NCBI GenBank assembly: GCA_036785375.1
Contig: JAWMAR010000064.1
Span: 9,052,001-9,116,000, forward strand
DNA length: 64,000 nt
From: Leucoraja ocellata
Lineage: Eukaryota
Direction of reading: 5' to 3'
Of the stretch, positions 1-64,000 are shown one piece after another (the first letter of the stretch is position 1; each line of letters begins with the position of its first letter). The position numbers were made by a program, and so were the translations under genes. The notes beneath the pieces are model-generated. The model worked only from the letters and a program-made list of their open reading frames with translations. It was not told the DNA's origin and did no database searches.

Positions 1-957
1 TTGACACCTAATTCACTTTCATATCTCAAGTAATAAAAAAGTTATGGCCATTTTCATACTCGGAAATTAGCATCTTGTTCCCTATTGATTTTCTATGGAC
101 ATAACAAAAAAGCTGTGATCGTGGACAGTCAAAAGCCCATAACCTTCTTAAAAATTAAGAGAACTGAATGAAATTTTCAGTTATCATTGATTGAAGCATT
201 CTGAAACAAATATAAAATAATCTTACTTGGATGACCTGAAATTAAAGCATATAATTAGTTAGTTACCCAATTATAGCTAATTTCAAACTTCAATCACTAG
301 ATCTAAACATCTATCCATTTCTTAATAAATGATTAACATTTTTAAATAGCCCAAGTGTCCAAATAATATTCACAAATAATTCACCATAAAACATGATTTT
401 TAAAGCTCATTTACATCAATTTATAGGCCAAATGGAAGGAATTTAGTGTTCATTTGCTGTAAATTAAAGTCAATTTAAATCGGCTTTTTAGTGGGTTCCT
501 GTGAACGCGCTGGTTTAGAACGTTCACATTGCGCTGGATTTGTGCCCTCAAGTGCCCAGAAAAATACTGCGGGATATAAAGAGCCCAAAATGAACTACTC
601 GCTATAGAAAACTTTATATACAGGGTTATAAACAAGCCCCATTTAATGTAAAAATAAGGTACATACCTTTAATTGTTTGCTTTATAAAACCCTGGGGCTG
701 CGAGAGATTGCGGAGTGAGAGAGTGATTTTTAAACTACTATAAATATTATACAAGGCCATAAAAACTAATAATACCTTTTGCGACGGGGTCTTTCAGCGA
801 TTTTCCGTTAATGATTTAATAGGCTGAACATTTTCGATTGGAACAGCCTAGTAAAAATCGCGTTTTAAACCCGCCCCCTCTAAACAGCGCCAAAATCGCG
901 CACACGGGGTAGGGCAGATGCTCAGCCACGATTCAGGTAGGTTTTGTAACATACCTA
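1..957. mobile_element. Non-autonomous hAT-like DNA transposon, left end outside the window
   Basis: Inverted homolog of 29740-30602; ends TTTTGTAACATACCTA, the reverse complement of the terminus at 29740. Confidence 0.75.
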
Positions 958-1111
958 CAAGCTGTGCAGCAAAGATCGTATAGCTCCACTATATGATCCT
1001 TGCTGTGCAGGGACTGAAGACAGCGTGAGAATTCTGTCTTCAGCGTGAGGGCGTGAGAATTGGCTGAAATGAGTGAGTCTCACGCTCAAAGCGTGAGAGT
1101 TGGCAACCCTG
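958..1111. mobile_element. Right end of another hAT-like MITE
   Basis: Ends GTTGGCAACCCTG (reverse complement CAGGGTTGCCAAC, hAT-type TIR) with repeated GCGTGAG subterminal motifs; partner end not seen. Confidence 0.45.
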
Positions 1112-2287
1112 CCTAACCTCAGCAAAAACGGCGGTTTCTGTATCTGTGCTGTACGACTCTGTGACCCTATGACTCTAAGCACTGTGGCAATCCATGCGGT
1201 TGGTTCATCCCCACTCCTGAAGAATGGCAGTTTGGATGCTGGCTTTGGAAGCAATGCCCAGTACCCCAAACAAATGAATATTTAAAAAATCAATTCCATA
1301 TCAATAAAATGCAATAACAATCCCCACATTTTGCATATTTTTACAAACAAGTGTGTGTAATTTTAAAAATAAATCGAATCTATGAATGATTTGATAATTG
1401 AGTAATTTTTGAATTGGCTGTAAGCTTAATAAGCGGAGACATAAGCATTTCTGGCTGTTGTGCTGGAACAGTGCTCAGGCTATTTCTCAGCCCCAGGGGA
1501 ACGGTGCTAACCTCTGGTAAAGGCTAACAAGCTCCTTACAAGAGACTTAACAGGTTACTACCAATCATTTTCCAAAGGACCTAATACACTTCCCGACACT
1601 TTTATAAAGTACTTTCTGAAATCATTTTCACTGACTTGTGGTGGGCTTTAGACTGGCCTGATCTTTGTCACTTAAAGATTGATGGGAGAAAAAAAGCAAA
1701 ATGTTAGCTGTGAATCTTTCCTCTGAGACGTGGGCTGGGGTATTCTCCTGAGATGCTCCTGCTCTCTCCCTGTAATTAGACCATGAACATGAAGTGGAAA
1801 TCCTGACTGCACAGTTAATATGGATCCATTCATTACAGTTGAACAAACGCAGTTCTGGGAATTTATATACTTTATGTGGGAAATGTTATAGTTATATAAT
1901 TTGCACTTCCTCTCAGATTGTCGTCTGATTGGATAAACGTATTCAAGGCAGAGATGGACAGATTATTAATTAGTACGGGTGTCAGGGGTTATGGGCAGAA
2001 GGCAGGATGATGAGAAGGTCTTACCAAAACCCCAACCTAGGCAACTATTTGTGTGCTGGTCACAGAAGTGTATGTGAATAACCAAATAACCAGGATTTTG
2101 TTTTTGGAAATGCTGGTTTTCTATTTTTTAAAATTTTTGCAAGTGCTAACTCACTATAAGGCCCAGTCCGTAATAAGTCCAAAGGCGAAATGATCAGCTC
2201 AGCTCAGAGCCTCATTAATACAGTGCAATATAATACAGTCTCTGCATCCCTGCCATTGTTATAAAAGCTCATGCTGGCAACAGCTTA

Positions 2288-2492
2288 AGGGCCTGTCCCA
2301 CTTGGGCGGCATTTGCGCATCATTTACGCAACATCATTCACGCGTCACGACGCACCATGACGCGCATGTGAAGCGCGCATAGCTTGCATTACGCGCACAT
2401 GGCGTGCATTACGCGCGCATGGCATGCATTACGCGCGCATGGCATGCATTACAAACGCATGATGCAAATGACGCCCAAGTGGGACAGGCCCT
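2288..2492. mobile_element. PIF/Harbinger-type MITE
   Basis: TIR AGGGCCTGTCCCACTTGGGCG...CGCCCAAGTGGGACAGGCCCT, TTA on both sides, internal ~20-bp GCATTACGCGCGCATG repeats. Confidence 0.85.
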
Positions 2493-2494
2493 TT

Positions 2495-2640
2495 AGTTTA
2501 GTTCAGTTCAGTTTAGTTTATTGGCAAGTGTGCCGAGGTACAGTGAAAAGCTTTTGTTGCATGCTAACCAGTTAGCGGAAAGACAATACATGATTACAAT
2601 CGAGCCATTCACAGTGTACAGATACATGATAAGGGAATAA
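2495..2640 (-). mobile_element. 3' tail fragment of a Rex1/Babar-type LINE or dependent element
   Basis: Same sequence as 4770-4892 and the reverse complement of 19800-19940; AATAAA plus microsatellite tail. Confidence 0.55.
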
Positions 2641-2814
2641 GAAATGTCGCTGTAGGAGTAGAGATTTAAAAGTGTGGAACGATTGTAATGTTTATTGCAG
2701 AGCTCTGTGTTGGAGCTTGCCTTGTGAAATGTCAGTGCTACAGTTCCCATTGAAAAAGCAATGAGAATTTCAAACTACTTCCTCACCTACAAAGCACAAT
2801 GCGATACTGGGAAA

Positions 2815-2928
2815 GTCTGAAGAAGGGTTCTTCAGTCTGAAGAAGGGCCTCAACCCGAAACATCGCCAATTCCTTCTCTCCATAGATGCAGCTTCACTCG
2901 CTGAGTTACTCCAGCATTTTGTGTCTAT
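2815..2928 (+). mobile_element. Penelope pLTR-derived short repeat with hammerhead-like core
   Basis: CTGAAGAAGGGCCTCAACCCGAAACATC...GAGTTACTCCAGCATTTTGTGTCT; more than 10 related copies in the window. Confidence 0.7.
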
Positions 2929-3049
2929 CTACATGAAAGACAAGTTAAAGATGCCACATGAGCACCAATTTTCCTTTTATTTAATCCAATTAATGCCCTT
3001 CCTACTCCACAAGCAACATTACCTATTATGGGCAAATGTATTCGGTGGA

Positions 3050-3217
3050 TATTTTTATGGCAGATAGACACATTCTTGATTAGAATGGGTGTCAAGGGTT
3101 ATGGGGAGAAGGCAGGAAATGGGATTAGGAGGCAGAGATCAGCCATGATTGAATGGTGGAGTGGACTTGATGGGCTGAATGGCCTAATTCTACTCCTATA
3201 ACTTGTGAACTTGTGAA
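3050..3217 (+). mobile_element. CR1 (HER1-like) LINE 3' end
   Basis: GGTTATGGGGAGAAGGCAGG...GATCAGCCATGATTGAATGG...GAATGGCCT, shared with other CR1 3' ends in the window. Confidence 0.75.
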
Positions 3218-3697
3218 GTACTTTATTGTAAATGAAAGTGTTCCAGATCATTTAGCCATTATTTTTTGAAGACCAGAAATTGTAATCAAACACAAATATG
3301 GCCCTGTGAACTTAATAATGAGCAAGTATGGAGTTTAAGAAGAGCGATGATAGGCCTGATGATTGGAGATGAATGTTCATGCCCATGCATAAGAGTTGAA
3401 TGTTTTTCTGCAATATTGAAGCCAAGAATATGCCATTTTAGTGACTGTCTGCAGCATCCCTTTGAAGAAGGAGATGAAGCAGAATGTGGATTTAGTTGAC
3501 TGATGTATTATTGGAGTTTTCTAGTTGCTCCCCAGCCAACTCAGATTGAAGAAGCATTCCTGAAATAAATATTGTATCTCTTATTTGTGCAAGAGAGGGA
3601 TACAAAATCTGTTTCCAGTAGGTCTTCACTGCATCGCAGGAGCCATTTGTGACCAGAGATGGCGCTCTGGGGTTCCAGATCAGTCACACTACCCTCA

Positions 3698-4130
3698 GGG
3701 TGCTGTCCCACTTGGGTGACCTAATTGGCGAGTTTAGAAGAATTTAAAATAATGACATGTTGAAGATCTCCTTCGACTATGTAGAAGATCTACTTCGACC
3801 TCCTTCGACTATGTTGAAGACTACCTTCGACTACCTTCGACTGCCCTCGATTACCTTCGACTAACATGCCGACCTACTACGACCTACTACGACTAAACCC
3901 ACGAGTAAAAAAAGTATTGATTTTTTCCATGGCGACCTTTTTTAACTCACGGGCATTATTTAACATATTGAAAAAAACGCCGAGACCTAGCTGAGGCCTC
4001 GAGTACGCGCAGACTACTGTCGAGCATGAAGGAGAGTTACGGAGACCTCCTACGACCTCGTGTCGACCATGCTGCGAATATGAGTCGAGGGCAAACTCGC
4101 GGATTAGGTCACCCAAGTGGGACAGGCCCT
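3698..4130. mobile_element. PIF/Harbinger-type non-autonomous element
   Basis: TIR CTGTCCCACTTGGGTGACCTAAT...ATTAGGTCACCCAAGTGGGACAGGCCCT; internal (CTTCGAC)n; homologous to 24285-24874. Confidence 0.8.
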
Positions 4131-4554
4131 TTACGGGTGAAGCACATTGCAGCTTATAATGGAGACCCTGCCTCATGGCAAATGAGATGCAGGTTTAATC
4201 CTGACCTTGGGTCACAGAGAATGGTGCGTTATTTGTCACATATACAACTGCACAGAGACATTGATTTTGCATGTATTACACATGCGGGCACTGCCATGTA
4301 TTACACATGCGGCCATGCCATGTATTACACATGCGGGCACTGCCATGTATTACACAGTCGGGCTCGGTGGGCCGAATGGCCTGTTTCCATACTTTATGAA
4401 AAAGAATAAAGACAATCGCATGTACACTTTCTGATCACCAGCCTGGTTCCACGGGATACCAAAGGCCTATTGCCGGTGGAGGGATCCAAAATTGTTGCTA
4501 ACTTTGTCTGCACACTGCTGATGGCCATAGGCCAGGAACTCACAGCTTACCGTG

Positions 4555-5085
4555 TGTAGGAAAGAACTGCAGATGCTGGTTTGAATCGAAGGTAGACACA
4601 AAAAGCTGAAGGAACTCAGCGGGACAGGCAGCATCTCTGGAGAGAAGGAATGAGTGATGTTTCGGGTCGAGATCCTTCTTCAGACTCAAACTGAGGTGGG
4701 AAGGGACAAAATGAAAAAAGGGAGACAGGGTAGAGTCAAGATAGGAAGTTCAGTTGAGTTCATTTCATTTTAGTTTATTGCCAGGTGTAGCGAGGTACAG
4801 TGAAAACTCTTGTTGCGTGGTAACCAGTCAGCGGGAAAGACAATACATGATTACAATCGAGACATTTACAGTGAACAAATACATGATAAGGGAGTAGGTC
4901 ACGGGCAGAACATACAGATCGGTCTGAAGACGTGTCTCGACCGGTAACGTCACCCATACCTTCTCTCCAATACAATACAATACAATACCTTTATTTGTCA
5001 TTTGAACCTCACATGAGGTTCAAACGAAATTTAGAGATCCAGAGATGCTGCCTGTCCCGCTGAGTTACATCAGCATTTTGTGGCT
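4555..5085. mobile_element. Inverted pair of Penelope-derived repeats interrupted by two LINE-tail insertions
   Basis: Minus copy at 4555-4686 and plus copy at 4922-5085, the latter split by an insert at ~4970-5040. Confidence 0.7.
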
Positions 5086-5536
5086 ACTCACAGCTCACCA
5101 GTCTAATTTACGATCGATCCCAAGTCCAATTGCAATAGCTGCTGGAACCTATCAGCTTAGAAACATAGTTCAGTTACTGCTCACAATTCACACTGACAAG
5201 GCTTCATAACACAATCTCTCCCCTGCCACATGTCGAGAAGATGCGAGACATTAAATGGAAATTTTTACTTCAGCATGGAAAATGTGGAGCCACACTACTT
5301 GTGATACTTGACACTTGAGCTCCCACTTCACACCCATTTTACACTTGTAAACACACATTTGGTTTGCTCATCCGGAAATGGAAACATGGACAGTGTCCAA
5401 TGTCGCCCAGTGCTCTTGCCTAAGTTAGCAGACATTAGAGAATGTGAATAAGAAGGTTCTGTTTTCACACAGTGAACTTCCTTTAGTGTGAACGGACGCC
5501 AGCAGCAAGTAAAATTGAACAAATTAGCCTCATAAT

Positions 5537-5803
5537 TTTAGTTTAGTTTAGAGATACAGCGTGGAAACAGGCCCTTCAGCCCACCGTGTCTGCACTGACC
5601 AGCGATCCCCGCACATTAACACTAGGGACAATTTTACATTTAAATCAAGCCAATTAACCTGAAACCTGTATGTCTTTGGAGTGTGGGAGGAAACCGAAGA
5701 TCTCGGAGAAAACCCACGCAGGGTGCAGGGAGAACGCACAAACACAAACCGGGTCTCAGGCGCTCTGGGGCAGTAGCTTTTCCGCTGTGCCACCGTGCTG
5801 CCC
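5537..5803 (-). mobile_element. HE1-like V-SINE (tRNA-derived head, CR1-like tail)
   Basis: Reverse complement starts GGGCAGCACGGTGGCACAGCGG; core ...CCTCCCACACTCCAAAGAC...; tail (CTAAA)n. Confidence 0.8.
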
Positions 5804-5809
5804 ACTTGC

Positions 5810-6260
5810 TCACATTTTGCACACACATGCTCCCAAAAACAGCAATGACCAGGTCATCAGTTTGGGAGGTAAATATGATTCAGAAAGCAATATTCAATAC
5901 AATACAATACAATATGGTGTATTTGTCACATTGCACATAAGTGCAAATGAAATGAATATGTCAGCAGCGGTACAATTATAAAGAACACACACAAAAACAC
6001 AATAAAAATTTAACAAAAACATCCACCACAGCATTCATGACTGTGGTGGAAGGCACACAATATGAATATTCTTTGACTATTCTTCTTTGAGTTGTGCCAT
6101 GGGATATTTTGCATCCACATAAAAGTGCAGACAGGCCATTGATTTTACATTTCATCCAAGAGACATCTTTGACAATCCCTCTGCAGTGACAGGAATCTCA
6201 ACCTACCTTATGTGTAAGTCTCTTTAGTAGGGCTTAACCTTCTATCTCAGGGGGTTAAGA
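5810..6260 (-). mobile_element. Old DeuSINE (SacSINE1/AmnSINE1-like) relic, split by an insert at 5896-6065
   Basis: GTGCCATGGGATATTTTGCATCCAC...GCAGACAGG resembles the Deu domain as I recall it; duplicated at 8795-9075. Confidence 0.6.
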
Positions 6261-8179
6261 AGACAGGAGAATTTTTGTACTTCAAGGCTGACTGGCGGAA
6301 ATAGAAACCATTAAATACCATGGAAAACCCAGGCCAGTAATGCACTAATCATATAAATGGTCAAACCATGAAATAAAATGTTACCAAATCCATGAAAAAA
6401 AACAAATGTCAGAAAGCACAACATGAATTTACAGAAGCTAAGTAGGATGCTGTTTAACATTAATGGAGCAAACTAATAATATGTTTAAGAGAGAAGATGG
6501 CCTGAGCAGATCACAGGTAATTTCTAAAACAAACATAATAGAATCAGCAGGATAATAGTTACTCAAATGTGAAATTAAAGTAATCCATTCTGTACAACTT
6601 TGTGTGAAAATAGCTAAACAAAAGCATAAAATGCATGATTTATCAGCCTATTAATTGGATAATGATAATCTCAGTAAATCATGTGGTGAATTTACTGGGA
6701 TATTGATGTTCTTGGTCCTGTGATGTTGTATTTACTATATAGGATCTATTTTCACTCATTTGAAGCATTAGAATTAATTATTCACTTAATTTAACACTTC
6801 TACTTTAAAAAGTATTCTTAAAATTTAGAAATTTTAAATGTAGAAACTTTTGGTAAATTATCAGGGAATTTTCTACTAATCCTATGAATTGGTACACGTG
6901 ACAATAAAGCACTTTTGAAACCTTTGAATTCATGATATTTAAAATAAGTGTGCTTTTAAAATCTAACAATTTATAATCACATTTCTTGGCAAATTCTTAA
7001 TGTAAACAAATTGCTCCTTAACTAGCATATATTACCCAAAATGATAGAGCATCTCAGAAGTGTAGAGTATAAATTTGCTATTTTGAATGTGACCGGATCT
7101 TCTAATTATTATTCCACAGAAATAAATGGTACTGTTGATAATTAAATTTAATGCCTCTTCTCTGATGTCCGTTTGGCATCTTGGCTTTTCGACATGTTGT
7201 CCTTTCGGCATCTTGGCTTCGGCTTCTTAGCTTCAGCTTCTCGTCCTTCGGCGTCCTGTCCGCACATGTGGGGAAATAGTTATGTAATATTCATAATTTA
7301 AGAATGTTTGTTTTACTTTGTATCATGGTGGAGGATTTGTTCATATTGTTTTGTATTGTACGTATCATTTTTGTAAATAATTGATTTAAATGCTTTTATT
7401 TTTTTTAAAAAGGGCTCCTCTGTTGCCTTCAACCGGATCGGCCTGCGAACTGACGTAACATTTCATTCTGTGGAATAATATTCAGAAGACCTCTACTTCC
7501 TGAGTCTTCTCAGGAAGTAGTGTTGGTGTGCTTTCTTGGCTGTCGTATCAATGTGATTGGTCCATGACAGATTGTTGGTAACATTAATACCTAGCAACTG
7601 GGTGACGTTTCGGGTCGAGGCCCTTCTTCAGACTTGGGAAGGGTCTGGACCGGTAACGTCACCCATTCCTTCTCTCCAGAGATGCTGCCTGTCCCACTGA
7701 GTTACACCAGCATTTTGTGGCTACTCACAGCTCACCAGTCTAATTTACGAACGATCTCAAGTCCAATTGCAATAACTGCTGGAACCTACCAGCTTACAAA
7801 CATACTGTAGCTCAGTTACTGCTCACAATTCACACTGACAAGGCTTCATAACACAATCTCTCCCCTGCCACATGTCGAAAAGATGCGAGACATTAAATGG
7901 AAATTTTTACTTCAGCATGGAAAATGTGGAGCCACACTACCTGTGATACTTGACACTTGAGCACCCACTTTACACCCATTTTACACTTGAAAACACTTAA
8001 ATTTGCTTTGCTCATCCTGAAGTGAGGACATAGACAACTGCAATGTCACCCAGTGCTCTTGCCTAACTTAGCAGACATTAGAGAATGTGAACAAGAAGGT
8101 TCTGTTTTCACACGGTGAGCTTCCTTTAGTGTGAACGGATGCCAGCAGCAAGTAAAATTGAACAAATTAGCCTCAGAGA

Positions 8180-8789
8180 TTTAGTTTAGTTCAAGTTGAA
8201 GTTCAAGTTCAAATGTATTTGTCATGTGCTCCGTAAGGTGCAGTGAAATGTAATTTACCATGCAGCGTTACAATTTAAAAAAGACACAATACACACCATA
8301 ATTCAACACAGGCATCCACCACAGTATTCTTCACTGTGCTGGAACGCAATACAGTTCAGACAGTCCTCCTCCTCCTCCCTTGTTCACCCATGGTCGGGGT
8401 CCTGACCCTTCGTAGTCGCCGCTACGGACCGCCTGATTGTCAAGCCCTCTGGTCAGGATGCTCGGAACGCCGACGTCGGGAAAGGTCGGAAGATAGTTTA
8501 GGGATACAGTGCGAAAAAAGGCCCTTCGGCCCACCGTGTCAGCACTGACCAGCGATCCCCACACAGTAACCTGCCCTACACACACAGGGAACAATTTTAC
8601 ATTTAATTAACCTACAAACCTGTACGTCTTTGGAATGTGGGAGGAAACTGAAGTCCTCGGAGAAAACCCACACAGGTCACAGGGAGAATGTACAAACTCT
8701 GTACAGGCAAATACCTGTAGTCAGTCTTGACCCCGGGTCTCGGGCGCTGTGGGGCAGTAGCTTTGCCACTGCACCAGCGTGCTGCCCAC
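8180..8789 (-). mobile_element. HE1-like V-SINE (duplicate of 5537-5803) with a ~300-bp insert at 8190-8492
   Basis: Same SINE and flanks as unit A; the insert is absent from unit A. Confidence 0.8.
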
Positions 8790-9824
8790 TTGCTCACATT
8801 TTGCACACACAAGCTCCGAAAAACAGCAATGCGATAAATGACCAGGTCATCAGTTTGGGAGACAAATATGGTTCAGAAAGCAATATTCTTTGAATATTCG
8901 TCTTTGAATTGTGCCATGGGATATTTCGTATCCACATAAAAGGGCAGACAGGCCATTGATTTTACATTTCATCCAAGAGACATCTTTGACATTCCCTCTG
9001 CAGTGACAGGAATCTCAACTTACCTTATGTGTTGAAGTCTCTGTAATAGGGATTAACCTACTATCTCAGGGGGTTAAGAAGACAGGAGAATGTTTGTACT
9101 TCAAGGCTGACTGGCGGAAATAAAAACCATTAAATACCATGGAAAACCCAGGCCAGTAATGCACTAATCATAGAAATGATAAAGCCATGTAATAAAATGT
9201 AAACGCAATCTATGAAAGAAAACAAATGTCAGAAAGCACAACATGAATTTACAGAAGCTAAGTAGGATGCTGTTTAACTGTAATGGAGCAAACTAATAAT
9301 ATGTTTAAGAGAGAAGATGGCCTGAGCAGATCACAGGTAATTTCTAAAACAAAACATAATAGAATCAGCAGGATAATAGTTACTCAAATGTGAAATTAAA
9401 GTAATCCATTCTGGCCAACCTTGTGTGAAAATAGCTAAACAAAGTATAAAATGCATGATTTATCATCCTATTAATTGGATAATGATAATCTCAGTAAATC
9501 ATGTGGTGAATTTACTGGGATATTGATGTTCTTGGTCCTGTGATGTTGTATTTACAATATAGGATATATTTTCACTCATTTGAAGCATTAGAATTAATTA
9601 TTCACTTTAATAAAATAGTCCCCAGTGTGTGTAGGGCAGTGTTAATGTGTGGGGATTGCTTGTCGCTGCGGACTCAGTTGGCCGAAGGGCCTGTTTCAAC
9701 GCTGTATCGCTAAACTAAGCTTAAGCCCAAGGCTCCTGCAGGTGTCCACGAGCACCATGGGGGGTTTCCAGAACCGTTGGGCACCGCGGGGTGTGGAATG
9801 CATCCTCCAACGGTATGGGGAAAT

Positions 9825-10498
9825 GGTACCAGGACAGGACGCCAAAGGATGAGAAACCGAAGCCAACATGCCGAATGGACACGATGCCTAAAGGACATGA
9901 CGTCGAATGGACATGAACTCGAAAATTTATGACACTGAACCGCACATGAAGCCGAAATGATTATCAGTATGAAACACTTTAAAAAATCTATATTTACTGC
10001 AAGAATTGTTGCACCTTGTTACATTTTAAAATAGTTAAATTGTTGTACCTTGTAAGTCTCCGGGAACAGGATTGGTCCGACAGCTTGGTAGTCATAGACA
10101 AATGTCAGCGATTGGTCCAGACCCCTGCGAAGTCCATCACATCACTGCCTCTGTGGCAATCGCAGCAGCTTGGAGTCACTGCCACCATTTTACAAATGTA
10201 AGCTTAAGATCCCCCCCACCCTCCTGTCTCTCCTCGGCCAGTGATGTGATGGACTCAGGGGTCTGGACCAATCGCTGGCCTTGGTTGATGACTGACAAGG
10301 TGTCAGACCAATCCTATCCCAGGAGACGTTATGTCCGTATGGAGTCATGTCCGTTCAGCGTCATGACTTTTCGATGTCATGTCCGTTCGGCGACATGTCC
10401 ATTCGGCATCTTGGCTTTTTGACATGTTGTCCTTTCGGCATCTTGGCTTCGGCTTCTTGGCCTCAGCTTCTCGGTCTTCGGTGTCCTGTCCGCACACG
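9825..10498. mobile_element. Mutator/Foldback-like non-autonomous element
   Basis: ~140-170-bp inverted arms built of GCCGAA/GGACA subrepeats; 9-bp direct repeat TGGGGAAAT at 9816-9824 and 10499-10507. Confidence 0.75.
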
Positions 10499-11519
10499 TG
10501 GGGAAATAGTTATGTAATATTCAGAATTTAAGAATATTTGTTTTACTTTGTATCATGGTGGAGGGTTTGTTCGTATTGTTTTGTATTATACATATCATTT
10601 TTGTAACTAATTGATTAAAATTATTATATTTTTTTATATAAAGGCTCCTCTGTTACCTTCAACCGGATCGGCCTGCGAACTGACGTAACATTTCATTCTG
10701 TGGAATAATATTCAGACCTCTACTTCCTGAGTCTTCTTAGGAAGCAGTGTTGGTGTGCCTTCTTGGCTGCTGCATCATTGTGATTGGTCCATGACAGATT
10801 GTTGGTAATTAATATCCAGGAACTGGGTGACGTTTTGGGTCGAGACCCTTCTTCAAAGTTGGGAGGGGTCTCGACCAGAAATGTCAACCATTCCTTCTCT
10901 CCAGAGATGCTGCCAGTCCCGATGAGTTACTCCAGCATTTTGTGCCTACATGCTTATGTTGTTGTAAGGTCTCTTCAATTTGTTCCATTGCATTTACCTC
11001 TCTAACAATGTCAGGCAGACATAAGAGTAAAATAAGTACAGAGCCTTCTGAAACAATGAAAAAAGGTGCAATATAGTGTCGTCACTGAAGTCAAACATCA
11101 TCAGTTATTAGGCATGCTTTAGTGCCATATGGATTAATGGTTGAGACACTTGTAAAAGACCTAAGGAGCAAGCTTCCAATAAGCAAGCAGGCACTAGAAT
11201 TAAAGGTAAGTTGAAAAACTATAAAACATTTTATTATTATAGTATTTACTTATTAATGTTATTATTGTATTTCATTTTATGCTTTACTTTTTAAACCTAT
11301 GCCAACACCTACTTTGGCAATTTTGCCAGTCCTATTCCCTCATTCTTTCCTCGTAGCCCTCGAAGGGTAAAGGGTGCTGGCTCGAAGGGCCGAATGGCCT
11401 ACTACTGCACCTATTGTCTATTGTCAATTGTCTATTGTCAAATGCATAATCAATTCCATTTTGAAGGCGATGATAGATTTGATTACCTCCCTCCTCACAG
11501 GCAGCAAGTTTACTTTTTT

Positions 11520-11808
11520 TTGGTTTATGTTACAGAATGGCAACAGGCCTTTCGGCCAACCGAGTCCACGCTGATCATCGATCACCCATTCCCGCTAGTT
11601 CTATGTTATCACACTTTCGCAGCCACTCCCTGCCCGCTAGACGCAATTTACAGAGGTCAATTAACCTACAAACCTGCACATCTTTGGGATGTGGGAGGAA
11701 ACTGGAGCATGTGGAAGAAACTCCACACAAATATCACCCAAAGACAGGATCGAACCTGGGTCTCTGGCACTGCAAGACAGCAGCTTCACCAGCTGTGCCA
11801 CAATGCCA
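11520..11808 (-). mobile_element. HE1-like V-SINE
   Basis: CAATTAACCTACAAACCTGCACATCTTTGGGATGTGGGAGGAAAC core and GGATCGAACC (B-box reverse complement). Confidence 0.8.
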
Positions 11809-12144
11809 CTTCTACCAGATCATAACCACTTTCTAAGTGAAGATGTCTTTACCTCACTTTTACCTGTGGCCAGAAATCTTAAATCGCTATCTTATTGGTG
11901 CATGAACCATTCACTAATTTCTCTCGATTTACTCTCGCTGAACCAGTTATGATCTGTCAAGTCTCCACTCGACCTTCTCTGCTTCAAGGCAGGCATTTGA
12001 TCTTCTGCAGCCTATTCCCATGCACACCATCATGGCTCCTCTGCACTTGTGCCCATGCAGAACCAAGCAAAGATCCCTCCTCTATTTTATCTCATAAACT
12101 GAAAGTATTGTTGGAACTCATGACTATTCCTCCAAGGCTGAATA

Positions 12145-12694
12145 ACAGGAATGAGAAGAATAGATCGGTTAGATGCATCGGTTAGAGTCTCTTGCCCAGA
12201 GTAAATGAATCGAGGACCAGAGGACATAGGTTGAAGGTGAAGGGAAGTATTTACAGATGGGGATCAGTGACCTGCAGAAAAGCGGTCAGACTCTTCTTAG
12301 TTGTGGATCTCGTTTACGTGGGTGTTACCTGCCAGGCATCAGCACTGCTGTCGCTGAAGTGCTCTGTGCATTTCCCCCGATGAGGAATAGATCGGGTAGA
12401 TGCAGAGTCTCTGGCCCAGAGTAGGGGAATCGAGGACCAGAGGACTAAGGGGAAAAGAGTTAATAGGAATCTGAGGGGTAACTTTTTCACACAGAGGGTG
12501 GTAGGTGCATGGAACAAGCTGCCAGAGGAGGTAGTTTAGGCAGGGACTATCCCAACATTTAAGAAACAGTTAGACAGGTGGATGGATTGGACAAATTTGG
12601 AGGGATATGAGTGTAGCTGGGACATTGTTGGTCGGTGTGGGCAAGTTGGGCTGTGTGGCATGTTTCCACACTGTATCAATCTATGACTCTATGA
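12145..12694 (+). mobile_element. CR1 LINE 3' fragments, partly duplicated
   Basis: Encodes the ...ESRTRGHRLKVKG CR1 ORF2 C-terminus; tail CTATGACTCTATGA. Confidence 0.75.
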
Positions 12695-12971
12695 AAGGTT
12701 GTTTACTTAACAATCAACTTGCATAAAACTGAGATGCTGAAGCCACGTGAAAGAGTGACTGACTTTACTGAATCTGAAATGGCATGCGTGGCAGACCCAA
12801 ATTTGTAATAGTAATAAATAATAGTATTAGGACTGAAAATGAATTTAAAATAAAAAAGTGTACTTCATGTTTCTGCACCAGTTATGTGCTAATTTTTAAG
12901 GTCTGGATTAACTATAGTGTCTTTCAGTTGAACTAGGCTTGTTGTAACAAATGTGACCATTATTTTTTATT

Positions 12972-13312
12972 AATAGACAATAGACAATAGGTGCAGTAGT
13001 AGGCCATTCGGCCCTTCGAGCCAGCACCACCATTCAATGTGATCATGGCTGATCATCCCCAATCTGGACCCCGTTCCTGCCTTCTCCCCATATCCCCTGA
13101 CTCCGCTATCTTTAAGACCCGTATCCAGCTCTCTCTTGAAAGTATCCAGAGAACCTGCCTCCACAGCCCTCTGAGGCAGATAATTCCACAGACTCACAAC
13201 TCTCTGTGAGAAAAAGTGTTTCCTCATCTTCGTTCTAAAAGGCTTACCCCTTATTCTTAAACTGTTCTGGATTCCCCCAACATCGGGAACATGTTTCCTA
13301 CCTCTAGCGTTT
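12972..13312 (-). mobile_element. CR1 (HER1-like) LINE 3' end
   Basis: ORF 12970-13317 has SLRIRGKPFRTKMRKHFFSQRVVSLWN, the CR1 ORF2 C-terminus. Confidence 0.85.
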
Positions 13313-13726
13313 ATCAAAAAAAGTAATTGTTTAATAGTATGTATTGAAATGCTGAAGCTATTCCTGGGGAAGATATTCCAATAAAACAGCGTTAAGATCT
13401 TTTAATAATGAAAGGCTCACCACAAACTATTGCATGAAAAATATTAAAATCACAGATTTAGTTATTTCATATTCTATATAATTTAGAATTTTTTGCAGAC
13501 TGTCCCTTTCAATTCATTCTTGTACATTGATACCAGATATCTCTGCCATCTGAAGTATTCACTTGATCCTCAAGACCTTGGTAAGCTATGCATACCTTGG
13601 ATAACCACACTGAGGGACAAGCTATGGCCTGTGCCATTTTGGAGTGCAATAAGTGAGGCAGAACATCAACTTTGGTTTTGGTTTAAGATACATTTCTTAA
13701 GCAAGTATATATTACACTTCAGCATT

Positions 13727-14918
13727 GGGAAGTGGCGGCGCTGTTAACAGCTGCGGCTCGCCTGCAGTCCGTCTGTCTTTACTTTTTTCTGTTGTTTTTT
13801 TTGTCTTGTTTTGGTTAAGTTTTAGTTTGTTGGGTTGTGTTAGAGGGGGTGAAACATGTTCTCTGTCTCTTCCTTCGGGGGAATGCGACTTTTTCGTGTC
13901 GTATCCCCCTTCTCTGCCTACGTCTGCGCTGAGGCCTAATGGCGGAGCTGGCGGCCTCCAACCTGCGACCGACCCCGAGGCTCTGGAGGCAGAGCCAGCC
14001 AGGACTCACCAATGAGAGGCTGGCCGTCTTTGGGGCTAAGGCAGCGGTGGCCCGACTTGCTGGTGCGGCGTCCTGGCTTTCGGCGGCGGCCTGGAGCTGA
14101 TGCAGCGGGGCTCGGAGCTGAGACTGCGGGACCCAGAGCTGGGGCGGCGGCCTGGAGCTGGGGCAGCGGCCCGGAGCAGAGACTGCGGGCACCGGAGCGG
14201 AGACTGCGGGACCCGGAGCTGGGGTGGCGGCCCGGAGCGGAGACTGCGGGCACCGGAGCGGAGACTGCGGGACCCGGAGCTGGGGTGGCGGCCCGGAGCG
14301 GAGACTGCGGGGCTCGGAGGTGAGACTGCGGGACCCGGAGCTGGGGCGGTGGCTCGGAGCGGAGACTGCGGGACCTGGAGCTGGGGTGGCGGCCCGGAGC
14401 GGAGACTGCGGGCACCGGAGCGGAGACTGCGGGACCTGGAGCTGGGGTGGCGGCCCGGATCGGAGACTGCGGGACCCGGAGCTGGGGCGGCGACTCGGAG
14501 CTGAGACTGCGGGCACCGGATCGGAGACTGCGGAACCTGGAGCTGAGGCGGCGGCCCGGAGCGGAGACGGTGGGACCTGGAGCTGGGGCGGCTGCCCGGA
14601 GCTGATGGTGTGGCGGGCCGTCTCGGAGACGGCGTTCCGGCGTTCGGCGGCGGCGACATCACCACGGAGGTCCGCTGGACTGGAGAGCGGCATCTTCAGC
14701 CTGGATCGATCGCCTCAGCGCAGAGGGAGAACAAGGAGGGAAGAGACGGAGACTAAGACTTTGCCTCCATCACAGTGAGGATGTGCTTGGTGAACTCACT
14801 GTGGTGGATGTTTAATTTGTGTTTATTGTATGTTTTGTTATTATTGATTCTGTGTATGACTGCAGGCAACATAATTTCGTTCAGACCGAAAGGTCTGAAT
14901 GACAATAAAGGATCTATC
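13727..14918 (+). mobile_element. Non-autonomous retroposon with Rex1-like tail and internal GC-rich minisatellite
   Basis: 3' part CCATCACAGTGAGG...CACTGTGGTGGATGT...AATAAAG is shared with 27640-28205 and with the inserts at 5896-6065 and 8190-8492. Confidence 0.6.
14085..14630. repeat. GC-rich minisatellite with alternating ~21-bp subunits
   Basis: Repeated GGAGCGGAGACTGCGGGACCC / GGAGCTGGGGTGGCGGCCC; open in several frames on both strands. Confidence 0.95.
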
Positions 14919-15129
14919 TAAATGTGTGAAATGAATCCAGGGTGTGATCCTGGACCCCGGGTCCTGTCTGCATGGAGTTTGCACGATCCTCCTGTGACCA
15001 CAGTGCTCAGTTTTCTTCCCACATCCCAAAGATACGATACGATACGCAAACTTACATTTAAAATTAAATTAAAAGTGAAAACAAAAAGAAAAGACAATTG
15101 AATGAAATCAGACAGATCAAAAAAGAAAG

Positions 15130-15470
15130 TTGTGCTTATCTAGTGCACTTCAAGACTTAAGGATACCTTAAAGCATTTTGCAGCCAATAAAGTAATTTTT
15201 GGACAGTGATAACTTATAATATAGGAACAGCAGCCAAATTGTGTACATCAATTTCTTCCAACAGCAACCAGATAATGAATGGATACATTATTTTCATGTT
15301 ATTGACTAAGGGATAATTATTGGATAGGACACTAGGGATACGAGGGATAACTCTTCTGCTCTTCGAGTTAGTGCCAATTGATGTTTCACATCCACTGGAA
15401 AGATCAATTTAATGTCCTATCCATATGTTGGCATTGTAATGTTGCACTGGAGTTTCAGCACTGAGTTTGT
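15130..15470 (-). mobile_element. Old DeuSINE relic
   Basis: CAAATTGTGTACA...AACAGCAA...GATAATGA...ATAACTCTTCTGCTCTTC...AGTGCCA...CATCCAC; similar to 5810-6260 and 37520-37800. Confidence 0.55.
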
Positions 15471-15472
15471 CG

Positions 15473-16200
15473 AGTCAAGTCAAGTCAACTTTATTTGTCA
15501 CATACACATACAAGATGTACAGTGAAATGAAAGTGGCAAGGCCTGCGGGATTGTGGAAAACAACAGAACCGCAGAACAGAACAGAACCAATATTTACATT
15601 TTTTTTAAAAGACACAACAGTAATTACTCCCTGTTGAGATCAGAGTTTACAGTCCCGATGGCTTGTGGGAAGAAACTCCGTCTCATCCTCACTGTTTTCG
15701 CAGCTTGACAGCAGAGGCGCTTGCCTGACCGGAGCAGCTGGAACAGTCCGTTGCTGGGGTGTTAGGGGTCCTTCATGATCTTAGTGGCTGTGGATCTGCA
15801 CCCGCTGGTGTATAGGTCCTGCAGGGAGGTGAGTGTGGTTCCCATGGTGCGTTTGGCCGAACGCACTACTCTCTGCAGAGCCCTTCCTGTCCTGGGCAGA
15901 GCTGTTGCCAAACCAGATCGAGATGTTTCCAGACAGGGTGCTTTCTACAGCACCAGAGTAGAAGCGCTGAAGGATCCTCAGAGAGACTCTGAATTTTCAC
16001 AGCTGCCTGAGGTTGTAAAGGCATTGCCTTGCCTTACTCACCAGTGCGGCAGTGTGTGATGTCCATGTCAGATCCTCTGTGGTGGACTTCCAGGATTTAA
16101 AGCTGCTCACCTATCCACAGTAATCCCATTTATCCCCAGTGGCATGTACGTCCTTGGTTGTTGTGCCCTTCTAAGTCCACAATCCTTAGTTTTAGCAACA
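15473..16200 (-). mobile_element. Rex1/Babar LINE 3' fragment
   Basis: Minus-strand translation includes RMRRSFFPQAI; (TTGAC)n tail. Confidence 0.75.
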
Positions 16201-16299
16201 TTTTGTATTCTGGTGTTTGTAATGGTTCTTTAGCACACTAGTTTCCTAATTAAATGCATGGTTTTAGGCATTGAGTGAAATAGCAGCTTTAAGTTTGAT

Positions 16300-16920
16300 G
16301 TCAAGGAACTGCAGGTGCTGAACTCATAAAAGTTCTGGATCAACTCCCCGGGGTCAGGCAGAATCTATGGAGGGAATGCATTGGCAATGTTTTGGGTCGG
16401 TACCCTTCTTTCGACTGACTCTAGCAGTGGAGAAGGAAGCTGAAAAGGAGGNNNNNNNNNNNNNNNNNNNNNNNNNNNNNNNNNNNNNNNNNNNNNNNNN
16501 NNNNNNNNNNNNNNNNNNNNNNNNNNNNNNNNNNNNNNNNNNNNNNNNNNNNNNNNNNNNNNNNNNNNNNNNNNNNNNNNNNNNNNNNNNNNNNNNNNNN
16601 NNNNNNNNNNNNNNNNNNNNNNNNNNNNNNNNNNNNNNNNNNNNNNNNNNNNNNNNNNNNNNNNNNNNNNNNNNNNNNNNNNNNNNNNNNNNNNNNNNNN
16701 NNNNNNNNNNGGCTGGAGTAAGTGACAAAGGTTAGAGATGCAAAGGAGACAAAATGGTATCATATAAGGACAGAAGAGGAATTAAATATAAAGCCAGGAG
16801 GGGTGTGGGGGGGGGGGATTAGAGGTTAACAGTGAAAGAAATGGACAGGGTGAAAGGAGGCAGAATAGTGGGAAGAAATTAGTGTACAGAAAAGACATAG
16901 GGGTAAGGTCAAGTGCGGGT

Positions 16921-16951
<31 letters not shown>

Positions 16952-17010
16952 AGGGTTCCTGGAAATTTGAGAGTGCAATGTTCATGTCTTTGGGTGATAA
17001 GGTGCCCGAG
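16300..17010 (-). mobile_element. Penelope-like element 3' region (GIY-YIG C-terminus plus pLTR), spanning a gap
   Basis: Minus strand reads LGTLSPKDMNIALSNF, typical of the Penelope ORF end, then a pyrimidine-rich UTR and the short repeat seen throughout the window. Confidence 0.65.
16452..16710. other. Assembly gap (N run)
   Basis: Run of N. Confidence 1.
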
Positions 17011-17422
17011 CTTTAAATGTCCAGATTGAAATCAGGTGGAATATACGATCAGAGATGAAATGTCCAAATTTGCCAAGGAAAAGAAATGTAAACTTATTTC
17101 TCATAATCCTTCCAGTGGTAACTGGATATAACATGACTAGTTTGTATGGCATTCAAAACTAATCTTGCTTTAATAACTTCGACAACCAGCTCAGTGCATC
17201 TCCTGGTTTAGTTGCAAATGGCAAAGATTGAAAGTTTATAAATGTTTTGGAGACAGTAAAACACGAACAAAAGTACCCCTAGCAACGAAAACCTTTAAAA
17301 TTCTCTGAATTCCGTTTAATAGAATGAATTTCAGGGACAATGACAAAGAAACTTAACATCTTGGCAGACTGTTTTAAATTATCCTAAAATGTTTTCATAA
17401 AAATATCTAGGTTAACACATAT

Positions 17423-17612
17423 AGACACAAGGATGCTGGTTTACCAAGAAATTACGCAGTCTGCTGGAGTGACTCAGCAGGTCAGGCAGCAACTCTGGAG
17501 GACAAGAATAGGCAACAATTCAGGTCGCTCTGAAGAAGGATCCCATCCCACAGCGTTGCCTATCCATGTTCTCCAGTGATAAAGCCTGACCTGCAAAGTT
17601 AATCCAGCACTT
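17423..17612. mobile_element. Diverged inverted pair of the Penelope-derived repeat
   Basis: GCTGGAGTGACTCAGCAGGTCAGGC...CTGAAGAAGGATCC...GCCTGACCTGC...CCAGCA. Confidence 0.6.
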
Positions 17613-17659
17613 AAGTGGCAGGGAGTGGCAGGGAGTAAGGAAGAACTGTTGGACTGAAT

Positions 17660-20418
17660 GGATTTATTTTAAGACAAGATGTCTATGGATAAGGAGCATG
17701 AACTCAGGGCATGGATTGGTACATTGTAATCATTACGGGAACCAATCTAAGAAAGGGGCAGGACTGGCAGCTTAACATTCCAGTGTCCAGGTGTTACAGG
17801 AGAGAAAGAGGTGGGGGTAAAAGAGCTAAAGAATGCTTTATTCATTTAGGAGAATGTCATGGTGGTAGTCAAAGATGACATTACTAATGGCTCGGCCAGT
17901 GAGGCTACATGGATGGATCTGAGAAATAAAAGGGATGATCACCTAGTTGGGAATGTACTATCAAACAGTCAATGATAATTAGAAGAGCAAATATGCCGGG
18001 ATATTGCAGGCAGCTGCAAGACTTACAAGGTTGACATGGCAGGGCATTTTAACTTTCCCAATATAGACTGGAAATGTCATGGTGCCAAGGGCTTAGATGG
18101 GGTGGAATTTACCAAATCGGTTCAGGAAAGGTTTCTCAGACAATATGTAGAGGGCCCTACATGGGAGAGGGCAAACTTGTACGAATGTTAGGAAACTGGG
18201 AGGGCAAGTGACTGAAGTGTCAGTGGGAAAGCCTTTTGGAACCAGCGGTCACTATTGTATTACCTTTAAAATAGTTATGTATAAAGACAGGGCAAGCCCA
18301 CGGGTTCAAATTCTGAAGATAAACACAAAATGCTGGAGTAACTCAGCAGGACAGGCGGGCAGAGAAGGAATGGCTGAAGTTTAGGGTCGAGACCTTTCTT
18401 CAGGCTCAAATTTCAGACAGACTTCTTTCAGACTTAAAATTGGCCAAATTTGATGGTATTTAACAGGAACTTGGTGAGGTTGATTGGAGTAGGTTGTTTG
18501 TGTGCAAAATAAACCTCCAGAGAATGGGATGCTTTTAAAAGTGTGATGTCAAATGTTCAGGGCATACATGTCCGTATTAGAATGAAGGGCAATCAGGTGA
18601 AGGGCAGTAAGGAAGCTTGGATGATGAGAGAAATTAAGGCTCCGGTCAGGAAAAAGAAGGAGGCACAGGACAGGAATAGGCACCTGGAATCAGGTGTATT
18701 CTGGAGGAGTTTCAGCAACTGAGGAGCATACGTAAGATAGAAATCAGGAGGGCAAAAATGGGGCAGGAGATACTGTGGCTCTGACAGATAATATTAAGGA
18801 CAATCCAAAGAAATGTTAGGTCAAATAAGGGGAAAAGGGTTACTAGAGAGGGGATAGGAACCTTCCGAAACCAAAAGATTGAGTTCACCTCCCTCACATG
18901 TCAGATCTCTCTATGGAGAAACGCTGGAGATGGGCATATCTGTGACCATAAGATAAGCCTGTGACGGAGGAATCAGTGCTGGGCCCATTGCTGTTTGTGG
19001 TTTATATTTGGATGAGAATGTACAAGGCAAGATTAGTAAGTTTGCAGATGATGCTAAAGTGGGTGTTATGGTAGAAAGCAAAGACGGTTGTCATGAAATA
19101 CAACAGAATCGTAATCAGTTGGGCAAGTGGGCTGAGGAATGGTTAATGGAGTTTAATGAAAATATAGTGTGAGGTGTTGCATTTTGGGAAGTCAAACCAG
19201 GGCAGGACTTTCATAGTGAGTCGCAGGGCCCTGGGGAGTGTTGTAGAGCAGAAGGATCTAGGAGTATAAGTATGTGGTTCCTTGAAAGCCGTGTCACAAG
19301 TAGATGGAGTGGTCGAGAAGGCTCTTGGTACATTGGCTTTTATCAATCTGGGCATTGCGTATAGAAGTTGGGATGTTATGTCATAGTTGCACAAGATGTT
19401 GGTGAGGCCACATTTAGAATATCGTGCTCAATTTTGATCACCCTGCTATAGGAAGGATGCTAAAGGTGGGAAATAGTGCAGTGAAGATTCACGAGGATGT
19501 AGCCAGGACTTGAGGGCCTGAGCTATAGGGAGAGGTTGGGCAGGCTAGGACTTTATTCCTTGGAGCGCAAGAGAATGAAGGGTGATCTTATAGGGTGCAT
19601 AAGATCATGAGGGGAATAAATGGAGTAAATGCACAGTCTTTTGCTCAGAATAGGGGTATCAAGGAAACGAGGACAAAGGTTTAAGGTGAGACTTAATTGG
19701 AACCTGAGGGGCGGGTTTTTCACAGAGTGTGGTGGCTATATGTGGTCTCATCGCAGACCCTCGGACTATCTTCAATCAGGTTTTACTGTACTTTATCTTG
19801 TACTAAACATGATTCCCTTTATTATGTATCAGTATAGTGTGGATGGCTGGATTGTGATCATTTATTGTCTTTCCGCTGACTTGTTAGCACGCAACAAAAG
19901 CTTTTCACTTTACCTTGCTACACGTGACAATAAACTAAACCTTATGGAATGAGCTGCCAGAGATGGTAATTGAGGCAGGTACAATTACAACATTCATGAG
20001 ACATTTGGACAGGTACATGGATAGGAAAGGTTTAGGGAGATATGGACTAAACACAGGCAGGTTGGACTAGTGTTCAAGAAGGAACTGCAGATGCTGGTGA
20101 ATCGAAGGTAGACAAAATTGCTGGAGAAACTCAGCGGGTGCGGCAGCATCTATGGAGCGAAGGAAAGAGGCTACGTTTCTGGCTGAAACCGTTCTTCTGA
20201 CTGAATTCAGATTATTCAGATTGAGTCTGAAGAAGGGTTTTGGGCCGAAAAGTCGCCTCTTTCCTTTGTTCCATAGATGCTACCGCACCCGCTGAGTTTC
20301 TCCAGCAATTTTGTCTACATCAGTTTGGACTAGTGTAGTTTGGGCATTTTGGTCGGCATGGGCAAGTTAGGCTGAAGAGCCTGTTTCCGTACTGTATGAC
20401 ACTATGATGCTTTCTATG
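17660..20418 (+). mobile_element. Decayed CR1 LINE ORF2 (endonuclease, partial RT, 3' UTR) with nested inserts
   Basis: ELRAWIG, FNFPNIDW and ISKFADDAKVG motifs, many stops, internal deletion near 18900; inserts at 18318-18432, 19745-19940 and 20074-20324. Confidence 0.85.
20074..20324. mobile_element. TSD-flanked inverted pair of the Penelope-derived repeat
   Basis: ~95-bp inverted arms; direct repeat TTGGACTAGTGT at 20062-20073 and 20325-20336. Confidence 0.8.
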
Positions 20419-20460
20419 ATTCTACTTCTATCTCACTTCCAGCTTTAGCAAAGACATGCT

Positions 20461-20956
20461 TAGAAACATAGAAACATAGAAATTAGGTGCAGGAGTAGGC
20501 CATTCGGCCCTTCGAGCCTGCACCACCATTCAATATGATCATGGCTGATCATCCAACTCAGTATCCTGTACCTGCCTTCGCTCCATAACCCCTGATCCCT
20601 TTAGCCACAAGGGCCATATCTCCCTCTTAAATATAGCCAATGAATTGGCCTCTACTACCTTCTGTGGCAGAGAATTCCAGAGATTCACCATTCTCTGTGT
20701 GAAAAATGTATTCCTCATCTCGGTCCTAAAAGATTTCCCCCTTATCATTAAACTGTGACCCCTAGTTCTGGACTTCCCCAACATCGGGAACAATCTTCCT
20801 GCAACTAGCATGTCCAACCCCTTAAGAATTTTGTAAGTTTCTATAAGATCCCCCCTCAATCTTCTAAATTCTAGCGAGTACAAGCCGAGTCTATCCAGTC
20901 ATATGAAAGTCATATGAAGGACTTCATATGAAAGTCCTGACATCCCAGGAATCAGT
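20461..20956 (-). mobile_element. CR1 LINE 3' end
   Basis: ORF 20539-20883: YSLEFRRLRGDLIETYKILKGLD...RTRGHSL. Confidence 0.9.
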
Positions 20957-21548
20957 GCATGTGCACCTTTAAAGTTAAGGCCCATATGTGTACACTGGTG
21001 GTGAAATCCTCATGTGATTCATTTTTTGGGATGATTACTAGTTTGATCTGGTGCTCCTGACTGTCTCTGTTGTGTACAGCTCTGAGTACAGATGACAAAT
21101 CAAATGGTAATACAGTTCTTACGGGGCATTTTTACACAGCCAAGATTCCCATTAAATTAACTTCACCAAGATGCAATCTGTAGCCATGGGAGTTTTATAG
21201 CAAAAAGTAATAAAGGTTGGGAGAAATAAATCAACATAGCAGAGATTACAAATTCCCTCTGTACAAATAACCAGTTGAATAAATACTTTTGCCTCGTTCA
21301 TCCAAGGGGAAAATATTCTCTCATGAACATAAGGGATGGATGCAATACACTTATGAAATGAGTTCTGTTTTTTCTTATTACATGGAAGAAAAAAAAGGAA
21401 ATAATGACAAATGTTGAAAATGTAAACCAAAATAGAAAATATTGACATCCTCTTTCTCAATTTGAAGACGGAACTTTGACCTGCAATGTTTATTGGGTTC
21501 TCCTTCCAGAGATTTCTTGACTGGCTGAGTTATTCCAACATTTCATTG

Positions 21549-21903
21549 AGTCATAGAGACATAGAGTGATATGGTGTGGAACCAGGCCCTTCGGCGCAAC
21601 TTGCCCACACCGAACAACATGTCCTATCTACACTAGTCCCACCTGCCTGTGCGTGGTCCATATCCCTCCAAACCTGTCCTATCCATGTCCCTGACTAAAG
21701 TTGGGATTGTCCCCAGCCTCAATTTCCTCCTTTGGCAGGTTGTTCCATACACCCACCACCCTTTGTGTGAAAAAGTTACCCCTCAGATTCTTATTAAATC
21801 TTTTCCCCCTCACCTTAAACCAATGTCCTCTGGTCCTCAATTCCCTTCCTCTGGGCAAGAGACTGTGCATCTACCTGATCTATTCCTCTCATGATTTTAT
21901 ACA
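21549..21903 (-). mobile_element. CR1 LINE 3' end
   Basis: LRTRGHWFKVRGKRFNKNLRGNFFTQRVVGVWN. Confidence 0.85.
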
Positions 21904-22049
21904 CAATTTACATGATTTTATATAATATTTCTGTTTTAAGATTTAAATATTTGAATGGACTGTCTGAGAATATCCAAATGGGTTCAACTTTCATGTTTCA
22001 TCTAGCTGTGGATCGAAACCTGGATTGAAACCTGGATCGAAACTCTGCG

Positions 22050-22530
22050 GCCTCTACTCACTGGAGTTTAGAAGAAAGTGGACTGTTATATGGTTATATG
22101 GTTATATGGTTATATGGTTATATGGTTATATGGTTAAAGAGGGGAGACATCAATGAAATGTACCGAATAGTGAAAGGCTTGGATAGAGTGAAGGTGGAGA
22201 AGATGTTTCTACTAGTGGGAGAGTCTAGGACTAGAGGTCACAGCCTCAGAATTAAAGGACATTCCTTTAGGAAGATGATGAGGAATGTCTTTTGTCAGAG
22301 GGTGGTGAATCTGTGAATCTTTGCCACAGAAGGCTGTAGAGGCCAAGTCAATGGATATTTTTAAGGCAGTGATTGATAGATTCATGATTAGTAGGGATGC
22401 CAATGGTTATGGGGAGAAGGCAGGAGAACGGGGTTAGGAGGGAGAGATAGATCAGCCATGATTGAATGGTGGAGTAGAATTGATGGGGCGAATGGCATAA
22501 TACTGCTGCTATCACATGATCATGATCTTA
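22050..22530 (+). mobile_element. CR1 LINE 3' end with (TATGGT)n insert at 22086-22135
   Basis: RGDINEMYRIVKGLDRV...ESRTRGHSLRIKG. Confidence 0.85.
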
Positions 22531-23247
22531 TGACCTTATGAAACAGTGTGGCCGTGGCGAAGAGAGCAAGATGTGACTGCGGGGAGCAGGTCACACAACA
22601 ACGTAAGTCACAGGTACACTGAGTGACACTGTTGTTGGATGGAGCACTTCAAACAAAGGCAGACATTCCATTGCAAGATTGTTGACCACCCACCCACCCA
22701 CCCACCGGCAGGTATTGGTTAGGTCAGTGTGGTCCCAAATGCGACCTTTGTTTATGGTGCCTGCCGTGTCTCAGCTCAGGCAGCTGGCTGCACTCATAGA
22801 ATGGCTTTGCCAGCTGGAGAAGCCTCAACTCCACACTCTCTGGCTGCGAGAGAATATTCAAGAGAGAAATGAAATAATTCTTAGGGCGAACGCAATCAAT
22901 GGATACGGGGAGAAAGCAGGAATGGGGTACTTATTTTGGATGATCAGCCATGATCATATTGAATGGCGGTGCTGGCTTGAAGGGCCGAATGGCCTACTCC
23001 TGCATCTATTTTCTATGTTTCGATGAGATTGGTGACTGTTCAGGAATGTTTTTGACATTCCCAAGCATTCAGTAATACCTCAAACCTGTTAAAAGCCAAA
23101 TATATTAATGCTTGCACATTTAAATACAGAAAGCCCCATTCTTAGAATGAAAATCAATAAAAAATATTGACACAGTAAAAAAACTCCTGACTCTTCTTCA
23201 AACAGCTGATTGTTCCCATGATTTCCAAAGGCAATTGTGCTGTGTTA

Positions 23248-23925
23248 AGAGTCAATAGTCAAGAGTGTTTTATTGTCATATGTCCCAGATAGGACAATGA
23301 CATTCTTACTTGCAGCAGCACAACAGAATATGTAAACATAGTACACTGTAAACAATATGATAAATGAGAAAAAAAGCATTCAGTGTGTGTACATATATAC
23401 ACATAGCCACATTTACATATATTATATATACATATACACACACATATATGTATATGTTCAGAGGTTATTTGGAGGTTGTAGTGTTTAATAGCCTGATGGC
23501 TGTTGGGAAGAAAGCTGTTCCTGAACCTGGACGTTACTGTTTTCAGGTTGCTGTACCTGCTTCCCGATGGCAGAGGTGAAATGAATGTGTGGCCAGGATG
23601 GTGTGGGTCTCTGTTGATGCTGGCTGCCTTTTTGAGGCAGCGACTCCTGTAAATCCCTTCGATGCTGAGGAGGTCAGAGCCGGTAATGGATTGGGCAGTG
23701 TTCACAACATTTTGCAGTCTTCTTCTCTCCTGTGCATTCAAGTTGATGAACCGAGCCATGATGCAACCAGTCAATATGCTCTCTACTGCGCGCCTGTAGA
23801 AGTTCAAGAGAATCCTCTCTGACACACTGAATCTCCGCAGTCGTCTCCGGAAGTAGAGACATTGGTGGGCTCCTTTGTAATTGCATCAGTGTGATGGGTC
23901 CGGGAAAGATCTTCAGAAATATGCA
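23248..23925 (-). mobile_element. Rex1/Babar LINE 3' fragment
   Basis: ORF 23259-23825: ILLNFYRRAVESILTGCI...DPHHPGH...LPSGSRY...SRFRNSF. Confidence 0.85.
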
Positions 23926-24284
23926 CAGCAGCTGTTGGAAGTTTGCACTCGCCTCTTGGATTCAATGAGCTGGAAGCTGTCAGTTCCACAGATATCCTTG
24001 AATTAGTCTCAATAAACACACTGGTCGAATAGAGGGGGGGGGGGGGGGGGAGTGCCTCAATGGGCGATTCAGCTCCAATACAACACCAGTTCAGATTTCT
24101 CAGCATTTTACGAGTAAGATGTGTGCTGTAGGAGGAGCATTTCTCTGAACACTCCAGGAATACATTGGGTAAATGCACAGAGTAGGGGAATCAAGAACCA
24201 GGGGACATAGGTTGAAGGTGAGAGGCGGGGGAGAAGAATTAATTGGAACCTGAGGAGCAACCTTTTTTACACAAAGGGTGGTAA

Positions 24285-24874
24285 AGGGGCTGTCCCACTT
24301 GGGCAACCTAATTGGCGTTTAGAAGAGTTTAGGACAGTTTGAAAAAATGACATGTTGAAGACCTCCTTCGACTATGTAGAAGACCTCATTCGACCTCCTT
24401 TGGCTATGTTGAAGACCAGCTTCGACCAACTACGACTCGCTACGACTAACTTCGGAAAAATTGGACACAGAATAGTGGAGAGTGAAGTCGACCTCCTTCG
24501 ACCTCCCTTCGACCTCCCTTCGACTATGATGAAGACTATCTACGACAACCTTTGATTACCTTTAACTACCCTTGATTACCTACGAATAACATGACAACCT
24601 ACTATGACCTACTACGACCTATTACAATCTACTACGTCTAAAAACCTACAAGTTAAAATTGTATTGATTTTTTCATGGCGACCTTTATTTCTCGCGGGCA
24701 TTTTTTAACATATTGAAAAAAACGCCCCGATCTGAGGCCTCGAGTACGCGGGGACTACTCTCGAGCATGAAGGAGAGTTACAAAGACCTCCTATGACCTC
24801 GTGTCGACCATGAGTCGAGCGAGGGCAAACTCACCAGAACTCACGGATTAGGTCGCCCAAGTGGGACAGGCCCT
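24285..24874. mobile_element. PIF/Harbinger-type non-autonomous element
   Basis: TIRs as at 3698-4130; TAA TSD, confirmed by reconstructing the interrupted CR1. Confidence 0.88.
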
Positions 24875-24991
24875 TAAGTGTACGGGACAAGCTGCCGGAG
24901 GAGGTAGTTAAGGCAGGTGCTATCACAACATTTTTGAAACATTTAGAAAAATACATGGATAGGATAGGTTTAGAGGGATAAGGGCCAAATT

Positions 24992-25610
24992 ACCACATTA
25001 ATTGACAGCAGATCTATTTTATTTATAAATGGAAAGAATCCAACCCTCTGACCACACTCCATTGGTACTCTGAAACTATATCATGTTTTAATTTAGAAAA
25101 ATCAGGATTGACATTGTTGAACCCTTGGTTAAACTTGATTAAGACTTGGGGAAATATTATTCAACACTTTCATACAACATAAATTGCTCCCTCTCAAACC
25201 GTTATAAAAACTATTTTACCTTTATATGGTGGAACGGACTTGACGACAAACAGACTTAAATTGGTGAAATTCTCAGCTCAGATTCTGTTTTCCTTCCTAT
25301 TTTTTCTTTAGTTTAGGGGGGTTTTGTTTCTTCCTTTTTCCCCTTTTTCTTTTTTTTCTTTTTATCTTTGTGTTTTTTTTTCTACATATATAAGTTTCCT
25401 TTTAAACATTTAACTATATTTACATAGAGGTCTATATTCAATGTGTATTTTGACATTGGACTCATATTTAGGTTATACCTGTTATTAATGTAATCCTGAT
25501 GCATATGTATCAATATCATTGTTATTTTATCATTATTCTTTTTGCTTTGTTTTTTTTTGTTCTGTTTTTGTTTATGGAAAAAAAACGAATAAAAAGATTT
25601 AAAAAGAAAG
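24992..25610 (+). mobile_element. 5'-truncated L1-like 3' end
   Basis: T-rich UTR, AATAAA and A-rich tail; imperfect TSD AAGGGCCAAAT/AAGGCCCAAAT. Confidence 0.55.
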
Positions 25611-27096
25611 AAAGGCCCAAATGCCTCTAAGGTGGAACTAGTGTAGATGGGGCTTGTTGGCCAGTGTGGGTAAGTTGGGCCGAGGGCCTGTTTCCACACT
25701 GTATCAATCTATCACTCTGTCTCCACTCCCCACCTCTATACGTTTGCCATGCAATATCCAAACCAGCATCAGAAGACAATTATTCTTGCTCCTTATTTGG
25801 GTCAGAACTCTTCACTTTAGCTTACCCAAATTTGATGCTCTCTTCAGCAGCAGTTCCAATGAAGAACAGCCAAGGCAGAATGTTTCACAGTTCACTTCTC
25901 ACTTCACACAGGTCATGAAGATATGCACGATTAATAGTCATGGAAATCTGTAAAATAAGAAAGAATTAGTCCATTTGTACCATGCCTGCTCTGCTATTCA
26001 ATTCGATAATAGAGGATCATTTATCTTGACATCATATTCCCGTTTTCACCCCATAACCATTGATGCACTTTGTGACTATAAATGTATATTTCTCTTTCTT
26101 AAATAGGTTCACCAACTTGGCCTCCATAGCTCCCTGTGGTAAAGAAGTTCACTGTGCTCTGAGTGAAGAAATGTTCCTTCATCTTGGCCATGAATCTCTT
26201 GCCCTGTAACCTGAGAATGTCAGCCATTGCTCCAAGCATCCAGGCCAAGTGAAAATCCTCCCCACAAGGATTTGTCAGAATTGGATTATCTCGCATTCTT
26301 CAAAAAAACTTAGCTGATATAATCTCTTCTGACACACTATTTTGAGGATTCATTCTGGTGACTCTTTGTCAAATTCCCTCAATTCCAATATAATTTCTTT
26401 GACAAGGAGACAGCAGTACACATTGCTACAAGTGTAGTCTCACCAAGGTCCTGTATAATATCCTCGCTCCTGTACTCAACTTCTTCTGCAAGCACAGGTG
26501 TCAGAGGTTATGGGGAGAAGACAGGAGAATGGGGTTAGGAGGGAGAGATAGATCAGCCATGATTGAATGGCAGAGTGGACTTGATGGGATGAAAGGCCTA
26601 ATTCTATTCCTATTCCTTATGACCTTAAGACCTGATGAACACACTCAAAATATCATTTTGTTTCATAACTCCTAACATTTTCTTTCCTAACTGCTTCATC
26701 TACATATATAGCTTCATTGACTGGTTCAGGACCTTCAAATATCTTTATTCATCCACTCTTCCCTTAATACCACATAAATAACACAATGATACTTTGATAA
26801 CCTCAATTCCAAGTATAACTTTTCTTTGACAAAGAGACAAAACAGTACACAATGCGACAAGTGTAGTCTCACCAAGGTCCTGTATAATTACAGCACAAAA
26901 TCCACACTCCTGTACACAACTTCTTCTACATACACATTGAAAATATCATTTTGTTTCTTAACTCTGAACATTTTCTTTCTTAAATGTTTGTTTCACCTAC
27001 ATCTTTTGCTTGAAGATAGACACAAAATGCTGGAATAACCCAACAGGACAGGCAGCCCGGGGAAGCTGTCTGTCCCGCTGAGTTGCTCCAGCATAT

Positions 27097-27463
27097 TATA
27101 GACAATAGACAATAGGCGCAGGAGTAGGCCATTCGGCCCTTCGAGCCAGCACCGCCATTCAATGTGATCATGGCTGATCATCCCCAATCAGTACCTCGTT
27201 CCTACCTTCTCCCCATATCCCCTGACTCCGCTATTTTTAAGAGCCCTATCTAGCTCTCTCTTGAAAGCATCCAGAGAACCTGCCTCCACAGCCCTCTGAG
27301 GCAGAGAATTCCACAAACTCACCACTCTCTGTGAGAAAAAATGTTTCCTCGTCTCCGTTCTAAATGGCTTACTCCTTATTCTTAAACTGTGGCGACTGGT
27401 TCTGGACTCCCCCAACATCAGGAACATGTTTCCTGCCTCTAGCGTGTCCAAGCCCTTAACAAT
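27097..27463 (-). mobile_element. CR1 3' end inserted in a Penelope-derived palindrome (27011-27510)
   Basis: IVKGLDTLEAGNMF...KHFFSQRVVSLWNSLP; the host repeat resumes at 27464. Confidence 0.85.
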
Positions 27464-27639
27464 GTTGTGTCTATCTTCGGTGTAAACCAGCATCTGCAGT
27501 TCCTTCCTATATACTTCTTTAGCTTCATTGACTAGTTTAGAAAAAACATAGAAAATAGGTGCAAGAATAGGCCATTCAGCCCTTCGAACCAGCACCGCCA
27601 TTCAAAAATGTTTTTGAGTTTCTTACCTTGCCGGAGGTG

Positions 27640-28222
27640 TGATTAATTTTCAGATCGCATTCTCCGGTTGCTCTGCGGCCTATCATCGATGGAGCTGGAG
27701 GCCTCCTTGGACTGACTTTGGGCATCACTGCGGGGCGTGGATTTAACATCGCAGCCGAGCCTTTTCCTGTGATCGCTCCAACCGCGGCCTGAGGACTTTA
27801 CCATCAAGACCTTGCAGTCTCGGGAGAGGCTAGTTGGGAAGCTGCAATGACACAGAGGCTCGACCAGCCCCAACACGAGGTCCGATTGTCTGGTGCGGGG
27901 GAGCTGACATTCCCCCGTTGCAGGAGCTAATCACCCCAATGCGGAGGGCCCAAACTGCGCCGTCTACGGGAGTCAAGACCATCCCGTCAACGGAAGGTTC
28001 GAGGCCCCCGACAGTGGGAGAGCAAAGAAGGGAAGAGATTTGAACTTTTTTTCAACTTCCATCATAGTGAGGAATGTGGAGGAGTCACTGTGGTGGATGT
28101 TTATGTTAAAATGTATTTTGTGTGTTCCGTTGCTTTTTATTTGCATGACTGACTTGGCAAATTAAATTCCTCGTAAGTTGCAAAACATACTAGGCTAATA
28201 AAGTGTTATTTTGATTGATTGA
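27640..28222 (+). mobile_element. Non-autonomous retroposon related to 13727-14918
   Basis: Shared CCATCATAGTGAGGAATG...CACTGTGGTGGATGTT...AATAAAG 3' region. Confidence 0.55.
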
Positions 28223-28719
28223 TAATACAATGATATTTTGATATCCTGCTATTTACTGTATCTATTCAGAAGTTCACTACCTTGCTCACCAAACACTGAT
28301 TCTATGCTCCCTTTAAAACACCAGCTCCCCACTCCCGACCCTCCTTTCATCAGACTGGGACACGTTCTCCACCTTTAAACTCATCTGGGTCCTGTTCCCA
28401 TATTCCCCTTAAAGGCAGTAAATGCATCCAACTAGATATATTCAATTGAATAAATGTATTGATTAAAAAAAAGAAAAGGAATTTGTTCAAAACACATTTA
28501 ATTAATGGAATTTAATTCCAAGCTCTGAATTTTATTTCTGAATCACCTGATTTTGTTTCCAATGCTTCCTTCAAACTTACCATGGTCTTCTTTGCTGCAT
28601 CCAATTGAAACCTGTAGGGTTTATTGGATAATTTATTATTCTATAGTCAATAAAATCTGCTAATCCAGCAACACCAAACTCCAGATGATGCTGGATTAAT
28701 AGAGTTTTACTGTAAACTA

Positions 28720-29070
28720 CTTTTCAATTTTTCCTACTAAGATTGCTAACAATGTGTATCCGCAATGTGCTGCATCTGTCATGTTTTTGCTCACCCACTC
28801 AATCTGTCTAAGTCAACTTGAACTCTCTCTGCAACCTCCTCACATTTCACCACCCAATTTAGTGTGATCAGCAAATTTGAAATACACTTGATTGCCTTTT
28901 CCAAATCATCGGAAGATACTGTGAAATAGTTGAGGCCAAGTACTACCACCTCAATAAAGACCCATTTGTTTCTACTCTTTTTCAATCCATGTTAATAAAT
29001 TGCCCCGAGTGGTGTGTGCTTTAATTTTGTACACCAACTTTCTGAAAATGCAAGTACACCACATCCTCAA
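28720..29070 (-). mobile_element. Old CR1 RT fragment
   Basis: VVKCEEVAERVQVDLDRLS on the minus strand. Confidence 0.65.
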
Positions 29071-29089
29071 AACTCTCCAGTATGTTGAA

Positions 29090-29655
29090 CAAACACGGCT
29101 GCGATGGCAGACATCTCCCAGGAAGCTGCTGAGAAGCCTCGTGGGTCGGAGCTGGAGCCTTGCGAGTCGGAGCCTCATGGGTCAGAACTGGAGCATTGCG
29201 GGTCAGAGCCGGGGCCTTGTGGGTCGGAACCTTGCTGGTCGGAGCTAGATCTTTGATGGTCACAACCGGAGCCTTGCGGGTTGGAGCCTCGATTGTGTAG
29301 AAGGTCGGTGCGGCTGTCATCAAGGGCGCAGTCACAGAGGTCGATCGTTAAGGGTTGCCGGCGGTCAAGTGGGAATGGGAGGCTATGCAACCGGGAACAA
29401 TGGAGGGACTGCCGTGAGGGGGAAGGAAGAAGAAAGGAGGGCCAGACATGGGGGGATCATCATCAGGGGGAGAAAGAGCAATGGAGGACCCGGCGTGGAG
29501 GAACGCCATGTGGGAGTTGGGTAGAACAATGGTGAACCTTTGTACTTTGTCAGCGTACTTTATGTGGTGACTATTTGCATACCTTGGGTACGCAAGCAAA
29601 GAATTTCACTGTGACTTGTCACATGTGACAATAAAATATTCAATTCAACGCAATT
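29090..29655 (+). mobile_element. Non-autonomous retroposon with GTCGGAGC subrepeats; second copy at 30810-31080
   Basis: Both copies share ACAATGGAGGACCCG...CCTTGGGT..CGCAAGCAAAGA...ATAAAATATTC. Confidence 0.65.
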
Positions 29656-29739
29656 CGATTTCCCTGAGAACCGACATAATAAGCAGTCATATCCACACAT
29701 TAGTCTCTCTGAAATGATAAGTGAATTTGATGCATTGAT

Positions 29740-30602
29740 TAGGTATGTTACAAAACGTACCTGAATCGTGGCTGAGCATCTGCCCCTCCCCTTGTGTGTG
29801 ATTTTGGAGCTGTTTGGAGGGGGCGGGTTTAAAACCCGATTTTTACTAGGCTGTTCCAATCGCAGATGTTCAGCCTAGTAAAGCATTAACGGAGAATCGC
29901 TGCAAGACCCGGTCCCAAAAGCTATTATTAGTTTTATAGGCCTCGAAGAGTAGATATAATAAATTTAAAAGCTCTCGTTCAGTTCGCAAGCTCTGGCAGC
30001 CCCAGGGTTTTATAAAGCAAACAATTAAAGGTATGTACCTTATTTTTACATTAAATGGGGCATGTATATAACCCTATAATTATAATTTTCTATAGCGAGT
30101 AGCTCATTTTGGGCTTTTTATATCCCCCAGTATTTTTCTCGGCATTTGAGGGCACTAATCCAGCGCGCTGTCAACATTCTAAACCTGCGCGTTCCACATG
30201 AACCCACTAGAAAACCGATTTAAATGGGCATTTATTTACAGCAATTGAACACTAAATTCCTTCCATTTGGCCTATAAATTAATGTAAATTAGATATAAAA
30301 ATCATGTTATATTGTGAATTATTTGTGAATAATCTTTGGACACTTAGGCTATTTAAAAATGTTAATCTTTCCTTAAGAAATGTGCTTTTGACTATCTAAG
30401 ATCACAGCTTTTTTGTAATGCCCATTGAAAATCAATAGGGAACAAGATGCTAATTTCCGAGTATGAAAATGGTCATAACTTTTTTAATACTTGAGATATG
30501 AAAGTGAATTTGGTGTCAAATTAAACTTATTGTTATGCTTTATCTGATGGGATAAATTGCAGACTTGATTTTTTTAAATCTCAAAATTTTGTAACATTGC
30601 TA
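29740..30602. mobile_element. hAT-like MITE, complete copy
   Basis: Imperfect TIR TAGGTATGTTACAAAA / TTTTGTAACATTGCTA; CATTGAT repeated on both flanks. Confidence 0.8.
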
Positions 30603-31146
30603 CATTGATATTGCTGATAGATACAATTACTGCTTACATTGGTTGGAATAATTGTACTCATGTTCAATATTCTTTCAGCTAAAGTTTGATTTGAAGTATA
30701 ATCAGCATTGTGTGGGAAAATGATTATGAAATACTGTACGTACTATCTGAAAAACTTGCTTCATTCTTCCCCCAGCATTGTCATGGTTCAGTGCACTGAA
30801 AATGGGCATCATCACTGCGGTGGCGGCGGTGAAGCCTCGCGGGTTGACCAGTGGAACCACCATGATGGGGGGGAGAGGAAAGAACAATGGAGGACCCGAC
30901 GTGGGGAGACCGCCATGAGGGGGGGGGGGGGGGGAGTGGAGAACAAAGGAGGAACCTTCGTGCCCAGCGGGGGCCCTTTGTAACTTTGTCAGTGCCCTTT
31001 ATGTAGCGGCTGTTTGCGAACCTTGGGTTACGCAAGCAAAGACTTGTCACATGTGGCGATAAAATATTCCATTCCACTCCAAATCTGTAAAAGTGAAATT
31101 GCTGGTTCCTGCTTTCAAACGTCTATAAATGGAAAGGTTTCCCTAA

Positions 31147-31270
31147 AGGGCCTGTGCCACATGCACGGCCTAATCCTGGAGTCCAGAAGACTGTCTTCGA
31201 CCTTCAAGCTTGAGGGCACTCGCCTGGAAAGCCTCGAGCTGGATCGACTGACCACGCGCACGCACGCACA

Positions 31271-31356
<86 letters not shown>

Positions 31357-31899
31357 GCGAAAGCTGGGGAGCGCTGTATGCGCGATGAAGAGGAAGGTAA
31401 ACGGCTGCACAGTTATTGTAAGTCCTTTAGAGAGCGCGGAGGGGGGGTGGAGAGAAGGGGAAAGAAGGGGAGAGAAGGGGGAGAGAAGGGGGGGAGAAGG
31501 GGGAAAAGGAGTGGAGACACTTTTAAGAAGTATAATAAAGTTTGGTGGGCATTTAACCAGTAGGTCTTCCTCGGTCCTGAAAACTACAATCAAATCAAAA
31601 TGCCTGGTGAGTGAAGAAGATTGCCTATGGTTGCCCTCGACTGCCTGTAAGTAAATAGTGACCCCACCACTGCATTACGAGTTTAAAAGACCCATACCGA
31701 CCAAATTTTACTCGCGGAAAATGTTTAAATATACCGAAACATTTTCCGCGACCTAGCTGAGGCTGCGAGTATTCGGGAACTTCCCTTGAAAGTTCCTGCC
31801 ACCTCATAGGACCTCCTAGTGTTGACCATGCTGTGAGTTTGAGTCGAGGGCAAATTCTTCTAAACTCGCAGATTAGCTCGCCGCAGTTGGACAGTCCCT
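31147..31899. mobile_element. PIF/Harbinger-type element containing (CA)n at 31272-31354
   Basis: AGGGCCTGTGCCAC...GGACAGTCCCT with TAA TSD; right arm homologous to 3940-4130. Confidence 0.8.
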
Positions 31900-32406
31900 T
31901 AATTCATGTTGGTTAGTATTTGGTACAGTAATCAATATGTACTGGTAAATTAAAAGATGTTGGACAGAATTGCACTGGAACCAACCCATTCTCCTGGCCA
32001 CCCCGTGGCACTAGAATTTGCTGGTGGTGTATGTGCATAGTGTTACTGGTGTCACTGCTGTGAACATCCTGTATTCAATAACAGGCCCAGCCACTGGACC
32101 ACCGGTGGTTGAAACTAAAGCGCCGCCCATGAAGATCTGAGGTGACTTTCTGATAACTTGAACCATCCGAAGATCTCTCCCAATGTATCCAAATCTCTCT
32201 ATTTTATTTTGAAGTCACATGAGTGACTACGTGAAGAAGCCCGCCAGCCCGCATGTGCGTCAATACGTCTAACGCATGGCGCACGACTGGCTGGGAGGAG
32301 GGTCGCTCCTCCAGCGGTAAGTTTTAAAACCTCAAAGGTAAGTTTTCAACTTATTTTTGAAGTCGTTTTGTTTCGTGTTTCTTTTCACAGTGGTCTCCGA
32401 CGAATC

Positions 32407-33507
32407 ATGGAAAGATCCAAGGCCAACAAATCCAGACGGGCCGCGGGGAAACCAGCAATGGGGGACCAAGGGAGTTTGGGTAGCCGGTGACCATCTGTTT
32501 CGCCTTCAGAGTCGCTGACAGTGCGGTCAGTGACTTCATACTTGGTGCCTGCACAGAGCACTTTGGCAACACCTAAAGGGGGTAAAGCCAAACGCAAGTC
32601 TGACAGGCCTGTATACTCGGATGAGTCAGGCCAGGAGGATTTCCCTCCTACACCTGTGGGTAACATCTACGGGCATTTATCCAATATGGCGCACCTCATG
32701 GAGAGGATGCTCATTCACAATATGCTTCGTGATATGGAGGCATATCAACGCAGGTCTACCTGTATGCCTGCGGCAGCGCCTGGTCCAAGGCTGCTTAGTG
32801 CCTCCCACTCTGATGAGGGGAGTGTCAGGGGTCAGTATATGACTGACTCCGAAAACGGATGTATGTCAGAAGGACATACTGGGATGCATGAAATTCGCGA
32901 GGCTCATATACAAGAGTTGCCTGCCCTTGCATCTAGATCTGTGATACCTTCGCAAACAGGCGAATCTCTTCAAGAAGAACTGGCCTCCAGCATCAATTAT
33001 CTCACATCGCACCAACTGCAAGAACTAGCCATGGTTGAAACGGCTGCGAAGTACCACATGCCAGCGAATTATGCATCTTTAAAAGTGCCGGCGGTCAACA
33101 GTTCCATTTGGGGTTACATTGGAGGTGGCATCAAGGCCCAGGAGATGAAGCTCCAGCGGATTCTCAAATGACTATCTTCAGGCATCACGGCTTTTGCCAG
33201 ATCAGTAGATGTCGGGCCACTATCGTACATCCAGCAAGATGCCCAGGCGTTAATGTGCAATGCACATTTCGAGATGAACTGTTTCCGCAAGAACGCCATT
33301 AGGCCTGCATTAAACCCGAAGTTTGCAGGTCTGTGTAGGGCCAGTAACGTCCAACCGCCTAATCTCCTGTTCGGAGAAGACCTGCCTACACAAGTGAAAT
33401 ACCTACATGGCAAAGCCAAAGCTGTAGGTTTAATCAAAGCGTCTGCTGCGGGAAACTCTTCACTGTTTCGGCATCAGCATCCCTATCCCTCCACTAGCAA
33501 TAAGTGA
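32407..33507 (+). pseudogene. DIRS gag-like ORF1, interrupted by stops
   Basis: PANYASLKVPAVNSSIW...LQRI and RKNAIRPALNPKFAGLC...LLFGEDL, typical of DIRS ORF1. Confidence 0.7.
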
Positions 33508-34069
33508 TTTGCTGAAACTAGTGGCAGCTCTAAAGCTGATCTTCTCAGGCATAGGTCTTTTCTAGACCAACGCCCGGCCCGGCCGTCATGGAAAATGCTC
33601 AATCCTCGCACCCTGCAGTTCTAGCCTCCAAACGGAGGGGACGGAAACAGAACCCTTATTAGGGCCATTGGGCCTGCTATCAGACCACTGGTAACCATGG
33701 AGGTAGGTGGGTCTGGTTCTTTCCGGAACATGAGATGTGTGGACCAGTTACAAGTTGGTGGTAGATTACACTTGTTTTTGCATGAATGGCGGTGGATAAC
33801 TTTAGACCCGTTTATACTGCACAGTATGAAGAAATTCAACATTGAATTTTTACCAGCATTGCTCCAGTGACATTTTGATCAGTAAACCTTTAATTATACT
33901 ACAAACTGATGCAAGTGCACAAGGATAGGGAGCTACTAATACCATCTCTAGTTGTGGCAGCAGATGGGATATGCACAAGTTACCATTTATCCATCTATAT
34001 GGTATCAATTACCTGGAGATGCTGGGGTCATTCTATGGGTTGAAGGCATAATCTGCATGTCCGACTGCA

Positions 34070-34680
34070 AATTGATAACACTACAGCGGTGGCATATATT
34101 AATCACATGGGTGGTATCAGATCAGTATTCTGTGATAGTTTAGCGAACCTCATTTGGAGCTGGTGTATTGAAAGAAGGGTTTGTATCTCAGCTACCTACT
34201 TGCCAGGTAGGTTTAACACGGTGGCAGACACTAGGTCAAGTAAATTTAATGATAACACAGAATGGATGTTTGATCACAAAGTGTTTAATGACGTTATTGC
34301 TCGATATGGAATGCAGGATATTGATTTGTTTGTATCTAGGCTTAATCACCAGTTGCCAAAATATGTTGCATGGGAGCCAGACCCAGGGGCAGTAGCGATA
34401 GATGCATTCTCGTTACACTGGGGAGGAATGTTCTTTTATGCCTTTCCTCCCTTTTGCCTCATCAGCCAGTGCTTGCTAAAAATCAATCAAGATTCCACTT
34501 CAGGTATTTTAGTAGTGCCTGACTGGCCTACTCAGCCATGGTTCCCGTTGATGTTAGGAATGTTAACGGAATAATATATGGTTATCAGCAAGCACAAAGA
34601 TTTACTTGTTCATCCCATGACTCGGGAATCTCACCCTCTGCATGACAAGATCAACTTATTGATTGCAGAGTTTAAGAAGA
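34070..34680 (+). pseudogene. DIRS RNase H C-terminus plus DNA adenine-methyltransferase-like domain
   Basis: AYINHMGG...YLPGRFNTVAD, then DIDLF.SRLNHQL...DAF...YAFPPF...VVPDWPTQPWFP. Confidence 0.88.
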
Positions 34681-35615
34681 CCTTTTCTGGGGCTCGGATT
34701 ATCCAACCGAATGGTGGCGTGATCACTGCAGCTTGGCGGGACAGAACCAAGAAGCAGTACATTTCCTACATAAAGCTATGGGAAGTGATTTTTGTAAATT
34801 CAAATATAACATAGTACGGCATGTATAGCTGATGTCTTAGAGTTTCTTTCGATGTTAATTTTGATAGAAGATTGTGTTATAGTGCCATCAACACTGCTAA
34901 AAGTGTTTTATCATCATACTTGCCGCTGGGATCGGAACACCACTCTGTCGGGTCTCACCCTTCGATATCCTAATTCATGAGGGGTATCTTCAACATAAAT
35001 CCTCCCAGGCCCAGGTACACGGAAGTATGGAACGTTAACGTTGTGCTTCGCGGTTGGGCTCCAGCTGCATCTTTATCTTTGGTCCGGCTCACCTATACGG
35101 TAATAATGCTCATGGCGCTGGTTTCAGCGCCACATGTCCAGTCATTCCATAAGCTAAGGCTGGACAGGACGGTTATGTCTTACAATAAGATAACGAGTTA
35201 ATTAAGCAAAGTAGACCGGGTGTGTTAGGTCTTAAGCTGGAGTTTTTAGCATATCAAACTGATCGTAGATTATGTGTTGTCACATATATTTAACAATATA
35301 TAAAGACTACGAAGAACCTTAGAGGCACTGAACTGGCTATGTTCATCAGTCATAGGAAGCACACAAGAGGGTATCGATGCAGATCATCTCTAGGTGGTTG
35401 AGCCATGTATTGGCTTTCGCAGGAGTGGACACTGATATTTTTAAATCTCACTCTACCAGGACTGCAAACAACATCGGCAGCGAGGGTCATGGAAGTTCAG
35501 CTGGACTGCATCCTAGCAACAGCAGAATGGTCGAATGAGCGGACTTTTCAAGCCTTTTACAATAAGCCTATTACCAGGCCCGGTTCGTTTGCCAATACAA
35601 TTTTGAGGTCTGTTA
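34680..35615 (+). pseudogene. DIRS tyrosine recombinase, frameshifted
   Basis: MRGIFNINPPRPRY..VW, MLMALVSA, HSTR (CACTCTACCAGG) and W..ERTF..FYNKP. Confidence 0.85.
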
Positions 35616-36307
35616 AATTTTTTTTTTCTTTTCCCGGATGTAAGGGACCACTATTATTATTACTTTCATTAAAAGCATCAGCATGTTTTAATCTATATCA
35701 TGTCTGAATGCACTATGTTTTCAATCATATCTGGTCAACTGATGCAGTGTGTTTGCATCGGGTTCACGGCATGAAATCACAGAGCTTTGAAATCTTGACG
35801 TAGTCACTCACTTTTTACATGCCCTCCACTCCCAACCCTATTCTCATAAAGATCATTTGGTAGTTCTAGTTTCTTATCTTCCTATAGTTAGGTCAGCGAT
35901 TGGTCTGTGATTTCATACGGCTGCTTTAAAGATTGACACTCATGCGGGTTGGCGGGCTTCTTCACGTAATCCCTCATCGCAACCTCATAAAATAAAGATC
36001 AAACTTCAAACGGTAAGTTCTCGTTTAATCTTTCCAACAATGAACACAATGAAGTGAAGTGAATTGTTTAATAAAATGTGTTAATGGATTAATTTAAAAA
36101 TAAATTGTTTATAACATATTTAATTATTGAAAGTTAATTCAAAACAATTTGTCATTAAAATGAAATATAAAAAAGCTATATGCCTTTATTTACCTTTTAA
36201 CGAGCCTTGGTGACTACATTGAATTAATTAAATGCCTCATGAAACGGCAATGGCTGGTATTGAGGAAAGATATTATGAGATATTATGAGCAAGATATATA
36301 TTCAGCT

Positions 36308-36580
36308 GAAGACACTCAAAAAGTTGGAGCAACTCAGGTAGCTTCTAAGGAGAGAAGGAATGAGTGACATTTCGGGTTGAGACCCTTCTTCAGACTGAAA
36401 GTCATGGGAAAGGGAAACGGGAGATATGGGCGATAATGTAGAGAGATAAAGAACAATGAATGAAAGATGTGCAAAAAAGTAACAATGATAAAGAAACAGG
36501 GCATTGTTAGCTGTTTGTTGGGTGAAAACAAGAAGCTGGTGCGATTTGGGTGGAGGAAGGATAGAGAGAGAGAGAGGGTA
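36308..36580 (-). mobile_element. Penelope pLTR fragment
   Basis: Reverse complement CTGAAGAAGGGTCTCAACCCGAAATGTC plus adjoining UTR. Confidence 0.6.
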
Positions 36581-36929
36581 TGGTTTTATATTCAGCCTCG
36601 CACCTTAGTAACAGAATGCCCCTGGACTCAGTTTTCAAGTCCAAGCAAACAAAAGGTCACCTTTGCCTGCATCTGATCAGCAGTACATTCTGCACTCTAA
36701 TGCGCTGGGAGGTGTGGAATGAGCTGATGCTTGCGTTGCAGTTAGTTGTACTGTGATTCTCTATAGAACTGTTAGTGTGATCTCACTATATTGCCAAAGA
36801 CAATTGGAAAAACATCCTTCATTTGCATTGTGCCTGGTGCAATTCTAAAATGATCTTCCACTTCCACGAAGAACTTGTGAAGTGGGTAACATAGGATGCT
36901 GGTCTACATAGCCATTGCCCTGCAGGCAC

Positions 36930-37503
36930 GGAGCTCTGGAACAATACCATAAAAGATTCTGAGGATCAGCTGGGAGGACAAACACACGAACATCAGCGTT
37001 TTGCCAACATGACCAGCATCGCCACCACAATAATGCAGCACCAACTTCGATGGACTGGCCATGTTATCCCCATGTCCAACTCACATCTCCCTAAACAGAT
37101 CCTGTACTCTCGACTGAAGGAAAGTCGGCGAGCCCCCGACGGGCCAAAGAAATGCTTCAAGGACAACATCAAGAACAGTTTGAAGAAATTCCACATCACA
37201 TCGAGCAACTGGGAGCACATTGCACTGGACAGGCGCTCCTGGAGGAAATCCGTGCAGGAAGGAGCTGCACGTCATGAAATGGAACTACGCCGTGTCGCAG
37301 AGACAAAGCGACAGCACCGCAAGGAGAGAGAGAAGGGGGCTCGACGACTACCAACCAGTCTCCCCTGCCCACGTTGCACCAAGGTGTGTGGATCTCGGAT
37401 CGGCCTCCACAGACATCTGCAGACCCACAAGTAGACGACCCTATGGAGAGGAGAGGAGAGGACAGTCATACTCGTTTTGAGTGACCACCGATGTTGATGA
37501 TGA
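36930..37503 (+). mobile_element. RTE (BovB-like) LINE 3' fragment
   Basis: QLRWTGHV.PM....LPKQILY...DRRSWR...CPRCTKVCGSRIGLHRH; (GAT)n tail. Confidence 0.88.
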
Positions 37504-38549
37504 GGAAACATGGCACATCCAGACAATAATAACGAGGTAATCTTTTTGACGGAAATACATTGGCCAGGAAAACAAAGATAACGATCCTGCTGTATTCAAA
37601 CTAGTCCCTTCGTACCTTTTACAACCTCCTGAGAGAGAAGATAGAACCTCATTTTATTCACAGCACCTTATCCATAAAACAATTGTTGACAGAACAGCAT
37701 ACCATGTTAGAATACATTTAGATTTTTTTCTGCAAGCTTCAGGAGTTGAACTTGAACCTACAATCCCTGACTCCTGGATAGACGCGTCCACCAACATACT
37801 GTAGCTATAACTAACTCATAAGTTGAAATGAATAATGTATTTTCTGAAATCCTAGCACTAATGATGCCCTTTCAGTCTGCATAGATCAAAAGAGGTCATC
37901 AAATCAATAATTTTATAACTTTCAATTTCTCCTAAGCACAGAATAATGTCTGCAAAAACAAATGTTGAAGTTTTATTAATTTGCTTTGCCCTGATATATT
38001 GTATTTCCGAACCTCCATCCATCCTTGACCATGCGTGGTGAAATGTGAATGTAATTCAATCTGTGTCAGGCTAGCTGTGTGGTTAGTTCAAGCTGAAGTA
38101 TAAATGCTTTAACTATGCCAAGAGCAAGGGAAATTGTGAATATTGTACAAGCTATTCGTGGAAACTTGAATCAGATATCTATTCAAAATTCACCTCAGTG
38201 CTTCATTGTTATTTTTCATATTACCATATGTGAATTTCATACAGTTAGATTTATTAAATTTATTAAAATTGTACATCACAGTGATCTACATGCAAAATAA
38301 AGTTCAAAGATCAAGAAATAAATGGTTCGGGGATATTCCGACAGTTTGTGATTAAATAGGCCATAATCATTACGTGATTTTCAGACCTTCTGATCTGGTG
38401 CTTGGTAATTTTCATAACTGCCTTACAGTTTAAAGGAACTATTCTGAATGCAAATTAACACAAAGATGTTTCTGATGCACCAATTATCTATTGAATTAAT
38501 CTTTAAGGAATGAAATGAATTGATCAACTCATTAGTAGCAGCGCTTTAA

Positions 38550-38863
38550 TTTACTTTAGTTCAGAAATACAGCACAGAAACAGGCCCTTCAGCCCTCTGA
38601 GTCCACACCGACCAGCGAGCCCCGCACATTAATACTACCCAACACGCACTAGGGACAATTTTTTACATTTATACCAAGCCAATTAACCTACAAACCTGTA
38701 CGTCTTTGGAGTGTGGGAGGAAACCAAAAATGTCGGAGAAAACCCAACGTGGTCACGGGCAGAACAAACAAACCTGGTACAGACAAGCACCCATAGTTAG
38801 GATCAAACCTGGGTCTCTGGCATTGTAAGGCAGCAACACTACCGCTGCATCATCCTGCAACCC
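38550..38863 (-). mobile_element. HE1-like V-SINE
   Basis: Full-length match to the other copies in the window. Confidence 0.82.
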
Positions 38864-39829
38864 TTTAATTGGTTAAACAATTGAAATTGGAGCATTACAT
38901 GCTATTTTTCATGGCATCGGTCAGCAAATTGAGATGTGCTGAAATGCCTGTTTAGTATTCACTCCAATTTCCTGCGTGTTCAGTGTGAAGAAAGTCATTA
39001 TTTGTTTATGATTATTTATTACCATTAATGGACAGCCTTCTAGTGTAATCATGAAATTCATAAATGATTTGATTCGAAAGAGAAAAAATAATTCTGGAGT
39101 AAACTCTCGATAACAATACTAAAGAGACTGTAAGTAAAATAATTGTTTTCCCCTTTCTTGATTCAATAAACCTCCCCATCCTCCACCATTTGTAGTTGAT
39201 CACTTTGCCTAGGGTTTAGACCTACTTTGGGATGTGGTTAAAGCTACTGATTTCACATTTTTTCAAATAACCAATGTGCACACAATGGGAATTGGCTGTT
39301 CCACTTTCTTAAATCAGTTTTATTTTTTTTTATTTTTACACACAGCAGTCTCCATTATAGAGAGTGAACTGGGTCAAACAATTATGGAGTAGATTGCTAT
39401 TTCAAGACATGCTATGATTTGAGAAACCTGGATGACAATAGCGAGCCTATGCTTCCAAGAGACATTCTCCCACTTCATTTCACTTGCATATGAACTAAAT
39501 GAAATAACGTTGGTGTTAATGTAAAACAATTACTTGCTTATAGCTCTCTTCTCTTTTTTAGCCCTTAAAAGGCAATGAGATGTGTCCAACAGATCAATGA
39601 GAATTATGTCCACAGTTACAAAATATTTAATCTTTGCCTGCGCAGCCTGAATAACCTAATTACATGGAGGACATGCAATGGATTAATTATTTTTACATCT
39701 GCCAATAATTAAGGCTATTATAAGCTTGAACTGTGTTTTATTATTCCTAAATGTGAACTATCTAAATAGATTTGGATATTCCTTGATTGAGTAAAGCATC
39801 ACATGGCAAGTACGTATGTCTTTGCTTTA

Positions 39830-39980
39830 TGTGTGGGAAAGAACTGCAGATAATGGTTTAAATCAAAGGTAAACACTAAATGCTGGAGTAACTCAGGCAG
39901 AAGAAGGGACTCGAGACAAACGTCACCCATTCCTTCTCTCTAGAGATGCTACCTTAGTTACTCCAGGATTTTGTGTCGAT
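39830..39980. mobile_element. Penelope-derived inverted-pair repeat
   Basis: GAACTGCAGA...GCTGGAGTAACTCAG then GAAGAAGGG...AAACGTCACCCATTCC...TTTTGTGTC. Confidence 0.65.
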
Positions 39981-40740
39981 CTGCCTTTGTTTTATATTGT
40001 GCTGCGGGCAATCAAATTTCTTAAATGTTTTTTTTATGTTTCTTTTATTTGGAAGCAATTGTACAAGAAGAAAGTAATCGACATAACTATTATACAATTT
40101 TCGTACAGCTTCAGTTTTAACATTTTATAAACTGATAAGTGAATCGGAAAAAAATAAAAAGGAAAGAATGAAAAGGAAGAAGAAAGATACAAAAAAAGAA
40201 AGAAGAAAAATCCCCTGAACTAACAAAGAAATAAATAGAAAAAGTGGAGATATATCCCACTACACTTCCCTTCGCCCGCTCACTCGACCCGAGCGTCGGT
40301 TTTGAATTTGTGTTCAACCATTATGTTGTTGAAGAAAATCAATGAAAGGAGACCATATATTGGAAAATTGGTCTGATTTGTCAGCCAAAACAAGCCTTAC
40401 TTTTTCTAAATGTAGTGTCTCGATCATTTCTGTGATCCACATCTTCACTGTTATCTTTTTCCAGAATTTAAGTATGTTTTTTCGCAGTTATTAAACTATA
40501 GTCAAGGAAACGTCTTTGGAATATCGTTAATTTAGGGCAGCCCTCTGACATTCCTAATATTGTTAATTTTGAATCTGACTCCAATTGAATTTCGAGTGTT
40601 TTAGAAATGGTATTGAATATTCCAATCCAGAAATTTTGTATTTTTATACAGGATACAAAAGAATGGGTTAGGGTAGCTTCTTGGAGGTGACATTTATCAC
40701 AGAGAGGGGAGACAGTTGGGAAAATCATATTCAATTTGGT

Positions 40741-40943
40741 GTTTAAGAGGGAACTGCAGATGCTGGAGAATCGAAGGTTACACAGAAAAGCTGGAGAAAC
40801 TCAGCGGAACTCAAACTCAGCTTGTCCCCACCCACCCCCACCCCCGATCAGTCTGAAGAAGGGTTTCGGCCCGAAACGTTGCCTATTTCCTTCGCTCCAT
40901 AGATGCTGCTGCACCCGCTGAGTTTCTCCAGCTTTTCTGTGTA
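40741..40943. mobile_element. TSD-flanked Penelope-derived inverted repeat inside L1
   Basis: 14-bp TSD ATATTCAATTTGGT (40727-40740, 40944-40957); core CTGAAGAAGGGTTTCGGCCCGAAACGTT. Confidence 0.85.
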
Positions 40944-41336
40944 ATATTCAATTTGGTCTTTGGGTAGTGTAACCTATGCAATACTTTGAATTGTATCAGG
41001 CAAGGTCTGCCATTTAAAGAACAGTAATGTATGTATAGTAAGCTTTCCTCCCATATATCTTTTGAAATTGGTTAAACCCAGCTCGTCCTCCCATGCTCGC
41101 CTATAAATCTCAGAATGTGGGGTATCAATTTTTAAGAGAGTTATAAATGTAAGATATCAAATTACTTGTATCGGCATGTCTATTGAAACAATCGTCTAAT
41201 ATATCTGGACCCATAAAAGGACAGTCTTGTGTATATGTTTGCACGTAATCTCGGATTTGAAGGTATCTGAAAAAATTGTTTGAGTTCAAGTGATATTTCT
41301 CCTGTAGTTCTTGAAAAGAAAAGAGTCCCCTTCTTA

Positions 41337-43268
41337 AACCCCTTTCTCACGGGGCGACTTGACGCAAGAGTTAACCAGAGTTGAACATCGTGGGAACCTC
41401 TGGCGATAACCGTACGGCATTCGTGGACCACCGTGGCACTAACGGCAGGTACTCGTGTAACTTGGTGACTCGGGAGAAAAATCAAACAAGCTTGAATTTC
41501 TCCAAGAGTGACTTGTACACTTGTGGTTGAACATTGAAACATTATATGCATGTAGTGGCCAGTGCGATATCCGTACTGACTCTTGCGTGTTCCGTGGGAA
41601 CTCCTGCGAACGGTGAACCCGGAAGCTGGACAGAGGGGACAGACGGTGAGTAAAAATTGTCTTCTGTGGGATTAAATTAAAAAAATAAAGACTTGCATCC
41701 GCATATGGACATCAACTTATTCATGTTATGTTAATGAGATTCAAGAAAATAACTATAATCTTTAAAAGGGACTTTACTGAAAGGTCCCGCAGTTTTATGG
41801 TCCGTGAGAAATTTTTCACATGTACTTCTTTGAAGATACAGCTCGGCGCCCTCGCCGACCAGCGATCGATGCCTTTCCGAAGCAGGGTCCGGAAGGCTAC
41901 CAATCAATGTTCTCCAGAGACCCGTGTAAAGGAGTGAACTGTACATGCTAGTTTAAAACGAAGACAGACACAAAAAGCTAGAGTAACTCAGCGAGTCAAG
42001 CAGCATCTCTGGAGAAAAATAGGTGATGTTTCGGGACGAGACACACCTTCAGACTCAATTCCGATTAGGATGTCTGAAGAAGGGTTCCAATTCGAATCGC
42101 CACCTATTCCTTTTCTCCAGAGATGCTGCTTGGCCCGCTGAGTTACTCCAGCATTTTGTGTCTAATTTGTTGATTCAGACAGTTTTTGATTATCAAGGAT
42201 TCTGCGCTGACTCTTTACTCTGAAACACACGTTGGAAATTTAAACTTGGGCGCAACTAACATCGTCTTACTACCGTGGGAACTCTTTAACTCAGCGGGCA
42301 GTCAGCAGTTAATTGTTGCTCCCTTCAGTTTCCCAGGGGGTCGGGACGGGACTGGAGTTGGTAGGGAAAGGTGGGGGAGTCGAGGGAGAGGAGGGTGAGA
42401 CAGATGGGGGTGTCTTCATTTACTGACAGCGGGTGTCTGTCACTGAAACAGGCAGGTGAGATTTCACATCCACCTTGTGTGTGCCTCTCTCTCTCTCCCT
42501 CCCTCCTTCTCACACAGGCTGAGAGACTCTGCCTTTGTGAGTGTACCTATCTTTCTCCCCCTCTCCCACACACAGTAAGACCGAGGTACTGTGCTCAGTC
42601 CATCTGTGTCTCCCACATACACAGTAAAACTCTGCTTTGTGTGTGTGTATACGTCTCCCCTCATTTCTCTCTCTCCCCCCCCACCCCTCTCTTTCTCCCC
42701 CTCCCCACCTCTCTCTTTCTCCCCCTCCCCCATCTCTCTCTTTCTCCCCCTCCCCCACCTCTCTCTTTCTCCCCCCACACACAGTAAGACCGATGTATTC
42801 TGCTTAGTCTCTCTTCGCTCCCACACACATAGATAAACCAAGGTCATGTGCGCTCTTCCGCCAGTCACTCTGATGTACATCACACTGCCTCTGTGCCTCT
42901 CTCTGTGTCTCTCTCCCCCTCTCTCCTAAGTAATGTGGCATCTTCCTGCAGTAAAGTCACGGCATTAGTACAGACATGTCTCCAAATGAGCCAATTCAAC
43001 CAAGGGAGGATATTTATAGTGTGTGAAAAAAAAGTGACACCATTTGTGCCACGTGATGATTTAATTACACTTGACAGTTCACAATGTTCATTCAAGATTT
43101 AACGGGAAAGCTCGGGAGACGGACAAGTCACTCGCACAAATAACAGAAATGCCGAGTACCGTGGGAACTCTTTGTCTACCCCCCGTTATATCGTGTGATA
43201 TCGTGCTAGACCACGACCACTTCACTCTGGTTACATCTTGCGTCAAGTCGCCCCGTGACAAAGGCCTA
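41337..43268. mobile_element. 1.9-kb PIF/Harbinger-type non-autonomous transposon inside L1 ORF2
   Basis: ~45-bp TIR (TCACGGGGCGACTTGACGCAAGA..TAACCAGAGT) and TTA TSD; removing it restores ...TVGYLYKKGTL; it contains a Penelope-derived palindrome at 41960-42165. Confidence 0.88.
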
Positions 43269-46200
43269 TTATAGAGGTATCCCACAGTATTAATCCCCAG
43301 GTTTTTCCATTGAACAAACACCATATCTAAAGTAGACAATTTAAATGAGGGATTGTTTGCAATAGGAAGAAGGAGAGACATGTTTCTCTATTTAAGACTG
43401 AATTTCAACTGTTTCCAGATACGGATAGTACTGTGTATTATCAGATTTTGCTCATACGTTGATTTATTCAAATGTGTTGTTGATAGGAGGATCGAGCCTA
43501 TATTAAAAGGCAAACAATCTTCCCTCTCCATGTTTAACCAATTTACATGTTGACATGTATCGTCCAACCAGAAGATTATATTTTTAATGTTAGTTGCCCA
43601 GTAGTAAAAAAGAAAATTAGGAAGAGCTAATCCTCCATTTTCTTTGGATTTGCACAAATGTCTTTTGTGTATTCTATGGGTTCTGCAGTCCTAAAGAAAG
43701 TTAGTGACAATAGAATCAATTTAAAAAAAAAAAATTTTTGGAGATATATCATTATTGATTGAAATAAATATAGGAGTTGCGGAAGGAAGATCATCTTTAT
43801 GGCATTTAATCTACCAATAAGGGAGATAGGAAGTGTTTTCCAAAATTGAATATAGGCATATAGTTTAGTGATTAATGGTGGGAAGTTTATTTTAAACAGT
43901 GAGGAATACTTTCTAGTCACGTAAATTCTGAGATATCTGAACTTTTCGGTAACAATTCGGAAAGGAATTTTTTTGAGTTTAGAAGGGTCTTGTTCTTTTA
44001 TTGGCATAATTTCACTTTTATTCCAATTTATTCTGTATCCTGAGAAAGAACCAAATTGTTCTATAATGTTTAGCACATTTGGAATACTAACTTGGGGATT
44101 AGTAATGTATAGAAGTACATCATCTGCATATAACAAGATGTTATTGGTGGTATATTTGGTATTATATTCATAAATGCCTGAATGGGACCTAATACGTTCG
44201 GCAAGGGGTTCTATGGCAAAAGCAAATAACATTTGATAAAGGGCACATCCTTGTCTGTTACTCCTAGATAAATAAAATTTAGGTTAAAGCTTTTGATTTG
44301 TCAGTATTCTGGCTGTCGGATTAGTGTATTAAAGCTTCACCCATAAAGTAAAGTTTTCTCCCAATTTAAATTTTTCCAACACTGTGAAAAGATAAGACTA
44401 TTCCACTTGGTCGAAAGCTTTTTCTGCATCTAGAGAAATAATTGTTAAATCTTCATTTGTCATTCTATGCGAATATATTATGTTAAACAAACATCTCAAA
44501 TTATAAAACGAATGTCGTTTAGGTATAAACCCAGTCTGATCTGGATGTATTAGTTTACTGATAACCAAGCTTAATCTATGAGCCAAAGTCTAAGCTAGTA
44601 TCTTCTGATCCGTATTTAAAAGGGGGCTATTGCCCTATAGGATCAAGGCTCCTCGAGATTTTTATATTTTTTTGGAATCAATGTAATAATTGATTCAGCA
44701 AGAGTTTGTGGTAAAGTCTGTTCTTTAAATGCTTGAATATAAAGGAGTTGTAAACATGGGGAAATTAAATAATTATTTTTTTTATAAAATTAGTTACTAA
44801 ACCCATTCGGACCCGGAGTTTTTCCACTTTTTAATGATTTAATAGTCTCTACGATGTCTTTTGTTGTTATCTCTGCTCCTAATTCATCCCGTTCCTCCTC
44901 ATTAAGGGATGGGAGATTGCAATTCTCAAGAAAACTTTTCATCTTTGCGGGATCGGCTGTTGTTTTTGATGAATATAGTGTTTGGTAGTATTGTAAGAAT
45001 CTTTCATTAATATCTTTAGGCAATGTAAGCAGATCTCCTTTTTCTGATCTAATTTTGCGTATTGTACGGTCATTCTCTAATTTGCGGAGTTGACGTGCCA
45101 GTACCCTGTGTGGTTTATCACCAAATTCAAAGTTTTTTTGCTTAGTATAATGAAATACCCTAATAATTTTTGCAGGAAGAATCTGATTTAATTTAGATTT
45201 TAATGCAGCTATCTTAGTATGTTTTGCAGTGGTTGGGTCAACCGCATTTTCTAAGTAGCTGTTTAATCGTTTTCTCTAATTCCAATTGTTCAGTCTTATT
45301 TTTCTTGTTTTGAAAAGCTTGGTATGTGATAATACAGCCTCCAACATAGGCTTTAAAAGTTTCCCACAGCAACGATGAAGAAATACTCGGGGTGTCGTTT
45401 GTCTCAAAAAATGTTTTCATCTGTAGCTTCAAATAGTCACAACAATTGGGGATTATCGAAATTAGGAGCATAAATATTCACCATATTCAATGGAATTGAA
45501 TATAATTCCCCGGATATTATAATGTACCTGCCTTCCTTATCAGCTACAGTGCATTTGTGTTTGAATGGTATACCTTTATGAATTAGAATTGCTGTTTCTC
45601 TTGCTTTGGAAGAAAAAGTTAAATTATATAATTGACCAATCCAGCTACCCTTCAGCCTGTTGTGAGCTCCATTTTTGAGATGTGTCTCCTGTAGAAATAG
45701 TATATGTATTAATAGATTTTGTGGGCTAATACTTTGCCCCTTTTAATTGGCTCATTAATGTCCCTAACATTCCAACTACAAAATGTAATTCCTCCTATTT
45801 TCCTAGCTTCATCATCTTGCATTTTGAAGCTTACATGGTCTCTTTTGATTTAAATGGTCCAACACATATTTTTTTAATTGCTGGGTGGGTGAGCCCTATC
45901 CTCTTTTCCTCTATCCCCCAGAGATATGTCCAAGAAAAATGTGCATTCATAAAAATAGATATGATATTTAGTAAAGAAAATAGAAAGTGAAAAAAAAACA
46001 ATGGAAATTACAGCATATAGAAATGCTGCTGGTGAATACCACCCAACAGTGGTTGGGTTAGTGAAAACTTCCGTAAGATAGATAATATTAAGTAAGCCCG
46101 CACCTTAAGGAGTTACTAAAAACTAACAGAACAAACCTTAAAAAGGTTTAACAGTATTTAAATCTATCAGGGAATCAACATTCCCAAGAAATTAAGTATC

Positions 46201-46829
46201 TTGGTGTGCTCTAATTAAGTAGTTGAATATTGAGAAATGTGACTAATATATGGCATTTATTACTTAACTTTCTATTAATACTGTTTTCATGTAATAGCCG
46301 ACTTTGTCGGTGAATTTATAACAACATTGATTACAAACGCCATTTCACACACTCATTTCTCCTTCTCTCTCTCTCTCTCTCTCTCCCTCTCTCAATCACT
46401 CCAAAACTTTCCAAACCATTCTCTAAACTTTCCAAGACTTTCCAAAACTTTCTCAACAGTTTCCAATACTTCCCCAACCTCTCACACATTAATTCTCTCT
46501 CTCCCCCTCTCTCTCCCCCTCTCCCCGTTTCCCATAACTCCCTCTCTCCCTCTTCCCTTCCCTCTCTCCCAAATCTTTCCACAACTTTCTCAAACATTCT
46601 CCCACATATATTATCTCTCACTCCCTACTTCTCTACTTCTCTACCCCTACCCCTCCCCCTCTCTCCCTCTCTCTCTGTCTCTCTATCTCTCAAGTTCTCT
46701 GTTTGACATATTAACCAACTCTGAGTCAGTGGATTTATAACAACGTATTCATTATAAACACAGTATAAACACAATATAACCCTTTTGAATATCATCATGG
46801 TATATACTCAGTAGCACAAATACTTATCC

Positions 46830-47758
46830 CTTGACGGATCCCGCAGTATCTTGGGCAAACTTGAATGCTTTATCAGGATCGGTAAAAAAGTATTCAGTCC
46901 CTCATAATTTGGCAGGATATAGAAGGCCAAATCAGAGGTCTGGTATGTCCCTCAAAATAGCTATTGACATGGAGAAGAGTGCTCTTTTCTTAACGACATC
47001 GGCAGGAAAGTCTCTGAAGATTCGTATGTTTTCACCTTCAAATGTTAGGTTTTTGTTGTTGGCAACTTTCTGCAGAATGTCCTCTAGAACATGGCAGTGA
47101 TGTACCCTCAAAATCAAATGTCTTGGTGGAGCTGTGCTGTCTGACCGGGCTCTCAGAGCTCTGTGAGCCCGGTCAAGTCTAGGTTTTTCACCCAAAGAGA
47201 GTACCTCTTGCAGTCGTAGAGCCTTAAAATCTCGAAGATTTTTACCATGTTCTTTGCTTTCTTTCACTCCAACAATTCTTAGGTTCTGACGTTTAGAGCG
47301 CCCTTCCAAATCAAGACATTTTTCTGTTACTTTGGCTAGTAACCCGGAGATACGCTCCACCTCAGCCGTCAGCCTGTGTGTTGTCTCGACATTTAAAGCC
47401 ACAGTAGTTTCCAATTCCCGAATAGCCTTGCTTTGTTTTTTTGAAGTATCAAGAATAGGTTCCAACTGATAACGGTTTCAAGCCTGTGGATTTCCCCTTT
47501 CAAGTCGGAATTCACCTCCTCTATACGGGCATCAATCTTATCAATCTTGCCACAGATTTCTACCGTCACAGCTGAAATTTCCACCTTCACTGCAGAAAGT
47601 TGTTCACCCAATAGTGAACGGATATCCTCCAAACCCGGAGGTTGCCTTGCTGCTTCCTCTCGGGGGTGCTCCATAATCGAGGTCGAGGTTTCTTCGGGGC
47701 CTTCAATAACTTCTGGTTGTCGTTTCCTACGTGGTTTTGATGAGTGTCTACCGGGCAT
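46830..47758 (-). pseudogene. L1 ORF1 (coiled coil plus RRM), frameshifted
   Basis: CLDLEGRSKRQNLRIVGVKE...LDRAHR...PRHLILR...IRIFRDF. Confidence 0.9.
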
Positions 47759-48057
47759 TTTAAAAGTACTGGAGTCTCGTTCTGATGACGTCACTTATGC
47801 GACTACTTATCGTCTGCCGGTGAGTATCTTTAAATCTGTCCGGTTTAGATTTTCAGTGGTTTTTCGACGTTTTAGTGGTGCGGAGCTAAATGGCGCATGC
47901 CCTAAGCCACCATAGCGCCACTGGAAGTGCAAATCTCTTCAATGTTAAAGATAATTTTTTAATTTGATTATTTGGTGGGGAAAAGAACAAAATTGCATGA
48001 ACTGTAAATGTTATACATCGTCTGATTTTACTCTTCATTGACTATACAAAAGAGTAA

Positions 48058-48429
48058 AGGGCCTGTCCCACGAGCATGCGACCTGCATGCGGTAAGTGCG
48101 ACCTAAAGGGCCGGTCCCACCAGCATGTTCTTGCATGCGGCAAACGCGACCAAACCAGAAGCAGGGGCCGAGCGGAGGTCGAGCGAGTGACATGAAGTTC
48201 GAGCGAAGTCCGCGGGAAATTCACGCATGACGCCGGCAGGCCGTTGCCGCACAGAAATTTTAAACATGATCAGTTTTTCGGCACCCCGCGCAATGTCGGG
48301 ACCAGCTCCGCACAACACCATACGGCTTTGGCAATTGAAGTGGGACCGGCCCCGCGAGGCCGTATGGCTCAAGTGACCACGTTAGGTCATGCTTGCCACA
48401 TGGAGTCGCATGCTCGTGGGACAGGCCCT
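48058..48429. mobile_element. PIF/Harbinger MITE with a second internal TIR pair
   Basis: ~49-bp outer TIR, TAA TSD; inner GGGCCGGTCCCAC...GTGGGACCGGCCC at ~48107-48353. Confidence 0.85.
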
Positions 48430-48431
48430 TA

Positions 48432-50260
48432 AAGCTTGCCAGTCCTCCCTCTCTTTTACCCCCACCTCTATTTGGCATGTAGCATATGTACCCTGAAGTG
48501 TTAAGCTACCAGTTCTGTTCCTCTTTTGGTCATGTTTCCATAATGACTTTAACGTCCCAGCACCTATCCAAGCCCTGTGTTCATCCACCTTGCCTGCCAA
48601 TCATTGAAATAAATGGAATTTAATCCAATATAATTTCACACAAATGGGATGGTGGGTGTATGGAAGAAGCTGCCACAGGAGGTAGTTGAGGCTGGGACTA
48701 TCCCAATGACTAAGAAACAGTTCGACAAGTACATAGATAGGACAGGTTTGGAAGGATATGGACCAAGCACAGTCAGGTGGGATTAATGTAGCTGGGACAT
48801 GTTGGCCGGTGTGGGCCGAAAAGCCTGTTTCTACACTGTATCACTCTGTGACTTTATGACTCTAATCCAATCATTTTCCCACTCTCGCTCTTGTATTCCT
48901 GCTATCTTGCCTCCTGAGCTTGCCGTCATTGACGACTGTACTGACTTCCAGCCTCCCTTCCCCTGTTCAATCCAGAGAAGGAACGCTACCCCCTGCACCA
49001 ACCATGCAGCCAAGCATTCATCGGTCCTATCTTCGTATTCTCATACTCATAACCATTTACCTAACTCCTTGTATTCACTCTGCAAGACCTCATCACTCCT
49101 ACATTTATCACCATGCCTTTGTACGCAATGACCTTTGGCTGTTTACAATCTCCCTTGATAATATTCTGCAGCTGCTTTGAGAGAGGCTGGAACTGAGAGC
49201 CCGGGAAGCAACATCTTCCTGGAGCCCTGTTTGCTGCCACATGATTTCCTATCTGTCCTTCCAACTAATGTGCCTCCACTCTCAATCGCCCTGTCTCACT
49301 TTTAAACCCCTCTGCCTGAAGAAGGGTCTCGACCCAAAACTCTATTCCCTTTGTCCTGTCCTTATATATACCCTTCCTTATCTATGCACTGCCCACTCCG
49401 CTGACTCCTCAGCCTGAAAAAGGCTCTCATCCCAAAACGCCACCCATTCCTTCTCTGCCTGTCCCGCTGAGTTACTATTTTGTGTCTATCTTCACTTAAC
49501 CCAACCCTGCTGAACCTTAGAGCTGGGCATAATGCCGTGGACATGACTGTTGCTGCTGCTCTCCTCTGAACAGCCATCCCTCCCCAACAGTAAGCCAAAA
49601 TATATACTTGTTTTTGAGGCCACAGGAGATTCCTAATCTCTCTGCCCCTAGTGGTCACCCATCTATTTTCTGCCTGTAACCGAAGTGTAATGCCCTTACT
49701 ATAACTCCTATCTACAGTATGACGTTCTCATTTTCCTGGACTTCAGAGATACAGACTTTAGAGATATAGCACAGAAACAGGCCCTTCGGCACATGCTGAC
49801 CAGCGATCACCCCATACACTAACAATATCCTACATGCTAGGTACAATTTTACCAAAGTCAATTATCCCCACAAACCTGCACGTTTTTGGAGTGTGAGTGG
49901 AAACCGGAGCACCCAGAGAAAACCCACGCGGTCACAGGGAGATTATTCAAACTCCGTACAGACAGCACCGGTAGTCAGGATCGAACCCGGGTCCCTGGCA
50001 CAACTCTACCGCTGTGCCACTGTGCCACCCCCTTCTTTAGGTCATCTGGCTGCAGCTCCAGTTACCTCATATGTTCAGTCAGAAGCTGCAGTTGGATGCA
50101 CTACCGACAAGTGCAGACACCCTGGCTTCCCACATCCTGCAGTGGGTGCATACCAGTGCTCTAACTGACCTCTCCTGCACTAAGACCAAGGAAGAGTTGC
50201 ACAAAAAAGAGATGGACCTTACCTTACCCTGACGTCACCCTCTGTTCCGCCTCTTTGCAA
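48432..50260 (-). mobile_element. Old CR1 5' and ORF1/EN fragments with nested CR1 tail (48630-48862), Penelope-derived repeat (49315-49492) and V-SINE (49757-50028)
   Basis: Reverse complement of 50040-50118 reads C..CIQLQLLTEHMR.LELQ, like the CR1 ORF1 zinc-finger/zipper. Confidence 0.55.
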
Positions 50261-53200
50261 AGCCTCGTGAGAGGAAATTACTTGAGCTAATATTCCCCAA
50301 GAGTCACACTTCACATGTGAGGTGATGGCTCGGGTAATAAGCGAGTTTGGTATCTCGACAAACGCAAGGAATCATGGGATTTGTCAAAGGTCATTCGGGA
50401 TTAAAAAAAGCGAACGCAGCGCTGTATAAACTGTGTATAAATTGTTAACTATTCTACCAAGGAATTAATCTAGAATCCTGTCAACTTAATGGCTTCCTTT
50501 CTTGTTCTGCTGTTCACACACTACTTACACAGTCCCAGTTCTAGTTCCGTTCACTAATCTGCAATTATGAGATATTCAAACAGTTAAAGATTTCATTATT
50601 TTCATTTAATCTTTAATGTGTGCTACTGTAATAAGAAAATATCACTTGTGTTTGAAACATTTTCTTATCTTTATTCATAATTTATGTTTAAAAAGATATT
50701 TAATCTGAGGCAGGCAGCGACTATATCAGTGTGATGTGGGCTGATGCTTTACTTACAGGCGGTGTGAATGTACCGTTAAGGCAAAGATTCATCTCCGAGG
50801 AAAACTGAGTACAGGGTTGGCCCTGTGAAGGAGCCGCCAATCTGATATAAGACATTTAACCGCGAAATGCCTGCCCTTTAGTATTGGATAGATTGAGTGG
50901 AGGGCCTGTGCTGTTCCAAGTGTGCGGTGGTTGCGGTGCATTTCCCCAGCCATCTCGCCCAGTGCACGTTGACCAGCGCAGTTCGCCAGCCCTTGTTAGC
51001 ACAGGTTCTTTGTGCAGGCGTTACCCAAAGCCCAAAGGTTCTGTGGGGGTTCTTCGTTAGGATCGGGCAGGCAATGAGCTGGCGAGAAGGCTGTCAGATC
51101 CGATCAGCCCAGGTTGCCGAGTGGACGAAGGACAGATTTTAATGGGTCGTTATTAACTGTTCCATCTGTGTGGCATCGCCAGCTCTCTCTCTCCCAGATC
51201 CCCCACCCCGACTGTCGATAAAGTCTGTCTGAGAAAATGCTCCCACTCATATTACGGATTGGCTCTGCGTTTGCCCACTCACTTGGGCGGGCGGCGCCAC
51301 CTTCAAAGAGAGTGAGAACTGGTCCGGTCAGCTGGGGAGCTGCGACCCACTCCCGAATGAAGCCTCGTTTGGCTGCGGTTAAAATGGCTGCAAATTCTCA
51401 TCATTATAACCGCCCGGTCACCTGGACCCGGCTCCCAATTGTGTGTCCTGACAGACTGGAACCAACCCCAGAGGTTAAAGCGGCAACATCTTTATTTAAG
51501 CCAACCCACCTCGAAAGTTTAACCACCCTGTTCGAATCCAATCTGAGCTTTCCAACCTACCCCCACACAGCACATTCTCCTAGTTTCCTTCAATCCAGGG
51601 AGGTTGTTTAGATAGGAATGTAAGGACTGTCTCAAATTGGTTGACCACACAGCTTGTAATTCGTGTAAATCAATATCGAATTTGAATGGCTGTGACTCAG
51701 GTTAATGCCAGAGATTTGATAATTGACAAGTTTGTTCCAGGCATCCGTGTGTTTTCAAGACTGGTGCTGTATTGAGTCAATAATTTAAATAGATACAATT
51801 GTGGATTTGTGCAGCCTCTAACACGCTGTGGCCATCGCTGACATATTTGACGGATACATTTATTTATAAATCTCATTGAAATGAATACACAGGTCCGTAC
51901 ACATACAGTAGCACAACTGGAGAGTGTTTATCCCGAATGACCCATGACCTGGGCATGCGCAGTTGTAATACCCAACACGTTTATTGCCACTAATAGTCAA
52001 ACATCACTGGAGTGGAGATAGCTTGAGCCATTTTCTACCTTACAGTCAGATGGCATATTAGAAACAGTTGCCCTCAGCTTCAGACATCACAATAGAGGAC
52101 ACTGGGGTAATTGTACCCCAGCAATCAGAGGAATTAGAGGAAATTGAGGTAATTTTTTTCCTCTGATCGACTTGGGCTGACAAGTAACATAGGAAGGTTC
52201 CTGCATATAAATGATGTTGGGTTAAAAATAAAAGCAAATATTGAAGGGGAGGAGCAAATGGATTGCTTTAGTAACAAGATATTTTATTCTGGTGAAGAAA
52301 TAAATTAAACATAATTTTAATAGCAAGATTTGAAAGTTGGGAACAAATTACCCTTTTAACAAATTTCACATTTTAAATCTTCCATTAGAAAGCTGACTTC
52401 CTTTGAGGTTAGAGTCATACTGTGCAAATTCATATTTGGAATGATATGCTGTCAAGTGAAATGCTGCAGTTTTTATTTCCGACTGTATTAAATCCGCTAT
52501 TCTGATATTCTCCATCAGTAGAGAGGAAACACAATTCCATTGTGACAATCTGGATTTATTCATCATTTCAAAAAGTTCCAATGTGACAAAAATACTTCAG
52601 GGCATCATCAGATTAGCCAATGAAAAGAAAAATGAAGCAATACAATGTGCATCGAAAAATAATTCATCCTCACAAACCTTAAGCAACTGGAGGGATCATA
52701 GTTTTAAAAAGAAAAGATGATTCATATTTACCAAAAATACATTCATTACTGCATTAATACTGATCTGTGAAAAACTATAAACAGTTGCAGTTATTTATGA
52801 AGAATACTGTGCCTGCACATTTTTCATGGGGAGAATGTTTGGGATAACGTAAAATTCAAAGGTTAACACAAAGGCTTAGTTTAGTTTAGAAATATAGCAT
52901 GGAACCAGGCCCTTCGACCCACTAAGTCCATGCTATCCATTGTTCACCTATTCACGTAATGTTATCCCACTTTTACATCCACTCCCTAAATAGTTTTGTT
53001 TATTACTAGACTAAGTGGGACCCGTTGGGTCCCATGTTCACACAGGAGGGCTGGTCCCCCAACGCAATATTCCACCTCTCCACCAATTCCAATATCAGTG
53101 GCCAGTGGGGGGGGGGGGGGGGGGAGCGCTAGTATGGGTATTGTGGGCTGAAGGGACTGGTATCCAGAGGGCTAGTATGGACATTGTGGGCCAAATGGAT

Positions 53201-53289
53201 TCTTGGGGTGGCAGCTCTGGCACTCAAGCCTGATGTGCTGGCAGCTCACTCACGGTTGGTGGGCTAGCAATTGACACGGCTATTCCTTG

Positions 53290-53840
53290 AAATTCCATTT
53301 CATGCAGGGTGCAAGGCAACCAAATTCAAATGCAGTTTCCTACCATTTCAAGCAAGGTGCAAGGCCACCAAATTCAGGTGCAGTTTCCTACAACTTCAAT
53401 CAGGGTGCACGGCCACCGCATTCAAGTGCTGTTTCTGACCACTTCAAGCAGGGTGCAAGGCCACCGAATTCAAGTGCAGTTTCATACCACTTCAAGCAGG
53501 GTGTTGGGCCACCAAACTCAAGTGCAGTTTTATACCACATCAAGCAGGGTGCAAGGCCACCAAATTCAAGTGTGGTTTCATGCCATTTCAAGCAGGGTGC
53601 AAGGCCACCAAATTCAAGTGCAGTTTCATACCATTTCAAGCAGGGTGCAAGGCCACCAAATTCAAGTGCAGTTTCATACCATTTCAAGCAGGGTGCAAGA
53701 CAACCAAATTCAAGTGCAGTTTCATGCAATTTCATGCAGGGTGCAAGGCCACCAAATTCAAATGCATTTTCTTACCTTGATGCAGGGTGCCAGACCACCA
53801 CAATCAAATGCATTTTCATGCCATTTAAAGCAGGGTGAAA
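53290..53840. repeat. 48-bp tandem array (~11 copies) inside the Helitron
   Basis: Unit CAAGCAGGGTGCAAGGCCACCAAATTCAAGTGCAGTTTCATACCATTT. Confidence 0.95.
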
Positions 53841-54644
53841 CCACCATAAAACCACTATAAAATGGCACAAAACACCAAATAAACACCACATAAACACCAA
53901 ACTCTCAGTTCAGTAGACATTCAGTGTGTTCAGTTGATTCACAGCTCAGGCAGAGTCATGACCTCTCCCTCCCCATCTTGCAGAGACTGACCCACACCCA
54001 CACTTCTGGGTTTTATAATCCCTCCCCCTCCTACCAGAAGGGAGGTGGCCTTCATGGTATGATTGACAGGAGAGAGTTTCTCAACATTTTTTTAAAACAC
54101 TTTTTGTTTAAAAAAGGAGAGTGTAATCCTTTTCCTGACAATTACACTTTTATTTTTCATTGATGGGAAGAATCCTCTGCACCTGATGAGCGGCGGGGGA
54201 CTGAGTAAGATGGCCAAAATCACAGCCGTAAGTGGTAGCGTTTTATCTAAAATCAATATACAGCGCAAACAGGAAGTTGTCAAATATCCACCAACAACCA
54301 TTTTTACAGTGCAGCATTTCAAAGCAGTTACCACCACCAACAACAACCATTTTTGCAGTGCAGCATTTAAAAGCAGTTACCACCACCACCACCAACAACA
54401 ACCATTTTTGCAGTGCAGCATTTCAAAGCAACCAAATTTTCATTTTCAAACCACATTAAGGGCACTCACAGTTGAGTAGACATATGTTCAGTGTTATTTA
54501 CAGCTCAGAGAGACGTGACCCTCTCGCTTCCACCATCTTGCAGAGACTGAGTGAGGCACAACACTACCGGGTTTTATCGTCCCTCCTCCTCCCACCAGCA
54601 GGGACAGCAGTGTCAACATTATTTAAACTTTAATAACTCTTTTA

Positions 54645-56365
54645 TTTTATATCGAAGTCACGTGAAATTGCTCTGGCAGCTATGTTAATTTTGTACTTCA
54701 GCGGGCCGCTGTGGGCTCCGAACGGGAGCGGGTACAGCGGGCCCGGAGTAGCTGTCAGGCGCAGCCTGTGCGGCTGCTGCCATTGAAGCTCCGAACAAGA
54801 GCAGGCAGCCAGATTTGGAGGCCGCCGTGGAGCTCCATATGGAGCTAGTCTATGATATGTGGCTGCCGGCGCAGCCAGGTCAGCGACCGCTGCAAAAGAT
54901 TAGCAGCAACCGGTGAGTTAAAAATAGCTGCGGCCAGGGCAACTGCCAGGTAGCTCAGCTGCCGTAGCACTGAATAATTTTAAACATAGATGCTGCCGGC
55001 TGAGTTCGGCTCAGCTTACGCTGGAGCCGCTTATAATGTATGCCTTATTTTTATGGCGGCTATAAATAGAGTTGGCAGGTTTTTAATAGCGGTTGCCGCT
55101 CGGTCACGTTTTGACTATAGTAGCAGATAGCACACAAAGGTCATGTTTAATACTTTGGCAATATAACAATGTATCTTATCATGCCAATAAAGTTTTAAAT
55201 TGAAAATGAATACAAAGGACATTTATTATCACTTACACCAAATGGTGTAGTGTAATTTGACTTGCCATTGCAGTCCAGAGCTCCTGGCTTAGGAAGCCTT
55301 TTTTGAGCTGTGTCTATCAGACACTTGTGGAGCTACACCTGGTTCAGGGTTGCGTCATGATAATTTCCGCTCAGTAGAGGGGACTGTTGGAATTTCTTTC
55401 ATAGGAGACTCCAAATATGTGGATATCATAGAGCAGTCAAATCTGTGATCTAATGGGGATATACTTATTTTAATAATATGAAAAAAATGATACTCCATGT
55501 ACTGAGGCATTAACAGGCGGCTCCAGCCATATCCCTATGCTAACACCTGGCAGGGTTGCAGTATTTCTCCCACTGTCGTGGGGAGTATCAGAAAGAGGTG
55601 ACTCCGATTATGATGCCGGCTCATCCAGGACCTATGGGGGCCAGAGGCCTGAGGTAGCAACACCTTGTGCAAAGTTGTGCTCTATTTCCTTCCCTGCTAT
55701 ACTCTGTTGAGGCTCCAGAAGGGAGCAAGGACTCGGAGTCACTAACAGGTGCAACCTGTCTGGTAAGTGCAATAAATAATGATGATTTATACCAACAGCA
55801 GAGGACCACAGCAGTGTGGAAAGCCGATGGCCACTTCAGAGTCTCTGGCTGCGATGATCTGCACAGTTATTGTCTAACTCAAAGTCAATTGGGACTATGA
55901 TCCGGTTAAGAACAATGGCCATGTATGAAAGTAAGCATCATGGTATTAATAACCCATGTTTTTCTACCATTAATGGTTTATCTGTTTAAGTGTTTCACAG
56001 TGGGTTACTGCATAAAACCACAAAGCTTTGAAGGCTTCACATAGTCACTCACGTGACTCGATATAAAATAGAAAGATTAAACGAGAACTTACCGTTTGAA
56101 GTTTGATCTTTATTTTATGACAAGTTGAAGTGAGGGATACGTGCCCTCCACTTCCAACCCTACGTCTCATAAAGATAATTCGGTAATTATAAAGCTGTTA
56201 ATCTTTCTATAGCTTAAGTTCAGCAACTAGTCTGTGGTTTCATACAGCTGCTCTGAAGATTGACGCACATGCGGCTGGTGGGCTCTTCACATATTCCCTC
56301 ACTTCAACTTCTCATAAAATAAAGATCAAACTTCAAACGGTAAATTCGCATTTAATCTTTCTATT
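54645..56365 (+). mobile_element. Internally deleted non-autonomous DIRS nested in the Helitron
   Basis: Left end TTTTATATCGAAGTCACGTG; ICR ~56035-56140 complementary to both ends; right end matches 35900-36034. Confidence 0.85.
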
Positions 56366-56518
56366 TTTCATCAAAGGGAAAAATCCTCTTGTCCTGTGCA
56401 GTGCAGGGGGACTCTGAGTAAGATGGGCAAAAATCACAGCCGTAAGTTGCAGCGTTTTTTCAAAAATCATGAAACAGAAAACAGGAAGTGGTCAAGATCT
56501 TACTTTTAGTAATATAGA

Positions 56519-57500
56519 TTATCGTTATTTGTACCAAGGTACGTTTAAAAGCTTTTGTTTGTGTGCTGTCCAGTGAAAGTAATCACTGCGATGATTCAAA
56601 TCCAGCCATCCATACAGATAAAGGATAAAGTCTATAATATTTAGTGCAAGATAAAGTACAATAAAGTCCAATTAGAGAAATTTCAAAGATCTCCAATGAG
56701 GTACATGGGAGTTCATGACTGCACGCAAGCTGATGAGAGGACCATTTTATTGCCAAATTACAGCTGGGAAGAAACTGTCCCTGAATTTGGAGATATGCAC
56801 TTTCAATCTCCTGTATCTCTTGCCTGATGGGAAAGAGGGTGTGACTGGTGTGAGACTAGTCCTTGATTATGCTGATGGCCTTGCCGAGGCAATGTGAAGT
56901 GGTGATGGAGTCAATAGAAGGGAGGTTGGGTTGTGTGATGGTCTGGGCCATGTCTACAACTCTCTGTAATTTCTAACAGTCTTGGAAGCAGCTGCTCCAA
57001 AACCAAGCTGCGATGCAGCCCGATATGATTCTTTCTACAGCGTATCTGTGGACGTTGATGGACGATTGTGAGGGACATGCCGAACTTCCTAAGCCTTCTA
57101 AGGAAGTAGAGGCATTGGTGTGCTTTCATCACCATGGCTTCAATGTGGCTGGTCCAGGCCAAATAGATGGTGATATTTATTCCTAAAAACTTGCGTCTTT
57201 GGACCATCTCTACCTCAGCGCCATCAATGGAGTGTATGTACTGCTTCCTGAAGTCCTGAAGTTAATCACAATCTCCTTTGTCTTGTTGACATTGAAGGAG
57301 ACATTGTTATATTGGCACCAGGTTACGAGTCAGTTTACCAGGTTATGAGTCAGGATTTCAGTCTACTTTCTGTCGACCATCTCATCATTATTGGGTATCC
57401 AGCCCACTCCAATTGTGTCAGCAGCAAACTTGCAAATAGAGTTGGATTGATATTTGGCTACACAGTTATGATTGTATCAGGAATGTAGTAGGAGGCTGAG
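56519..57500 (-). mobile_element. Rex1/Babar LINE 3' fragment
   Basis: KFLGINIT..LAWTSHI...KAHQCLYFLRRLRKFGMS; upstream KFAADT; tail continues at 52990-53005. Confidence 0.8.
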
Positions 57501-57536
57501 AATATACTAGGGGTAATTTACAGAGGCCATTTAACC

Positions 57537-60500
57537 CAGTGCTTCTTAAACTGGTGAATGGTTCACCGAAAGGCAAATGAAATTATTTTGGGGTGAATGA
57601 AACTAGAGGGGAGAATGAAGAGTGATTTATTTCTATACCTAATAAAGGCATTGCCATTAAACTGTTTAGTAAGCTCTTACCGGTTTTAATTGCAGTGGAG
57701 CTGGAAATGTTATGGGGTTTTTTTCTCTCTGTCTATGGTCTTCTAATTTCAAAGTAGCAGGATATTTCCCAAATATACTGTAATATAACCTTTTAGGGAA
57801 GACCAGACGAGCTAGTGGGATCATACATTTTTAAATGGCAACACTGGAGGATCGCCGTAGGCAACTGTTGAACTGTGACTTTAGTTTGTGTAGCAATTTA
57901 ACTACCAAAGTTCATAATGTGGTGGTATTGTGAGCTTTCGTCGGGGAGAGTTATAGAAAGTTATATCAGTTTGATACTAATATATTCATTCACGTACTCC
58001 ATGTTTTTTTGAGCTAGTTTTCCAAGAAAAAAAAACTGCATTAATCAAAGCCCGAAAGGATAGGATGGGGCTGAAGCCCAGTGTTTAAATGTTGGATTTT
58101 TTTTTAATGATTGTAATAGAATGATTTTCCAACTCCAGTGGTAATTAAACTTCTTTTTTTTTTCACTCCTAGTTTTCTTTACCTATTTTTAGGATGTTCA
58201 GAAAGTTGAATAAAATAAACTTAAGAAATGAGTTAATAGTAAGATTAAACGAGAACTTACCAGTTTGAAGTTTGATCTGTATTTTATGAGGAGGAACGTT
58301 GAGGGAATACATGAAGAAGCCCGCACGACGCATGCGTGTCATCCTTCAAAGCAGCGGTGTGAGGTCACAGATACACTATAATGACCTAAAATAGTAAGAT
58401 TATTAAAGAGATACCAGTTTAAGATATGACCCTATGAGGGTGGGAGCGGAGGGCATGTATTCCCTCAACGTTCCTCCTCATAAAATACAGATCAAACTTC
58501 AAACTGGTAAGTTCTCGTTTAATCTTACTATTTTACTTCGGAGTCACGTGAGGGACTCCATGAAGATTTCAAAGCTCTGTGACCTCACGCCGTGGAAAAC
58601 GAGTCCATGCTTCACAACTGCCTTGGTAGTTAGAGAGAAATTGTTAATTATATTCAAAACATTCATACCAATTATTTAATGGAAATGATAAATAATATCG
58701 AATTAATTCAAATCATAACCCTGTATTCTTCAGGGATAAATTATCATACAGAACTTAAAATTGTTCCCCGAAAAACGTTCCCATACTGCTAACTGGTTTG
58801 TTATAACATTTCTGAAACGTTTTCTCCGACAACCATCCTGCAATCCTGAGGATTTGGTCCATGGATACATCAAGGCGTTTTGCTGCAGATGTAGCTGCAG
58901 CCCTGGTGGAGTGATAATCAAATATGTTATTGTCCACTCCCGCCTATCATAACCCATATTTCAGCCACCGCGAACTGGTCTGAGTTACAGTCTATGGTAC
59001 AGTATCTTATAGCTGATTAAACGCCAATTCCTTGCCTCTGATAGCCTTTTACTTTCACTGTATAACAAACCCGTACTTTACTATACAGAGGCGTTTGTCC
59101 TCCGGGTAGGCCATCAATTCTATGGCCTGCCCCGCTGATCCTGGCCTATTTTGTTTAATAATACGGTCCTGGATCACAAACCCCAAACTTCGTGCCGCAA
59201 TAGCGAAGCCATCCAGTCTTACTTTTAGCAATAACTGGAGCTTATGCACTGTGACTAGCGCTATCAGCATTACCATTTGTAGTTAGTTATCCAGATTAAT
59301 GCTGTAGCCGGCGACCAATTCCTTAGCAAGATCAAAGCCACACTTATATTCCATATAGTAGTAGTTTTTTTTTTTTGTTTGTTTTTTTTTTTTGTTTTTT
59401 TTTTGTGGCTAGGTGTTAACATTTCCTCTAAAATTTTTAACTGCCAGAGGATGTGATCCCACAGACTGTCTTACTGTTTCTTGCCATCAATAACTTGCCA
59501 ATACACTTACTGGATGCACCAGCAACTTAGGACTACGTCTTACCGTTATACATGGTTCCAGCACCATGTCCTGTACCCCCCAAAAACCATAGTTGGGTAA
59601 GCCAATCAGGTACCAAGACATCCCCTATGCCGATTCCTGTTGAATGTCCCTTAGTACCCCAAATTTATAAAGTAGAAAAAGGAGGTAATACATAAATAAA
59701 AACTCTCCCCTAGTGCAGTGAAACAGCATCTGTAGCTTCTGCCTCAGGATCTGGTACCAATGATACATACCTCGGTAACTGGTGATTTAACCCCGGATGC
59801 AATTCTAATATCCGGCCTTACATACTTTACTGATTTTAGCAAATACCGTCTATCCAACATCCATTCAGTACTTCCAATAATTTTTCGTGGCCTGGTGTCT
59901 GCCACTGAATTAGTATCCCTGGTAGATACGTAGCCCATAACCAAATATTCCTTTGGACACACCATTGCCAAGTTTAATTTACCAATTCATCACAAGCTGG
60001 TGATATCTTTCCACTCATATGACTTATATATGCCATCACCGAGGTATTATCTATCTACCATCTAGCATGCTGCAGTTTCATTCCTGAGCAATAAGATTTT
60101 AGCCCATGAAATGCACTTAACATTTCTAACCCTTAGTGTTATGTAGGTTAGCTTCTTATATATTCCATCTCCCCCATAGCTCGAGATGGTATCAGTTGTA
60201 CCGTAACCAATTGCACTGGCATCTGTTTGTAATAGCACAGCCGGGTTGACCTCTGTGGCTTTCCATATTAGTAAGTCATTAACATATTAAATGTGTTAAT
60301 GGTGTCCATTTTGACTTAAGTGGATGGACAATGAATCCCAGCTGTTCAAACAATTGATTAGTGGCAACCACTGCCTAACATGCCGATTCCTAAATTATTC
60401 CCACAATAAGGATATCATCCAACTATACCATTATTCTATGATTTTGGTGTTGCAGCAGTCCCAACACTGGTTTAAAATTTTCCCCTGTTGGATATTGAAT

Positions 60501-62999
60501 AGCAAGGATCTTAAATTTAATACTTGCCATAGACTAGCCTGCTGCACACTAAGTCTTTAGCACTGCTAAACATATCCATTTTTTAAAATGAATATATTGC
60601 ACAACATTGTGAAGTATTGATAATCCATAATAATACGGCATCCCCCATCTTTCTTATTTCTAATAAAGATGTTTGAGACAAATCCTGGTGTTCAGGTTTG
60701 GTTTATTCCATTACCAGCATGTATATCTGTCCGGTTTATGTACTGGAGGGTTTAGTTCGTGTAGAACTCTATCAGATATCCCTTAAACTGCTAAGGATAT
60801 ATCTGTCCATAGATATATTACACCAAGCTTCAACATAAAGTTGCAATGTCCCCCCAACTTCCGCGCTCCCTATTAATGCTGGAGCCCCAAATTCACCTAC
60901 CTCCATGGTTATTGGTGGTAACCAAGTTATTTTTCTTAGTTTCATATGCGGTTGTGGAGAGCCTAAAGGTTAATGTTACTTTGCATCTCCACAGTGGTCG
61001 TCCCGGCCAAACCCTAAACAGGACGCTGCTGCTGGGTACCTCTGCCCAATTCTTTGTAGTATAATTACAAAAAACACACTACCTCTCTTAGGATGCACAT
61101 GAGGTTAATGTCTTCCCCAGAAATCCTTTGGATGCTTTAATCAGCCCCAAAGTCAAGCCTCCACGCCAATTCTTTACCTGTTTAGACAGATCTCCCCCCC
61201 CCCCCCCCAAATAACGGGGTCTATAGCCCTTTGCTTACATAGTATAGCGAACTAGGGTCTAAAGCTGGCTGAATGGCCCTTCAAACTGCACATTTCAAAA
61301 AATAGTGCTAATGGCATCCTTATGGTCACTAATTTTGTACACCTTTTTTAACATGCGGGCCAAAGCTGTTATGCCCGCCATGAGACCTTTCAGAGTATTA
61401 CAGATTTTCCCAACTCGTCTGCAAATGCACCTGTAACAATGGCTACATTAAGAGCACCACAATATTCCCGGGGTATAGAACCCTTGCCAACACTTCAGCA
61501 AAATATTAGCTTGAAGTTAATGGGTGGACTCACAGTCCTACAATACTCACAGCCATCCTTCTCGAGATCATTCTCCGTGAGTTCTGCTGGCAGTACTGCT
61601 CATCATGTTCAGCAGGTTGTTTTCCCCCCCCTTCAATAGGGGACAGTGGCTCCATCACCTGCTCAGGTTTTACCCCGTCAGACCTTCCATACCCTCCTCA
61701 GAGGCGTCTGACATTTCATGCAGCCCATATGGGAAACTGCTGTGGGACTTATATGTATTTGCCCACTGTGGCTATCCTCCAATCCCGGAGCCTGCCACTG
61801 TGGAGAAATTTACTCCAGCAAACCGCTCCAGCCGACTTACATGCTCTTGGGCACTAGTCGTCGCGGGTGCTTAATATATGGGACCGCTCCTGCCGACCTT
61901 GGTGCTCTCGGGCACTAGTCACACGCGGTATTTCCCACAGCCCGTCCCCATGCCTACGGGCACTGGTCGTTCCCCATGGTCCTGGTACTCACGGGCACCT
62001 CTACCCATTTAGGGTGAAGTTTGGCACTCGCTCCCCTCTGGGAGATGCTGGTGCCGACATTTATTGCTGCCTGCTGCTTGTCATTAAACAACAGCAAACC
62101 CTGTGTTGGCAGCCCTTCATCTCTATACTGACATCAGTAGCTGGTTGCCTGCTGTTCTGCAACACACCAGTAACGACCTGTGGCTGTGCCCTGACGTCCT
62201 TGGCTGGCCGCCTGCTGCTCTTCAAAATACAACCGCCACGTCTGGAAAAAAGCACCAAAAAGGTAAGGGAAATTTGTTCTTACCTGTACTGGTTTTCAGC
62301 CTGCCGTTTGGGAGGAAACGTCCTTCCTCCCGCAGCCCCACGGACCCCGTAGCGCAGGTCCATGGGCTGCTGTCCCCGATGTCAGCTCTCTCTCTCTTCC
62401 GGGTGGTGCAGCCGCTTCAATCGGCTCCGGAGCCCCTAGCGACTGCATCTAAAAATAGACCCGACTTGGTCTGGAAACCCCCGGGACGTGTAGCTTTGCT
62501 TCCCGCCCGGCAGTAGTCAATCTTGCCGGTGCGGGGAGCGACGTCGGGCACAGCTGTTCTGTGCTAAAAATAGCCGCTTAGGAATCCTCTCCGGAGGATT
62601 CGCGCTAAACGGCTGCTGCTGGCTGGTGGCTGCGCTGTTTCTGCAGTCTCCCCTCCAGCTCCTGCAGCTTCTTGTATTTCCTACCTGCAAGGTAAGTGGA
62701 AACATTTTTGCTGTCTCTTACCTGCTTCTTTGCATTTCCCTCTAGGGAGACATCGTCTCCCACGTCTGACTCGTTGAATGCGTGTATGCGATATGGCACG
62801 CATGCGTCGTGCGGGCTTCTTCATGGAGTCCCTCACGTGACTCCGAAGTAAAATCTATGTTTTTTGCTCATGTGACAAAATAAATTCTATATAAAATGAT
62901 ACACAAGGGAGAATATGACGAAAATTACCAAAAAACATAAGAAATTGTAGTGATAAAGACTCAAGGGTGAATGACACTGAAATAGTTTAAGAAGCACTG
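57537..62999. mobile_element. hAT/Charlie-type MITE (~0.84 kb) hosting a DIRS
   Basis: Perfect 16-bp TIR CAGTGCTTCTTAAACT / AGTTTAAGAAGCACTG; 8-bp TSD ATTTAACC/AATTAACC. Confidence 0.9.
58235..62853 (-). mobile_element. DIRS retrotransposon with intact termini and ICR but decayed ORFs
   Basis: ICR 58455-58567 joins the two end sequences; YR HSTRAAATS...W.SEKTF (58755-58937); RT start FVSNIFIRNKKDGGCRII near 60630-60685. Confidence 0.93.
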
Positions 63000-63814
63000 A
63001 ATTAACCTACAAACCTGCAAATCTTTAGGAAGTGGGAGCACCTGGAGCAAACACATGCAGTTACATGGAGTATGTGCAAAATTCACACAGCCAACACCTG
63101 AGGTCAGGATCGAACCGGGGTCTCTGGTGCTGTGAGGCAGCGGGTCTACCAGCTGCACCACTCTGCCACCACATCATCCTGATTACTCATTTTTAACGAC
63201 ATATTACAGATTAATTATTGACATTCAGCGACTGTCAATAAACATTAATTGATACAATGAGAATTAATTGATACAATTACCCCTTCAGAATTTCAATGTT
63301 GAAGATTTTTATAAATGACAGCTTTTTGCTTTTTGCTTTCCTGTATCATTTTTCTTATTACTTTTCCTCCTTTTGGATTGATTATTTTTTAAGTGGATGA
63401 GTGCATGAGCAGAGCATGAGTGGGGAGTTAAAAACATGGACATCGATTTTGAGAAGTTGCCTCCAAATAGCTATCGGGCAGCCGGCCTGGTGAGTCAGCC
63501 TCTCAGGAGGGGAGAATTGTCAATTACAACATTTTATCAGTTACGGTGAGTGTGACATCAACATGAGTTTTGCAATTTAACTCTGTGTTTAAGAGTTTCT
63601 TGGCCATCATTCAATTTTCCAGTCAAAGTACATAGAGAGCCAAATAACAACCAAGGAGCCAAAGACATGATAAGAAATTATGTTCACAAACATTATTGTA
63701 TTTCAACCACTTTCTTTCCTTCTAATGTGGAAGACTATCCATGCCTGTAAGGTGGCAGTGGGTTAAAATGTAGATACGTTCCACATACCATTAGGTTTCT
63801 CTTGCAAGGCTGGA

Positions 63815-64000
63815 TTCATAGAATGGAAACAGCAAGACAGAAGTCCATTTAACCCTTCTTGATGATCCAGGCATCATCTATTCATGCACGTGGTTCTGCT
63901 CTTTACTGAAAGCTAAACATATTATTTTTCCTCTGATAAAACGTGGGGACCAGATTTAGACACAATATTCCAGGTGAGACCTAACTGATGCTTTCCATTT
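63815..64000 (-). mobile_element. Old CR1 3' relic
   Basis: CATAGAATG...GTCCATTTAACCC and GGGGACCAGA...ACACAATATTCCAGGTG. Confidence 0.45.

Follow-up and report, generated by a model that had tools for sequence, protein, structure and literature searches.

Does the minimal hammerhead core within an abundant short repeat of this DNA belong to a known kind of mobile element, and could it still cleave? The earlier note on the window (the whole stretch of DNA analyzed, 64 kb) had placed such a core at 7600-7634, in what it called the most abundant short repeat there. With 25 profile matches and 15-fold self-BLAST cover, the deepest in the window, the repeat lives up to that description. The minus strand from 7631 (C3) to 7604 (C17) reads CUGAAGA-A-GGGCCUCGACCC-GAAA-CG-UC, a complete type-I core. 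We number the motif from C3 as 0, with the predicted cut between +27 and +28, that is, between 7604 and 7603.

A complete core, a stem II of 3 bp or longer, and the 15.2-16.2 pair together served as the hammerhead descriptor, which has three matches in the window (7631-, 36393-, and 40853+). Of 100 dinucleotide shuffles of the window, 95 gave no match and 5 gave one; 600 kb elsewhere in the genome gave 33 matches versus 0 to 2 per shuffle (20 shuffles). The motif thus occurs far above chance, and a chance origin is excluded by these shuffles together with the absence of profile matches on reversed sequence. An Rfam scan of the window at E values up to 5 returned no hammerhead family and only four weak miRNA matches, as would be expected of a core that has no loop III.

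Nine cores had been named earlier, of which three pass the full descriptor and six fail: the ACGU palindrome is lost in those at 2837 and 4683, the core at 10851 carries C3U and G12A, those at 20227 and 42074 lack C15.2 and A15.1, respectively, and the core at 49316 carries G12A and is cut short. The sites at 10826 and 7600 have common flanks (560 bp at 90%), so the former is a local duplicate rather than a separate insertion.

The flagged copy is the left, shorter arm of a head-to-head pair of pLTRs (Table 1). In its stem II, the fourth position sets C against A and no longer pairs, leaving 3 bp; a 99% inverted duplicate of the region, ~255 kb away on the same contig, keeps that pair. Stem I has 2 bp, as short as had been suspected, with its distal part lost and no native sequence past +33. 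In source elements, helix I consists of 2 bp, two mismatches, and then two or three loose pairs, and so the earlier doubt as to whether a stem I can form at all receives a weak answer: 2 bp, with one or two loose pairs farther out. Folded in context, the flagged core is predicted to lie inside a -61.5 kcal/mol structure with its partner arm, where the probability of stem II is 0.0. The flagged copy is likely inactive, given the loss of the stem II pair and distal stem I and its predicted burial in this hairpin; the suggestion that such repeats may still self-cleave is not supported for this one.

Table 1. Copies and fragments of the repeat family in the window
Feature	Position	Strand	Remark
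pLTR end, core start duplicated, palindrome lost	2835..2930	+	profile match
pLTR end, palindrome lost	4588..4685	-	profile match
Short inverted pLTR arm with flagged core	7599..7637	-	stops ~33 nt after C3; preceded by the partner arm instead of native pLTR sequence
Minimal hammerhead core C3-C17	7604..7631	-	CUGAAGA, extra A, 3-bp stem II, GAAA, ACGU palindrome, GUC
Partner pLTR arm, subfamily A, core destroyed	7638..7724	+	predicted long hairpin with first arm, either strand
Duplicate of the 7600 head-to-head pair	10823..10949		core with C3U and G12A
Old, degraded pLTR end	16329..16414	-	profile match
Worn fragment resembling Penelope ORF C-terminus	16950..17012	-	same orientation as 16414 copy
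Old head-to-head pair	17451..17612		profile match
pLTR end, core broken	18315..18403	-	profile match
Head-to-head pair of pLTR ends (B type)	20104..20319		profile match
Subfamily A pLTR end	36312..36395	-	passes descriptor with U.G in stem III
Head-to-head pair, short left arm	39865..39982		profile match
Youngest-subfamily (B) copy, inverted tail arm before it	40739..40942		hammerhead identical to full-length element L128
Two pLTR ends head to head, each with a broken core	41960..42167		profile match
Two pLTR fragments, same strand, cores broken	49315..49492	+	profile match

The window also contains nested local duplications at 4749-10960 (350-730 bp, 75-95% identity) and two minisatellite arrays (13818-14775 and 53275-53857) in which long frames free of stops occur on several strands. 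Other retroelements, which we take to be L1-like, DIRS-like, and other LINE-like, have left broken frames at 43630-47794 (-), 34044-34571 (+), 23262-23885 (-), and 36895-37431 (+).

The host element and its short copies

A genome search with the ORF fragment adjoining the repeat yielded 70,579 first-look candidates, of which 150 were scored, and 20 long-frame loci were fetched. L128 is a young full-length element in which an inverted arm is followed by a pLTR, an open frame of 1247 codons, and another pLTR, with repeats 99.1-99.6% identical. Both of its pLTRs carry a hammerhead identical to the window copy at 40853, which upholds the earlier identification of the motif as a minimal Penelope pLTR hammerhead with a palindromic stem III. 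Hammerheads also lie inside the pLTRs of Penelope-like retrotransposons (PLEs) at L130, L131, L135, L143, and the subfamily A loci. The L128 frame matches RVT_1 (E 1.9e-6) and GIY-YIG (E 0.011), both under the Pfam cut-offs, and the L095 frame has a GIY-YIG match at the Pfam cut-off. Motifs in the L128 frame are DKG (residue 653), YIDD, a CX4CXXC linker (residue 1114), and a CCHH type (CxxC...H...H). PMC8557442 gives a CX2-5CXXC linker between RT and EN as the mark of Neptune/Nematis, and Poseidon was dropped as the clade after the linker had been found. A single ORF with RT and C-terminal GIY-YIG, a tandem pLTR, an inverted 5' copy, and a tail are all present in the family. By motif rather than by tree, the clade appears to be Neptune-type, and on these sequence features the flagged motif is the pLTR hammerhead of a Neptune-type PLE.

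The flagged copy belongs to subfamily A, the sister of B. Among loci picked with a query that included a Penelope ORF end, subfamily A comes after such an end in 30 of 30. Within the window, a link between repeat and Penelope ORF had been drawn at 16300-17010. The fragment at 16950-17012 does resemble the ORF end (9 of 16 residues, E 6e-5 pairwise), but masked letters separate it from the core at 16412; the firm link comes from loci outside the window.

Two further arrangements were seen in single elements. In the 5' pLTR of L128, a 13-codon upstream frame begins at +50, inside a conserved downstream hairpin, and the main ATG lies at +164. The L044 locus carries head-to-tail arrays (391-662 and 1367-1716) of a 66-nt unit from the pLTR end, whose units begin at GAAACG and thus lack the 5' half of the core.

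We estimated abundance from 120 stretches of large contigs, each 10 kb long and placed at a round coordinate (1.2 Mb of the 3.44-Gb genome). Profile matches numbered 590 in 111 of the 120 stretches and covered 47,458 bases (4%), with 0 on reversed sequence; extrapolation from this sample, which is not strictly random, gives ~1.7 million matches. Cores intact in the family geometry number 68 in the 1.2 Mb (~195,000 extrapolated). The ACGU palindrome is retained in 47 of them, among which 30 have a 2-bp stem I and 4 have a 3-bp stem I; a whole core with ACGU and a 2-bp stem I would thus occur ~86,000 times by extrapolation. Clustering of 271 near-full copies, using only positions downstream of the cut, separates six subfamilies that are 5.5-20% diverged, and the ACGU stem III palindrome stands in the flagged copy and in all six subfamily consensuses.

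Short copies have preferred ends. We mapped these in 170 A/B copies that reach +80 and are confidently assigned, out of 603 matches. The 3' ends cluster at ~+96 to +104 and at +128 to +131, ~30 nt apart. Among the 5' ends, 25 lie upstream of -25, 18 at -25 to -10, 77 at -9 to +3, 40 at +4 to +23, 5 at +24 to +32 (the cleavage site), and 5 beyond. With 77 of 170 starts at the front edge of the core versus 5 at the cut site, the templates were therefore mostly uncleaved. All six subfamilies have TCAGT at -5 to -1, which we take to match the initiator consensus. Initiator elements have been reported in PLE pLTRs. Head-to-head pairs make up 195 of 534 matches, versus 5 tail-to-tail; the two arms belong to the same subfamily in 28 of 34 pairs versus 7 expected, and private changes common to both arms number 16 versus a control mean of 5.25 (maximum 14 in 200). 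This likeness of the arms fits fold-back and double priming alike, since duplicates may inflate the counts. The repeats had been described as ribozyme-derived and dispersed; they do carry PLE pLTR hammerheads, but are better described as retrotransposed pLTR ends, solo or head-to-head, than as a separate repeat.

The preferred 5' edge probably reflects a transcription start at TCAGT before the core. Its strong rival, to which we give somewhat less than even odds, is that the reverse transcriptase stalls or folds back at self-complementary parts of the hammerhead, so that the edge is not the start of an RNA. By eye, the near-palindrome TCAG(T/A)CTGA forms the junction in ~9 of 34 head-to-head pairs, other pairs turn inside stem II, and 40 of the 170 copies begin within the core; palindromes at inverted junctions are read as self-priming in PMC3846280. 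A cap-derived G at -4 is not enriched either (6 of 23 solo copies, 12 of 31 overall, p 0.13); the post hoc head-to-head subset alone shows a cap-type G there (6 of 8). Nor do starts pile up in the RNA reads described below. Against stalling or fold-back, solo copies with unrelated flanks have the same edge, 36 of 96 starting at -5 to +2; upstream identity falls most steeply at -3/-4 (105 to 79 to 56 of 147 solo sites); and the right arm of a pair ends at this edge whatever the length of the arm joined to it. We favor a start at TCAGT. More specifically, the element RNA might start at the initiator-like TCA(+1)GT, three bases before C3, with helix I as its capped 5' end, a placement that we put forward as tentative.

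Conservation, decay, and cleavage of the core

Excess conservation of the core over its flanks, which the earlier note had made a test of its proposal, is found between subfamilies and is unclear among individual copies. None of 11 core columns varies among the six subfamily consensuses, versus 22 of 86 overall (p 0.03). Among copies, we counted decay in 360 of the 590, scoring 5' core positions in the 84 that have TCAG upstream. Pooled non-CpG mismatch is 111/1912 (5.8%) in the core versus 1745/19715 (8.9%) downstream (p 2e-6), a downstream control that contains hidden subfamily variation; against subfamily-invariant columns, p is 0.09 by column. By base, core and invariant columns differ in opposite directions, with mismatch in the core lower at A (57/1227 vs 185/2110) and higher at T (39/433 vs 193/3161). 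G12 is catalytically essential in hammerheads. Here, it sits in a CpG and is lost in 99 of 352 copies, versus 249 of 1024 for other CpG G positions. The core may be slightly protected among copies, and we infer that selection acts on source elements, with copies decaying essentially neutrally after insertion.

Stem II had been said to vary while keeping its pairing. Pairing does persist through changes from U-A to U.G, but these are one-sided and occur in stem I and stem II alike; in the flagged copy, the fourth pair is broken. Covariation did not materialize: none of the six stem pairs is changed on both sides in the 12 distinct rows from this one genome.

Folding predictions place the active state far from the minimum. 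For all seven copies folded as dimers, the active dimer is predicted 22-30 kcal/mol above the dimer minimum, in a comparison that has no known active dimer as a control. The hammerhead of the young element L128 is likewise predicted off-fold, and fold energies therefore separate live from dead copies poorly. In both L128 and the window copy at 40853, GAAGG of the core is predicted to pair with a downstream CCUUC (+1 to +41), an alternative off-fold. On these models, hammerheads of the family would need help to cleave, in line with the protein-assisted ribozyme of the anole.

Transcripts of the family are abundant in RNA runs labeled organism A, whose species may differ from the source of the window: 9,554-11,250 of 12.9-17.6 million reads match at 90% likeness. 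Read depth climbs smoothly across the cut site, and no pile-up of starts or ends is listed among these reads, which is weak evidence against cleavage because such libraries lose cleaved ends. At 40780-41000 of the window, a single-cell run is skewed ~4:1 to the strand opposite the hammerhead, and unstranded runs are even. Many of the single-cell minus-strand reads extend into the purine-rich upstream part. The skew suggests internal oligo-dT priming, and it may also reflect depletion of sense copies in transcripts.

Could a share of the dispersed copies nevertheless self-cleave when transcribed as part of host RNA, whether by dimerizing in trans or with the element protein, and so affect that RNA? 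We consider this unlikely. The ~86,000 extrapolated cores (30 in 1.2 Mb) with whole core, ACGU, and 2-bp stem I would offer many candidates, the family is well represented in the RNA runs, A positions of the core mismatch less than A positions downstream, and the anole PLE hammerhead cleaves once protein is added (PMC11167929). However, a 3-bp stem I occurs in only 4 of those 30-47 cores, the median in-context probability of stem II is 0.005, and two such cores share a strand in just 4 of 120 stretches. The dimer energies (7 of 7 copies, no positive control) and the decay of G12 at the CpG rate speak against it as well, as do, weakly, the reads that cross the cut site. Published minimal hammerheads are poor cleavers even as dimers.

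More improbable still is an independent non-autonomous element of SINE-like or retrozyme-like type, with the 100-130-nt unit copied from masters of its own. The sharp limits of the unit at both ends would suit such an element, as would the excess of short copies over ORF ends (590 matches vs 26 ORF C-termini in 1.2 Mb). However, within each subfamily the short copies agree with the pLTRs of elements that carry the ORF, head-to-head junctions vary between loci (34 pairs listed), and the 7600 locus has no tandem array of complete cores. Least probable is a 3' splice site at the 5' edge, with copies made from spliced RNA, for although the core follows a long stretch of pyrimidines and a CAG, and an intron of D. 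virilis ends at helix I (PMC4209133), the 71 edge copies have no common upstream exon, 51 of their flanks match nothing in the element, and the two shared pairs are worn pLTR sequence.

The reading that we prefer overall, at a probability of about 0.88, is that the flagged motif is the pLTR hammerhead of a Neptune-type PLE, preserved in the short arm of a head-to-head pair, likely inactive, and of the proposed origin with near-neutral decay. The element protein would start reverse transcription inside its own RNA at two internal points, as in the anole PLE, where two internal RT start sites are tied to the tail signature (PMC11167929). Synthesis would then continue until the RNA ended, at a free 5' terminus ~3 nt ahead of C3 that is likely a transcription start at the initiator-like TCAGT. 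Such runs on uncleaved RNA would yield the 100-130-nt copies, and priming on both strands, or fold-back, the head-to-head pairs. Selection on source elements would keep the core, with cleavage there only as a dimer or with protein help, and the inserted copies would decay essentially neutrally.

Relation to known hammerheads and Penelope-like elements

The motif, the host element, and the head-to-head layout are already in print, and the flagged copy is ordinary. Our searches for Penelope or hammerhead in shark, skate, elasmobranch, and cartilaginous fish found no description, with subscription papers and repeat databases outside the search; within that literature, ribozyme and host element are both of established kinds, and only their occurrence in this lineage is new. 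The value of the family lies in its young full-length members and in an end piece that makes up ~4% of the sampled DNA. Copies that stop at the front edge of the ribozyme, and not at the cut site, bear on what PLE hammerheads are for. If the RNA starts at TCAGT, cleavage would clip off a 31-nt capped leader and act as a protein-gated off switch for the element mRNA, and its role would not be to release the element from a longer RNA. The short repeats, more than a million, would then be cDNAs that began at two internal RT start sites and ran off at the cap, and would document the PLE reaction across the genome. In figure S3 of PMC4209133, 10 of 56 PLE-type motifs have TCA(G/T)T shortly before helix I or inside it (by eye, no control), and the layout may be general.

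The motif conforms throughout to the consensus of the minimal hammerheads of PMC4209133, which share CUGANGA, an extra base before stem II (after A9), G10.1-C11.1, GAAA, NUH, and a palindromic 15.2-16.2 without a loop. They too lie in both pLTRs and are mostly dispersed single motifs with some opposite-strand pairs. Unlike here, the 56 motifs aligned there include no cartilaginous fish. Helix I usually has 3-5 bp in PLE minimal hammerheads and 2 bp in a few, versus 2 bp in this family; the six 2-bp rows in that alignment are all G-C (by eye), whereas one pair here is U-A or U.G. The ~195,000 intact cores compare with ~4,000 in coelacanth and ~9,000 in Xenopus in that study, under descriptors that differ.

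Neptune EN+ PLEs (PMC8557442 and PMC3846280) have the same single ORF with RT and C-terminal GIY-YIG, the CX2-5CXXC linker, a partial tandem pLTR, an adjacent inverted 5'-truncated copy, and an optional 30-40-bp tail. Unlike in those elements, most insertions here are 100-130 nt and have one common start place, and the frame is 1223 aa from its ATG versus roughly 840 aa in the rotifer elements.

Animal non-LTR retrozymes (bioRxiv 10.64898/2026.07.22.740005) are likewise noncoding type-I hammerhead repeats derived from PLE pLTRs and were found in the one chondrichthyan sampled. Retrozyme units are arrayed head to tail, at least two consecutive ones having a complete hammerhead, in contrast to the solo or head-to-head copies here; the 7600 locus is head-to-head and holds one intact core.

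A close parallel for the copying reaction is the anole Poseidon element PAc (Frangieh et al. 2024, PMC11167929). There, reverse transcription starts at two internal sites, which set the tail, the template is mainly uncleaved RNA, and no RNA-seq reads end at the cut site. PAc belongs to another clade, and its ORF starts at stem II, whereas the ATG here lies 164 nt past C3.
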